This document shows, piece after piece, positions 1 through 53,221 of a DNA stretch of 53,221 bases. Position numbers and translations under genes: made by a program. The stretch is from a virus (Duplodnaviria; Caudoviricetes): positions 1 through 53,221 of IMG/VR virus record IMGVR_UViG_3300011422_000008; one strand, 5' to 3'. The notes under the pieces are model-generated. The model made no database searches. It had not been told where the DNA came from and saw nothing but the letters and a program-made list of their open reading frames with translations. The stretch's first letter is position 1; the number at the start of each line of letters is the position of its first letter.

Positions 1-2
1 GC

Positions 3-632
3 TTCGTTCATTGCTTTCCGACCGAGGATGCCGACATCGGCCAGGAGGTTGTTATTCAGGGATTGGATGAAAACGGTAAAACGGTTACGGAAATGGATCC
101 GTTGACCTCCCGGGCAATCCTTGGGGAACACGTAACCCTTGCCTATCCGTTCACGTCGACCGTGAACAAGTACTCGAAGATTACCGGGATTCTGAAGTCG
201 CCGACCATTGGCCGCGTGGCTTATGAGCAGTACGAGTCAGACTCCGCGGTCTCGACGGAGCTCAGCTCGATGGAGCCAGGGGAGACGACCGCTCAATATC
301 GCCGGTACTTCCTGAGCGGGTTGCCTAGTGCTTGTTTCGGGGGAACCGCGGGGACGATTCAGATCACGTCCCAGGCGAAGCTGGACCTCATCCCGGCCAT
401 GAGCGACCAGGATTACCTCTTCATCCCCTGTATCCCTGCCCTCATTGAAGAGCTGATGTCGCTTCGATATGGCAGCATGGACAGCGCCGGCAGCTCCCAG
501 AAGGAAAAGGACCATCACGCCTCAGCGCTCCGGCTCCTGTTCGGGCAGCTCGATCATTTCCTGGGGAAAACCAAGACCTCAGTTTCCGTTTCCATTTTCG
601 GTTCCGATCCGTTAATCCGTCAACGCACATAG
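3..632 (+). CDS. Tail/head-tail adapter protein, C-terminal part (5' partial)
   Basis: Frame is open from base 3 (FVHCFPTEDADIGQEVVIQGLDENG...). Helical C-terminus. Appears to continue the ORF starting at 52830. Confidence 0.6.
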   Translation, partial: FVHCFPTEDADIGQEVVIQGLDENGKTVTEMDPLTSRAILGEHVTLAYPFTSTVNKYSKITGILKSPTIGRVAYEQYESDSAVSTELSSMEPGETTAQYRRYFLSGLPSACFGGTAGTIQITSQAKLDLIPAMSDQDYLFIPCIPALIEELMSLRYGSMDSAGSSQKEKDHHASALRLLFGQLDHFLGKTKTSVSVSIFGSDPLIRQRT

Positions 633-635
633 CCT

Positions 636-1379
636 ATGCCAACGATTCCAGCTCCCGGCACTGCAAGGAATGCAGGCGGTGTATCCCTCGATCCCATTTG
701 GGGTATGGGGATGAATACCTTCGTGACCAATTCCGCGGGAGTGCCGATTCCAGGAGGGGGCGGTGGCGGGGGAGGAGTTGGGACACCTTCCGCGGGAGTG
801 CCGTCGAATATCTCTTCCGTGATGAACCTGATTAACAGCCTGAACCGAACCGCTCAGCAGCAGAGCAACGCCGCCAGGATTCCCAATGCCCAGGACCTCG
901 AGGCCCAGAGCTCTCTGAACATTGGGCATGAACTCCGCGGGGAGCTCTCTCCGGACGTCATCCGCCTTCTGCAACAGCAGGGAGCTGAGCGGGGAGTTGG
1001 CCGCGGCATCGGAGGCAGTCCGAACGAAATCGCGGCTTATCTCCGGGCTCTCGGTCTCACTTCCCTGGATCAGCAAAAGACTGGACAAGCTAATCTGAGT
1101 GCAGCGCTTGGCCGAAATCCCGGGGCGCCACTCTTTGATCCGACCGGGCTCATCATGACCCCGTATCAATCCGCGCAGCTCGCCGCCGAACAGCAGCGGA
1201 TTAAGCTGGCTCAGGACCAGCTTGCTCTTGAGGCTTGGAAGGCTCAGCAGGCGAACCAGTACGCTTATGACGAGAACAAATCCAAGTACGGGCCGAAAGA
1301 GTACAGCTACTCTTACACCCAGGGGCCCGGGGCCGGCTCGACCGCTTCTCCGACCTACGCTTATCGCTACTACGCTTGA
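636..1379 (+). CDS. Putative internal virion (ejection) protein
   Basis: G/A/Q-rich 247 aa; position between tail genes and the giant protein is typical of podovirus ejection proteins. Confidence 0.55.
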   Translation: MPTIPAPGTARNAGGVSLDPIWGMGMNTFVTNSAGVPIPGGGGGGGGVGTPSAGVPSNISSVMNLINSLNRTAQQQSNAARIPNAQDLEAQSSLNIGHELRGELSPDVIRLLQQQGAERGVGRGIGGSPNEIAAYLRALGLTSLDQQKTGQANLSAALGRNPGAPLFDPTGLIMTPYQSAQLAAEQQRIKLAQDQLALEAWKAQQANQYAYDENKSKYGPKEYSYSYTQGPGAGSTASPTYAYRYYA

Positions 1380-1387
1380 AAGGACCT

Positions 1388-2461
1388 ATGGCACCACGCA
1401 TCTATTTCGGTGGAGCTGACGAGCAATCGCCAATTCCGGCACAGAGTACTTCCGACTGGAACACGGTTTATCCTCCCGAGGTTCAGGCTGAAGCTTGGAA
1501 ATTCGAAATGGCTAAGCGAGCCGCCGACCGCCAGCGCGAGCTCGAGGACATGATTTTCCGCGAGAGCCAGAACCAGAAGATTGAGGACGTGACCAAGGCC
1601 GTTGACGCGGCTCAGCGGTTCCAGGCTCAGCGGCAGTACGAGAGCTTGGTTGCCAACGGGACGAAGCCAAGTGTTGCCCTCGCGCAACTGGCGCCGAAAC
1701 TGTTCCGGTCTCCCGCGGGACTCGGACCGATCTTCCGTCCCCAGGTTCAGAGGGTCATGAACGTTGCCGGCACCGGTTACCAGGAGCAGGAGGATGGCAC
1801 CTGGAAGCCATTCACGCCGATCAAGGCGCCAGTGGTCAAGGATTCGACCGCGGCATCTCTGAAGAAGAGGATCGACGCAGCTCAGGCAGAATTCGACAAG
1901 GCCCAAATGAACGCGACGGCGCGCCAAGCAACCCGGGAAGAAGTCACTCCTGCAGTACCGGGAAGCCGCTTCTGGGGCATCGGTCCCAAGTCGGCGGGGA
2001 CCCCGGCCATCACGAACCAGATCCCGATCTTCCTCAATACGACCAAGACGGATGAGGCCGTAGCCCTCCGGGATGCCGCCAGGAACCGGTTGAAGCAGGC
2101 TCAGACCGAATACGCGGCTTACATGCAGCAGGCGACCAACGCGGGGCCGGCTGAGGCCCAGGAACCTCCCCCAAGGCCACTCCTTACAGGCCCTCCAGGC
2201 TCGATAGGCGGGGCGATGTCTCCTCCCGCCACTCTGAGCCCTTCAGCGGCTAATCCTCCTGCAGGCGCCAGCGCAGCGCCGGGGATTGCCGCTATAGCGC
2301 CTCCTGGGACCAATGCGCCGGTACCAACGCCAATTGTCCGCCCTCCTGGCCCTCCGGCGAGCGGAACCGGGCTCAAAACCAATGAGGTTTTACGCCGCGT
2401 CAACGGTAAATTGGCCATTTTCGACTCCAAGACCCGGAAATTCCTCCGTTATGCCGATTAA
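1388..2461 (+). CDS. Putative internal virion (ejection) protein
   Basis: ATG after GAAAGGA; coiled-coil N-terminal half and Pro/Ala-rich tail; synteny. Confidence 0.55.
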   Translation: MAPRIYFGGADEQSPIPAQSTSDWNTVYPPEVQAEAWKFEMAKRAADRQRELEDMIFRESQNQKIEDVTKAVDAAQRFQAQRQYESLVANGTKPSVALAQLAPKLFRSPAGLGPIFRPQVQRVMNVAGTGYQEQEDGTWKPFTPIKAPVVKDSTAASLKKRIDAAQAEFDKAQMNATARQATREEVTPAVPGSRFWGIGPKSAGTPAITNQIPIFLNTTKTDEAVALRDAARNRLKQAQTEYAAYMQQATNAGPAEAQEPPPRPLLTGPPGSIGGAMSPPATLSPSAANPPAGASAAPGIAAIAPPGTNAPVPTPIVRPPGPPASGTGLKTNEVLRRVNGKLAIFDSKTRKFLRYAD

Positions 2462-5400
2462 AGACGAAGTTCTGGTAGCAAGGCCGCTTCCGGTAACGTT
2501 ACCTGCCTGGGAGGACTCCGAGCCCGTCGATGTCCCACAATGGGACGATTCCGAGGAGGTTCCGACACTCAAGATTGAACCCTGGCAGGAGCCCGGGCTC
2601 ATCCAGATACCCGATGCTCTCGCGCCGGTTGCTCCCCAGATAGCGGTACCGGCTGAATCCCGCACCGAACAGCTCGCCAGGGTGATTCATGAAGCTGGTC
2701 CGCGGGGAAGCGAAGCCCGGGAACGGGCTGCATTGGCGGGAAGGTCTTTGCTCGAGCAAGAGGGGTTCCAGGCATTGCCAGTCGGCGAGAAGGCCATGAG
2801 TGCCGCCGAGGCCATTGCTCAGGAGGTTGCCAAGACACCTGGGCGCCTGATGCGGGGTGGAGCGGTCCAGGCTCAAGTGTTGCCTCCTCCGCGAATGGAA
2901 GAGCCCGGGGTCCGGATGCTGCCCAATGTTCCTCTCCGTCAGGAATGGGAAGTCAAAAGTCCTACCGAGCGGGCGCAAGCGGTAACCGGCAGTGAACTTT
3001 TCAAGGCTGGTCAGGCGGTTGAACAGGCTGCGGAGCGCGCGCACCCAACAGCAGCCGGCAGCGAAGCAAGCTTTTGGTGGGGTGATGTTCCACGTGGAAT
3101 AGGCTCCATGGGCACCAGCATTGGAACCGGGCTTGTCGGCGGTCCAGCAGCCGGTATCGGCGTGGCTACGATCCTCGAGACCATGGACGCCTTTGATCAG
3201 GAAATGGGACGGCAAGTCCGTACTGGCGAACAGCCAGACCCGGGGAAAGCCTGGGCCAAGGCGACCGGTTACGGGGCATTGACCGTGCCGATTGAATCCG
3301 GGCTTGGTGTAGGCCGCTTGATTCGGAATATCACCAAACGCTTTGGCCGAACAGGAGCCGAAGAGGCTTTGGATCTTCTCAGGCGCAAAGGTAAGAACGG
3401 GTTGACTGAGTTTGCGAAGAATCGCGCGAAGGATGCAGGACTCAACGCAGCTCAGGAGGGCATCGAAGCTCTCTCCCAGGATCTCATTGTCGAAGGGGAA
3501 GCAGACTGGGCGAACGTGGTACGTAGCGCCGGAGCTGGCGCCGTTGCCGGCACAATTGCCGGAGGAGCGGGCGAAGCGGGTGCACGCGGAGCTCGCCGCA
3601 TCATCGGTCCGCCTCCGTCTTTGGAACCTCCGATTACTGGCCGCGACCTTCTCCAGCGAGAAGGGGCGATTCCTCCATTGCAGGCAATCGAACCAACAAC
3701 AGAAAGGACTCCAGATGATACGCAAGGTGAAGAGCGGGTACCGGGTAGTCAGCCACAAGGGCCGCAACCTGGGAACGTCCCGATCGTTAGCGGGGGCCAA
3801 ACGCCGCCTCCGGCAGGTGGAATACTTCAAACACCTACGCCGCCGTTAAAGCCGATCAAAGTCAAATTCAACGGGCACTATGAAGCTTTCGGGAAAGTGC
3901 CCGCGTTTGACCTTTACACGACTGTTGAGGAAGGGAAGAAAGGGACAACCGCAACGCTAGAGGAACTCCGAAGGCAAGGGTTCGACCCGCAGATAATTGC
4001 TGAACCTCCTCCTCCGGCTGTGACGCCTCCGAAAGCTCCGGAGCCGTCGACCGATACGGTCCGCGTCTATCACGGCGAGGAGGCCGGCTCCGGAGCGAGC
4101 GGTTCATGGTTCACCATCGACCCGAAGAGGGCCCGGACTTTTGGTAAGAACGTTTCTTTCGTCGACCTCCCTCGGGACGTGTACGAGCAGCTCCGGAAAG
4201 AGGCTGAAGCCAAAGGCACGCCGGAAAAGGATCTGACCCTCCCGGATGAATGGGTGAAGAAAGGCCAACCGATCGAGATTGAGGAAACCGTTCATGACCT
4301 TGATGCTGAGACCGAGTACAAGCCGAGCGCGACTCTGGGGCCGGTTGATGGCTCGCCGGAGTACAACGCTCTGCCCATGGGAGCAAAGAGCTCTATCGGA
4401 GAATTCGAGATCAATCAGAAGATCATCGATACCGGCTTGCATCCTGATGGCAAGAAAGCCACGAAGAAACAGATCGAGGAGCTGAAGCTTCGCCAGGATC
4501 AGGTCCGTAAGAATTTCGAGCGCAATCGAGCGGTTCCTATCGCGGAGCTGTCCACTCCGGATCTTCTCAAGATGGCGCGAGGCCTTGGGATAAAGGTCGA
4601 TGAGGAGAGCATCATGCTCGAGCACGTTCGGAATCCGCTTATTGCTCGGATAACCGAGCTCGAGACGAAAGGCTTGCTCGATCGAGAAGCGGCCATGAAG
4701 GCCGGAGCTATTCCTCCGAAGGCTCCAGAAGTTCCTCCTGTTGCTCCGGCTGAAACGAAACCGGCTCCGGCTGCAACAAAAGCTCCCAAAGTTGAAACGG
4801 TTAAGCCTGTTTCTGAGCCAACTTCCGCGGAGCTTGAACCTTGGCTGAAGGTCCCGGAAGTGGACGATTCCCAGGCCAAAGAGGCAGCGAACTATGCGCG
4901 CCGACAAGTGGAAGCTCTCCGCACTCAGTACAAGGAGCTCGAGCAACAACGGATAGCTCTCGACAAGCTTGTCATGACCGGGAGCAAATTCCGCCGTCAC
5001 ATGAAGCGGTCCGCGCGGAAGAAGGACATCGATGCTTTCCGGGAAGTCCAGAAGAAGCAGCAGGACGTTGAGACTCAGATCCGCGCGATCGAGAATGCCA
5101 GCCGCGGGGATGCTGACGTAACGGAACGAGCTATGGAAGCTCGCCGAGTCAATGATGCATCAAGGACTCCCCTGTCTCGCCTGGGCGCCAGAATCAACCT
5201 GTTCCATGCATCGGGTGAGAAGGTGCCCGCTGAGGTAGAGCGGATCTTCATCCAAATGACCCGGGCTGAAGTTCAGAAGCGGTTTCCGGATCTTCGACCG
5301 CAAGAGCTCGAAGCCATGGGCCGGGAGATAGAGCGAGCCGCTCGCCTGGGCGATGACCTCAAACGGGAATTCGAAATCAATCCCGCTCTGAAGGGGCCTT

Positions 5401-8400
5401 TTGCTGGACGCCGCGCGGAACTGGCCAAGCACGTTCAGGACCTCCGCAATCAAGGTAACTGGAATCTCTGGCCGGAGGAACTGATCCGGAAGTTGGAAGA
5501 GAAGAGCCGGAGCTCGCAGCCGTACGGAGAGAGGGATAAACCCCTCCCTGAGCTCTCCATTAAGGAGCTCGAGGAGCTCAAGGCCGAAGCCTCTGAAGCT
5601 GCCGAAGTGGCCGCGGGCAAGGCTAAGGCTATCGAAGAGCTCGCCGCCAAGCAGAAGGCCGCGGATGAAGCCGAGGCTCAGCGCCTCCTGGATGAAGCTC
5701 AAGCTGTGGTCGACTCTCAGCCGAGGACCAGGAAAGCGACCGCGATTAAGGAGGAGCTCATCGACCGCATCGAGGAGCAGATGGACAAGACCATCGCCGC
5801 GGCCAAGGTAACGCTCGTGAAGAATGCGGAGCTAATCGAAGGCGCCGAATCTTATAGCGCCACTGCGGAATCCGGAGGCAAGTTCGTCCAGGGTACCATT
5901 CGCGAGACTCCCAATGGCAGGTTCGAGGTAACGGCCAAGGTTACCGGGAGCAAAAACCCAATCAAAGGACTGGTGGATACCAGGGCCGAAGCAGAGCGCA
6001 TCATCAAAGTGATGAGTGCGGATGCCTCTGGCCGTGCGGTCATTGCCGTTCCTGGGGATGGCATTTTCACGCTGCACCGGAACGGGGAGAATCTCGCTAA
6101 CCTCTGGCAGCAAGCCCGTTCAATTGTTACGAGTGCCACGCCGACCGGGCCGAAAGCTCCGGCTTCTGGAAGGCCCAAGGCAGCGCCGAAGCTGCCGAAA
6201 ACTGTCGATGTCAAAGCCGCTATCCTCATCATGCGGAAACAGATTGTGGACCGGAAGAGCGGACGGCCTACGCTTTCTGACGTCTATAGCGATGGCAAGC
6301 ACGTCTATGCGACTGATGGCCGAGTGCTCGTTATCATCGACGCGGTTCAACCCGTTGGCGGGCCGGAAGGCTTTCCAGTCGAAGCAATCAAAAAGGATGT
6401 CTGGCCAGATGAAATGGAAGGCCAACCTGCCTCCGTGCCAACTGAGGAGCTTTGGCGGATTAGCCGGTTGGCGAAGAGCCTCTATTGGAAGGACAGCATT
6501 CCCAGGGTGCAACTCTTCGTCGACGACAAAGGGAACATTGCCGGCGAGTCCATGGACGCTGAAGGCAATGCTGCCGGGTGGGGCGACCCTCGAGGGAAGC
6601 GGTCCCTGGGATTCTTCGACTCGGAGTATATCGGTTCGCTCGCGGAGATTGCCCGGGCTCTTGGTCATGCAACGGTTACGCTCCAGGCTGGAGTGAAGGG
6701 AGAAGGCAAGCAAATGTCTCATCCCCTCGTCATGAAGGCGCCGGGGATTCGCGCGCTGGTTGGCAACGTGCGGGACATTGAGCGCGAGGCTCCGAAGTCG
6801 ACCAAGGCAGAATTGCCCGAGGGCAGAGCAGAGCTCGAAGCGTTCCTCCAAAAGACCCGCGATGATCTGAAGGTTTTCCAGGAGCAAGTTAAAAAGGTGA
6901 ATGGTGAGGAAGTGGGCCCGGTTGCGGCTCGCGACCAAGCCAAGATTGATATTGCTCGAGCTGAAGCCAAGCTCGCGAAGCTGCCGAAAGAGGAACCAGC
7001 CGCGCCGGCAGAAGAAGAGGGCGCCACTCCCGAGCAGATAGACGCTATCATTGCGCGTTGGGAGAAGAAAATATCTCAGCTCCAGGACGAACAGCAAAAG
7101 CTTAATCCAAGGCAACGCAGCTTCCGTGCCGTAGCGAAAGATAAACAGAAGCGCATAGGCGAAATTGCCGCAGAGATTGATGCAGCCAGGAAGGAGATCG
7201 AAAGCCTGAAGTCTCAGCGCGGTAGCCGTGGCGGTGGGGCCAAAGCCTACGCTGCCGGGGAGCGGATGCCTCCTCGGAAACCATTCAACATTTTCACGGC
7301 GACAGATGCCGAGCTGGATGCTCTCCACAAAGAGCGCTTCGGTGAAATGGGCGGGGAATTCGGGATGGCCTATGCTGGCCGCGAGGCCAAGATCCGCGAG
7401 TTTGCCAACTTTGAAGAATTCAAGGCGTGGCTCGATGCTCGTTACGCTGAGCGGAACCTCGAGCACATGCAGCGGGCCTATGCTGAGGCCGATGGCAAAT
7501 GGAAAACGAAGTACATCAAAACCGTCAATGCCGACCCGGCAACTGACCAGCTCAAGCGGGACGTCATTGCCCATATCGCAACCGGGGCGCCTCTGCCTCC
7601 GGGATTTGTTCCGGTTCCTCCAGCCGCTCCTCCTCCAGGAGCACCTGGGGCAGGCGGAACGACGTACCAACAGCCTCCTCCCCCTCCTCCCCGGGAACCA
7701 ACGGAGTACTCGAAATTTGACATTACGGCTCTGACTCAGCTTTTCCGCTATTTCAGCCGCTTTCCGCAGATGAACGCGCGACTGATGAAAGCCTATGGTC
7801 AATTTGTGCCCAATACTGGGGCCGTGGAGCTGAAGGAGCGGCTCTTGTGGGATACGAAGCTCGCGACCAGGGTTCTCTCTCACGAGATTGGGCATTTCGT
7901 CGACCTCATGCTGACCCCGGTTGGTTGGGGTGCCAGGGACTTTGCACGCCGATTCGCTCCGCTCCGTGATTTCAAAAGAGCGGTTCGCGACCGGAAGGAT
8001 CTGAATCAGGCAGCGAAGGCTCTCTCAGCGGTCTGGCGTGGAGCGTTCTCTCCTACCAATGCGTACCGGAATAGTGCCGAGGAGCTCTTCGCGGATACCA
8101 TGAGCGCTCTCCTGACAAACCCTGAAATGGTGAATCAGCAATTCCCGGTTATTCATGACGCCTTCGAGCGGTTCCGGGCTGACAAGCCGGCCTTCCGGAA
8201 TGCTTACTCGTTTCTCACGAGCTGGCTTCGTGGTGATGAGATTCCGGACCAAATCCTCAAGCAGCAGGCTGAGGCGAATAAGCGGACATTGAACGACCTC
8301 CTCCAGGAGGACACGACCCCCAAACAAAGCTATATCGACCAGCTTAAACAGGCAGTCGTTTCAATTTGGTATCCGATCTATGCCATCGAAGGCAAACCCA

Positions 8401-11198
8401 AGGCGATTGGCGAGAAGATTATCAGCAAACTGGAGCGCTCTCACGTTTGGGCGGACGTCCAGAATGCTCTGTTTTACGATGATTGGCTCAGGCGGGTTAT
8501 CCCAAATCTAAAGAAGGTAGATCCGTCGATGGAGAAGGCCCGGGCTCTCTTCCATTCCTTCATGTTCTCCGATCGCGTCATCAAAGAACGCCGTGCCGGA
8601 GGCCAGTGGATTGAACAGAATCCGGAGCCAGCAAGGGCCATGCTCGAGGAGCTCGTTAAATATCCGGAGCTATCCAGTTATCGGGCTCAGCTTCAATCGG
8701 CGACCGATGACGCTCTGTACGATCTGGCCGCTCAGATGATGCGGACGGCTCATGACCGCGGGCCCAGGTTTATCCGGGAAGTCGATAAGGCAATTGACCG
8801 GCTCGCCCTCGGAGTTGAGGGGGATGCGGTTGTCCATGCATTCAACGTTCGCGGGAAGCTCCTGAACCCTGGGGGTGTCACTCCTCAGCGCGCAGCTCAG
8901 ATTATCTCGACCATCCGATCGCGACTCACGCCGGAGCAATTCGATGCCTTGAAAAAAGGCGCCGATGAATTCCGGGCCATGGTCTTTGATGTCACGCGCA
9001 AGGCTCATGATGAGGGATTAGTCTCCGATCGGACCTGGACTGAGATTGTTGAGCCGAACGCCGGCAACTACGTCCCGTATGCCGTTCTGGACTATTGGGA
9101 AGGCAAGGTTCCTGCAGTCGTTCCGCAAGCCGGCACAGCTCGCGACGTTGCGGACGTGGCGCTGGCAGCTCACATGAAGGTTGCCAGTCTCAATACCTGG
9201 AGGCAGAGCCAGAGGCAGATTAAACTGATTCAGCAAGCGTATCAGAATGGCGGCATCCCCGTTCTTCCTGGCCGAGCGCTCGAGCACTCCTCTGATATTG
9301 AGAAGGTGCGGAAAACTGCCGGGAAAGATGACATCAGCCGCGCGGTCATGTGGGTAAACGGTCGACCTCGGGTAATGGAATTTCCCAATGATCCGCACAA
9401 GGTAATTGAGGATGCCCTCTCGCATCCGGCTTTCTACCATCATCTGCAATTGCTCACGAGGTTGAATAAGATCACCCATAACTTAATGAGCATCTACACC
9501 ACGTTCAGTCCAACTTTCATGGGGTACCGCAACCCCGTTAGGGACGTTCGGACCAGCGCAACCCGTATTGGATTCCGAGCGACCGCTGGCACGACGATGC
9601 AGGCGATTGAACTTGGTAAATTGGCTGCAAACTATGCTGAAGCTGCTTTCGGTGGGGAAATGAATCCCGTTATCCGGGATCTGGTCGAAAGAGAAGTACT
9701 CATGCCGCCCAGGCTTGCGACCTCCGTAGTCCGAGACCAACAGAACCTAACGGAACTTATCCAGAATGGCGCAATTCTGGCATTTCACGCGCGCCGGTTG
9801 AAAGGTGAAACCTGGAAGTGGTACCAAGGGGGGGAACCAGGGCGAAAAGCAACCCAGAAAGCTGAACAGGTTTTTGCCGCGTATGAGGCTTTTGCCAAGA
9901 TCCAAGCGTACTTTTCTGCTAAGGCCAAAGGACTTTCTGAGGCTGAGTCGGAGGCTGTCGCGCGGATCGCCGGCATCCCCAATCCTGGGGTCATGGGCAA
10001 GTGGTCAACGCCGATGGAGGTTTTCCTGCCATGGTTCCGGGTTCACATCCAGGGGCTACGGGCTGATTTGGACGTCTTTCGGGATCCGAACCTGAATCGC
10101 GGTTTCATTACTCGTATCGCTTCCTTTGTTGTTCTTCCGCGCATTGCCAAGGTTGCCCTCGGAGCCGGTCTGGCGACCGGGCTCATCAAATCCCTCATCC
10201 CTGGCAAAGAGGATGACGATGATCTGGTCCTGGGCGAATTCTTCCGCCGTGTGAGTCCGTACAAGATGGCTCTCGACGATATTGTCCCGATTGCCTTCTA
10301 CGATCCGAGGACTGGCAAGTACCATTACCTCTGGGAATTCAAGCACGGTAAGGACGTCCCGGAACACTACGAAGCGGTCTCCTGGCGGATTCCTGGCTCT
10401 GAGCAGGATAGAATTTGGGGTACTCTCACCTATCAGATGCTCTCCGGGCTTCCGATGACCAAAGAAGCGCTTAGCCGGCCTGGGAATGGGCTAGTGGAGA
10501 ATATGGGCGCTTGGCTGCGGGATTATGCCGCTGTCGGGGTCAATCCGTTCTACGAAACCGGTCAGAACGTTTTCCAGGGGTCGATGTTGGGCAAGAATCC
10601 GGAGGATAGCTTTACTGGTCGACCAGCATTCAACCGGGAGTTCTTCGGCGCCGGTGGCAAGGAACGGGCTCAGGCGGTTGCTGGCTATACCATGCAGCGC
10701 TTCGGTGACGCCGGCTATCTTGCCGCCCTCTCCTCTGTGAACCTCCGGCTCCTCGATGAACGAGTCTTGAACGTGCTCCAGTCTAAGATGGACGGGGACA
10801 AGCAAGCTTTCGTGAAGCGGATACCGGTTCTCCGTTCCGTTTTCTCGTACGATAATTACGCCCGCTACCGGGCTGAGCGAAACGTGGAGATTGAGCAACA
10901 GGCTATCCGCGACCGTTCCAAGCTCGTGATGAGTCCCGAGGTTCACGCCATGTATCAGTACTACTGGCGGAACCAGGATCGGGAGAAGCAGATGGACCGG
11001 ACTGAACTTCAGCGGTTCAATGTTGCGAAGGCCTGGGTGAATTCCGCCTGGGGCGACCTCAAAACTCCAGGAAGCCTTTACTCTAAGGCGGCTCACGCTG
11101 TCGGACCGGACGGCTCAGCCATGGCAAAAGAAACCGCGCGGAGAGACATCGATGCCATCTCGCGCGGTTACGTGCTCCGCTTCAAAGCAGTGAAATAA
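2451..11198 (+). CDS. Giant polyvalent/ejection protein (~2915 aa) with ART-like, beta-clamp-like, zincin HExxH and LPD38-like regions
   Basis: ATG at 2451 overlaps the upstream gene end. Motifs RVYHG..GSWFT, DVYSDGKHVYATDGRVL, HEIGH..EELFAD and C-terminal WRIPGSE. Confidence 0.8.
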   Translation: MPIKDEVLVARPLPVTLPAWEDSEPVDVPQWDDSEEVPTLKIEPWQEPGLIQIPDALAPVAPQIAVPAESRTEQLARVIHEAGPRGSEARERAALAGRSLLEQEGFQALPVGEKAMSAAEAIAQEVAKTPGRLMRGGAVQAQVLPPPRMEEPGVRMLPNVPLRQEWEVKSPTERAQAVTGSELFKAGQAVEQAAERAHPTAAGSEASFWWGDVPRGIGSMGTSIGTGLVGGPAAGIGVATILETMDAFDQEMGRQVRTGEQPDPGKAWAKATGYGALTVPIESGLGVGRLIRNITKRFGRTGAEEALDLLRRKGKNGLTEFAKNRAKDAGLNAAQEGIEALSQDLIVEGEADWANVVRSAGAGAVAGTIAGGAGEAGARGARRIIGPPPSLEPPITGRDLLQREGAIPPLQAIEPTTERTPDDTQGEERVPGSQPQGPQPGNVPIVSGGQTPPPAGGILQTPTPPLKPIKVKFNGHYEAFGKVPAFDLYTTVEEGKKGTTATLEELRRQGFDPQIIAEPPPPAVTPPKAPEPSTDTVRVYHGEEAGSGASGSWFTIDPKRARTFGKNVSFVDLPRDVYEQLRKEAEAKGTPEKDLTLPDEWVKKGQPIEIEETVHDLDAETEYKPSATLGPVDGSPEYNALPMGAKSSIGEFEINQKIIDTGLHPDGKKATKKQIEELKLRQDQVRKNFERNRAVPIAELSTPDLLKMARGLGIKVDEESIMLEHVRNPLIARITELETKGLLDREAAMKAGAIPPKAPEVPPVAPAETKPAPAATKAPKVETVKPVSEPTSAELEPWLKVPEVDDSQAKEAANYARRQVEALRTQYKELEQQRIALDKLVMTGSKFRRHMKRSARKKDIDAFREVQKKQQDVETQIRAIENASRGDADVTERAMEARRVNDASRTPLSRLGARINLFHASGEKVPAEVERIFIQMTRAEVQKRFPDLRPQELEAMGREIERAARLGDDLKREFEINPALKGPFAGRRAELAKHVQDLRNQGNWNLWPEELIRKLEEKSRSSQPYGERDKPLPELSIKELEELKAEASEAAEVAAGKAKAIEELAAKQKAADEAEAQRLLDEAQAVVDSQPRTRKATAIKEELIDRIEEQMDKTIAAAKVTLVKNAELIEGAESYSATAESGGKFVQGTIRETPNGRFEVTAKVTGSKNPIKGLVDTRAEAERIIKVMSADASGRAVIAVPGDGIFTLHRNGENLANLWQQARSIVTSATPTGPKAPASGRPKAAPKLPKTVDVKAAILIMRKQIVDRKSGRPTLSDVYSDGKHVYATDGRVLVIIDAVQPVGGPEGFPVEAIKKDVWPDEMEGQPASVPTEELWRISRLAKSLYWKDSIPRVQLFVDDKGNIAGESMDAEGNAAGWGDPRGKRSLGFFDSEYIGSLAEIARALGHATVTLQAGVKGEGKQMSHPLVMKAPGIRALVGNVRDIEREAPKSTKAELPEGRAELEAFLQKTRDDLKVFQEQVKKVNGEEVGPVAARDQAKIDIARAEAKLAKLPKEEPAAPAEEEGATPEQIDAIIARWEKKISQLQDEQQKLNPRQRSFRAVAKDKQKRIGEIAAEIDAARKEIESLKSQRGSRGGGAKAYAAGERMPPRKPFNIFTATDAELDALHKERFGEMGGEFGMAYAGREAKIREFANFEEFKAWLDARYAERNLEHMQRAYAEADGKWKTKYIKTVNADPATDQLKRDVIAHIATGAPLPPGFVPVPPAAPPPGAPGAGGTTYQQPPPPPPREPTEYSKFDITALTQLFRYFSRFPQMNARLMKAYGQFVPNTGAVELKERLLWDTKLATRVLSHEIGHFVDLMLTPVGWGARDFARRFAPLRDFKRAVRDRKDLNQAAKALSAVWRGAFSPTNAYRNSAEELFADTMSALLTNPEMVNQQFPVIHDAFERFRADKPAFRNAYSFLTSWLRGDEIPDQILKQQAEANKRTLNDLLQEDTTPKQSYIDQLKQAVVSIWYPIYAIEGKPKAIGEKIISKLERSHVWADVQNALFYDDWLRRVIPNLKKVDPSMEKARALFHSFMFSDRVIKERRAGGQWIEQNPEPARAMLEELVKYPELSSYRAQLQSATDDALYDLAAQMMRTAHDRGPRFIREVDKAIDRLALGVEGDAVVHAFNVRGKLLNPGGVTPQRAAQIISTIRSRLTPEQFDALKKGADEFRAMVFDVTRKAHDEGLVSDRTWTEIVEPNAGNYVPYAVLDYWEGKVPAVVPQAGTARDVADVALAAHMKVASLNTWRQSQRQIKLIQQAYQNGGIPVLPGRALEHSSDIEKVRKTAGKDDISRAVMWVNGRPRVMEFPNDPHKVIEDALSHPAFYHHLQLLTRLNKITHNLMSIYTTFSPTFMGYRNPVRDVRTSATRIGFRATAGTTMQAIELGKLAANYAEAAFGGEMNPVIRDLVEREVLMPPRLATSVVRDQQNLTELIQNGAILAFHARRLKGETWKWYQGGEPGRKATQKAEQVFAAYEAFAKIQAYFSAKAKGLSEAESEAVARIAGIPNPGVMGKWSTPMEVFLPWFRVHIQGLRADLDVFRDPNLNRGFITRIASFVVLPRIAKVALGAGLATGLIKSLIPGKEDDDDLVLGEFFRRVSPYKMALDDIVPIAFYDPRTGKYHYLWEFKHGKDVPEHYEAVSWRIPGSEQDRIWGTLTYQMLSGLPMTKEALSRPGNGLVENMGAWLRDYAAVGVNPFYETGQNVFQGSMLGKNPEDSFTGRPAFNREFFGAGGKERAQAVAGYTMQRFGDAGYLAALSSVNLRLLDERVLNVLQSKMDGDKQAFVKRIPVLRSVFSYDNYARYRAERNVEIEQQAIRDRSKLVMSPEVHAMYQYYWRNQDREKQMDRTELQRFNVAKAWVNSAWGDLKTPGSLYSKAAHAVGPDGSAMAKETARRDIDAISRGYVLRFKAVK
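3715..3849 (+). CDS. Small basic protein (44 aa) nested out of frame in the giant gene
   Basis: AGAAAGGA then ATG; MIRKVKSGYRVVSHKGRNLGTSRSLAGAKRRLRQVEYFKH resembles a small phage protein family recalled as free-standing. Confidence 0.7.
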   Translation: MIRKVKSGYRVVSHKGRNLGTSRSLAGAKRRLRQVEYFKHLRRR

Positions 11199-11219
11199 AC
11201 CACAACCGAAAGGCTCGCT

Positions 11220-11264
11220 ATGGCCTGCAAAAAGAAAAAAGGGAAGAAGCGAAAAGGCTACTGA
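11220..11264 (+). CDS. Lysine-rich micropeptide MACKKKKGKKRKGY
   Basis: GAAAGG RBS 7 nt upstream; lies at the end of the late operon. Confidence 0.5.
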   Translation: MACKKKKGKKRKGY

Positions 11265-13591
11265 GCCGCTTCATTCTCAGGCTTGGCCCGGACTCCCATT
11301 GCCTTCAGGACCTCCGGGCTGAGCTGTCTTTGGTACCGGACGCACAGGCGCCGGCCAAGGGCTGCTTGCCCAGGAGTCAGATTTCCTCGAGCTGCAAGCT
11401 GATGGCCAATCGTGGTGTCGACTTTGGAGAACCCCGCTCCGTCCAACGCTTGAGCTCCGTCACAGTACAAAGCCAATTGTCGAAGGCCGTTGTGGGCCGC
11501 AGCTATCTCGGTGGACGTCATGAGCAGTCCCTCCTCCTGGATTTCGGTCCGCTTCCCCAGTGGCTTTGCCGGAGCGAAAACTGGCTCCGCTGCCCAGGCG
11601 CCCGGGTCAATGTCCAAGGCTGCTTCGATGATTTCCTGTTTCTCGATCGTGGTCTTGATCATCTTGGCATCCATGGTGCCAGGGATAACATAATGCTTCA
11701 CGAGCACGTTATCCTTCTGCCCGATACGATGGGCCCGGTCCTCCGCTTGGCTCATCTTTCCCGGGGCCCAGTCCTGTTCAGCAAACACAACTAAGTTAGC
11801 CGCGGTCAGAGTGAGGCCCTCGCCGCAAGCGCGAATGGAACCGAAAAATTGCCTGCACTTCGGATCTGTCTGGAACCTGTCACAAATCCCCTGGCGTTCT
11901 TCCGGAGGCGTCTCCCCGGTGATGAGAACCGAGCCAGGAAAAGCTTTGTGCAACGGCTCGAGCACGTCCCGGTGATGACCGAACACGAGAATTTTCGAGC
12001 ATTCCTCCAGCTCATCCTGGAGCATGGGAATCATGGCTGGCACCTTGGCAACCGCGGTATCGTGTCGCACCTTGGCAATCTCTGTGAAGGCTACATGCGT
12101 GCTGGCCATTTTTTTAACGGCTTCCTTGAAAGCTGTGTCAGAGTCCGAGGCCCGGGCAACCTCCAGCTCTGCCTGGGCCGCGATTAAAGCTTGCTCATGC
12201 CGCTGATAGGCTTTGCGGTCCTGTTCGATGATTTCCTCCATGCCCTCCGTGTTCATTTCGACGACGCCCCGAGTCTTGGGAGGCAATTCCTTCAGTACGT
12301 CTTTCTTCAGGCGCCGGATCATGCACGTTTCGCGGAGGATCCGCTGTAGCTCCTCGAGGTTGCTGGCTCCGCTGGTGTCTAGGTGCCCGCTATCCTGATT
12401 CATGGCGCAATACCTCTTGGCAAAGCTCCAGAACGACCGCCAGCGCTTAGGGTCCAGGAAAAACAGGGTGCTCCAGATTTCCTCTGGACGGTTCTCAATC
12501 GGGGTTCCCGAAAGGGCGATTCGCCGCTTCGCCGGCAACGGAGGGATGATTTGCTCGCCGGCAGCTTGAGCTTTCTTGGTGGGAACGTAACCGATTACCG
12601 CCATGGCCCGCTTCGTGGTCCGGTTCTTGATGTTCGCCGACTCATCCAGGATTACCAGATCCCATTCCGCGGCTCGAAGGGAATGCGTGTGCTTGGTCAG
12701 CACGTCATAATTGATAATGACGACATCGGCATTCCGCGGCCAGTACTGCGCTTCGGCTATGCCAATCGTGAGTTTGTCCACAAGCCACTTCTCGAGCTCA
12801 CGGCGCCAGTTCTCTTTGAGACTGGCTTTGGTGACTACCAGAACGCGCCGGATTTCCGGAATGCAGTTGATCACCCCTATCGCTTGCAGAGTTTTCCCGA
12901 GCCCCATTTCGTCAGCTATGTAGCAGCCGCCGCCTTGCGTCGAATCCATGCGGCTTTCATTTTCGCCCTCACTTGGGAAGGATGAGTTTTGCCGAAGAGC
13001 CAAGTTTTCTGTCCGTAGTTGTGATTTTTCGGTCCTAATTGAGCCAGCCTCATTTTGAGCTTCGTTGCCTTGGAGTGATGTTTCCCGAGCATTCCTACTC
13101 GTGTCCCCACACAGGCTATTGACATTTTTCGACGGGTTTCCGGGGAGCGCTTCATGCCGATCATGGCAAGACTGATTTTGATGCGTGTTGATTTTGGTAG
13201 GTGCTTCATAGCCGAAACAGTTCAGTGCAAATTTAACTCCTGCTTTTTGGAACGGGAAAAAAACGCAACCTGGAGGCGTTGGTATTTCGATTTCAGCATC
13301 AGCCGCGCGACTCGCCTTCAAGTTGGCTTCCCGCTTCGCTACGTCCTGTTCGTCCAGGTGTTGCCACCAACAGACCTGCCAAGCATCGGTTTGAAGGTTC
13401 TTAGTGACACTGAGGCCGCGGCTCTTGAGCTCATCCTTGTGTTGGGCCCAGAACGTCCAAAAGACTGAACCCTCCGGAGGCTCCGATTTTCGAAGGATAC
13501 GGGGTCCGTACTTGGTTTGGACTTCGCGCGCTTCCCCCCAGGGGAGGAGAGTCTCGATCGCCGGCATTGGCACTGATGTGAGTGTGTTCAT
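11258..13591 (-). CDS. SNF2/HARP (SMARCAL1-like) helicase/annealing ATPase with ~98-aa insertion
   Basis: ADEMGLGKT, ILDES, LSGTPIEN, RRLKKDVL, GEGLTLTAA and QAEDRAHRIGQ motifs; start follows AAGGA RBS. Confidence 0.92.
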   Translation of the reverse strand: MNTLTSVPMPAIETLLPWGEAREVQTKYGPRILRKSEPPEGSVFWTFWAQHKDELKSRGLSVTKNLQTDAWQVCWWQHLDEQDVAKREANLKASRAADAEIEIPTPPGCVFFPFQKAGVKFALNCFGYEAPTKINTHQNQSCHDRHEALPGNPSKNVNSLCGDTSRNARETSLQGNEAQNEAGSIRTEKSQLRTENLALRQNSSFPSEGENESRMDSTQGGGCYIADEMGLGKTLQAIGVINCIPEIRRVLVVTKASLKENWRRELEKWLVDKLTIGIAEAQYWPRNADVVIINYDVLTKHTHSLRAAEWDLVILDESANIKNRTTKRAMAVIGYVPTKKAQAAGEQIIPPLPAKRRIALSGTPIENRPEEIWSTLFFLDPKRWRSFWSFAKRYCAMNQDSGHLDTSGASNLEELQRILRETCMIRRLKKDVLKELPPKTRGVVEMNTEGMEEIIEQDRKAYQRHEQALIAAQAELEVARASDSDTAFKEAVKKMASTHVAFTEIAKVRHDTAVAKVPAMIPMLQDELEECSKILVFGHHRDVLEPLHKAFPGSVLITGETPPEERQGICDRFQTDPKCRQFFGSIRACGEGLTLTAANLVVFAEQDWAPGKMSQAEDRAHRIGQKDNVLVKHYVIPGTMDAKMIKTTIEKQEIIEAALDIDPGAWAAEPVFAPAKPLGKRTEIQEEGLLMTSTEIAAAHNGLRQLALYCDGAQALDGAGFSKVDTTIGHQLAARGNLTPGQAALGRRLCVRYQRQLSPEVLKAMGVRAKPENEAAQ
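12916..13209 (-). CDS. NUMOD3-repeat DNA-binding protein nested out of frame in the helicase insertion
   Basis: GMKRSPETRRKMSIA, GKHHSKATKLKMRLA, KNHNYG and FGKTHPSQVRAKM motifs; no nuclease domain. Confidence 0.75.
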   Translation of the reverse strand: MKHLPKSTRIKISLAMIGMKRSPETRRKMSIACVGTRVGMLGKHHSKATKLKMRLAQLGPKNHNYGQKTWLFGKTHPSQVRAKMKAAWIRRKAAAAT

Positions 13592-13677
13592 TGTTTCCTT
13601 TCCATGTTTGCTTGATGGAGGGCCGAAATCTCCCGCTCTTTGGCCCGGATGATGGCCTCGAGTCCGGTAGCGCTCAT
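13588..13677 (-). CDS. Small hypothetical protein (29 aa)
   Basis: MSATGLEAIIRAKEREISALHQANMERKQ; ATGA-coupled to both neighbours. Confidence 0.4.
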   Translation of the reverse strand: MSATGLEAIIRAKEREISALHQANMERKQ

Positions 13678-14138
13678 GGCAGGATCTCCTGCTGGCGCCA
13701 TCCTGCACCCTCTTCCCAGGCCAGCCACCAGGAAATTTCAGGGTAGGTAGATGCTGCCACCTTCAGATTTTCGAATCCGCCGCGGAATGCGTGGGGGCCC
13801 TTCACTTCCCAGGCAAACTCCCTGCCTTCGTTCTTCAGCAAAGCCGTGAAGTCTGGCTTGTACCAGATACCATTTGCCAGCCGGTAGCGCTTCGCCTGGG
13901 CCCGGATGTGATAGTCTGGAAAGCAGCGCTGTAACCGGGCTTGGAATCGCTTCTCCAGCTCATTGAGGAGCGGCTTCGAATCCTGGCGCAAGCGCTTGGC
14001 CTTCTCGGTTACTTTTGATGCGACTACAGCCTCCGCGGACTCCAGGACCTTGCCCGCAACTTCGAGGTTCCGTTTCAATGTGCTGAGGCTCGCGCCCGGG
14101 AAGAGCTGCTTCAATTCCTCAATGGTAATCTGTCTCAT
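13674..14138 (-). CDS. PD-(D/E)xK nuclease (DUF1064-like)
   Basis: NELEKRF...YKPDF...EVKG motif. Confidence 0.75.
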   Translation of the reverse strand: MRQITIEELKQLFPGASLSTLKRNLEVAGKVLESAEAVVASKVTEKAKRLRQDSKPLLNELEKRFQARLQRCFPDYHIRAQAKRYRLANGIWYKPDFTALLKNEGREFAWEVKGPHAFRGGFENLKVAASTYPEISWWLAWEEGAGWRQQEILP

Positions 14139-14187
14139 ACCTTCCATTCTGCGATGTCGTGTTTCAGTGTATAATGGCCGAGAGTTT

Positions 14188-14733
14188 TCATATTTCCTTT
14201 CCGACCTTCATGCGCCCTTCGGCAGAGCTGGTTAATCCACGCTCCAGAAGCTCCTCCATAGCTTGATCGATAGCTTCCCTGGCTGTCTGAGCGAACCCAT
14301 CGACGCAAAGGACGCCTATCCCGCTCGTGTTGTGCAACCGATAACCTCTGCCACTGGATGATTTCCTCGCCGCCCAGGGTTGGCCGTTGGACTGTTTCTC
14401 GAGCCAGTCCAAGCGCTGTGTGTCTGTGATCACGTTATTTGGCCCAACGTTCCATTCACCCAGTTTGGCTAAGAGCCCGAGGAGTCGAGCTGCTTCGATT
14501 TCCTCGTGAACCCAATCATGATGCTGGAGGCATATCGCTGCCCAAAACTGTACCGCGTTGAGGAGCCAATGCCCAGGACCTCCCCGCCCGTAAATGTGAT
14601 GAGGGGACTTATGCGCCGGCCTTTTGCAGCCTGGAAACTGGCAGAAGGGGTGCTCTTTGTGCCAGGGCGGTTTAAGTCTCTCGTACTCAATAAGGACAGT
14701 TTTCATTCTCGTACTGACTGGGCTTATACTCAT
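14188..14733 (-). CDS. HNH-type nuclease with C-terminal extension
   Basis: CQFPGC...HHIYGRG...AICLQHHDWVH. Confidence 0.7.
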   Translation of the reverse strand: MSISPVSTRMKTVLIEYERLKPPWHKEHPFCQFPGCKRPAHKSPHHIYGRGGPGHWLLNAVQFWAAICLQHHDWVHEEIEAARLLGLLAKLGEWNVGPNNVITDTQRLDWLEKQSNGQPWAARKSSSGRGYRLHNTSGIGVLCVDGFAQTAREAIDQAMEELLERGLTSSAEGRMKVGKEI

Positions 14734-14738
14734 ATTAA

Positions 14739-14891
14739 TTAGGATTTGACGTGTTTCCATCGCTTGCCTGAAATGACCTCAGACACCAAGCCAACTGCTA
14801 GAGAATACTTTCGAGCAAGGACATTGATACTGGCTTTTCGGCTCCATGGTCGATGCTCTGCTCTGATAATTCTAACCAAGGAATCGGCCAG
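14739..14891 (-). pseudogene. Remnant of an HNH homing-endonuclease C-terminal HTH
   Basis: LADSLVRIIRAEH...LARKYSLAVGLVSEVISGKRWKHV preceded by an in-frame stop. Confidence 0.55.
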
Positions 14892-14901
14892 TCAATAGTT
14901 T

Positions 14902-15213
14902 TCACATTGGTTGTTTGGATGGGTCTTGAATCATTTTCAGTTCGAGGAATGTTCGCGCCATGGAGATAGCGAAAGCGGTTCGTGCTCTTTGCACATGCTC
15001 ACAGTGTTTCCGCGCAAGCACCGGGATTCCCGATTTCAGCAGTGGGCCAACTCTGAATTCAAAATCCTCACAGGAGCACCAGCCCGCTCCATCAAAAGCG
15101 GCTAAATCCACTCGATGTTTTATATTCCTTCTGCTTCGGCTTTGGACAAAATAGACCAGTAATTCACCTTCCAGTGAATCAACGCCAGGGCAGAGTGAGT
15201 TAAGGCGAATCAT
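14902..15213 (-). CDS. SWIM zinc-finger protein
   Basis: YFVQSRS..HRVDL..WCSCEDF...CEHV. Confidence 0.7.
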   Translation of the reverse strand: MIRLNSLCPGVDSLEGELLVYFVQSRSRRNIKHRVDLAAFDGAGWCSCEDFEFRVGPLLKSGIPVLARKHCEHVQRARTAFAISMARTFLELKMIQDPSKQPM

Positions 15214-15274
15214 AGATATACCAGGGAGTCTCCCTCGAGGGGGCGGACTCCCGGGCATATTTGGGCAATCGGCA

Positions 15275-15421
15275 TCAAAGCTTCTGTTCTTTTGCCGGGT
15301 GAGCCGACCACTGGCCGGCTTCCTCCCGGAGATGCTTCTCTTGATGAGCGCGCCAATGCCGATCGGGACGGATCCTAATCCTCCTTCCACATTTCGGGCA
15401 TTGGCGTTTCGGGTAGCTCAT
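15275..15421 (-). CDS. Small zinc-finger protein (48 aa)
   Basis: MSYPKRQCPKCGRRIRIRPDRHWRAHQEKH; coupled to the upstream stop. Confidence 0.5.
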   Translation of the reverse strand: MSYPKRQCPKCGRRIRIRPDRHWRAHQEKHLREEAGQWSAHPAKEQKL

Positions 15422-15708
15422 TCCCCGGCCTCTTCCTCCTCCGTGCCGTCGATGTTTTTCACTTTGACGCCGACCTTGCCGTCTTTGATTTTGACCTCAT
15501 GGTCCCCGTAGCGGTAGCTGGTCAAGCCGTGCTCGCGCATCTTCTCGACCAGGGTATCCCGGGCTTTGCACTCCTTAACCGTGTGCTCCATCCGGGTATC
15601 TCGCGCGTCGACGTACTTGTCTGCAGCGACGTCGATAGCCTTGATCCTGGGTTGCGCTACACCTTCCCCTTCAATGGCGGGAAGATCACCTTGTTTGGGT
15701 CTGGTCAT
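15418..15708 (-). CDS. Hypothetical phage protein
   Basis: RBS AGAAAGG; tightly packed in the operon. Confidence 0.6.
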   Translation of the reverse strand: MTRPKQGDLPAIEGEGVAQPRIKAIDVAADKYVDARDTRMEHTVKECKARDTLVEKMREHGLTSYRYGDHEVKIKDGKVGVKVKNIDGTEEEEAGE

Positions 15709-15710
15709 TT

Positions 15711-15932
15711 TTACCTTTCTTGGTTGCTCCCGGAGTCCATCCCCGGGAAATTCTGTTGAGAGTTCGGAGGAGCGCTTCGCCGGAGGAGCTTGAGAATTTC
15801 CTCCATGCACTCGATTTCGTGCATCGCTCTAGCTCTTGTCATTTTGAGGTTTTGAACCTGATTCAGGTAAACGAAGTGTCTGAGTTTTAGCTCCCGCTCA
15901 GCGCACTTAATCAATTCATCGTGAGTTTTCAT
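15711..15932 (-). CDS. Hypothetical phage protein
   Basis: CAERELKLRHFVY...EIECM pattern; ATGA-coupled. Confidence 0.6.
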   Translation of the reverse strand: MKTHDELIKCAERELKLRHFVYLNQVQNLKMTRARAMHEIECMEEILKLLRRSAPPNSQQNFPGMDSGSNQER

Positions 15933-16639
15933 GACCAGTTCAGCTCAATGGTTTTGTCGTGGATCCGCCGGTACAAAGGTTCCTGGTACTCCTGGGAGAA
16001 GCTTTTCTTTGCCTCTTCGAGCGGAGCGTTGGCTGTGAACATCGTTGGCCGGCACATCCGGGCCCGCCCGTCGACCAGGGCGAAGAAAGCCTCCTCAGCC
16101 GCGGGAGTCTGCCGGCCTTTCCCCAGGTCATCGATAAACAGGATGTCCAGCCGGAGGAGAGCATTAATGAACTTCGGAAGGTTCCCTTCCCCGCTGGCAA
16201 GCGTGGTCATGTGCGTTCGAAGGTCCACATGGGCCCAGGCGCCGATACTTCGACCAGCTTGGAATTCATGCTCCAGCCGTTTGAACATGAACCGGGTTTT
16301 GCACTGGCCCGAGGGCGACCAGAGGTAAACCCCTTTCTCCCCATAGTTCCACGCCATGATCGTATCCAAATTATTGAACCGGCATCCCGGCTGTCTCCCA
16401 TTCAACTCCTTCCTGAACTCCGGAGGGCAGATACCTTCCCAGGTCTTTAATCTCTCGAGCTGAACGCTCAGCAGCCGGTTAGACTGCTTCTTGCCGGCTA
16501 CAAATTCGGCGCAACGATCATGAACCATCCCCGCAGCCGCCGCGCGGAGGAGAATCGCATCCAAATCCGGATCCAGCTCCGGAAGGGTAATCACAACTGG
16601 CCGCTGGCAAATCTTGCAGGGTACTTCGACTGTTTTCAT
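15929..16639 (-). CDS. DnaC/IstB-like AAA+ helicase loader
   Basis: Walker A-like SPSGQCKT, Walker B LFIDDLGK, PTMFTAN, YRR; directly downstream of the initiator. Confidence 0.85.
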   Translation of the reverse strand: MKTVEVPCKICQRPVVITLPELDPDLDAILLRAAAAGMVHDRCAEFVAGKKQSNRLLSVQLERLKTWEGICPPEFRKELNGRQPGCRFNNLDTIMAWNYGEKGVYLWSPSGQCKTRFMFKRLEHEFQAGRSIGAWAHVDLRTHMTTLASGEGNLPKFINALLRLDILFIDDLGKGRQTPAAEEAFFALVDGRARMCRPTMFTANAPLEEAKKSFSQEYQEPLYRRIHDKTIELNWS

Positions 16640-17583
16640 AGTTCCCCCTCTCGCTTCATCGGCACGTCCCAATTCCCATCCTCCGGAGGTAACGGCTCCT
16701 CGACACCATCATGCGGATCCGCGCCTCGAGCTTTGCAGCCGGCGACCCATATATTCCAGTTCGCCAGGGCCTCCCGGTAGGTCAGCAACGGGACGCCAGG
16801 GAGCTTGTAGCTTATCTGCCCGGTTGGCTTCTGGCTGTAAATGGAGGTTGCCAGTCCCGAGGAGGGCGCCGGATAGACGGAGCGGAGCTTCTCCAGGTTG
16901 GCAAACATCGTTTGAAGGTTCGATGCTCGACCGCGGCTTGGAGGGAAAGTGTCCGCCGCGCAACACTGCGCGATCCTGATGACCTCGGAGGCTTCGATGG
17001 AGTGAAGGAGGGCATCCGCTGCCTGGAGCTCTTTTTGGACTTCCTTCAGCGTGCGTTTCTTTTTGTAGGTTGGAAATGCCTGCTCGAAATCGCGTACCAG
17101 GACTATGGCTTTGTCCCGCTTTTGGGGTTGGATGGGATCATCCGCAGTATTCTTCTTAGTATGTCCCTGTTCATCTATTGTACTTGTATTAGTGAGGGTA
17201 CGGTTTTCGTACCGTGGTAGACCCGCTGGCGGGCATGACGACGGTACGGAATCCGTACCTGCGGTAATGCCGGTTTCCGACAATTTGGAGGCGAGTAATT
17301 CGAGGTTCAGCCAGTAGTAACTTTTCGGCGGCATTCCCTTTCTTTCGCTCGGTAAAAGGCCCTTGCAGAGCTCTCGGGCCATATCCAATTCATGACGGGT
17401 TAGACCTGTTTCAATTTGCCAGCTTTCGTATGTTTTATGCCATTTGTTGCCGACCCCTGCCTTCTCCTGATGGTACAAAGCCTGGGATAACAACAGAGCA
17501 GCCTTAATGGAACCGGTGATTTCCACAAAAACAGGGCGGAACGCGATTACCCTGAAATTTCTGAGCAGCATGGCAGGGGTCAT
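16636..17583 (-). CDS. Phage replication initiator (wHTH)
   Basis: IAFRPVF...AALLLSQALY..W.KT..WQIETGLTRHE N-terminus; paired with DnaC-like gene. Confidence 0.75.
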   Translation of the reverse strand: MTPAMLLRNFRVIAFRPVFVEITGSIKAALLLSQALYHQEKAGVGNKWHKTYESWQIETGLTRHELDMARELCKGLLPSERKGMPPKSYYWLNLELLASKLSETGITAGTDSVPSSCPPAGLPRYENRTLTNTSTIDEQGHTKKNTADDPIQPQKRDKAIVLVRDFEQAFPTYKKKRTLKEVQKELQAADALLHSIEASEVIRIAQCCAADTFPPSRGRASNLQTMFANLEKLRSVYPAPSSGLATSIYSQKPTGQISYKLPGVPLLTYREALANWNIWVAGCKARGADPHDGVEEPLPPEDGNWDVPMKREGEL

Positions 17584-17726
17584 GAATCTCTCCGGTAGGT
17601 GAACCGAAACTCCAGGATGGCATCTTTAACTCTAAGAATTTTCACTGCATCTTTAGAGGCCAGCGAGTTAAGTAGAATTATCTTTGGGCTGCGCGGTAGA
17701 AGTGTAGCGGTGTGTTTAACGCTCAT
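17580..17726 (-). CDS. Small hypothetical protein (48 aa)
   Basis: ORF whose stop overlaps the initiator ATG (ATGA). Confidence 0.35.
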   Translation of the reverse strand: MSVKHTATLLPRSPKIILLNSLASKDAVKILRVKDAILEFRFTYRRDS

Positions 17727-17738
17727 AGAAAGTGGAAT

Positions 17739-17791
17739 GACGCACCCTCCCCGCGGGAAGGGTTTCGGTTTTCCTTTAGAAAGGGTGCGTC
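17739..17791. promoter_or_regulatory. Intergenic hairpin
   Basis: Perfect 10-bp stem GACGCACCCT/AGGGTGCGTC. Confidence 0.6.
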
Positions 17792-17807
17792 TGGGGTTGT
17801 GGGGAGG

Positions 17808-19679
17808 TTAGAGGGAAACTATCCGGAACCCCTGGCGGGTGCTCAATGCTGAGTACGCCTTGGGATCGACGTCGACCAGGATCGACTGGTCGATGATTTT
17901 GGACTCGACCAGGGAGAGCATCCGGAGCGCTACATCCAGCTTCCGCTTGCCGTCCAACCGGCCTAGTTCATCCAGGATTACGAGTTTTGTCGGCGCCTCG
18001 TGACTGAGCGCGACCCCGAAGCCGGCCAGAGCCAAAAGCTCCTCCGTTCCGCTGAAGGCATCGAATGAAATCCAGGAGCCGATCGGCGCCTGACACCCCA
18101 TTTGAACATCCTGATTACTCACACGCCGGCCTAAACCCCCGTCGACAAACTCAAGTGGGCTATTCAGAAGCGCATCCGTGAAGTGGCGCGCGGTCTTGAG
18201 GACCGTCCCGAAGGCTTTATTCACAAGTTTCTCTTGTTCCTCCTGGACGATCTTGATTACGGCCTTGTAGGTCTCCGCGCGACACTGGGCGAGGAGCATT
18301 TGCTGTTCGAGGGATTCTTTCCGACCGCGATCCTTTTGCCAAAGCTCGAAGCTGGTTTGCTTGGCCTCCAGTTCCGCGATCGTGGTTTTGAGGGCGGCGA
18401 TCTTGATGGAGTTTGCGCCGGCAACCTTATCCCTCGCGGCTAGCTTCTCATCGACCTGGGCGATCAATTGCAACAGCCCGTTGAGCTGATTGATCAGCCC
18501 GCTCAACCTGATTACATCGGTGAAGGCCTTGCTCCAAGCCTGGAGCTTCTTCAGTTCCAGATCCTTTACTCGATACGATTCCTCGAGGAGCTCGCGCTCC
18601 TGCACCAGGGAGGCAGCTTTGGCGAGCAGCTTATCCATGGTTGGCTTCTTCCAGTTGGCTCGCTTGGCTCCGCATGTTGGGCAACAGTCGGATTTCTCGA
18701 GCTCCGCGATCCGTCCCTGGAGATCCTCCGCTGTCGTGAAAATCTCTTTGAGCCGATCGTTTGTCCCGTCCAGAGCCGCTACCAGCTCATCGATTTTGTC
18801 CATGGCCTCAGCATAGTCATCGTTCGACTGGCTCGATTCGCCCAGGATGTCCCTGGCCTTTTGCAGGTCGACGGCGTATTGCTCCGCGGTCTGGAACGAC
18901 TTCAACCGGTTCGCGAGCATGTCCCGTTGTCCTTGCAGTCCCTCGATGGGACCTCCAAGCTCGACCTCCAGCCCGGTTAGCTGAGTCCGGGCCGCGGCGA
19001 GCTCCTGGCTGACATCCTTCTGGAATATCGGTGCTCCGTCCCCGCGGAAAGCAGCGAAGGCGCCTTGCGCTACTTTGGCTTCATCGCTTGCCGTTTTTTG
19101 GCGCACCTTCAGTCCGTCCAGGAGGAGAGCAATCCAGCTCGGAACCGTCACAACCTTGTTATTGTCCATCCACTCATTCACGATGCCAAGGATCCGCTCG
19201 CACTCTGTCAGGGGAGAAGCCTGGACCTCGGAGAGCCGGTTTTTGATGATGCTCGGAGAGAAGGTCTCCGGTTTGATGTCGCATGCCTGGAACACGGTTT
19301 GAATCTGTTCGGCGCCAGTCTTGGCAAAGAACAGTTTCGGTTCCATGAGGAGTTGAGGCATGGCGATGTCCGGGGAGGCGTTGCCGACCACCGAGACCTT
19401 GCCCGCGGCATCACGCTTCCATTGCCAGACGATTTTACGCCCATTCTCGAGTACGAGGTTGATCCCCATCGTGCCGGCCTGGGTTGGGTTCCCTGCCAGG
19501 GCATAGATACCACGCACCCCGAGGGGAGGAGGCAGGTAGCCGGTGAGGGCGAGTCGAACGGCCATCGGAATAGCCGTCTTATGATTGAAGTTGGCTCCCG
19601 TCACGAGCGTAACGGGCGCCAGCTCAATGTCCGCACTGTGGCCCTTAAAGTTCCGATAGGCCAAGTGTGTGATTCTCAT
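17808..19679 (-). CDS. Rad50/SbcC-like ABC ATPase
   Basis: NFKGH, GANFNHKT, coiled coils, CPTCG zinc hook, FSGTE signature and ILDELGRLD. Confidence 0.85.
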   Translation of the reverse strand: MRITHLAYRNFKGHSADIELAPVTLVTGANFNHKTAIPMAVRLALTGYLPPPLGVRGIYALAGNPTQAGTMGINLVLENGRKIVWQWKRDAAGKVSVVGNASPDIAMPQLLMEPKLFFAKTGAEQIQTVFQACDIKPETFSPSIIKNRLSEVQASPLTECERILGIVNEWMDNNKVVTVPSWIALLLDGLKVRQKTASDEAKVAQGAFAAFRGDGAPIFQKDVSQELAAARTQLTGLEVELGGPIEGLQGQRDMLANRLKSFQTAEQYAVDLQKARDILGESSQSNDDYAEAMDKIDELVAALDGTNDRLKEIFTTAEDLQGRIAELEKSDCCPTCGAKRANWKKPTMDKLLAKAASLVQERELLEESYRVKDLELKKLQAWSKAFTDVIRLSGLINQLNGLLQLIAQVDEKLAARDKVAGANSIKIAALKTTIAELEAKQTSFELWQKDRGRKESLEQQMLLAQCRAETYKAVIKIVQEEQEKLVNKAFGTVLKTARHFTDALLNSPLEFVDGGLGRRVSNQDVQMGCQAPIGSWISFDAFSGTEELLALAGFGVALSHEAPTKLVILDELGRLDGKRKLDVALRMLSLVESKIIDQSILVDVDPKAYSALSTRQGFRIVSL

Positions 19680-20191
19680 TCATCAAAAGGGTTTTTGTCC
19701 CCAGGTTGGATGTTAGTCGCTTTCGGCTGTGGGATCGGAGGTTTGGGAGTTGGCCGGAAGGGCGGGTTCATCGGTTGCCGCTGAGGGCGCTGTTGCTGCA
19801 TGGGCCGCTGTTGCTGCCGCGGGGCGAAGCCATGGGGGCCAGGAGGCTGGCGGGTTTGGGAGCTGATTTCCGCGGCTCGCACGCGAATTCCGCCGCATGA
19901 TTTGCCGCGATACATGATCGTTGGGTCATTGAAGATTTCGACCTTCACCCGATGCGCCACCCAATCGGTAGTATCCTCGAGCCCGGTGCTCGCGGCGATG
20001 AGTTGGGCATTTGTGGTGTTGAGCACCATCGGCTTTTCGACCTCCTCAAACCAGATGACGCATTTCTCTTCTGGCGGCTGGTCGTCGGGCGCGACGTTCT
20101 CGACCGTCTCTCCGCAGATCGTTAATATGATCCCCTGGCCGCAGTCCTCTTTCTTGAGGAAACGGCTCTCTTTGAGCTGTGATATGTGCAT
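19676..20191 (-). CDS. Conserved phage recombination/ssDNA-binding-type protein
   Basis: SRFLKKED...KPMVLNTTNA...GGIRVR with Q/P-rich tail ending PFDE. Confidence 0.55.
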   Translation of the reverse strand: MHISQLKESRFLKKEDCGQGIILTICGETVENVAPDDQPPEEKCVIWFEEVEKPMVLNTTNAQLIAASTGLEDTTDWVAHRVKVEIFNDPTIMYRGKSCGGIRVRAAEISSQTRQPPGPHGFAPRQQQRPMQQQRPQRQPMNPPFRPTPKPPIPQPKATNIQPGDKNPFDE

Positions 20192-20256
20192 GACTGTTCC
20201 TGTTCTTGTTTCTGTTCTTGGTGTGTCTGGATCCCTCAGCCGGCTAGGCGACGGGC

Positions 20257-20964
20257 CTAAGCCACTTCCGAAGCTTGCGGAAGGTGTTTACTGAGGAAAT
20301 TCTTTGCTGCCGCGACGGCCTCGGCGGATTTCCCGCCTGGGTCGATGCTGATCGTGATCCCCATCTTCTCGCCGGCAAGCTTACCCGCGGCATCGAGCTG
20401 GCGCTCATAATAGAGCTGGCTTACGCGCATGAAACTGGCCTGCTTGGGCGCCGGAGCCTCATGGGCCGGGGCGCTGGCGATTGTCGGAGCTGGCGCTTGC
20501 GTCTGTGCTGCTGGCGCCTGGACTGGCGCGCGGGCAACTGTTGGCGCCGGCTTCGAGACCTGGGCCGGTGCTTGCGTGCCCATGAAAGCTTGGAACTCGT
20601 CATCCGTCATTACCGTTGCGCTCCGCGCTACCATCAGAAATTTAATCATTTGAACCTCGCCTTCTACCATCGCTTCCTCCTCGGCTACCCTCAGCCCGGT
20701 TGTGGTCCCGTTATCCTTCCGGTGCGCGACGAACCAGATCGGCGCCTGCTCATCTACCAGGGAGGGACTTATCGCATCATGATTGCCGATCTTCACGTCG
20801 ATCACGCCGGTATCATCCTCGATACCGAGCGACTGAACCGAAATGGTTCCGTGTTCATTCACGGTTGGCTTGTAATCACCAACCATGCGGACTATGCCGC
20901 CAACCGCATCGATCGGGGACATTGGAGCAAGGGCGAGGACCTGAGCAATTTTGAGTGTATTCAT
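20257..20964 (-). CDS. OB-fold (RPA-like) single-stranded DNA-binding protein
   Basis: VGGIVRMV...VQSLGIEDDTGVIDVKI OB-fold signature; Ala/Pro linker. Confidence 0.6.
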   Translation of the reverse strand: MNTLKIAQVLALAPMSPIDAVGGIVRMVGDYKPTVNEHGTISVQSLGIEDDTGVIDVKIGNHDAISPSLVDEQAPIWFVAHRKDNGTTTGLRVAEEEAMVEGEVQMIKFLMVARSATVMTDDEFQAFMGTQAPAQVSKPAPTVARAPVQAPAAQTQAPAPTIASAPAHEAPAPKQASFMRVSQLYYERQLDAAGKLAGEKMGITISIDPGGKSAEAVAAAKNFLSKHLPQASEVA

Positions 20965-20976
20965 AGGTTTTAAGTT

Positions 20977-21039
20977 GCCCTGGCGCACTCGTTGCGATGC
21001 GGATTCAGGCAGGCGAATCCACACGAGGCACGCCAGGGC
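20977..21039 (-). promoter_or_regulatory. Long hairpin in the 5' leader of the replication operon
   Basis: Nested pairs GCCCTGGCG/CGCCAGGGC, CTCG/CGAG and GGATTC/GAATCC. Confidence 0.6.
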
Positions 21040-21049
21040 TCTTGAGCAA

Positions 21050-21080
21050 AGAGTAAAACGCTGGCGCTGTGTCCTGTCAA
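21050..21080 (-). promoter_or_regulatory. Putative sigma70 promoter
   Basis: Perfect TTGACA; weak -10 (TTTACT at 17 nt or TACTCT at 19 nt). Confidence 0.45.
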
Positions 21081-21098
21081 TCCGTATTGTGTACGGAA

Positions 21099-21416
21099 AT
21101 GAATGTTTTTGTCGATACGGCATGGCAGAGCTCCGGCGACCGCGCGGCCATCAAGCGGCGAGGAGGCTCCATCTTCTGCCGGATGTGGAGCGAGGATCTG
21201 CCGGCCTTGCATACGCTGGCGCGCCGGTTGCACCTGGATCCGGCCTTGTACGTTGGCACTCCAGGCTTCGAGCATTACGAGCTCTCGATCGAGAATCGCC
21301 GGCTGGCCCTGGCGTTCGGCGCCGAAGAGCGGTCCACAAAGGACTGGACCAGTACGCGAAAACCCCTGGCCAAGTCGAAACCTGTGCCGGGGGCGGATGA
21401 GGAGGAGCGCTACTAG
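21099..21416 (+). CDS. DUF4031-like protein
   Basis: VFVD...CRMWSEDLPALHTLARRL...HYELS..RRLALAFGA. Confidence 0.75.
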   Translation: MNVFVDTAWQSSGDRAAIKRRGGSIFCRMWSEDLPALHTLARRLHLDPALYVGTPGFEHYELSIENRRLALAFGAEERSTKDWTSTRKPLAKSKPVPGADEEERY

Positions 21417-21562
21417 GTTTTATTGCGCTTCCTGTGTCGTCGTTTCGCGCACTTGGGACAATTGATTCTGGCAGATGACGCCGAATAGTTCCCCTCCGCA
21501 AGTCCACAGAGAGTCTTATTCTGGGCGGCGTTCAATGCATGGATTACAGGTGTTTCTTTCAT
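21413..21562 (-). CDS. Small zinc-binding protein
   Basis: H...TLCG...INCPKC. Confidence 0.55.
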   Translation of the reverse strand: MKETPVIHALNAAQNKTLCGLAEGNYSASSARINCPKCAKRRHRKRNKT

Positions 21563-21738
21563 TAGCGATCCTTCGGTTTTCTGAGGAGCTTGAGCCGCTC
21601 CGCTTCGCGCTGCCAGTTGTCCGCGGTTGCCTTGTGGCCCAGGCCGCGGAAGGCCTTGGCCAAGGTCCGCGCGGCTTGTTCCTGGTCCCAGACCCAAAGG
21701 TCCCAGGTGTCAGCGCTGTTTATGTCCTGGCGCCTCAT
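21562..21738 (-). CDS. Hypothetical protein (58 aa)
   Basis: MRRQDINSADTWDLWVW... fills the gap and overlaps both neighbours. Confidence 0.45.
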   Translation of the reverse strand: MRRQDINSADTWDLWVWDQEQAARTLAKAFRGLGHKATADNWQREAERLKLLRKPKDR

Positions 21739-21905
21739 TGGTTGCGGGATGGGGTGTCTGAGCTCATGTGCTTGATAAAGGCCTCAGCAGCTTCCTTGGA
21801 TTCAAACCGGGCAAGCACCGTCCAGCCAGTTCGATAGTTACGGCTGCGGGGTTGTTTTACCTCCCATGCCTTCCTGGCAGAATGGTAGCTGATTCTAGTT
21901 TTCAT
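21735..21905 (-). CDS. Hypothetical protein
   Basis: WEVK...ARFESKEAAEAF pattern; GAGG RBS. Confidence 0.5.
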   Translation of the reverse strand: MKTRISYHSARKAWEVKQPRSRNYRTGWTVLARFESKEAAEAFIKHMSSDTPSRNQ

Positions 21906-22029
21906 GCCTCGTTCAGCTCCGAGAATTCGCATTCGGTGATAAATTCATGGTTTTTGGGCCTGGGCATGGATCCCAAGAATGGGGAAACCGAAGCACAAGC
22001 CAGCATTCTTTTTTAGGTTTTTTCATGGT

Positions 22030-22776
22030 TCAATCCCACCAGAGCCTCCAAGTTAGGTGCTTTCCGCCCAGGCAATCAGTTGTGACGGGCTGCAAGTGGT
22101 TTTCGTCCGCCATCAGGCACATGCCCAGGTAATCGCAGATATTATCAAACTCTTCCGGGGTCATGGCCTCAACCTCCATCGGTTGCATGGACTCGATCCG
22201 CATGCCGCCGCGGAACTCAATATAGACCGCATGCGATCCTTCCGCGGCGAGGTGGTACTCGAAAAGATCCGCGCCGTTGTTGGGGTTGCACCGGTTGTAG
22301 TAGGCCCGCGGGTTGAACTCCAGGAACTTTTCAATTGCTTCTCTGGGGTCAAAGTTATTGTAGCCCTGCATGAGGGTGAAGCATTGGATCAGGTCCGCGC
22401 AGTCCTCACACTTGACGTACCAGTCCAGATTCCCATGTTTGGCCATGAGCTGAGCCGCGGTATGGATCCCAGTCCCCGGGATGAGCTCGGGCCGGAGCTT
22501 CCACCTGGGATGATTGCGGTCCGCAAAGAAGGCGCCTAGCGTGGCGTGTATCTGCTCGCAAGTCGGATCAAAGACCCCCTTCTGCATCTGCTCTTCGACC
22601 GCCGCGGGCAAGCCTGGGCGTTTGTAAGCGTGCATATGAATTGCCACCCATCGAACGGCCTCCAGGAATTCCGGGCCGGCTACGGTCATCAGGTGCGGTT
22701 CGTCGCGGATCAGGGGATTAATCCCGCCATTGCATCTCCATCCGCCCAACAGATTCGGCATCGTTTGTATTTTCAT
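22030..22776 (-). CDS. Hypothetical protein (248 aa)
   Basis: Long ORF coupled to the upstream stop; ends WRLWWD. Confidence 0.7.
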   Translation of the reverse strand: MKIQTMPNLLGGWRCNGGINPLIRDEPHLMTVAGPEFLEAVRWVAIHMHAYKRPGLPAAVEEQMQKGVFDPTCEQIHATLGAFFADRNHPRWKLRPELIPGTGIHTAAQLMAKHGNLDWYVKCEDCADLIQCFTLMQGYNNFDPREAIEKFLEFNPRAYYNRCNPNNGADLFEYHLAAEGSHAVYIEFRGGMRIESMQPMEVEAMTPEEFDNICDYLGMCLMADENHLQPVTTDCLGGKHLTWRLWWD

Positions 22777-22949
22777 AGTCCTGGATCCGCGTCAGAGGTT
22801 ACGGTGAAGCCATCGAACGCCCCGCTATAATCGGGCTCGGGCTCGTAGTCTGGCTGGTTCAGCCGGCAGCGCTCGCGCGTTTCCGCGGTCAGAGCGCTTT
22901 CAGGGTACGCATGGGGATCCGTGCCCTGTTTCTGGTTTTTGTCTTTCAT
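22773..22949 (-). CDS. Small acidic hypothetical protein
   Basis: AAAGGAAAG RBS; ends SDADPGL. Confidence 0.55.
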   Translation of the reverse strand: MKDKNQKQGTDPHAYPESALTAETRERCRLNQPDYEPEPDYSGAFDGFTVTSDADPGL

Positions 22950-23026
22950 CGGTTCTTTCCTTTGTGTGTTCGGAGCTTGATTGCCCCTTGCTGGCGCCTC
23001 GGGAATGTCCTGGCGCCAGACAGGGA

Positions 23027-23248
23027 CTAACTCAGCTCGCTTTCCTCGCATGCCTCGTACGCATCCGGATTCAGCGGCTCGGGCGGCAGTCCTTTGGATA
23101 TTCGGTGAATCTGATTCCACCGGGCGAAACAGGAGCGGCAAAGCGGCTCTTTAATCCCGTTCACTCTGAGGGAGGGAACCTTTGCCGGGTTGTATCTGAT
23201 AACGGCTCCGCATCCGCAGCATGAGCTTATTGCGATCGCGTATCCCAT
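23027..23248 (-). CDS. Zinc-finger protein
   Basis: CCGCG..FNP-like YNPAKVPS...EPLCRSC. Confidence 0.55.
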   Translation of the reverse strand: MGYAIAISSCCGCGAVIRYNPAKVPSLRVNGIKEPLCRSCFARWNQIHRISKGLPPEPLNPDAYEACEESELS

Positions 23249-23378
23249 TAACCTCCGTCTCCACGTTCCCATGCGAGGTCGCCACCACTAACGTTTTCCC
23301 ACTGCTCTTTGACGGCTTCGGAGGATCCTCCATCGGAATCCGCACCACAAGTTCACCGTTCTCAATCTTCGCTGTCAT
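23151..23378 (-). CDS. Small hypothetical protein
   Basis: PSKSSGKTLVVATSHGN motif; strong RBS; 3' end overlaps the next gene. Confidence 0.55.
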   Translation of the reverse strand: MTAKIENGELVVRIPMEDPPKPSKSSGKTLVVATSHGNVETEVNGIRDRNKLMLRMRSRYQIQPGKGSLPQSERD

Positions 23379-23462
23379 TTGTCTGTCTTTCCTTTGTTCG
23401 CGTACAGATCAAGCGCTCAGCCGTTCCGACCTCGCTTGTAACTCAACCCGCATCGCACCCCC

Positions 23463-23492
23463 ATCCTACTCCCTCCATACTCCGACAGTCAA
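23463..23492 (-). promoter_or_regulatory. Putative sigma70 early promoter
   Basis: TTGACT-N18-TAGGAT upstream of the - strand small-gene cluster. Confidence 0.55.
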
Positions 23493-23543
23493 CGGATTTC
23501 TTTTGCCCTTGCCCTTGCCCCTTCCCCTCCCCATCCTCCAACC

Positions 23544-23972
23544 GTGCCTCTCATCACGAAGGAAAACCGCGCTTGGTTCCGCGCCAAAGCCGAGGAGGCC
23601 AAAGCCCGCCTCAAAATCGAGCGCGTGAAACAAGCCGCCCAGGTCCAAGACTTCATCGGCTCCTGCCCCGCTTCCTGGTTGTCTGCCCTGGATCGGCAGC
23701 AAGTGATGCTTCAGTCCATGCTGGAGCGTGAGCTCTCGGGCCAAGGACCTCCCAACGGTCGCGCTGGTCGCATCCATGAGTTGCTCCAGTGCCAGACTCT
23801 CCTCATCGTGCAGCGGCAGAAGTTGACGGGGCAGGCGCCGGCCTCGCCGGCTCCGTCGACGGCCAAGCGTTCCGCCCAGGTTCGGCCCCTCGGTGCATCG
23901 GCGCCGGCTCCTGCAGTTGGCGCGCGACTCGAAGCGGATCCGCCTCCTCAGCCCGTCCCGGATCTGGACTGA
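23544..23972 (+). CDS. Helical hypothetical protein (possible small terminase)
   Basis: Isolated + gene next to the non-coding G-run region; function is inference. Confidence 0.45.
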   Translation: MPLITKENRAWFRAKAEEAKARLKIERVKQAAQVQDFIGSCPASWLSALDRQQVMLQSMLERELSGQGPPNGRAGRIHELLQCQTLLIVQRQKLTGQAPASPAPSTAKRSAQVRPLGASAPAPAVGARLEADPPPQPVPDLD

Positions 23973-24661
23973 GCTCTTCCTGGTCGTCGACCTGGGCGGG
24001 CATTGGCGCCTCGCCTTGCCTTGCCCTGGCGCGCGCCGTGCCTTCTCCCTTGTCATCCTGCCTCCCGTCGACCCGGCTTCACCTGGGCCAAGCCAGAGCC
24101 CTGCATAGCCAGAGCCCTGCACCCATCCTGCCTTTGTCTCTTGCCCTGGCCATGGCCCTGCACCTGGGCTACTCCCTGCCTTTGCCCTGGTCGTCATCAC
24201 CTCCCCGACCACGAGCCCGACCCCGGCCATGGGCAGGCGCCGACAAGGAATCTCTTTCAGCCTGGGCAGGGGGGGGGCGGTGGCCGGGGGCGGGGGGCGA
24301 GCCGCGCCGTGCGCGGTATCATCTCAGCCCCGCTGTACCCTCAGTCCTGGAGACAGAGCAGCGCAAAAACTGGGGCATGGAAAAAGTTGGGGCCCATAAA
24401 AAAGGCATGGGAAAATCCAGGGAAAAGGGCAGGAATTGGGGAGGAGAGGGTAGAGAAAGGGCATGCTAGAAAAAGCTTGGGCTCTCAAAAATCCTGGGGG
24501 AAAAGTGCAAGTTTTGGTGGATGTCCGCTTTTGGGTGGAAGTAAAAGGCCCGGAGCTGTCTAGCGCAGCCCCGGGTTTGGTCAGGAAGGAACCCTACAAT
24601 TCACGAACCGGGGGGAAGGTAATGGGGGGATGGGAAGGGGTCAAAGAGAAAAGCCCGGGGT
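23973..24661. other. Non-coding region with skew switch, G-runs and short repeats (candidate terminus/packaging site or origin)
   Basis: C/T-rich left half, GCCAGAGCCCTGCA x2, G9 and G-tracts at ~24264-24298, A/G-tract right half. Confidence 0.5.
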
Positions 24662-25801
24662 TCATAATGATAATTCTCTTTGCTTGTCTTTGAGGCAGTA
24701 CGGACTGAACCAGATTCTTTCTCGAGCGCGATTGGCTTTACCGCGTTCGGAGCGGCTGTAACCTCCGTGAGCTTTCCAGGTGACACACTCCCAGGATGCA
24801 GGCATTTTGTGTTCTCCCTCGTACCCGCAGAGAGCAATCCTCATTTTCGGGTTGTCGCCATGGGCAAGGGCCCATTCGCAGACTTCGGCAGAGACGTTAT
24901 GGTCCTCGGAGTAGCAGCGCTCCCGGAGGTCCTGGGAATAGGGGGGATCGAGAAAGACTCCGGTTAAGCCGATATAGGTTGTGACGCTTGGGGTCAGGAC
25001 TCGCTTCCAGTCCCCGCAACAGACGCGGACACGACGGAGGCGAGCGGCCAGGGTGTTGAGGTACTCGTAGAGCCCGATGGTCCATTGCACGCCATTACTG
25101 AGCATGCCGCGTTGGGAGCCGCTGCCATCGCCGGAGAGTTGTGGAGTCTGCCGGCTGAGAGACGGAGCAATGACACCAGAGCCTCCTCCGGCCCCTCCTC
25201 CCTGCCAGCGCCGATGAACGCCGATCCCCTGCCCGTTGCCGGTTCCGGAGAATCGCTTTTTGTGAACGCCTGGACTTCCTCCGCTCCCGGTTGCGAGCGG
25301 ACGCTTCTGGGCAATCGTCAGACCCTGATCTCCTGTGAGTTGAGGGCGCCGTTTCTGGTCCACGCCGTAGCCGCCTTTGCCACATTGCTCTTTTCCCTGG
25401 CACCAGCCTGAGCCAATCCAGAGGCATTGACCCCAGACCCACCAGCCCGCGATCTTGGCATCATAGTAGTGAGGATCGGTCATGGTCTTTTCAGCATTGG
25501 CTCGGGCGACTTCAACGAGCCATTTGTGGCGGGCGTGAAGGTCGGCTTCATTGACTGGGGAATCAGCGTAGAATGCGACGGCATCGGGGTCGTACTGAAG
25601 AGCTCTCCAAAAGTTCGCGAGGTAGCAATCCAGATCATTGACGGTTTCAATACGCGGCTCATGTGGCCGGCCCAGGAGCACGGCGCCAGAGCCAAAGAAC
25701 GGTTCATTGTAGCTGGAGACGTTGCCGAACCTGGACCAGACCAAACCGGCTACACGGCTTTTGCCGCCGAACCAGGGAAAAGGAGCGCGGAGTTTAGTCA
25801 T
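24662..25801 (-). CDS. D12-class (Dam-like) N6-adenine DNA methyltransferase
   Basis: PFPWFGGKS, EPFFGSGAV, VNDLD and FLDPPY. Confidence 0.9.
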   Translation of the reverse strand: MTKLRAPFPWFGGKSRVAGLVWSRFGNVSSYNEPFFGSGAVLLGRPHEPRIETVNDLDCYLANFWRALQYDPDAVAFYADSPVNEADLHARHKWLVEVARANAEKTMTDPHYYDAKIAGWWVWGQCLWIGSGWCQGKEQCGKGGYGVDQKRRPQLTGDQGLTIAQKRPLATGSGGSPGVHKKRFSGTGNGQGIGVHRRWQGGGAGGGSGVIAPSLSRQTPQLSGDGSGSQRGMLSNGVQWTIGLYEYLNTLAARLRRVRVCCGDWKRVLTPSVTTYIGLTGVFLDPPYSQDLRERCYSEDHNVSAEVCEWALAHGDNPKMRIALCGYEGEHKMPASWECVTWKAHGGYSRSERGKANRARERIWFSPYCLKDKQRELSL

Positions 25802-26037
25802 GGGAGTTTGGGTTTGCTACAGTGTGGACATTGGCCGGCATAGCAGACCGGGCAGATGATTTTGCCAGGGTGGATTACTCCATCGAATTCGAGTTCGTAA
25901 AATCGGCGGTCAACACTTTTGTACCGCTTCTGATCGCCGCCATGGTAGAGAGCGCAGTAGATCCAGGCATTGGTACCAGCCATTCCTCGGGAAAGGGTGA
26001 GTTCTGTGATACGGGCTTTAACTTCTTCGCTCGTCAT
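25798..26037 (-). CDS. Hypothetical protein with C-terminal Zn ribbon
   Basis: CPVC..CPHC; GGAGG RBS. Confidence 0.55.
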   Translation of the reverse strand: MTSEEVKARITELTLSRGMAGTNAWIYCALYHGGDQKRYKSVDRRFYELEFDGVIHPGKIICPVCYAGQCPHCSKPKLP

Positions 26038-26111
26038 CCTCCTTTTTGCATCAGCAAGAACTTCAGCGGGACGGGGGTTAGAGTGGATTGTAGGATTTTA
26101 GTGATGCTCGC

Positions 26112-26360
26112 TCATAGGACCTTCATTATGGGTTTGACGATGCTCAGCTTTTGAGGCTGGAGCGGTTTGTTGAATGTGAGGATCTGCTGCCAAATCTTGC
26201 CGGTCCAGAGGAGGGCAAGGCGCTCGAGGAGGGTGAGTTTCCAGAGGCAGGTGATGCAGCCTTGCGGGTCGCTACGGTCGACGTAGGCCGGCAGCGGAAG
26301 GTACTCCTTCTGGTCTTTGGCGAAAACGGCAGTGGCTTCTTTGAAGTTTGAGATTTTCAT
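26112..26360 (-). CDS. Conserved phage hypothetical protein
   Basis: AKDQKEYLPLPA...WKLT..ER..TFNKPLQP. Confidence 0.7.
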   Translation of the reverse strand: MKISNFKEATAVFAKDQKEYLPLPAYVDRSDPQGCITCLWKLTLLERLALLWTGKIWQQILTFNKPLQPQKLSIVKPIMKVL

Positions 26361-26372
26361 AAGGATTTTGGT

Positions 26373-26612
26373 TTAGCGATCGTAGCAGGAGGGTCCGCCT
26401 TCGAAGGCCTGGATGGCTTTGCCCAGGCGCATCCGGGCATCCTCGAGATGCCGGTACGAGAGCATGATGTTTTCGCGGATTTCGGAGTGAGTCGCCGGCA
26501 GAAGGTTGATCTGTTCGACGTCAGAATGCCTCAAGAGCGCGCGAACGTTATTGGCGAGGGTGAGGGCTTGAAGCCGGAGGTCGTTACAGGATTCTTTGAA
26601 TTCTTTTTCCAT
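26373..26612 (-). CDS. Small helical-hairpin protein (possible Acb2/Tad1-like)
   Basis: NIMLSYRHLEDARMRLGKAIQA. Confidence 0.55.
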   Translation of the reverse strand: MEKEFKESCNDLRLQALTLANNVRALLRHSDVEQINLLPATHSEIRENIMLSYRHLEDARMRLGKAIQAFEGGPSCYDR

Positions 26613-26618
26613 AGGGTT

Positions 26619-26837
26619 CTACTTGGTTTTGGGTTTGGGAACGAACCGGACAAAAACTTGTTTGCATCCGGCCTCATCAGAATCAGGCTTTAGACGGCGG
26701 ATGAGCACGTAATCTGTGCCGGCAATTACCCGTCGAAGGCCGTCATACAGGAATGGATTTTTTGTTGGATCAGGCATGCCCAGGCGGCAGAGGCGATCGT
26801 AGAGCTGGAACCGGACCATTTTTGACGGTAGGAGCAT
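26619..26837 (-). CDS. Hypothetical protein
   Basis: ORF in operon context. Confidence 0.45.
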   Translation of the reverse strand: MLLPSKMVRFQLYDRLCRLGMPDPTKNPFLYDGLRRVIAGTDYVLIRRLKPDSDEAGCKQVFVRFVPKPKTK

Positions 26838-26848
26838 GGGTTAAAATC

Positions 26849-26910
26849 GGGGAGGTCGCCGGTCCACTTCTCCTTCACCTTTCGGTTACTGTTCCGGTCG
26901 GAGCCTCCCC
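26849..26910. promoter_or_regulatory. Intergenic hairpin with pyrimidine-rich loop
   Basis: GGGGAGG/CCTCCCC and CCGG/CCGG stems. Confidence 0.55.
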
Positions 26911-26926
26911 CTCATTTTGGAATGCG

Positions 26927-27244
26927 TTAGAGTGTGGTCCGCGAGATGAGCCGGGAGGTTTCAGTGTCCATATCCCGAAGAGCACCAGCGAAGCTCCGGA
27001 GCTTGTCTACGAGCTCGCTTGAGGGTGGCCGGATCTTCTCGCCAGCGCCAGGAGGCGCCTTGTCGGCGGTATCAGGCATAAGCGCCGGCTCAATCTTGTT
27101 CGCCAGGGCCCGGAGACTGTCGTCCAGGTGTTTGATGACATTTTGGAGGTCATCGAGAGCAACCGCGCATTCACTGATTTGCTCTGGTTCCGAGGACATT
27201 TGGTTACAGGGTCCGGGGAAGGATCTATCGATTTTTGGTTTCAT
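26927..27244 (-). CDS. Coiled-coil hypothetical protein
   Basis: Heptad pattern; operon context. Confidence 0.6.
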   Translation of the reverse strand: MKPKIDRSFPGPCNQMSSEPEQISECAVALDDLQNVIKHLDDSLRALANKIEPALMPDTADKAPPGAGEKIRPPSSELVDKLRSFAGALRDMDTETSRLISRTTL

Positions 27245-28613
27245 TGGCTATTGGGATCTGCTGTTGGTTTTCGGTCGAGGAAACTGGAGTCGCCGTCAAG
27301 AGCGTCGGACAAATCAAGCTGAGAATTTTAACAGCTTCAACTTCGAACACCTTCAGGCGATTAGAAAAATCGCGATGCTGAATTACAAGAGCATGTATCT
27401 GGAGAGCCATCGTACAATCTCCTTGGCGAAAATCATCATGGTTCAGAACCCGTTCAATGGCGGCGAGGTCATTGTGCATTTGCGAGGCACAAGCAAGGGC
27501 CCGCTCCCGTTCAGGTGATTTTGCGGTGTTGGCATCCGGCAACGGGATCTTGTCCATCCTCAGAGCCCTTTCGACCCGTTCCCGAAATTTCGGCGTAAGC
27601 CAGAAGCCTTCTGAGTTTCCCGTTTCCGCAGCCTCCCGCGCGGAGGCTAGATTTTCGGACATCATATCCTCCAGGAGTCTCCGGAAAGTTTGGATCTGAG
27701 TGTCGGCTTTGATGAGGTCGAGCTCAGCGTTAATGCGGAGAACGTCGATGCAGGCGCCACACTCGCCGCCAAATTCTTCGAATTTATTGAGCTGAGGTAC
27801 GTGCCGATGCCGCATGCATCGGCAGTAGAGAAGAGGCTCCTCACGGTCCTGGTTCTTCAGCGTATCGAGTGCCTGGGTGAGATTCTCCCTTTGGCTCTGA
27901 AGATTGAGAATCGTTTGCTTCTGCCGTTCCCATTGCTCAACCAGTTCCCGCGCGGAAGTGGTCAGCGCTATTCGTCCCCTATTGCATCGAAGGATGTCGG
28001 CGAGCTCGTTCTCAGTTTGAATGTGATCCGGCTGCATCATCACCAAACCATTGATCGTCTCTACTTGCCCTTTGATGATGCGCTCTGCGGCTTCAACCCG
28101 CTCGCGCTGGTCCATTTCCCGATCGATCGCTCTGCAAGTGTCCTCGTAGGCTTGGCTCCAGTACGGGGATTCCCTGGTAATCCGCTCTTTGGCGGTCTCT
28201 CTTGTGTTCTGAATGCTCGCGGTCGAAATCGCGGCGAGCTGCATCAGCCATTGTTCTCCGATGGTGTCTTTCCATTTCCTTAATGCCGCCGACGCGCAGT
28301 TGCGAGCGGTTGGATCTCCGTAATCCAGTTTCGCGCCGAGAGACTCATTGATCCCGTCCATCCATTTCTGATCGCGCCGGTTGGCTTCTGCGATCGCGGC
28401 GTCCCGTTCCCTGATAAGCGCTTCGATTCTCATTTTGTATTCCTTCTCGGACGAAGCGAAGCCAATTTCCTTTCTCAACATCTCCAGGTCGTACTCCTGT
28501 CCTGGATGATCCGGATGAGTGGCTAGAACATTAAATGGATCGGGTTTCCAACAGATGATTGTCCATCCGGCCTTATTGGCTTTTTCAAGCAATTCATCAT
28601 TGGGTGTCTTCAT
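27225..28613 (-). CDS. Mosaic coiled-coil hypothetical protein
   Basis: Long ORF, ATGA-coupled to the upstream gene. Confidence 0.65.
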   Translation of the reverse strand: MKTPNDELLEKANKAGWTIICWKPDPFNVLATHPDHPGQEYDLEMLRKEIGFASSEKEYKMRIEALIRERDAAIAEANRRDQKWMDGINESLGAKLDYGDPTARNCASAALRKWKDTIGEQWLMQLAAISTASIQNTRETAKERITRESPYWSQAYEDTCRAIDREMDQRERVEAAERIIKGQVETINGLVMMQPDHIQTENELADILRCNRGRIALTTSARELVEQWERQKQTILNLQSQRENLTQALDTLKNQDREEPLLYCRCMRHRHVPQLNKFEEFGGECGACIDVLRINAELDLIKADTQIQTFRRLLEDMMSENLASAREAAETGNSEGFWLTPKFRERVERALRMDKIPLPDANTAKSPERERALACASQMHNDLAAIERVLNHDDFRQGDCTMALQIHALVIQHRDFSNRLKVFEVEAVKILSLICPTLLTATPVSSTENQQQIPIANETKNR

Positions 28614-28954
28614 ATTTTGGGTGCGTTGAACAGTTGCTCGAGATACCGCTCGAGCTCGGGGTTTTTCTTGAGCGGTCTTTGAGTCCAAAGCCATGCGAGG
28701 TAGTGCGGGGGGACATCTCGGAGGAGAGTCCCTTGGTGCTTGCCGAAAGGCATAATCGAGTCCTCCGTGAGTGTGGGGCCTTCTGCCTTCGGAGTTTCAT
28801 CGTCGTTGGTTGTGGCCTGGGGTTCCGGACGGTTCGCCGATCGGTGTTCGAATTCGGCGAGCACGGCCTCAACGGCATTGGCCACTTGTCGGAGCGTTTC
28901 GACGTCCAGCTCATGCAACCATTCGAGCAGTTTCGCGAGTTGGTCTGTGGTCAT
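28610..28954 (-). CDS. DUF3820/ExoX C-terminal-like protein
   Basis: MPFGKHQGTLLRDVPPHYLAWL motif. Confidence 0.7.
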   Translation of the reverse strand: MTTDQLAKLLEWLHELDVETLRQVANAVEAVLAEFEHRSANRPEPQATTNDDETPKAEGPTLTEDSIMPFGKHQGTLLRDVPPHYLAWLWTQRPLKKNPELERYLEQLFNAPKI

Positions 28955-29184
28955 GGTCTGAATCTAAACTCGAAAAGCAGATAGGCCTTGCCCTCGCCGG
29001 CCTCCTGGTATCCGAGAATGTTTTTGGCCTGTTCGGGAGTTCTGACGTTTACGGTCTTGCCGTCGACTTTCACCTTTCCGATCGAGGTCCATTTCTGATC
29101 GGATTCGAGAGTCCATTCATGCCAGAGCTCGGGGCGAACCCGCCACTCAATGACGCGAGAGAGTTTTTTTCCTTTGGGGCGCAT
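28951..29184 (-). CDS. Hypothetical protein
   Basis: Coupled ORF; start uncertain. Confidence 0.4.
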   Translation of the reverse strand: MRPKGKKLSRVIEWRVRPELWHEWTLESDQKWTSIGKVKVDGKTVNVRTPEQAKNILGYQEAGEGKAYLLFEFRFRP

Positions 29185-29305
29185 AGAAATAGAGCATGTA
29201 GTACTTGCAGCGTTTTCGCGTGCAGGTGTAAACCCGGCCTGAGCCATCGGGGAAGTTTCGATTACGAACGAACAGGGCTCTTTTTTTGCAAATCGGGCAA
29301 TGCAT
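29147..29305 (-). CDS. Small zinc-ribbon protein
   Basis: MHCPICK...YTCTRKRC. Confidence 0.45.
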   Translation of the reverse strand: MHCPICKKRALFVRNRNFPDGSGRVYTCTRKRCKYYMLYFYAPQRKKTLSRH

Positions 29306-29624
29306 CGTGTGTTCCAATTTCGCTTTCAGTATCCGTTGCCAATACGGATTCAACAAGCTAAATTTTCACTATCCGCATGCCTACGGATTTTCGACTATTT
29401 GAGGCATACCCGAAATCTGCAAGTGGCGCTAAAGCTGTAACTTGCGAAAAGTGCTCAGAGCACCTCAGCCACCTTGCGCTTAGAACGGCACGGAACTTGC
29501 GACGGTCCGAAAGCGTCAGTCCATGAAGGACAACCTTTGCGAGGAGTTTTGGCCCGGATTTTTGGAAATGGGCAGGTGGGATGCCGGCAGGTAAAACAGC
29601 GTCCAATGAGGGTCGAGAAAGTTT

Positions 29625-29885
29625 TCAAAGCGCTTTGGCTCCGCGGGCCGCGCCCTCAGCAATGGCGCCCATGGTCGCGGCATCAGGACTGGTTTTTTGC
29701 ATCTCGAGAGAAAACTCAAATCCGTTCTGGTCCTGGGTCCGGACCTTCACGCCTTCGCTAATCCAAAGGAACCGGCTTGAGCGGATGGTGAGGGTCGAAC
29801 CGTCTGGAAGAGTGCGCGTGCCGGAAGTGACGGCGCACCCGCCGCAGAGCGCGGCGAGTGCGATGAAGGAGAGAAGCCCTTTCAT
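29625..29885 (-). CDS. Small lipoprotein
   Basis: Signal peptide with lipobox-like LCGGC. Confidence 0.65.
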   Translation of the reverse strand: MKGLLSFIALAALCGGCAVTSGTRTLPDGSTLTIRSSRFLWISEGVKVRTQDQNGFEFSLEMQKTSPDAATMGAIAEGAARGAKAL

Positions 29886-30406
29886 AGACCCGGTTTGCCG
29901 GCATCCTTGAGCGCGAGGTCGATGCTCTCGTAAAAGAGCTCACAGACTGCGATCGACCAATGCTCATCGGGGATCCCCGCCGTAGTCCGGTCCTCAAGGA
30001 AGATTTTGTAGAGCGCGATCGCAGCGTTCTTCGCGTCGATGGCCTCGGGCGGCATCTTGGTCTGAAGCTGCATCGTCGCTTCGTTGATCGTGCTAATCAG
30101 GTAAGCGGAAGAGAAGGTTTTGGTTTCCGCCATTTCGCGGAACACTCTTCCGATGGCGCGCGCGTAACCGGCGATTTCATCCGCGTGGTCTGGCGAGCGA
30201 ATGATAGCGCGGCGAAGGGCCGATGAAACGGCTGGCACCAGTGCATCCTTGGCCCTTTCGAGCTTCAGAAAGTCCAAAGTGGTCGTCACGTTAGTACCAT
30301 TGTTCACGGTTTTGCATCCGGTCGTTCCGACTGGAAGCAGGTAAAGGCAGATGGCCAGGAACGGCATGGCTGCGATGTAGAGGATAGGTTGTATGTACTT
30401 TTTCAT
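29882..30406 (-). CDS. Lipoprotein
   Basis: MKK plus hydrophobic stretch plus TTGC. Confidence 0.65.
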   Translation of the reverse strand: MKKYIQPILYIAAMPFLAICLYLLPVGTTGCKTVNNGTNVTTTLDFLKLERAKDALVPAVSSALRRAIIRSPDHADEIAGYARAIGRVFREMAETKTFSSAYLISTINEATMQLQTKMPPEAIDAKNAAIALYKIFLEDRTTAGIPDEHWSIAVCELFYESIDLALKDAGKPGL

Positions 30407-30570
30407 GTGTTTTCTTGTTGGTTTGACTGTCTCGTGAGTATAAGCCATTTCCAGGCATCTTCACGAGCTTCTTTGAGCTCTTCCGGATATGGCTCAAAAT
30501 CCTGGCAAAGGATTCCCAGGCGTTCCTCGCGCCGGTAGCTCATCTCTTCCGCGATTTCCCGGAGGGTCAT
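30403..30570 (-). CDS. Small hypothetical protein
   Basis: YRREERLGILC motif; coupled ORF. Confidence 0.5.
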   Translation of the reverse strand: MTLREIAEEMSYRREERLGILCQDFEPYPEELKEAREDAWKWLILTRQSNQQENT

Positions 30571-30857
30571 TTGGCGGTTTCGAGGATGCGCTTGCAGTTG
30601 GAGCAAAGCAGGCGGGCCTTGCACATGGCTTTGGTGAGAACTTCGAGATTGCACCGGGAGCCGGCCAGTCTCGAGACCGACCATTCCCCGGGAGCCGGGG
30701 CCGCGAATTCCATTACCTCAGCGGGGAAGATTTGGCCGCATTTTTTGCATGGGTGACTCGCTTTGAAGCTCCAAACGTATTCCATGTTGCGCCGGTAACC
30801 GTCTGCCCGGACTTCCGCGGGAGTTTTGGGTGTTTGGGGTTGGGATTTTTTCTTCAC
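30567..30857 (-). CDS. Degenerate HNH-like zinc-binding protein
   Basis: PCKKCG..VMEF...LLCSNCKR; expected His residues are absent. Confidence 0.6.
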   Translation of the reverse strand: MKKKSQPQTPKTPAEVRADGYRRNMEYVWSFKASHPCKKCGQIFPAEVMEFAAPAPGEWSVSRLAGSRCNLEVLTKAMCKARLLCSNCKRILETAK

Positions 30858-30865
30858 GAGCCGAC

Positions 30866-30894
30866 CATAACGGGAAATGTCTTGCAGCGCAATC
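30866..30894 (-). promoter_or_regulatory. Putative promoter at the early/late divergence point
   Basis: TTGCGC-N17-TATGGT in the ~60-bp divergent gap. Confidence 0.45.
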
Positions 30895-30917
30895 CGTTTC
30901 CATACAGATTCAAACCG

Positions 30918-31571
30918 ATGAACACACTTGCTGTTTCAAAACCATCCATCACACCGGTTCAACGCGCGGCCATTGAGGCTGAAATCATAGATGACCTGAT
31001 TTACTGGAAAAAATCCGAAGATAAGCGTCATGACGCTATTCCGATAGCCAGGGCGGCTATCTTGCGGGCCAAAGAGCTCAAAATTTGGGAGTCCAAATTC
31101 ACCGATTTCAAAACGTGGCTCGCTGAGGAGTGCGAGATAACGGAAGCCTGGGCGTACAAGCTCATGAATTCGGCGAAAATGCTCCAGGACATCAAAAAGA
31201 TTGCTGGCGAGCAAAAACGGTTGGATCCCTTGAATGAACCGGAGAACAAACAGGCACTCGAACAGATTTCTGAGAGAGCGGCTGATGAGCTGAAGAAATT
31301 GCCGACCGCGAAAGCGGCCATGGCGGCACTGAACGCTCTCCAGAAGAAGAAGGGGCAGGTTCCGACCGTATCCGAAATCAAAAAGGAGATCGTCGCTTTG
31401 ATTCCTCCGGAGGAAAGGCAACCTCCTCGGGCGACACCTTCAAAGCAGCATCCAATCCTGCTTGCGTTCGATCAGGAATGGGAGCTGATCAAGCTGGATG
31501 TCGACAAATTCAAGATTAAGCCCGAGATGGTCTATACCCGGTTGCGGGTTGCCGTCGAAGATGCCCTATGA
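30918..31571 (+). CDS. Hypothetical DNA-binding/helical protein
   Basis: LRAKELKIWESKFTDFKTWLAEEC..AYKLM resembles DUF3102-type N-termini. Confidence 0.55.
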   Translation: MNTLAVSKPSITPVQRAAIEAEIIDDLIYWKKSEDKRHDAIPIARAAILRAKELKIWESKFTDFKTWLAEECEITEAWAYKLMNSAKMLQDIKKIAGEQKRLDPLNEPENKQALEQISERAADELKKLPTAKAAMAALNALQKKKGQVPTVSEIKKEIVALIPPEERQPPRATPSKQHPILLAFDQEWELIKLDVDKFKIKPEMVYTRLRVAVEDAL

Positions 31572-31825
31572 CAGAAAAGGAATATCCGGAGCCTCCAGAA
31601 GCAAACGCCTGTGGCGGCTATTATTGTTCTGAGGAGCATGGGCACATAGATTGCACGAAGCATGAAGATCCGGCTTTGGTTCATCCGCGAGACAGAGAAA
31701 GCACGGCTTTACTGCAAATTTCCACCGCCAGAGGATCTGGTCCCGGGGGATTGTATTTGGATCCCTCGGAGCATCGTCGAGCACACCACGAAGCGAGGCA
31801 TCGAACACGAGGTAGAGCTGCCTGA
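31568..31825 (+). CDS. Hypothetical protein overlapping the next gene
   Basis: ATGA-coupled; Cys/His-rich N-terminus. Confidence 0.3.
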   Translation: MTEKEYPEPPEANACGGYYCSEEHGHIDCTKHEDPALVHPRDRESTALLQISTARGSGPGGLYLDPSEHRRAHHEARHRTRGRAA

Positions 31826-31853
31826 TTGGTTCATCGAGAAATCCGGCTTGTGA
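31662..31853 (+). CDS. Small conserved phage protein
   Basis: RETEKARL...WIPRS...LPDWFIEKSGL; GTGA-coupled to terminase. Confidence 0.65.
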   Translation: MKIRLWFIRETEKARLYCKFPPPEDLVPGDCIWIPRSIVEHTTKRGIEHEVELPDWFIEKSGL

Positions 31854-33685
31854 AACGCAAATATGGAGCTGAATGGCCGGATGAGGCGGATGATCTTCAG
31901 ATAGAGCTTGGCTGTATTTCCATGGGCGGGCAGTGGGAGAGCCCGGATGGCTTTGTCCTGGGCGCCGGCCTGTACGAGCACTATTGCAGGGCATGGGTCC
32001 TGATGTGGCCGGAGGATGATGAGCACCGATGGTCTAAGCTTTCCCTCCGTCGTTTCTGCGAGAACGAAATCAACGTCCTGATGGGCCCAGGGGATTCGAA
32101 CAAAACCTATGTGATGAGCAAATTTGTGCTCACGCATTGGTGGGCCGATCCGCTCAAGCGGCTTTGGCTTTGCTCGAGCACCGATCGCCGCGGGGCCGAG
32201 CTCCGGATCTGGGGCAAAATCAAAGAATTCTTCAACCGGGCCCGCGCGCGGTATCCATATCTCCAGGGCCGCGTACTCGAGAGCAAGGGGTGTATCACCC
32301 CGGATGAGATTTCGGAGGACCAGTCGGAGGCGCGGCTCCTCACTCGCGGCATCATATTCATTCCCTGCAAGCAAGGAAACACTTGGCTAGGCCTGGGGCC
32401 CTATGCCGGCATCAAGCCTCCCGCGGATGGCTTCCTGGGGCATGCCGGGGATGAGGTCTCGCTCATGGCGCCTTCGTTCCTGGACGCGTACGCCAACTGG
32501 TACGGAAAAGCCAACTTCAAGGGCCTGTTGACGGGAAATCCCGGTGACCTGGAGGATCCGCTCTGCACGGCAGCGGAGCCGATCGACGGTTGGGAGACCT
32601 GGACCGATGATGAGAAAACCCAGGAGTGGAAGAGCAAGTTCTACAATGCTCACGTCATCGCCTTCGATGGCCGGGACACTCCCAACAACGATTTTCCGTA
32701 CGTTGGGGACAAGCCGCGTTACCCCTATCTCATCGGGAAGAAAAAACTGGAGAGTGTCGAGAAGCAGTACGGGCAGAACGATTGGCATTGGTGGAATCAA
32801 TGCGTAGGGAAGCCGCAAACTAGCGTGCAGTCCCGGAGGGTCATCACGCGGCAAATCGTGAATTCCAACGGGGCTCAGGATGGAGTGATTTGGGGTTCGG
32901 TCGACAAGATCACGAAGATTGTATCTCTGGACGCGGCTTATGGTGGAGTCGGCGGCGATCGTTGCATCCTCCGGATGAATGAGTTTGGCCAGGACGTTGA
33001 GGGGAATGAAATTTTCGCGGCGAGTCCGCCGGTACCGGTACCAGTCAGCATCCGGCATCCGGAGCCTCCGGAGAACCAGATCGCGAGCTTCTGTAAATCG
33101 TTTTGTGAGATAAGCGCGGTTCCTCCGGAGCAATTCTTCTTCGATGGTCGAGGCACTCTGGCGGTGACTCTGGCCCAGGTTTGGAGCCCGCTCGTAAACG
33201 TGGTCGACTTCGGCGGTCCGCCGACTACCCGGCCTGTCAGCAATGACGAATTTGTCTGGGACGGGGACAACAAGGGCAAGCGGCTCAAGCGCTGTGACGA
33301 AGAGTACTTCAATTTCGTGACCGAGCTATGGTTTGCCGTCTATTATCTGATCGTCTGCAAACAGATGCGCCGGCTGGACCGCGAGACAGCCAGGGAAGGT
33401 TACCAGCGCACCTGGAGCTATGGCTCCGCGGCCATGCGCCGAAGCCGGAAACAGGTTGAGCCAAAGAGCGACATGAAGGAGCGCACGAAGCAGAGCCCGG
33501 ACTTATTCGATTGCCTCGTGATCGGAGTCGAGGGCGCTCGCCGGCTTGGATTTCAAATCGCGATGCTGAAGGGATTTCTTCAGCCGAATGCTTCGACGGT
33601 CGATAAGTGGTTGGAAAACGAGCTTGCCAAACAGAAGCGGTTCCTTCAACGCTCTGAGCTTAATTATGCGGCTACTCCTCACTGA
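31850..33685 (+). CDS. terL: Terminase large subunit
   Basis: Walker A-like GPGDSNKT, Walker B AGDE, TGNP coupling motif, RNase H-fold LDAAYGG.GGD and SPDLFD. Confidence 0.85.
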   Translation: MKRKYGAEWPDEADDLQIELGCISMGGQWESPDGFVLGAGLYEHYCRAWVLMWPEDDEHRWSKLSLRRFCENEINVLMGPGDSNKTYVMSKFVLTHWWADPLKRLWLCSSTDRRGAELRIWGKIKEFFNRARARYPYLQGRVLESKGCITPDEISEDQSEARLLTRGIIFIPCKQGNTWLGLGPYAGIKPPADGFLGHAGDEVSLMAPSFLDAYANWYGKANFKGLLTGNPGDLEDPLCTAAEPIDGWETWTDDEKTQEWKSKFYNAHVIAFDGRDTPNNDFPYVGDKPRYPYLIGKKKLESVEKQYGQNDWHWWNQCVGKPQTSVQSRRVITRQIVNSNGAQDGVIWGSVDKITKIVSLDAAYGGVGGDRCILRMNEFGQDVEGNEIFAASPPVPVPVSIRHPEPPENQIASFCKSFCEISAVPPEQFFFDGRGTLAVTLAQVWSPLVNVVDFGGPPTTRPVSNDEFVWDGDNKGKRLKRCDEEYFNFVTELWFAVYYLIVCKQMRRLDRETAREGYQRTWSYGSAAMRRSRKQVEPKSDMKERTKQSPDLFDCLVIGVEGARRLGFQIAMLKGFLQPNASTVDKWLENELAKQKRFLQRSELNYAATPH

Positions 33686-34193
33686 ACGACATCCCGGCAG
33701 AGGCAAAGGCATAGGCTGTGGATTCAAGCGCGGGGTGCCTTTGCCGATGTTTGAGCGCAAGCAACGGTTCTGGTCCTTCGTTAAGATCCGATCTTCGGAT
33801 GAGTGTTGGCCATGGAAGGGGCTAATCGATAAAGAAACTGGTTATGGTCGATTTGCCTGGGATCGACGAGTAAATTCCGCTCATCGCTTTGCTTGGATTT
33901 CTGTGAATGGTCCGATTCCTCCTGGCTATCAGGTATGCCATCACTGCGACAATCGGATTTGCCAAAATCCATCGCATCTTTTTTTGGGAACAAACGCTGA
34001 CAATGTGCGTGACATGGTTCGGAAAGGAAGAAATTCAGTTCCTCCAGTTCGGGCAAAGCAGACACCAAATCGCGTGCTTCAAATCAGGGCGCTACGGATT
34101 CGCGGTAGAAAACTCAGAGAGATTGCTGAGCATTTCTCTTGTTCAATGAAAATGGTAGAAGCAGCACTTTACAAATGGAGATCGATTCTATGA
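33666..34193 (+). CDS. Free-standing HNH homing endonuclease
   Basis: CWPWKG..GYG..AHRFAW..VCHHCDN..CQNPSHLFLGT..DN..DM; more AT-rich than flanks. Confidence 0.9.
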   Translation: MRLLLTERHPGRGKGIGCGFKRGVPLPMFERKQRFWSFVKIRSSDECWPWKGLIDKETGYGRFAWDRRVNSAHRFAWISVNGPIPPGYQVCHHCDNRICQNPSHLFLGTNADNVRDMVRKGRNSVPPVRAKQTPNRVLQIRALRIRGRKLREIAEHFSCSMKMVEAALYKWRSIL

Positions 34194-34882
34194 ATGCATC
34201 AGATTTTAACCGGCACGCATTCCCCGCGGGAGGGTGGCAGTTTATCCAGCAACAGACCGGCTGGCGGGCGCCGAGCCCGGTATCCAGCACATTCGACCAG
34301 ACTTGCCTCCTCATCCGATCGCATCGGAGCGCGAACCCTGCAATCGTGGCCAAGCACAAACTTTCGCTCAACATTGCCGACATCGGGAACGAGCTCGAGG
34401 CTTACAACCGAAAGAGGCTCAACATTCCAGCCGCTCCTTCGCTCCCAAAATCTCAGCTCCTATCAAGCTCGCCAAGCTTGGTAGGAGCTGCTGCGGTGGG
34501 TGACCGCAATTCAGTGGCGTTCGGAATCAAGCGCTCCGCTCAGGGCTCAGCGGTCGTCTATGACTGGCTCTCCAGCGGAGGTATTCCTGTTGCCCAGGAG
34601 CTCGCCAATAAGCGGGCGGAAATCTGCGTGAAGTGTCCGCAAAACATTCCTGGGAGCTGGTACACCGTCGCGCCTGGGGAAGTGATTCGCGAAATCCTTT
34701 CCATGCGCTCTGACCTGAAGCTGGCGACTCCCTTCGATGACCGGCTGAAGTCTTGCAACGTGTGCAAGTGCCTGAATCGGCTCAAGGTCTGGTGTCCGAT
34801 GGAGCATATCCAGTCTCACACCAAGGTTGAGATAATGGCCGAGTTTCCCTCTCACTGCTGGATTGCCCGGAAAGACTCTTGA
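34190..34882 (+). CDS. Cys-rich hypothetical protein
   Basis: RAEICVKC...SCNVCKC..KVWC..CW. Confidence 0.65.
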   Translation: MNASDFNRHAFPAGGWQFIQQQTGWRAPSPVSSTFDQTCLLIRSHRSANPAIVAKHKLSLNIADIGNELEAYNRKRLNIPAAPSLPKSQLLSSSPSLVGAAAVGDRNSVAFGIKRSAQGSAVVYDWLSSGGIPVAQELANKRAEICVKCPQNIPGSWYTVAPGEVIREILSMRSDLKLATPFDDRLKSCNVCKCLNRLKVWCPMEHIQSHTKVEIMAEFPSHCWIARKDS

Positions 34883-35595
34883 GGATTGTCCTGGCCTATA
34901 TCTGTGTATCTCGAGCTGAGCGCTCAGCCGATTTAGCCGCTCGCTTCGTTTCGAGCTATCTCGAATTCCCTCCTGGCGTCAATCATGAGTCCCTGGTCAT
35001 CTGTAATGGTGGGGTTCCTCCGACTGCGCTTGGCCTGATCTTCTCTTCGCTGCCATGGCCGCGGCTCTGGCCGCGCCAGAATGATTCCGGTTGGGATGTC
35101 TCCGGATTCATGCACGCCGCCCAGACAATTTGCTCTTCCTATGACCTGATGCTCTGCCTGGGCGAGAGCGTTTATTTTCACCGGGCCGGATGGCTCAAAC
35201 GGTTGGTGGAAGCCTGGGAAGAGTCCGGTCCGGGAATGTACGGACCTTTCGGGAGCTTCTGCCGGCGAGCGCACCTTCAAACAACGGCCTTCTGTGTGGC
35301 GCCGGAAATGTTCAACTGGTATCGGGAGCCGGTCCGCGGTAAGAAAGCGCGGTACGACTTCGAGCACGGAGAGAACGCTTTCTGGAGGATGATTCAGGGC
35401 CGCGGCAAACCGGTAAGAATGGTGACCTGGGACGGAGTTTGGAAGCCGCGCGAATGGAGGTTCCCGGAAAACATCCTCTGGAGAGGGGATCAGAGCAATT
35501 GCCTTCTTCGGTCGAATCACACTGACAACTGGGATCAGGCTCAGCAAGCCCGCAAGACTCGCTGGTCGACTTGCGCCGATTCAGCCTTCAAATGA
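34879..35595 (+). CDS. Putative glycosyltransferase (RgpF/rhamnan-synthesis-like)
   Basis: NDSGWD..F, GPGMYG, HLQTTAF and FEHG; paralog of the next gene. Confidence 0.6.
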   Translation: MRIVLAYICVSRAERSADLAARFVSSYLEFPPGVNHESLVICNGGVPPTALGLIFSSLPWPRLWPRQNDSGWDVSGFMHAAQTICSSYDLMLCLGESVYFHRAGWLKRLVEAWEESGPGMYGPFGSFCRRAHLQTTAFCVAPEMFNWYREPVRGKKARYDFEHGENAFWRMIQGRGKPVRMVTWDGVWKPREWRFPENILWRGDQSNCLLRSNHTDNWDQAQQARKTRWSTCADSAFK

Positions 35596-36281
35596 CCACT
35601 CCGACTATAGTTTATATCTACCCGTCGACCGCGGGGCCTCAGCATACCGCCCTTGCGCTCCGCTTCATTGAAACTTACAACGTCTATCCTCCTGGAATCG
35701 ACCATCGAACGATCGTCGTTCTGAACGGAGGCAAGCCCACAACGGAGATTAAGCTCATGTTCGCTTCGGTCCGGAACGTGACCTTGCTCGAGCATGATGA
35801 TTCCGGTTGGGACATTGGAGGGTACCAGCTCGCTTCGCTCAGGTTCCCGGCTGAGATGATGGTTTTCTTTGGAGGTTCAACCCATTTCCTACGCCAGGGC
35901 TGGCTTCTCCGGATGGCAAGCGTGTTCAATCAGTATGGGCCTGGGCTTTACGGAGCAACGGCGAACCGCGGGGATCCCGGGGTCCGGGTCGAGCCGCACA
36001 TCCGGACAACCGCCTTTTGGGTTCCGTCCAAATTCATGAATGAATACCCGATGAGGGTCATCAGGAACGATCAGCGTTATCCGTTCGAGCACGGCAAGGG
36101 CTGCTTCACGAGCTGGATCATAAAGAAAGGCCTGAAGCCTTGGCTGGTGACCTGGAGGGGCGTCTATGCATGGGCTGACTGGGATGTTGGTCAGGATGGC
36201 TTCTACGGAGTCCACCGGATCAATCGGATCTGTCCGAATGTTGCGAATCTTCTCGTAGGGGATCGGTTGACTGGAACATGA
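35592..36281 (+). CDS. Putative glycosyltransferase (RgpF-like), paralog
   Basis: DDSGWD..Y, GPGLYG, HIRTTAF and FEHG. Confidence 0.6.
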   Translation: MTTPTIVYIYPSTAGPQHTALALRFIETYNVYPPGIDHRTIVVLNGGKPTTEIKLMFASVRNVTLLEHDDSGWDIGGYQLASLRFPAEMMVFFGGSTHFLRQGWLLRMASVFNQYGPGLYGATANRGDPGVRVEPHIRTTAFWVPSKFMNEYPMRVIRNDQRYPFEHGKGCFTSWIIKKGLKPWLVTWRGVYAWADWDVGQDGFYGVHRINRICPNVANLLVGDRLTGT

Positions 36282-36955
36282 AAATTGCAATTTTCTATCA
36301 CTGCCTTTTCTACCTGGGCACTCCTCCAGAGCTGCTCGATCACGGCTGCGAAATCGTCCACATGCAGATGACGCGGATGAAGAGAACCGGGCTGATCGAT
36401 GCCGCCTCAGAAATCATCATCGGGATCAATGGCGGCGAGGAGAGCGCTCCGATCGGAAATCTGTTCCTGCCAAACAAAGCGACAAAGCTTTACCATGGCT
36501 TGAAAACCCGCAATGAGTGCAGGACCATTGTAGCTATGGAGGATTGGGTTAAAACGCACCCAGAATGGTACGTCCTGTATCTGCACGCGAAGGGTTCGAC
36601 TCACAAAAAGAATGCTCCGTATCAGGGCACGGTGATCCCCTGGCGCGAGGGGATGATGCATGCCGTCGTCGACAACTGGAGGCAATGCGTTGCCGACCTG
36701 GATGCCGGTTTCGAATCAGTAGGGCGTCAATGGATGTCTGGCCCGGGGATGCCCGGGAACCAATCTATTTGGGCTGGAAATTTCTGGTGGGCCAAAGCCT
36801 CTTTCCTTGCAACATTGCCCTCGATCATGCAAACAGACCGCGTGAAGCTCTCCGGAATCGATTCGGTTGAAAGCCGCTATGAGGCTGAAGTCTGGATCGG
36901 GAACGGGCCGCGGCTTCCCAAAGTGCGTGATTATATCGTGAATCCAATCAGATGA
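36278..36955 (+). CDS. Putative glycosyltransferase (YxHxKG / GNFWWA family)
   Basis: IFYHC, LYLHAKG, WAGNFWWA and RYEAEVWIG. Confidence 0.55.
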   Translation: MKIAIFYHCLFYLGTPPELLDHGCEIVHMQMTRMKRTGLIDAASEIIIGINGGEESAPIGNLFLPNKATKLYHGLKTRNECRTIVAMEDWVKTHPEWYVLYLHAKGSTHKKNAPYQGTVIPWREGMMHAVVDNWRQCVADLDAGFESVGRQWMSGPGMPGNQSIWAGNFWWAKASFLATLPSIMQTDRVKLSGIDSVESRYEAEVWIGNGPRLPKVRDYIVNPIR

Positions 36956-37656
36956 AGAAAATCATCGTTTTTTATCACTGTGCTTTCTGGTTTCCGACTG
37001 AAATCCATGGAGCTCCCCCTGGCCTTCGACCTACTGCCGTCGAGATCATCACAAACCAAATGGCCCATTTGGCAGGCTATGGATTGTACGAAGCCGCCTC
37101 CGAAATAATTGTTGGGGTGAATGGCGGTGAGGAGTGCCGGCAGGTGGCTTCTCAAATCCTCCCGCAAAAGGCGACAGTAAAGTTTCATGGGCTGGAATCG
37201 AAATCTGAGACTCCTACAGTCGTTCTCCTAGAGCGGCGAGTCCGCCAGGAACCCGATGCTTACTTCTTCTATTTTCACAGCAAAGGGGTAACTCACACAG
37301 ACCCCGTGTACGTCGAGTTTGTCAGTCGATGGAGAGGTTGCATGATGCTGAACCTTGTTGATTACTGGCAGAAGTGCGTAGCCGCTTTGGATGAAGGTTA
37401 CGATTCTGCCGGTTGTCACTGGATGACGAACATGCCTCCTCCCTCAGACATGGATTCAATTTGGGGAGGGAATTTTTGGTGGGCTACAGGAAAATTCCTC
37501 AGCACACTCCCGCCGATCATGGAACGGCCCCTGATCAAAGAGCATGGGGTCATGGCTCCGATCGCTAGGTATGAATCTGAACGGTGGATGGGAACCGGGC
37601 CGAGGTTGCCAAAGGTGATGGATTATCACATTAACGGAATAGGCTCTTGCCAATGA
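36952..37656 (+). CDS. Putative glycosyltransferase (YxHxKG / GNFWWA family), paralog
   Basis: VFYHC, YFHSKG, WGGNFWWA and RYESERWMG. Confidence 0.55.
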   Translation: MKKIIVFYHCAFWFPTEIHGAPPGLRPTAVEIITNQMAHLAGYGLYEAASEIIVGVNGGEECRQVASQILPQKATVKFHGLESKSETPTVVLLERRVRQEPDAYFFYFHSKGVTHTDPVYVEFVSRWRGCMMLNLVDYWQKCVAALDEGYDSAGCHWMTNMPPPSDMDSIWGGNFWWATGKFLSTLPPIMERPLIKEHGVMAPIARYESERWMGTGPRLPKVMDYHINGIGSCQ

Positions 37657-38252
37657 AAACACTGGACGAAATCGCAATTAAATTCGGGACCGACAAGGCT
37701 ACTCAGCACATCGGAGGCTCTCACGGTTACTGCCCGCATTACGATCGGATCTTCACCCCCATCCGCGAGAGTGAAATCAAACTGGTTGAAATCGGAGTCG
37801 GCGGGGGAGAGTCCATTCAGACTTGGATTGAGTATTTCAGTTCAGGGCACATTTACGGCATCGACATCACTCGAAACACTAATCCCTGGAACACTGCGGG
37901 CGCTCCAACTCATCCTCGCTACACCTTCACCCATGGGGATCAAGGGGACGCTACGTGGTGGCCGCACTTTTTTGCAAACTGCGGGGAAGGTTGGGACGTC
38001 GTGATCGATGACGGTAGCCACTACGCGAAGGACGTTATCGCCAGTTGGGGAGCAATGTGGCCTAAAGTTCGATCTGGAGGGTTTTACTGTATTGAGGATC
38101 TGGCCGTTGCCTATGGTGGCCATCCCTTCACGGCTCCCGGGGTCCAGAATCACATGGACTTCATCCGAGATCGGCTGGATGACATCAACCGCTCTGCCGG
38201 GATCCGATCGCTGGTGTTTACAAAGGAGCTGGCCATTTTCCAGAAGGAGTAG
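37653..38252 (+). CDS. Class I SAM-dependent O-methyltransferase (MycE-like)
   Basis: GTDK..HGY..HY, VEIGVGGG, YGIDI, VIDDGSH and YCIED. Confidence 0.85.
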   Translation: MKTLDEIAIKFGTDKATQHIGGSHGYCPHYDRIFTPIRESEIKLVEIGVGGGESIQTWIEYFSSGHIYGIDITRNTNPWNTAGAPTHPRYTFTHGDQGDATWWPHFFANCGEGWDVVIDDGSHYAKDVIASWGAMWPKVRSGGFYCIEDLAVAYGGHPFTAPGVQNHMDFIRDRLDDINRSAGIRSLVFTKELAIFQKE

Positions 38253-38280
38253 AGACTCAGGATTAAGAGAAAGGCATATC

Positions 38281-40602
38281 TTGAAATTCGATTCAGCCGC
38301 CAAAGTGCAGGAAGTCTGTTGGAGGATGCGGGAAATTGAGCTGGAACGCTCCACCAACAGGATGATTTTGCAGAAGCAGTTCAATGGAGATCCCCCCTTC
38401 GATGAAGCAACCGCGGAAGAAAATGGCGTCACGATTAATCGTAACTTTCTCAAAGGAGTGCAGGTTTTGGCCGATGCTCGCCGGCAGTGGAACCAAGCCT
38501 TCCTCTCCACACCGCACTATTACGCACTCAAAACCGATTCCGGGCCGGTCCACAAAAGGGAAGCCTGGGGGAGCACAGTCACAACCCAGGTGAGTAAGCT
38601 CCTCAAGCGGTCGCGGGGGATGATTGAACAGAGCCGCGCGACGGGCGCCAACGTCATCCTCCATGGAATCGCTCCGGTTACCTGGAAAGACCGGAAAGCT
38701 CCACTCCCGGTTGTCCTGCCCGTCGATTCCGTTTACATCCCGACTCAGACGGAAATCGATTTCGAGAATCTGCCCTATTTCGCGCTTTATCGGGAGCTCA
38801 CCCCGTTCCAGCTCTCCTCGTTGGTCGAAAAGGAGAAAAACCCTGGCTGGAATAAGAAGCTTGCGAAGCTGCTCATCAAGCGAAAGCTCGCCGAGGATAG
38901 TAAGGACGCTTCAGCCTACACGGAAATCAGTGCGGAGCGGGTCGAAGAAATCATCAAGCAGGATGGCGGCTATTGGGACTCGGACGCGGTTCCGACCATT
39001 GACTGCCTCGATTTCTACTTCCGCGAAGGGGAGGACGGGGAAGGCTGGTACCGGCGGATAGTTCTGGACTGGGATTCTGAGACCATTGCCGGAGGGGATC
39101 GGCCTGAACGCTCCTGGGGTAAAGAGGATTCCGAAACGGATCCGGACAAGAATTTCCTCTATAGCTCCGGGAGCCGGCCATACTGCGATTTTCTGAGCGA
39201 AGTGCTCCACGTCCAGTTTGGCGATTGCTCCGCTTACGCTCCGTTCAAATATCATTCGGTCCGCTCCCTCGGTTGGCTGCTCTGGGGAGTCTGTGACCTC
39301 ATGAACCGGATGGAATGCCGTTTCTTCGAGGCCGTCTTTGAAAATCTCATGTGGTTTTTTCGCGCCTCCGGAGAGAACGACATGAACCGGCTGAAGAAAG
39401 CTGTCTTTCAGCACATGGGCGTGATTCCAAACGGGGTGAATTTCATCCCTGCCCAGGATCGGTTCGTGCCCAATGCTCCGCTAATCGATCAGGCTCGAGG
39501 CTCTCTCCGATCGCAGATTGCCGAGACAGCCGCAAGCTACACGCATGATTTCGACAAGGGCGAGACCTCCCGGGAGCTGACCGCAACGGAGACCATGGCC
39601 CGGGTAAACTCAATCAATGCCCTCCTGGCCGGGATGATGACCCTGGCTTACAACTACGAGGAGTTTAAGTACTCCGAAATCACTCGCCGCATTATGGATG
39701 AGGATCATCCGCAATCCGTCAAAATCCGTGAAGCGTGCATGAGGGAAGGGGTCCCCGAAAACAGGCTGAAATCCGAATACTGGCAGTCGGTCGCTGAACG
39801 GGTCATTGGCGCCGGCAACAAAACGGTCGAAATGGCCGCAGTGTCATTCCTTCAGAGCATCCGCGCGAACCTGCCTCCTCAGAGTCAGCGCAAGGTCGAC
39901 CATATTTCGATCCGCGCGGTGACAGACCAACCTGACCTCGCCGATGATCTCGCGCCATTGGAAGAGGAGAAGGCGAGCCAGTCCACCCAGGATGCCGAAC
40001 GCGCAACAAGCCGCCTCCTGATGGGTTTACAGCTCACTCCTACGCCGGCCATGGTTCCGGAAGATTACGTGGTTGTCTGGCTCAAGGACCTCGCTCAGAC
40101 CGTTGAGAAAGCTGTGGCTACGGGCATGGCTTCGATCGTGGAAATCGGCGGGATGAAGAACCTTGCTTCTCATATCGGCGCATTCCTCGAGCAAATGGGC
40201 CAGAACCCAACTGAGAAGCCCAAGGTGACTCAGTACCTGTCTGCCCTTGGTCAAATCATGAATCACGTTAAGGCTCTCGAGAAGCAGGCAATGGAACAAG
40301 CCCAGGCCGCGAGTGCTGGAGGCAACGGCGAAGCTGCCGCGGAAGTGCAGAAGCTCCAGGCCCAGGCCGCGGCGGATGCTCAGAAGCAGGAAGCCGCCAA
40401 ACAGAGCCACGCGCAAAAGACCGCGCAACGTCAAGTCCAGTTCGAGATGGAACAGAACCGGAAGGATCAGGAAAACCAAGCCGCGATCCAGCGCCAGAAC
40501 GAACAGGCCGCGGCCAACATCGCCGCGCAGCAAGTTGAGACTGCCGCGAAAGCAGCAGCCCAGGCAAGAGAACAGCAAAACCAACCCCAAAAAGAAGAGT
40601 GA
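38281..40602 (+). CDS. Portal protein
   Basis: ~773 aa after terminase; ELTATE motif; Q-rich coiled-coil C-terminus (P22-like barrel); TTG start after AAAGG. Confidence 0.75.
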   Translation: MKFDSAAKVQEVCWRMREIELERSTNRMILQKQFNGDPPFDEATAEENGVTINRNFLKGVQVLADARRQWNQAFLSTPHYYALKTDSGPVHKREAWGSTVTTQVSKLLKRSRGMIEQSRATGANVILHGIAPVTWKDRKAPLPVVLPVDSVYIPTQTEIDFENLPYFALYRELTPFQLSSLVEKEKNPGWNKKLAKLLIKRKLAEDSKDASAYTEISAERVEEIIKQDGGYWDSDAVPTIDCLDFYFREGEDGEGWYRRIVLDWDSETIAGGDRPERSWGKEDSETDPDKNFLYSSGSRPYCDFLSEVLHVQFGDCSAYAPFKYHSVRSLGWLLWGVCDLMNRMECRFFEAVFENLMWFFRASGENDMNRLKKAVFQHMGVIPNGVNFIPAQDRFVPNAPLIDQARGSLRSQIAETAASYTHDFDKGETSRELTATETMARVNSINALLAGMMTLAYNYEEFKYSEITRRIMDEDHPQSVKIREACMREGVPENRLKSEYWQSVAERVIGAGNKTVEMAAVSFLQSIRANLPPQSQRKVDHISIRAVTDQPDLADDLAPLEEEKASQSTQDAERATSRLLMGLQLTPTPAMVPEDYVVVWLKDLAQTVEKAVATGMASIVEIGGMKNLASHIGAFLEQMGQNPTEKPKVTQYLSALGQIMNHVKALEKQAMEQAQAASAGGNGEAAAEVQKLQAQAAADAQKQEAAKQSHAQKTAQRQVQFEMEQNRKDQENQAAIQRQNEQAAANIAAQQVETAAKAAAQAREQQNQPQKEE

Positions 40603-40868
40603 ATGCAAAAGAAGCGTTTCTCAAGGGCCCGCACCGGGCCCCATTCGAACAGCTCGTACTGAACGAGCATTTCCAGCCGGCCATGGAGGCAGCGCTCCTG
40701 GCCTTAGTTCAAGAGCAAAATCCCAATGCGGGAGTGAATGACTCCTGGGATGCTCACTCGCAGCTTGTCGGCGCCAGGAGGTTCATCGAGATCCTCGAAG
40801 CGCTGCACAAGCCTGAAACGGTTACGAAAATCCCAAGATTCCCAAACCTCAAAACCCCAAGTCTGTAA
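40599..40868 (+). CDS. Small head-module protein
   Basis: Typical portal-adjacent ORF; GTGA-coupled. Confidence 0.6.
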   Translation: MNAKEAFLKGPHRAPFEQLVLNEHFQPAMEAALLALVQEQNPNAGVNDSWDAHSQLVGARRFIEILEALHKPETVTKIPRFPNLKTPSL

Positions 40869-40871
40869 AAT

Positions 40872-42152
40872 ATGGCACGAGCAGCAGCAGCTCCTCCAGT
40901 ACCGGCAGCAACGCCTCCCGCGCCAGCGCCGGCCAAAATAGCAGCTCCACCTAAACCCGTTGACACACCCATCGATGAATCACTCTACAGTGCGGAAATT
41001 GACGCCTTGGATAGTGGCTCGCCGCCTCCGAAGCCTTCTCCTCAGCCCGGGAAGTCTGGCAAGGTCGAACTTGAACCGGATCCAGAACTTGATCCGACTC
41101 CTCCGGAAGAGGGCGGTGAAGGTGGGGAAAAAGGTACGAATGAGGAAATCGACGACCTCGACGAAATCCCGACTGAAGAGCCGCCCAAGGCCGGCAAGGC
41201 GCCGGAAGGCGAAAAGGTTCCTACGCGCGCGCGGGATCTCAAAGTCGTTTACGAGCAGGTCAAAGCCGAAAAGAAAACGCTCGAAACCAAGCTCACGGAA
41301 GTAACCGCTGAGGTTGAGCGGCTCCGTAAAGGAAATCCCGAGGAGGTTAAGGTTCTCACCAAGCGGCTCGAGGAAGCAGAAGCCAGCCGCAAGGCCGTGG
41401 AATCGGAGCTTCGTTACGTGAACTATCAGAAGCATCCCGAGTTTGTCGAAAAGTACCAGAAGCCCTATATCGAAGCCTGGAATAGCGCCTTAGCCGACAT
41501 TGCCGAGCTCACCATCCAGGAGGAAGGCCAGCAAGAGCGGCCAGCGACGGAAAAGGATCTTCTGGTCCTGGCGAACATGCCTTACGGCCAAGCAGCCATT
41601 AAGGCGGAACAGCTCTTTGGCCCGGTTGCGGCCACTCAGATGATGGCTCATCGGAAGAACATCATCGAATTGAGCCGCGCGCAGAGCAAAGCTCTGGAGG
41701 AAAGCAAAAAGAGCGCTGAGGAGCACGATAAGCTCCGGCAGGTGGAAGAGCGGCAGACTAACGAGCGGCTCTCGAAAATGTGGAATGACGAAAAGGCCAG
41801 CTACGAAACTCGGTTCCCGAAGTGGTCCAAGCCCGTTGAGGGTGACGAAGAGGGAAACAAAGTTTTCGAGCGGGGAATGGAGGACGTCGATCGTTTCTTC
41901 AAGGATACCGAGATGACTCCGGAAGAGCGGATCAAGCTCCACGTGAAGATCCGGGCCAAGGCCGCGAACCATGACCGGCTCGCGCTCCGGCTCAAACGCC
42001 TGACCGCCAAATTGGCTGAGGTTAAGAAATCCCTCGAAGAGTACGAGGGAGCCGAGCCACCGGGCGGACGCACACGGCGGGCCGGGGGTAAACCTTCTGG
42101 CGACGTATTCGAAACTGCAGCCGCGGAAATTGAGGCTCTGGACGAACGATGA
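40872..42152 (+). CDS. Capsid scaffolding protein
   Basis: Acidic Pro-rich N-terminus plus long coiled coil, upstream of capsid. Confidence 0.7.
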   Translation: MARAAAAPPVPAATPPAPAPAKIAAPPKPVDTPIDESLYSAEIDALDSGSPPPKPSPQPGKSGKVELEPDPELDPTPPEEGGEGGEKGTNEEIDDLDEIPTEEPPKAGKAPEGEKVPTRARDLKVVYEQVKAEKKTLETKLTEVTAEVERLRKGNPEEVKVLTKRLEEAEASRKAVESELRYVNYQKHPEFVEKYQKPYIEAWNSALADIAELTIQEEGQQERPATEKDLLVLANMPYGQAAIKAEQLFGPVAATQMMAHRKNIIELSRAQSKALEESKKSAEEHDKLRQVEERQTNERLSKMWNDEKASYETRFPKWSKPVEGDEEGNKVFERGMEDVDRFFKDTEMTPEERIKLHVKIRAKAANHDRLALRLKRLTAKLAEVKKSLEEYEGAEPPGGRTRRAGGKPSGDVFETAAAEIEALDER

Positions 42153-42538
42153 GAACGGATCAATTTGGGCGTTTCCTCGCTCAGGTTGCGTTCAGGAATG
42201 CCACTCCCTCACAGATGCCTTCATTCATGAAAATGAGACCAAAACAGGGGCAAGTCCTGGTAGAGCTCCTGCCAGTGCCGAACATGACTCCCGGGGGACT
42301 CACCATCCCCGACAACGCAGCCAGAAGAGACAAGATCGGGCGAGAGCCGGCCAGGGAGGCAATCGTTCGCTCTATTGGTGTCTGGCCAACCACGAAAAAA
42401 GGCATTCCACTTCCCTACGAGGTTCTGCCAGGGAACCGGGTCGCCGTCGATCCAGTTCTGGGAGTGCCGGTCATGGAGCATCCTAAGGTGCTCCGGATCT
42501 ACGATCACAGCCAGATTCTCGCGCTTATTACCGCTTGA
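42149..42538 (+). CDS. groES: GroES-like co-chaperonin
   Basis: MRPKQGQVLVE...TPGGLTIPDNA...AIVRSIG...EVLPGNRV...ILA. Confidence 0.75.
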   Translation: MRTDQFGRFLAQVAFRNATPSQMPSFMKMRPKQGQVLVELLPVPNMTPGGLTIPDNAARRDKIGREPAREAIVRSIGVWPTTKKGIPLPYEVLPGNRVAVDPVLGVPVMEHPKVLRIYDHSQILALITA

Positions 42539-42602
42539 CGGGTTGCTGAAAGCTGGTAGAAAGATAGCGTGTGTTCTGGGGTAGGGCATCCCCCTACTTC
42601 AC

Positions 42603-42640
42603 AAACCGTTCGATTACTTTCCTTATCGAACGGTTTTTTT
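42603..42640 (+). terminator. Rho-independent terminator
   Basis: 12-bp stem AAACCGTTCGAT/ATCGAACGGTTT with T-run. Confidence 0.8.
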
Positions 42641-42645
42641 ATGTG

Positions 42646-42675
42646 TTGACGGCCAAGGCACTTGAGGAGTAAAAG
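42646..42675 (+). promoter_or_regulatory. Putative capsid-operon promoter
   Basis: TTGACG-N18-TAAAAG just after the terminator. Confidence 0.4.
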
Positions 42676-42702
42676 CCTTTGTGGTCTTAAATTCCCGTCT
42701 GA

Positions 42703-42892
42703 CCTTCGGGGCGCCACCGGTCGCATAACTGGAATCGGGTCTGGTTCTTCGTGGTGTTTGACCGAGCACCTTTAGGCCGTCTGGAGCAACTCCAGCCCAG
42801 TCCCAGGAAGGGATAAGTCCGAAAGGACTGAAGAAACGGCCAGCTTCTAAAATGCGGATTCTCGAGCTGTCGCATTGGCGCCTATCCCGAGG
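42703..42892 (+). ncRNA. Candidate structured cis-regulatory RNA (capsid 5' leader)
   Basis: Several nested helices closed by long-range pairing (see findings). Confidence 0.5.
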
Positions 42893-42923
42893 CCGCGAAA
42901 ACAGCAATCAAATTTTAGAAGTT

Positions 42924-44471
42924 ATGATTCCGTGCACAAAGTTTACCGATTACCTTGCTTGCAAAGCCGAGCATCTCGACGACCAGATTACCCGGGCAAT
43001 GCATCCGATCGATACCTGGGTGGGTCATGTTGAGACAGGCCGTTTCCCCGCCAATGATGGCGTGGAGCACACCTTCGACCGCTTCGAGAACGTCTTTCCG
43101 GACCTCCGGGGCGTTTGGGAGGATGTCACCGGGGCCGCTTGCGTTGGCACCCCTTGCGATCCTTCGACCACGAAGATCGGTTTCGGGTTCACCCGGGACA
43201 GCTACAAGCTTCAGCGGAAATCGTACGCTACGGACCTGTTCTGTTTTGACCAGATCCTCAGCGCCGACCGCGCGAAGTCCCAGTTCGCCCATATCATCCG
43301 GACTCTCCGGAGAGCCTCCTCGATTATCTCGAGCGATCGCCTCCGAAAAGAGGCTATGCGTATCGCCGGCAAGAAATGGGTTCTGGCCAACAACACGATG
43401 AGCCAGATCACGATGGAATGGGATGCCACGATGACGCTCTTGACCGTCTCCGCTCTGCCGACCTCGAAGCTGACAGCAGCGCACCTGCAGCGCCGGGTCC
43501 AGCCTCAGATCCGCAATGGCGCCCTGGGCGCCGAGCTGAATAAGAACGGAGCTCCGATGCTCGAGTACGTTACCGCGATGGATGAAATTTGGGCTCTGAC
43601 CCAAGGCAACCCCGCGCTCGCCTCTCAGTGGCAGTTCCAGGATTTCGGACCGGCAGCGGCTTCCTTCTACAAGTACGGCTGGACTGGCAAAGTCGGAAAC
43701 TTCGGTCTCCGGGATGACACCTTCCAGCTTCGGTTCAACATCAAGCAGCAGAACGCGGACGGTTCGGCGGTTCTCGAGCTGATTTTCCCGTACAACAACA
43801 TTGCCGCGACGGAAGGCATCAAAGAGGAAGTCAATGAAGCCTGGGACAATGCTCCGGTTAAAATCGACTTCATTTGGCATCGGCGCGCGATGCAATCGCT
43901 GGTTCGCGATACGACTCAGATCAATCCTGAGATGCCCTTTGGCTCCCGGGACTTCTCCGGCAAGTGGCGGTGGGCCATGGATAACCTCACCTGTGGCTTG
44001 GACGTGAACGGCAACCCGATCGCCGTTGATAATGCCTGGAAAAACAAGGGCAAATTCCTGGCCATGTTCAGTCTCGCGACGAAGGCTCAATATCCCGAGC
44101 TCGCCGAATCCTTCCTGGCCTTCCGGGATCCCTCCTGCATCACCGATGTTCCGCGCTGCAATGATGATCCGGGCTACCCGGCTCAGGAGTACAGCTCCGC
44201 GAACGATGAATGCCCTACTGAGGATGTCGTTCTCACCTTCACGCCGGTTCTGTCTGGCGCCGGGACGTACGAGATTCCCGAAAACCAGATCCTCTGCAAC
44301 GGCATGCAGATTTTCCATGCTGCCGTTACCGGGACCTCAACGCTTGCAACCCTGGTCGCTCAATTGAATTCGCTTCTGAGCGTCATGGGGACCTGGGCGG
44401 AAAGCGGATCGGACATCACGCTTACGGGCGCGGCCTGTTCGACCGTGAACCTGCCCTGGACAGTCAGCTAA
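42924..44471 (+). CDS. Major capsid protein
   Basis: 515 aa after scaffold, long leader, followed by a strong hairpin; C-terminal ~100-aa extension. Confidence 0.75.
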   Translation: MIPCTKFTDYLACKAEHLDDQITRAMHPIDTWVGHVETGRFPANDGVEHTFDRFENVFPDLRGVWEDVTGAACVGTPCDPSTTKIGFGFTRDSYKLQRKSYATDLFCFDQILSADRAKSQFAHIIRTLRRASSIISSDRLRKEAMRIAGKKWVLANNTMSQITMEWDATMTLLTVSALPTSKLTAAHLQRRVQPQIRNGALGAELNKNGAPMLEYVTAMDEIWALTQGNPALASQWQFQDFGPAAASFYKYGWTGKVGNFGLRDDTFQLRFNIKQQNADGSAVLELIFPYNNIAATEGIKEEVNEAWDNAPVKIDFIWHRRAMQSLVRDTTQINPEMPFGSRDFSGKWRWAMDNLTCGLDVNGNPIAVDNAWKNKGKFLAMFSLATKAQYPELAESFLAFRDPSCITDVPRCNDDPGYPAQEYSSANDECPTEDVVLTFTPVLSGAGTYEIPENQILCNGMQIFHAAVTGTSTLATLVAQLNSLLSVMGTWAESGSDITLTGAACSTVNLPWTVS

Positions 44472-44481
44472 ACCAGAAAGT

Positions 44482-44520
44482 GAGGGGGAGCTCTGGTAAC
44501 GGAGCTCTCCCTCCGTGTTT
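44482..44520 (+). terminator. Hairpin/terminator after capsid gene
   Basis: GAGGGGGAGCTCTG-GTAA-CGGAGCTCTCCCTC followed by CGTGTTT. Confidence 0.6.
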
Positions 44521-44538
44521 CGGTCAACGTTCAAAAAT

Positions 44539-44937
44539 ATGGCAATCGCAAATTGTGCTTCCGCCTCCGAGCTCCTCGGGGCCCGGGGTGCGTTGGACTC
44601 GATGTCCACTAAGGAGCTGTTCGCCCTTTTCGTTTTCCTGCTCACGCGGGGAGTCGCGACGGATGACGTCCTGTCAATTGGGGATGTCTGTACTGAGCTC
44701 AATGCGCTCAAGACCTCGACGGTCGACTTGGCCGGCCTGCCAAAGAAGCAATGGATGGCGTCAATGGTTAGCGCTCTTCCGGATAGCTGGTGGGCCGTCG
44801 ACGGGGTACAGCTCACGGTTTCCCAGATGCGTTCCTATCTGTGCTGCACTCGCTGCCTGACAGAGGACCAGCTCAGGGGAATCCTGCTCTACCTCACTTG
44901 CCGGGTCTCAACTCAATTCACCATCACGCCGGCCTGA
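44539..44937 (+). CDS. Virion-module hypothetical protein
   Basis: Helical Cys-containing repeat; related pattern to the next gene. Confidence 0.6.
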   Translation: MAIANCASASELLGARGALDSMSTKELFALFVFLLTRGVATDDVLSIGDVCTELNALKTSTVDLAGLPKKQWMASMVSALPDSWWAVDGVQLTVSQMRSYLCCTRCLTEDQLRGILLYLTCRVSTQFTITPA

Positions 44938-44938
44938 A

Positions 44939-45334
44939 ATGGCTCATTGCTTAGGCACAACTCTTCTGGAGGGAGCTGGCGAGTTTGCCAGTCTCTCTCC
45001 GTTACAGTTGCGGGTCCTGACCGTCGTTCTCCTCCAAAAACTCCTCAAGCTCATCGATCCTATGGCCAACACGACTCTCAGTGCCTTAATGGCCGAGGCC
45101 GGGGAATTCGCTTCGCTTCCGGATCAGCTTCTCCAGGCCATCACGGTTCAGCTTCTTTGCGAAATCAAGAATGCTGGAGTCGGAGGACAAGTCGGCGAGG
45201 GCACGCTCCTTAAGGGTGACGGCGCTCCAGTTGCAGATCCGGGAACGACCATCGCAGTTTATTTCGACACTTCACCAACAGCCGATTACGTCCTTTACTG
45301 GTGGAATGGAGCCGGCTGGTTTCCTTTCGGATGA
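44939..45334 (+). CDS. Virion-module hypothetical protein with internal duplication
   Basis: AGEFASL x2; C-terminal G.GAP..DPG...YWW. Confidence 0.6.
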   Translation: MAHCLGTTLLEGAGEFASLSPLQLRVLTVVLLQKLLKLIDPMANTTLSALMAEAGEFASLPDQLLQAITVQLLCEIKNAGVGGQVGEGTLLKGDGAPVADPGTTIAVYFDTSPTADYVLYWWNGAGWFPFG

Positions 45335-45338
45335 ATCT

Positions 45339-46331
45339 ATGAAAATTCCATTATTCTTTCTCCCTCTGATCCTGGTAGCTCAAATCGGATGCGCCCAACT
45401 CCCTCCGTACGTTCGAAACCCGATGACCACAAATCAGCCTCCCGCGATGACGAACGCGATCCTGGGAATCGTGGTCCCAGACCAAACGCTGAGCTTGGAC
45501 ACTGGGAATAATCACACTCAGTACCGGGCCAACGGCTATGGCCTGACCAATTCGGCGACGACCTTCTTCCTCACGTACGATGCCACTTCCGGGGTGCTCC
45601 TCGCCAAGGGCTACTACAAAACCCTGTTTGGCGTGTACGCCAATGACTATAACGGGGTAAACCTCAATTCCTCGTTCTCAGTTGGGAGCGCGAACACTCC
45701 GATCCTCACCCTGAACGCCGGCAGCTTTGTTTTCAATGGAGGCTCCTTGGTAGCTTACATGGACGTCAAAGCCACAAATTTCTCCCTGACACTGCCTCAG
45801 TGGATTGGCGTCCCCTGCATGTTTGGCTGGTCGATCATTGGGCCTGCTGCCCCGGACCTTACGGCGGTGACAAACAACTCTGCGATCCAGGAGCTCGCCT
45901 TCGATAATGGGGACATGATTTACGCGACCGCTCACATCCCCCACACGATCGCGATTACTAACGCTGCTTTCCCAAGCCAGTACATCACGCCGATTGTTCA
46001 TTTCTCGACCGTTGGCACTCTGGATGCGACTCACTCCAACGTGACGTGGCGGATAGAATGGGAGGTTTCGGACGTCAATACGGCCTGGAACCGGAGAGGC
46101 ACCAATTCGGCGACGATGGGAGTCACGAACAATTTCACCCATTACGAGCTGAGCCTGGGGCACATCACCAATGATCCTCCGCTTTTGGGAACGGCGGTTT
46201 GGAGATGCCGGCTGATGCGGCCAGCTTCGGCTCTGCGGGACTATTCCAACGGTCATGACGTGCTTCTGGACGGCTTCGACATGCATGTTCCAGTGGGCAA
46301 TTCGATTGCGATCGGTAACCCGAACGACTGA
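45339..46331 (+). CDS. Signal-peptide-bearing, Thr-Asn-rich beta protein
   Basis: MKIPLFFLPLILVAQIGCAQ; many TN dipeptides; C-terminal jelly-roll-like segment. Confidence 0.65.
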   Translation: MKIPLFFLPLILVAQIGCAQLPPYVRNPMTTNQPPAMTNAILGIVVPDQTLSLDTGNNHTQYRANGYGLTNSATTFFLTYDATSGVLLAKGYYKTLFGVYANDYNGVNLNSSFSVGSANTPILTLNAGSFVFNGGSLVAYMDVKATNFSLTLPQWIGVPCMFGWSIIGPAAPDLTAVTNNSAIQELAFDNGDMIYATAHIPHTIAITNAAFPSQYITPIVHFSTVGTLDATHSNVTWRIEWEVSDVNTAWNRRGTNSATMGVTNNFTHYELSLGHITNDPPLLGTAVWRCRLMRPASALRDYSNGHDVLLDGFDMHVPVGNSIAIGNPND

Positions 46332-46345
46332 ACAGAGGAAAAACT

Positions 46346-46606
46346 ATGGCCAACAATCGTACAGTGATGCCTCCTCCGATGATGGGCCCTGGCCCAGGAG
46401 ATGAGGAATCTGAACTCTACCGGTCGACCGAGTCTGAAGAAGAAGCTCCGTCGATTCCAAAGGACTTGCTCCCGCCTGAAGTCAAGGTAGGGATGCATCT
46501 TGAAGTCACCGAAGATTTGGGGGATTCAGTCCGGGTGAAGATTGCCGATATGTCTCAACCTTCACCGGGAGGTAAGGCGCCCGATGAGGAAGCTGCTCTT
46601 TATTGA
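46346..46606 (+). CDS. Small acidic hypothetical protein
   Basis: GAGGA RBS. Confidence 0.6.
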   Translation: MANNRTVMPPPMMGPGPGDEESELYRSTESEEEAPSIPKDLLPPEVKVGMHLEVTEDLGDSVRVKIADMSQPSPGGKAPDEEAALY

Positions 46607-46626
46607 CAGGGGTTCGCTGCATGCCT

Positions 46627-46670
46627 GGGGCGAGCGGGGGTTTTTGGGTGTCCTCCGCTCGCCTCTTTTA
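46627..46670 (+). terminator. Rho-independent terminator-like hairpin
   Basis: GGCGAGCGG/CCGCTCGCC stem followed by TCTTTT. Confidence 0.65.
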
Positions 46671-46700
46671 AATCTCACCTGGGCAAAAGCAAAACTAACG

Positions 46701-47033
46701 ATGAAAAAGGAAATTACAGTCGGAAACATAATGGCCACCGTGGCCTTCTTAGTCACGGTGGGCTTGATGCAGTTTCCGAAGCATTCAGACGTGGCGGTCA
46801 TCCTGAGCGACGTGGCGAGGCACGAGAAATCCATCGAGCAGCTCGCGACGATTGAAAACGCAATGAGTGCCAATCTCCAGGTGCTCACGCGGATCGTGAA
46901 CGACCATCTTGTCTGGGATAAGCCGGTCTCGCCGGAGGAACTCCTCAACTATCGCAGCTTGACCCCGCTCAGCCCGGAGGAGAAAGCCTTGATCATGAGG
47001 ACCCCGACTATTCAATTGCCGCCCAAGAAATGA
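46701..47033 (+). CDS. Single-TM coiled-coil protein (holin/spanin-like?)
   Basis: EITVGNIMATVAFLVTVGLM TM segment then coiled coil. Confidence 0.5.
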   Translation: MKKEITVGNIMATVAFLVTVGLMQFPKHSDVAVILSDVARHEKSIEQLATIENAMSANLQVLTRIVNDHLVWDKPVSPEELLNYRSLTPLSPEEKALIMRTPTIQLPPKK

Positions 47034-47356
47034 TTCAGATCGTCAAAATCTCCAAGAGCGTTCCGCTCACGATGGCTTTTCAAACGGTCTGCACGGCGCA
47101 CTTCCAGCGGCACCTTCTCATCCGGAATATCCACATCGTCAACACGACTGCGAATGACGTATCAGTCCAGGTGACCATGACTCCCGCGGGAGTGGCTCCG
47201 GGGCAAGCTTACTCGCTACTCTGGGACTTCAACATCCCGGGGAATGATTTCATTGAATTTGGTGAGGGCATGGACGTACTACCCGGGGCCAGCATCAGCG
47301 CCTTGGCTTCGGCGAATAATGCGATGGTGCTCCACTTGGCCGGGATTGAGGAATAG
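47030..47356 (+). CDS. Small beta-sandwich virion protein
   Basis: IRNIHIVNTT...LPGASISALAS..V..HLAGIE. Confidence 0.6.
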   Translation: MIQIVKISKSVPLTMAFQTVCTAHFQRHLLIRNIHIVNTTANDVSVQVTMTPAGVAPGQAYSLLWDFNIPGNDFIEFGEGMDVLPGASISALASANNAMVLHLAGIEE

Positions 47357-47358
47357 CT

Positions 47359-48345
47359 ATGGGACAATTCACCGTTTACAGCAGCGCGGATGCAGGGGCA
47401 CCGGTCCTCACTGGCGAAGTGGGCAAGCTCATTGACGTGCTCAATGGTTGCCTCGTGACCGGTTACGGTGCCAAGGCCGCGCCGGCTCCGGCCTGGACTC
47501 ATCCAGTTGCGACGGCGGGGAACATCGCCAGCTATCTCCAGGGTGCAGGATGCGGTTTCGGTTTCGTCCTGAATGACAACGCGCCGAATGTCACGCCGGC
47601 AGCTCGAGAGGCCTGGATCACCGGATGGGAAAGTATTGCAGGAGTGGGCTCACCGGTTGGCTCCGGAGGCGGACAATTCCCGACTCCAGCTCAGCTCCTC
47701 GTGAGTGGTCATGCTGTAGTTCGGAAGAGCGCGACGGCCAGCAACGTTCCGCGCTCCTGGAGGGTTTTCGCTGATTCTTCGACGATGTACCTCTTCATTG
47801 AAACTGGGGACACTGCGGGGATCATGGGCTCTACCGTTTTTGGCGACGTCTATTCCCTGAATGGAGTTGGGGATGTCTGGCGGTGCATTCTCATCGGGAA
47901 AGGGACGGAGAACACGACTCCGACCGGAAACGAGAATACGTTTTTTAACAGCGTCATGAGCTCCGCGGCCACTTCCGCGCAAGGCCGGCACATGGCTCGA
48001 ACGTGGTCCGGGGCGGGTGCCTCAATCATTGTTGGTTGCCAGGGGGATCCAAGCAAGTGCAGTGGGACAGACGGGCTTGTCCAGGCTCCGAATGGGCCTG
48101 ACAACGCGTACTGGCTCGCGCCTTGGATGGTTTACGAGCAAACCGGGAAACCAATTCGAGGACGGCTTCGGGGATGTTACTCGATGCTCCAACCTGCGGC
48201 GGGATTCGCCGATGGGCAGGTAATTACTGGCGCCGGAGACTATGCCGGCAAAACTTTCCAGCTCGTGAAGCTGGTATGTGGCGCTCCGAATGCGAATGGA
48301 GCAATCTTGATCGAAACCTCCGCAACCGTAGAGACCAATGCCTGA
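47359..48345 (+). CDS. Virion structural/tail-fibre-associated protein
   Basis: VYSSADAGAPVLTG..G.LIDVL.GCLVTGYG N-terminus and IRGRLRG, a recurring phage virion family. Confidence 0.7.
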   Translation: MGQFTVYSSADAGAPVLTGEVGKLIDVLNGCLVTGYGAKAAPAPAWTHPVATAGNIASYLQGAGCGFGFVLNDNAPNVTPAAREAWITGWESIAGVGSPVGSGGGQFPTPAQLLVSGHAVVRKSATASNVPRSWRVFADSSTMYLFIETGDTAGIMGSTVFGDVYSLNGVGDVWRCILIGKGTENTTPTGNENTFFNSVMSSAATSAQGRHMARTWSGAGASIIVGCQGDPSKCSGTDGLVQAPNGPDNAYWLAPWMVYEQTGKPIRGRLRGCYSMLQPAAGFADGQVITGAGDYAGKTFQLVKLVCGAPNANGAILIETSATVETNA

Positions 48346-48811
48346 CGCCATTCGAGGACTGACAAGCGGGATGGGAGTTGCCGGGGCCCTCCGGGGCATC
48401 TGCATCAGTCCGATCACGGCTTGGCTTGGTGACCCTTGCGTCTATGAGCGTCATCTCGCGGTGGGAGTAAGTAAGAGCACAACTGAGGGAAGTCCCGCGG
48501 CTCCGTGTCTCCGGATTGCTCATATCCAGTTCTGGCGGTTCCGTTGGGCGGTCGAAGTCGGCGCCCGAACCGTCACGGTCCAGGTGAAGCAGGCAATCAA
48601 TGCGGCTCCCTATCCGAAGATCGTCATCAAAGCCAACCCGGATGTGGGCTTGGCCGCGGATGTTACTCAGTCGGCGGGTCCGGGCAGCGATTGGAAATCC
48701 ATTTCCGCGGGATTTAATGCCTCAGCGATCGGGGCGGTTTGGGTGGAGCTGCACAACGCTTTGCCGACCGGGAACTATGACTGCTTCTTCGACCATATCG
48801 TAACGGCATGA
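48338..48811 (+). CDS. Virion-associated beta protein (CBM-like)
   Basis: Beta-rich; ends CFFDHI. Confidence 0.5.
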   Translation: MPDAIRGLTSGMGVAGALRGICISPITAWLGDPCVYERHLAVGVSKSTTEGSPAAPCLRIAHIQFWRFRWAVEVGARTVTVQVKQAINAAPYPKIVIKANPDVGLAADVTQSAGPGSDWKSISAGFNASAIGAVWVELHNALPTGNYDCFFDHIVTA

Positions 48812-49059
48812 CCTCAGAGCTCAATGTTTGGCTATGTGATGCACCGGTAATCCCGACCGGGAATGCGGAGTTTTCTATTTGGTTCATGGACGTGCCGGTC
48901 ATCGACCTTGGAGCTTCAGCGGGGGGAGGCGGACTTTTCGGCGGCTCACGAATTGTCTCGCCCAGGCAACAGCGACGGCGAAACCTGGATTTCAGTTCTG
49001 ACCCGTTCCATCTTCGGACTGTCAGCCCGAGGGTGGAAATCGGGAGATCCCCACAATGA
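48808..49059 (+). CDS. Small hypothetical protein
   Basis: ATGA-coupled on both sides; W..D.PVI x2. Confidence 0.5.
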   Translation: MTSELNVWLCDAPVIPTGNAEFSIWFMDVPVIDLGASAGGGGLFGGSRIVSPRQQRRRNLDFSSDPFHLRTVSPRVEIGRSPQ

Positions 49060-49517
49060 AAACCCTTGGCGTCATCTTAGCATTTTTTTGCCTCTTGGCT
49101 CTGACCTCGCCGGCAGCGGACCGCGATTCAGTAACCCTGGCCTGGGACCATTCTCCAGGAGGAAGCAACGTCATTGCCGGATACAGAGTGTACTGGGGTC
49201 CAGCTTCCGCGGTTTACACAAATCTTGTGGCAGTAGGCTACGTGACAAATGCGACGGTAAAGCCGCTTGTCCCTGGAGTGCTCTATTTCTTTGCCGCGAC
49301 AGCTCTCGACAAGGGCGGACTGGAAAGCGAATTCAGTAATGAAGTTTCGTACAGAGCTCCGGGACCTCCTCCTCCAGCTCTTACCATGCTTTCCGCGGAA
49401 GTGCAGCGCTCAACCAACTTGGTTGACTGGGTGACGGTAACGAACGTGCCCTTGATTTATATCGGAACGACCAACGGAACCTCCTTCTACCGGTCCGTCC
49501 TGAATCTATCGCCATGA
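49056..49517 (+). CDS. Secreted fibronectin type III protein
   Basis: Signal peptide; SVTLAWD..IAGYRVYWG..YFFAATA..ESEFSNEV; C-terminal STNLVDW..FYR. Confidence 0.85.
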   Translation: MKTLGVILAFFCLLALTSPAADRDSVTLAWDHSPGGSNVIAGYRVYWGPASAVYTNLVAVGYVTNATVKPLVPGVLYFFAATALDKGGLESEFSNEVSYRAPGPPPPALTMLSAEVQRSTNLVDWVTVTNVPLIYIGTTNGTSFYRSVLNLSP

Positions 49518-51307
49518 GCAATAACCACACACTTTGGGCGACGGATGGTACCTTTGACTTTTCGAGCGGAGTCAACTGTGCCAGGACTCCGACCGTGAAG
49601 AGCCAGAGCAACCCCTACGGTCTGCCTCGGAATGCTTTTGCGTGGCTCACTAATGGCACGGTCCGCGGCGGTGGAGTCTATGGCCGGCCAGGGTGGAACC
49701 GGCTGATTGAGCATGTTTCGGATGCTGCGCTCTACCAGGGTGGATGGATGTACGAGCCGACCGGTGAAAATCCCTATCTCATCATCAGCCTTGCGGGGAA
49801 TCTGATCAGAATCCAATTGGATTCTCCCTATACGGTAACGAACCTTTCACTGGTCTCCGGCCTTCAGAATAACCCGAGCACGCCGCTAGGGTTCATGTGC
49901 CAGGGTGAGGACTTTCTTATCGCCCAGTCTGGTGATGCTCTCACGTTGCCGCTTTTCTGGGACGGGAACACGCTCCGAAGGTCGAACGGGATCACGACAG
50001 AAATCGACCCGGCTCAGCCGAATGTTTCCGAGCTGCCGGCATCGGGGCCGATGTGCTACTACGCTTCGCGGCTCTGGTATGCCCAGGACCGAATCTATTG
50101 CGCGGGGGACATTGCCCGTGGAGCTGCCGGTACCACTGCCTACGCGCGACGGGACTCGATTCTCAGGGTGACCGAGAACCCCCTGGCTTTCGGCGGTGAC
50201 GGGTTCAGCGTTCCAACCGCGGCGGGGAATATCCGGGCCCTAACCTATCCGGCCAACATCGACACGACTCTTGGCCAAGGGCCCTTGCTCATCGGCACGC
50301 GCAAGACTGTTTACTCTCTCACCGTGCCGGTATCCCGGGCCGATTGGACAGCCGCGAACGATAACCAACCCCTGCAGGTGGTTGCTCAAATGAAGTGGGG
50401 AATGGTCAATGATCGCGGGGTAGTGCAGGCGAACGGAGACCTGTTCTATCAGACCCTCGAGCCGGCTGTGCGCTCCTTTGCCTTCGCTCGCCGCTCCTAT
50501 GGGCAATGGGCCAACCTCCCGATCAGCCAGAACGTACGCCGAATCACGCGCCGGAACGACCGGGCTTTGCTCCGCTACTGCACCGGTATGAACCTGGACA
50601 ACCGGATTTTCCAAAGCGGGCTCCCGTTTCAGACTCCTTACGGTGTTGTCCATAAGGTAGTGCTCGCGATGGACCTGGATCCGCTCAGCAGTCTCGAGGA
50701 GCAACTCCCGCCCATTTGGGAGGGGCACTCGGAAGGACTGAACATCCTCCAACTCTTTGAAGGTGACTTCGGAGGACTCCAGCGCGGGTTTGCCGTTGTG
50801 CTTTCCGAGGATGAAACGTCAATCGATATTTGGGAATTCTCTCGCGAGGACCTCTTCCAGAACGGGGACAATCGGATCACGTGGTCTTTCGAGAGTCCAG
50901 CCTGGACCTGGGCCGATTCCATCGGAGAACGGAACCTGAAGAAGCTTGTCGGCGGGGAAATGTACTTTGATGAGATTTTCGGGACCTCGGAAGTCACGGT
51001 AGAGTTTCGGCCAGACTCGCAGAAATGCTGGTTGCCATGGTCAAATTTCCAAGTGTGCAGCTCGAGGAACGCTGGCGAAGCGGGCACTGAACCGGAATAC
51101 CCTCCGGAGGACTATGTAGCCGGATACCAGCCGCACAAGACTTTGCCGCATCCTCCGATTCCCTGCATGCCAGGAGCTGTGAGGCCGGCCAACATCGGGT
51201 TGCAGTTCCAGGTCAGAGTCACCGTAAAAGGATCATTGCGGATTCGCTCCCTAATGCTATTTGCTGAGCCGTTCGAGCGTTCGCCGTATCATGGATTGGT
51301 ATGCTGA
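49514..51307 (+). CDS. Tail nozzle / packaged-DNA stabilisation protein (P22 gp10/T7 gp12-like)
   Basis: DGTFDFSSGVN..N.TVRGG..RPG N-terminus; propeller-like; QFQVRV.VKG C-terminus. Confidence 0.7.
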   Translation: MSNNHTLWATDGTFDFSSGVNCARTPTVKSQSNPYGLPRNAFAWLTNGTVRGGGVYGRPGWNRLIEHVSDAALYQGGWMYEPTGENPYLIISLAGNLIRIQLDSPYTVTNLSLVSGLQNNPSTPLGFMCQGEDFLIAQSGDALTLPLFWDGNTLRRSNGITTEIDPAQPNVSELPASGPMCYYASRLWYAQDRIYCAGDIARGAAGTTAYARRDSILRVTENPLAFGGDGFSVPTAAGNIRALTYPANIDTTLGQGPLLIGTRKTVYSLTVPVSRADWTAANDNQPLQVVAQMKWGMVNDRGVVQANGDLFYQTLEPAVRSFAFARRSYGQWANLPISQNVRRITRRNDRALLRYCTGMNLDNRIFQSGLPFQTPYGVVHKVVLAMDLDPLSSLEEQLPPIWEGHSEGLNILQLFEGDFGGLQRGFAVVLSEDETSIDIWEFSREDLFQNGDNRITWSFESPAWTWADSIGERNLKKLVGGEMYFDEIFGTSEVTVEFRPDSQKCWLPWSNFQVCSSRNAGEAGTEPEYPPEDYVAGYQPHKTLPHPPIPCMPGAVRPANIGLQFQVRVTVKGSLRIRSLMLFAEPFERSPYHGLVC

Positions 51308-52827
51308 GCCACTGTTACAACAAAGTCCTGCCCTGCATCGACCCGAAAACCGGGGAAACGGTTCCGGATCCGGATTCGCCATTTCGGAATCTGAGCGCGG
51401 AGCGGCCAGACACAAACACCTTTACCGAGGTTGTGTTTGATGGTGGCAATGAAGATGACCCGAAGATTTTTGTGCGCCCAGGCTGCTTGAGTCTGTGTGT
51501 GAGTGATGTTTCCGCCGAGGAGGCCGAGGCTTGCGCTCGCCGGCAGGCAGCGATTTGCAACTACACGCCTCCGGTAGTGGTCGACCCGCCAGTTCTTCCT
51601 CCGGATGGTCCTTGGGATCCTCCTCCTGATGGTCCGGGGACTAATACTCCTGGCACTGGTAATCCTGGCACCAATCCGCCTGGAGAGGGTACGACAACGC
51701 CTCCTGATGGTCCGAAAGATCCGAATTCGGGCGGTGGAGAGTTGAAATTCAACACGCCGCAAACGTGCGTTGAGACCTGCCCGGATGGCTCGACCTTCTC
51801 GAAAACGATTCCAGCCGGCCAGTTTGTTGCCCTTACTCAGGCGCTCGCGGATGCCCAGGCTATGACCGCGGCTTGCAAGGCGGCTAAGGCGGAAAAAATC
51901 TGCATCGACGAAATGCCCGGTTCGCTCCTCGATATTTGCACCTGGACAACGGTGGAAGGGAATCTCTACATCATCGGGAACAATGCGCCTTACACTGTCA
52001 CGGTGACCGGTGGCCAGCTCCCGCCCGGGCTTAATCTCCAGTCCCTCGAGGGCGGAACCGGAGTGAAGATTTCCGGAGTGCCTCAAGGCGGTGGGACGTT
52101 TGATTTCAAGATCAAGGCTGAGGACCAGCATGACCCGCCCAACTTCCAGGAGAAACAGTTTCAGATTCGAGTCCGCGGGATCTCCCAGGAAAGCGGAACC
52201 TCGATGGCCGATGGCCTGATTAACAGTCCGTACAACTACGCATTCACGGCAACCGGGCCATTTGTGGAGCCGGTTCATTGGGTGATGGGCGGGGCGCCGG
52301 AAGGTTTAACAATGGACTATTGGACCGGGGCGATTACCGGGAGTCCAACCCAACACGGCGCCTTTCTGGTATCCGTGACGGTCCAGGATGCTATGGGCCG
52401 GATTTGCGGTGGAGAGTACCATCTCTACGTTTTTGATTGCACCCTGGATACCTTCACTGCGGAGAAAACTTGGGATTTCGGCTGCAACACGGTTCAGGAA
52501 ACGACCTGGGACATTCCTCCCGCGCTCTGTGCCCGTTCGATTCATTTCCTGTCTGATAACCTCGTGACCAATTGCGGAGCGGCCAACGGATGCAATCAGG
52601 TTGTCGGCTTGCAGGTGCGGATTCTGGTTCCTCCGGACTACGTTGCCGAAGCCTCTAACTGGGTGGCGGCGAATCAGGCACCATTTGATCCTTCAATGTC
52701 GCAGTTCGCCAATATCCCTGCACAGCTTGAGGCAAATGCGATGTCATACCGGGTAGTTATCAATTTCACTGGTGGCGGGGGTCCGAGTTGCTCAGGAGCA
52801 ATTCAGCTCCGCGCGATCGGCTACTGA
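51301..52827 (+). CDS. Virion protein with putative Ig (He_PIG-like) domains
   Basis: GQLPPGLNL..ISGVP and APEGLTM..TGAITGSPT; CPDGSTF..PAGQF..ADAQA Cys module; PPDGP repeats. Confidence 0.7.
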   Translation: MLSHCYNKVLPCIDPKTGETVPDPDSPFRNLSAERPDTNTFTEVVFDGGNEDDPKIFVRPGCLSLCVSDVSAEEAEACARRQAAICNYTPPVVVDPPVLPPDGPWDPPPDGPGTNTPGTGNPGTNPPGEGTTTPPDGPKDPNSGGGELKFNTPQTCVETCPDGSTFSKTIPAGQFVALTQALADAQAMTAACKAAKAEKICIDEMPGSLLDICTWTTVEGNLYIIGNNAPYTVTVTGGQLPPGLNLQSLEGGTGVKISGVPQGGGTFDFKIKAEDQHDPPNFQEKQFQIRVRGISQESGTSMADGLINSPYNYAFTATGPFVEPVHWVMGGAPEGLTMDYWTGAITGSPTQHGAFLVSVTVQDAMGRICGGEYHLYVFDCTLDTFTAEKTWDFGCNTVQETTWDIPPALCARSIHFLSDNLVTNCGAANGCNQVVGLQVRILVPPDYVAEASNWVAANQAPFDPSMSQFANIPAQLEANAMSYRVVINFTGGGGPSCSGAIQLRAIGY

Positions 52828-52829
52828 TT

Positions 52830-53221
52830 ATGAACAGACCAACATTAGGCATGCTCCGAAACAGCCGGCTCCCGGCTCTCATCGGAGAGTGTGCTGCCAA
52901 TATCAATGTGCTCCGCGCGATGACCAACGAGGCCCAGGAGCGGCTCCTCATCGATCCCCTGGCGCCGGATGAAGGCTGGTGGGGCGGATGGGTCCGCATG
53001 ACGTTCAACGCCACGGTGACGCAGAAGCAGGCGTACATCACCACGCCGCGGGAGGTTGCCCGCCTCGCCGGCATCAATGTTTGCAATCGGCCAGTCGCGA
53101 TCCGGAACGGGTTCTATGAGTACATGGAATTCGGCACCGGGCTGAGGGACGTCGCGAGTTGCTGCAATCAGAAGTGCAGACCGATTGAGGCCTTTGAGCG
53201 CGACACGGTTCCGACCCTCAC
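52830..53221 (+). CDS. Tail/head-tail adapter protein, N-terminal part (3' partial)
   Basis: Open to the window end: MNRPTLG...NEAQERLL..W.G..ITTPREV..IRN.FYEY. Confidence 0.65.
   Translation, partial: MNRPTLGMLRNSRLPALIGECAANINVLRAMTNEAQERLLIDPLAPDEGWWGGWVRMTFNATVTQKQAYITTPREVARLAGINVCNRPVAIRNGFYEYMEFGTGLRDVASCCNQKCRPIEAFERDTVPTL

Follow-up and report, generated by a model that had tools for sequence, protein, structure and literature searches.

A NUMOD3-coding insert in a second frame of a phage SNF2-family helicase gene, the probable relic of a homing endonuclease

The SNF2-family helicase gene of a tailed phage carries an insert between its Q motif and motif I, and the DNA of this insert is open in two frames, that of the helicase and that of a NUMOD3-repeat protein. 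The window analysed is the whole stretch of 53,221 nucleotides, a metagenome-assembled contig with a depth of about 7. On balance the insert is probably a recent, non-mobile fragment of a homing-endonuclease gene that is tolerated since it keeps the helicase in frame and adds no stops. A segment of 276-285 bp from within a GIY-YIG/NUMOD3 endonuclease gene would have lodged in the helicase gene, bringing the DNA-binding repeats without the ~140-codon nuclease half and without the last codons and stop of its own gene. It would lie in a length-variable surface loop that runs from the helix after the Q motif to the strand leading to the P-loop. The piece would be read one base off the endonuclease frame. 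With a length divisible by three and no stop in the helicase frame, it would let ribosomes pass straight through, giving a full-length helicase with an unstructured hydrophilic loop of ~95 residues. The piece may have survived because helicase function was spared by this rare arrangement, in frame and without stops; the intact state of the NUMOD3 frame may reflect a recent event and not a need for the open reading frame (ORF).

The helicase gene and its extra loop

The helicase has SNF2-rel_dom (E 2.7e-38) and Helicase_C (E 1.9e-13) domains in Pfam and matches PHROG 62, DNA helicase, at E 2.6e-107. The SNF2 N-terminal and Helicase_C domains, motifs Q and I-VI, and a two-lobe fold are all found in it, as in the SNF2 family. 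Its AlphaFold2 model (pLDDT 85.4, pTM 0.81) resembles the SNF2 ATPases Ino80, ISWI, Chd1 and Rad54 in a Foldseek search of the PDB, with a best E of 5.2e-24. The gene callers disagree on the start; one begins after the insert (P0003, 563 aa) and the other runs straight through (P0277, 769 aa). The upstream start is supported by this identical 769-aa call and by the consensus of the homologues. In the homologue alignments the full set of helicase motifs is intact, and by sequence the helicase looks alive. Decay had been suspected from DESA in place of DEAH and TKAS in place of CPAS, and was rejected as both variants are common to the nearest relatives. The HARP domain PF07443 has no match in the helicase at E<=1 in Pfam. 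A HARP domain is present in one listed homologue (P0262), and several homologues are named SMARCAL1-like by JGI. Eight neighbouring ORFs and a 2961-aa ORF have zero Pfam families.

The boundaries of the insert were set by alignment with insertion-less homologues, a check proposed in the preliminary description. The extra segment was indeed found between the Q motif and motif I, at the coordinates given in Table 1, and its length is 95 codons, or 92 (12935-13210) if the GGG run is native, rather than the ~98 residues given originally. It is missing in 7/7 aligned homologues. The Q motif and motif I are 18 residues apart in 82 of 114 homologues, 21-29 in 31 and 41 in one; in the phage helicase they are 113 residues apart. 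The insert peptide is hydrophilic (GRAVY -1.37), with S, T, N and Q making up 39% of its residues. In the AlphaFold2 model, residues 143-219 have pLDDT <50, a low value that is partly due to the absence of homologues for the insert in the alignment, and both flanks are >90. The site would appear to tolerate extra length, because the loop varies in length, the modelled flanks are well folded and the loop is hydrophilic.

Table 1. Positions in the window of the helicase gene, its insert, the nested ORF and the junction repeats
Feature	Position	Strand	Details
SNF2-family helicase gene	11258..13567	-	769 aa when the insert is read through; likely start is the ATG of MPAIETLL
Q-motif region (P-F-Q-K-A-G)	13238..13255	-	Q116 at 13247-13249; Q116 and G119 invariant in alignments A1 and A2
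Inverted repeat, left arm	13202..13215		14 nt; contains the nested ATG
Insertion, helicase frame	12926..13210	-	95 codons, YEAPT...STQGGG; P0002 residues 129-223
Nested ORF	12916..13209	-	97 aa; ATG start, TAG stop; three NUMOD3 repeats and a C-terminal helix (WIRRK)
NUMOD3 match 1, partial	13120..13164	-	model positions 23-37
NUMOD3 match 2, best	13003..13086	-	28.6 bits; model positions 1-28
NUMOD3 match 3	12958..13014	-	model positions 18-36
Inverted repeat, right arm	12912..12925		native helicase codons C-Y-I-A-D; contains the nested TAG
Motif I (D-E-M-G-L-G-K-T)	12890..12913	-	D228, G231, G233 and K234 are invariant columns

The nested NUMOD3 frame

Relative to the helicase frame, the nested ORF is shifted one base downstream (+1). 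The existence of a NUMOD3 ORF in a second frame, reported in the preliminary description, was confirmed by its match to Pfam NUMOD3 (PF07460) at E 4.6e-11; the score of 42.9 bits is well above the cut-off of 20.4, and the three matching stretches share one frame on the genome. A second match, at E 6.7e-7, is to PHROG 314, 'homing endonuclease'. Nested residues 7-96 align ungapped to residues 152-241 of a 244-aa GIY-YIG protein (P0015), with 46/90 identities (51%). The number of library proteins matching at E<=1e-3 is 2007, and the best ones are 200-400 aa long and are matched in their C-terminal halves. Six of the top 10 matches combine GIY-YIG and NUMOD3, one combines HNH and NUMOD3, and three have NUMOD3 only. 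The endonuclease homology ends at WIRRK; the last three codons of the nested ORF and its TAG are native helicase codons (GGC TGC TAC ATA GCT). The GIY-YIG domain (PF01541) is absent from the nested ORF and from the whole 53-kb record at E<=1, and the record holds no second NUMOD3 copy. By homology, the piece is the DNA-binding tail only of a GIY-YIG endonuclease, because the P0015 alignment is limited to residues 152-241. The match to the C-terminal NUMOD3 half of GIY-YIG endonucleases supports the original proposal that the insert derives from a homing endonuclease gene. With the nuclease missing, homing by the piece is unlikely.

The nested frame is without any decay. The nested protein agrees with family members at 47/97 and 44/97 positions, and the members agree among themselves at 44/102, 47/103 and 55/104. 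Its AlphaFold2 model has four helices (pLDDT 83.4) and its pI is 12.0. In the PDB the nested ORF has no sequence match at E<=1, and its model has no Foldseek match at E<=10. The GC content of the insert is 50.2% vs 56.6% for the phage, which places it at the 5th percentile of 285-nt windows. The low GC and the undiverged state of the nested protein relative to its family suggest that the insert is of recent or foreign origin. An intact nested ORF with an ATG and a confident predicted structure would equally fit a functional ORF.

The helicase frame has zero stops across the insert, as first noticed. The overlap is thus open in both frames, helicase and NUMOD3; the remaining frame of that strand has 9 stops, and none of the three antisense frames is free of them. 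In a simulation of 20,000 draws, with the NUMOD3 protein held fixed and synonymous codons taken from phage usage, 1.7% of the draws left the helicase frame open and the mean number of stops was 3.5, so the ~1% chance estimated in the preliminary description was of the right order. Permuting the actual synonymous codons left it open in 1.7% likewise. The same off-frame is open in 47/782 (6%) 98-codon windows of the phage's own genes, and in 0/7 natural NUMOD3-coding segments from 6 other viral contigs, which have 6-21 stops each. The open host frame is unlikely to be accidental; the 1.7% in simulation and the 0/7 natural segments fit selection on read-through. The codon-usage scores of the helicase and NUMOD3 frames are alike (-0.03 and -0.005), each lower than in 99% of true in-frame windows and higher than in 99% of off-frame ones, and the third same-strand frame scores -0.575. 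Since the two frames score alike, codon usage singles out neither.

Junctions, strains and relatives

Both junctions are spanned by the arms of an inverted repeat, 12/14 complementary with 276 nt between them. This complementarity was reached by 3/7556 control window pairs (P about 4e-4, post hoc), and the repeat is not explained by a simple relic model. The nested ATG and TAG do sit at the insert edges, as described earlier. Their position is largely explained because in the native flanks the +1 frame soon meets stops, a TGA four codons upstream and the TAG on native TAC ATA GCT, and because both codons fall in the inverted repeat. No target-site duplication was seen outside the repeat arms; there is only a 5-nt direct repeat, CGGCT, overlapping the junctions. 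GGC codons lie on both sides of the insert. The piece could be what an imprecise deletion left of a formerly complete endonuclease gene, or a fragment captured when a break was repaired at a site prone to hairpins.

No SD precedes the nested ATG, as had been cautioned. Its absence is uninformative because most of 38 putative gene starts in the phage are also without one. A search of 12700-13800 found 0 sigma-70-like promoter sites. In both the MFE and the centroid folds a long-range stem pairs the two junctions, with the nested ATG inside it. The fold of the insert RNA as a whole has a z-score of +0.98, and 84/100 shuffles fold at least as well. An invertible switch was considered and rejected, as the inverted orientation puts stops in the helicase frame and the contigs show no strand-changing joints.

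A contig of the source sample covers 12529-14800, including both junctions. The 5' junction is bridged without differences by contigs of two further runs, X2 (12949-13318) and X4 (13146-13296), which are of the same year and habitat and may not be independent; parts of the stretch are uncovered in runs X2-X4. A second assembly (ENA, 53,379-bp contig) gives an identical 769-aa read-through protein. Neither an insert-less form nor contigs joined across the insert were seen among the contigs, which drop rare variants. A listing of the runs that contain the stretch included none of RNA. In run X3, with a depth of about 2, the window sequence is matched without differences by a 151-nt contig within the insert (13069-13219), and other X3 contigs on the helicase differ at 5/151 and 20/211 positions. 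Should the X3 contigs be of a single strain, the flanks would have changed more than the insert, the opposite of what is predicted for a neutral loop.

Among relatives the insert was found in 0/114 homologous helicases with both motifs and in 0/33 related viral loci. NUMOD3 is in none of 5 related viral records. A blastn search of 50,697 GenBank phage records found no match to the insert, and tblastn of GenBank phages gave one weak unannotated match (E 5e-3). The exact nested ORF is absent from a collection of 15 billion proteins, and genome contigs gave one distant match to it. Helicase residues 105-250 had 6 matches in a word-index protein search, to the flanks only, and no matches among shorter proteins. 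The two loci of viral contigs carrying the helicase lack the insert; of 6 metagenome loci none is close. No viral contigs with the homologue P0166 were found, and the two with P0172 (L098 and L099) are without the insert. The loop of P0166, 23 residues longer and with an insert-like NTH..Q stretch, was considered as a relative of the insert and rejected by a shuffle test (P=0.51). Nine of 123 homologues start at or just past motif I, some of them on 35-52 kb contigs. Inteins occur in the helicase family; one at locus L032 bears LAGLIDADG and lies right after GLGK of motif I, and P0191 and P0211 have theirs elsewhere. The arrangement is a single-lineage curiosity, and nothing shows mobility or recurrence of the insert.

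Alternative explanations and known systems

In true dual coding the helicase would be read through and the 97-aa NUMOD3 protein would also be made, as a nuclease-free DNA binder, e.g. a repressor or blocker of the cognate homing site. The intact, undecayed ORF with its ATG, the confident four-helix model with a pI of 12.0, and the intermediate codon scores of both frames beside the low score of the third fit this reading, as, weakly, does the identity of the X3 insert contig while the flanking X3 contigs differ. CapR, described in PMC8096241 as a repressor related to a homing-endonuclease domain, offers a precedent. The domesticated DNA-binding regulator suggested in the preliminary description is a candidate reading as well. 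However, a recently captured fragment would be expected to look intact anyway, the ends of the ORF are fixed by off-frame host stops with its last codons host-derived, and the insert is in no relative, hence conservation support is zero. The empty promoter search and the position of the nested ATG within the long-range stem also speak against expression, and dual coding is rather unlikely. A dual-coding module, in which the helicase would tolerate the loop and a translated NUMOD3 binder would either sit on the endonuclease's target near motif I, so protecting against re-invasion, or regulate transcription, must be called unlikely; the junction inverted repeat would then be part of the piece's capture or control. 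It is very unlikely that the helicase is instead split or dead, its N-terminal part with the Q motif and its 563-aa part from MDSTQ being separate products or a pseudogene and the open frame being incidental, like endonuclease-split 'genes in pieces'. One gene caller did begin after the insert, the homologues that begin at or just after motif I mean that split forms may exist in the family, and endonuclease-split genes can stay functional, to go by the title of Friedrich et al. 2007 as cited in PMC2988022. Against this stand the call of the other gene caller, the intactness of every helicase motif, and the length, which is divisible by three in a stop-free frame, a coincidence of about 0.6% (one third of 1.7%) were the helicase frame of no importance.

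Removal or skipping of the insert, by a group I or group II intron, an intein, a bulge-helix-bulge intron, ribosomal bypassing or paired frameshifts that bring NUMOD3 into frame with the helicase, is scarcely credible, even with a stem pairing the junctions, GGC codons flanking the insert and inteins known in the family. Rfam on 11000-15000 gave two weak unrelated matches at E<=1, both outside the insert, and no intron; the insert is nearly all endonuclease coding, which leaves no space for a ribozyme core, and its RNA folds no better than shuffles. Inteins begin with Cys or Ser and end in His-Asn, but the helicase-frame peptide begins with Tyr, ends with Gly-Gly-Gly and matches 0 Pfam families, the Hint/intein families included. 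The original observation that signs of RNA or protein splicing are lacking thus stands. In the bypass of T4 gene 60 a stop comes right after the take-off codon and the gap is about 50 nt; here TAT follows GGC, the host frame is stop-free with no stop after a take-off codon, and the gap would be 276-285 nt. To our knowledge 285 nt is far above known bypass gaps. A small non-autonomous mobile element, MITE-like or resembling Rickettsia palindromic elements (RPEs), made from an endonuclease fragment, bounded by the inverted repeat and inserting in frame, would account for the 14-nt terminal repeat with its rarity among control pairs, for the size of about 280 bp, and for an in-frame read-through resembling that described for RPEs (PMC10969869). 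The insert is however single-copy in the phage and was not found elsewhere, its right arm consists of native, conserved helicase codons, and a target-site duplication is missing outside the arms, and such an element is highly improbable. The contig is metagenome-assembled at a depth of about 7, yet the chance of an assembly chimera or sequencing error is negligible given the source-run contig across both junctions, the 5' junction bridged in two more runs and the identical protein from the second assembly.

The favoured explanation, an endonuclease fragment tolerated in frame, has partial parallels in known systems. In Aeh1 an endonuclease gene (mobE) reportedly sits inside an essential phage gene (nrdA) without an intron or intein, and the host gene is said to be cut into two ORFs with the endonuclease complete. 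Here too endonuclease sequence lies within a phage gene, free of intron and intein, but the helicase ORF is continuous and the endonuclease is only a fragment. The intein of the homologous SNF2 helicase at L032 is likewise selfish DNA at or near motif I; unlike inteins, which are in frame and self-removing, the phage insert is without Hint/intein features. Rz/Rz1 are overprinted phage genes whose products are both conserved functional partners. As in that pair, one ORF is wholly within another, in +1 on the same strand, whereas the nested arrangement here is in one lineage only and its inner ORF is of putative function.

Homing endonuclease genes pass through a cycle of invasion, fixation, decay and loss, whose degeneration and deletion are described in PMC2988022. 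Like degenerating endonuclease genes, the insert has lost its nuclease and adjoins a highly conserved host motif; unlike them, the leftover is inside a host ORF, where it would be translated in the other frame, and is not an intergenic or intronic pseudogene. No description of an endonuclease leftover translated out of frame inside a host protein was found in the open-access literature searched. RPEs are described in PMC10969869 as ~150 bp of selfish DNA with palindromic ends that sits in frame within protein genes, at fold-compatible positions, and is translated as part of the host protein with no splicing; intragenic MITEs appear there as another splice-free in-frame selfish DNA in protein genes. 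The insert is like the RPEs of that account in being in frame, bounded by an inverted repeat and in a predicted surface loop. RPEs form multi-copy families with a conserved host-frame peptide of their own; the insert is single-copy, comes from a protein gene in the 'wrong' frame, and has host sequence as its right repeat arm. Because splice-free in-frame selfish DNA is already known from RPEs and intragenic MITEs, the suggestion in the preliminary description that the insert represents a 'third mode of gene invasion' is unsupported; the piece has no nuclease, is single-copy, and is shared with neither the related helicases nor the related viral loci. CapR, from the satellite PLE of Vibrio cholerae, is a DNA-binding repressor according to PMC8096241 and may serve as a model for the role of the nested ORF if it is expressed, by analogy. 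CapR stands on its own as a gene and has been shown by experiment; the nested ORF shares its DNA with the helicase gene and has a putative function.

As an absorbed relic, the insert would represent a seldom observed phase in the history of selfish endonuclease genes, in which a dead fragment is absorbed and not deleted. The absorption would have been into the ATPase core of an essential protein, at a spot normally of about 18 residues, and by way of wrong-frame reading. Such relics distort phage gene catalogues, as the 563 aa and 769 aa given by the two callers illustrate. The insert is also a clean natural test case of whether an overlapping, intact DNA-binding ORF is used or not. If the nested ORF were functional, it would mark a new route to overprinted genes, and if dual coding were true, the phage would hold the first case of an overprinted gene that stems from an endonuclease and lies within an essential phage gene. 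Read in the helicase frame, the insert would illustrate how disordered loops can arise anew in enzymes from foreign coding DNA.

The helicase gene and the boundaries of the insert

The helicase of the window (53,221 bp; estimated completeness 95%) matches Pfam SNF2-rel_dom (E 2.7e-38) and Helicase_C (E 1.9e-13) as well as PHROG 62 'DNA helicase' (E 2.6e-107), and the nearest of its 123 best database homologues shows 67% identity. Alignment with insertion-less homologues fixed the edges of the insert at ...FALNCFG / CYIADEMGLGKT, and none of the 7 homologues in the 8-sequence alignment carries it. The preliminary description had counted about 98 extra residues; the extra segment is real but has 95 codons, or 92 if a GGG run is native, as may be the case because homologues have loops such as ...GGPGGC... 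(P0186). Both lengths are divisible by three. The Q motif and motif I, present together in 114 of the 123 homologues, are separated by 18 residues in 82, 21-29 in 31 and 41 in one; in the window helicase the spacing is 113 residues. Both motif patterns were also found in 33 of 88 related loci examined, always 75-108 nt apart. The insertion site is a loop of family-wide variable length, and the insert is unique to the window's lineage.

Coordinates of the helicase, the insert and other features of the phage
Feature	Position	Strand	Remarks
SNF2-family helicase ORF	11258-13708 from GTG; likely start ATG at 13567	-	Pfam, PHROG
Insert	12926-13210	-	between Q motif and motif I
Nested ORF, 97 codons	12916-13209	-	one base out of helicase register (+1); Pfam NUMOD3
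14-nt inverted repeat over both junctions	13202-13215 and 12912-12925		12/14 complementary, 276 nt apart
2961-aa ORF	2313-11198	+	~17% of genome; no Pfam family at E<=1e-3
190-aa ORF	14188-14760	-	upstream of helicase; Cys-x2-Cys ... His-His, HNH-like by eye; no Pfam/PHROG match
623-aa protein	17808-19679	-	PHROG 77, SbcC-like subunit of palindrome-specific endonuclease, E 3.6e-11

Identity and origin of the insert

The NUMOD3 assignment of the nested ORF holds: it matches the Pfam model in three stretches (E 4.6e-11; 42.9 bits, cut-off 20.4), and it also matches PHROG 314 'homing endonuclease'. A full HMMER scan of 1.84 billion representative proteins with the nested ORF recovered 2007 proteins at E<=1e-3, of which 55 also passed E<=1e-10; they are mostly 200-400 aa long and matched in the C-terminal half. 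Among the ten best matches six have GIY-YIG and NUMOD3, one has HNH and NUMOD3, and three have NUMOD3 only. Nested residues 7-96 align without gaps to residues 152-241 of a 244-aa GIY-YIG endonuclease, P0015 (46/90 identities). The nested protein resembles its subfamily (47/97 and 44/97 identities) as closely as the members resemble each other (44/102, 47/103 and 55/104), with no decay visible. Its low NUMOD3 score is shared across the subfamily (P0034, 50 bits; P0015, 58 bits).

The endonuclease homology stops at WIRRK, and the last three codons and TAG of the nested ORF fall on native helicase codons (GGC TGC TAC ATA GCT). Together these mark the insert as an internal endonuclease fragment, which lacks the ~140-codon nuclease half and the endonuclease's own end. 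Upstream, the native +1 frame has a TGA four codons before the nested ATG. Neither a GIY-YIG domain (E<=1) nor a second NUMOD3 copy was found in the phage, and NUMOD3 was not found in five related viral records by a search that, run identically, does recover the window's copy. The GC content of the insert, 50.2% vs 56.6% for the phage (5th percentile of windows), fits a foreign source and a recent arrival.

An inverted repeat spans the junctions, with the nested ATG and TAG mirroring each other within its arms. In a post hoc test, 3 of 7556 control pairs (phage windows 285 nt apart) were as complementary. The right arm consists of native helicase codons. There is in addition a 5-nt direct repeat, CGGCT, overlapping the two junctions. 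In the predicted RNA fold the arms pair, and the pairing is lengthened by complementary native flanks; the native site thus looks hairpin-prone. This hints that the fragment may have been captured at a hairpin, through repair or template switching. The hairpin-prone site makes the SbcC-like protein of the phage of interest.

Continuity of the helicase frame and alternative readings

Across the nested ORF the helicase frame has no stops, the third same-strand frame has nine, and every antisense frame has stops. With the NUMOD3 protein fixed, the helicase frame stayed open in 1.7% of 20,000 synonymous re-codings under phage codon usage, and permuting the actual codons gave the same 1.7%, in keeping with the chance of about 1% first proposed. 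Of 7 natural segments coding for NUMOD3 on other viral contigs, none had the equivalent frame open (6-21 stops each); in the phage's own genes the equivalent off-frame was open in 47 of 782 (6%) 98-codon windows. This rarity, added to the probability of one in three that an insert's length is divisible by three, argues for selection on helicase-frame continuity, which most simply acted when the insert became fixed. The AlphaFold2 model of the helicase (82 sequences; pLDDT 85.4, pTM 0.81) matches PDB SNF2 ATPases and places the insert between helix 114-126 and strand 223-226, with both flanks above 90. Insert residues 143-219 have no secondary structure and pLDDT <50, a value that partly reflects an alignment lacking insert homologues. 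The insert peptide is strongly hydrophilic (GRAVY -1.37; S/T/N/Q 39%).

The insert is probably a piece of a GIY-YIG/NUMOD3 endonuclease gene that arrived recently, is immobile, and is tolerated by the helicase as a loop that is read through. True dual coding, in which the nested ORF would also yield a functional NUMOD3 protein, is rather unlikely. It would have a precedent in CapR (PMC8096241); the nested ORF is modelled as four helices (pLDDT 83.4, pTM 0.36) with a pI of 12.0, and both overlapping frames have intermediate codon-usage scores (-0.03 and -0.005), the score of the third frame being poor (-0.575). No PDB match by sequence or fold and no promoter-like site was found for it. The preliminary description was right that no Shine-Dalgarno precedes the nested ATG, but this carries no weight, because most of the phage's 38 putative gene starts also lack a recognisable one. 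A split or dead helicase is quite improbable. The JGI gene call does start after the insert (563 aa); in an ENA assembly the read-through helicase is the identical 769-aa protein. The DEAH box is replaced by DESA/DESQ and CPAS (motif Ia) by TKAS/TKAT in the helicase (11258-13567) and in P0159, P0174 and P0176, variants kept throughout the clade, and since they are common to the closest relatives the helicase does not look degenerate.

There is a slight chance that the insert is a MITE- or RPE-like element. Rickettsia palindromic elements, like the insert, are selfish DNA lying in frame without splicing (PMC10969869), so this concept, put forward as a possible new mode of gene invasion, was already known; the open-access literature searched yielded no account of a phage gene that contains an endonuclease fragment read in a different frame. 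Splicing or bypass is highly improbable: Rfam found no intron at E<=1, the insert RNA fold has z = +0.98 (84 of 100 shuffles folded equally well or better), the helicase-frame peptide has no Pfam family, and neither a joined (insert-less) nor an inverted form was seen among run contigs. An artefact is scarcely credible, both junctions lying within a source-run contig and the 5' junction being bridged without differences by contigs of two other runs, whose shared year and habitat limit their independence.

In run X3 (window regions 13069-13393 and 11760-11970; depth ~2), one 151-nt contig lying within the insert matches the window at every position. Neighbouring helicase contigs differ at 5/151 and 20/211 positions, mostly every third base. 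At this depth the pattern may reflect either the presence of two strains in that sample or stronger conservation of the insert than of its flanks.

Other elements in the helicase family

The window represents a very divergent phage from freshwater sediment; no PHROG match was found for 7 of 10 large ORFs, and no Pfam match for any of 8 neighbouring ORFs. Among the helicase homologues, P0172 (65% identical) has after motif Ia a ~170-residue in-frame, low-complexity, junk-like stretch that other homologues lack; it may mark a second insertion that is read through in this clade. Nine of the 123 homologues (P0167, P0169, P0174, P0176, P0212, P0243, P0246, P0248 and P0274), some on 35-52 kb contigs, start at or just after motif I (e.g. 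MGKTIQ...); they may simply be truncated calls, or genes that an inserted element divided close to motif I. On a different viral contig (L032:3767-6835) an SNF2 helicase homologue has a ~340-aa intein directly after GLGK of motif I; this intein gives weak matches to LAGLIDADG and homing-endonuclease families (PF14528, E 1.1e-4; PF05204, E 3.1e-4), and two further proteins, P0191 and P0211, have intein-splicing matches at a different site. Endonuclease-bearing inteins are present in the family, and the family of the window helicase is repeatedly targeted by selfish elements.
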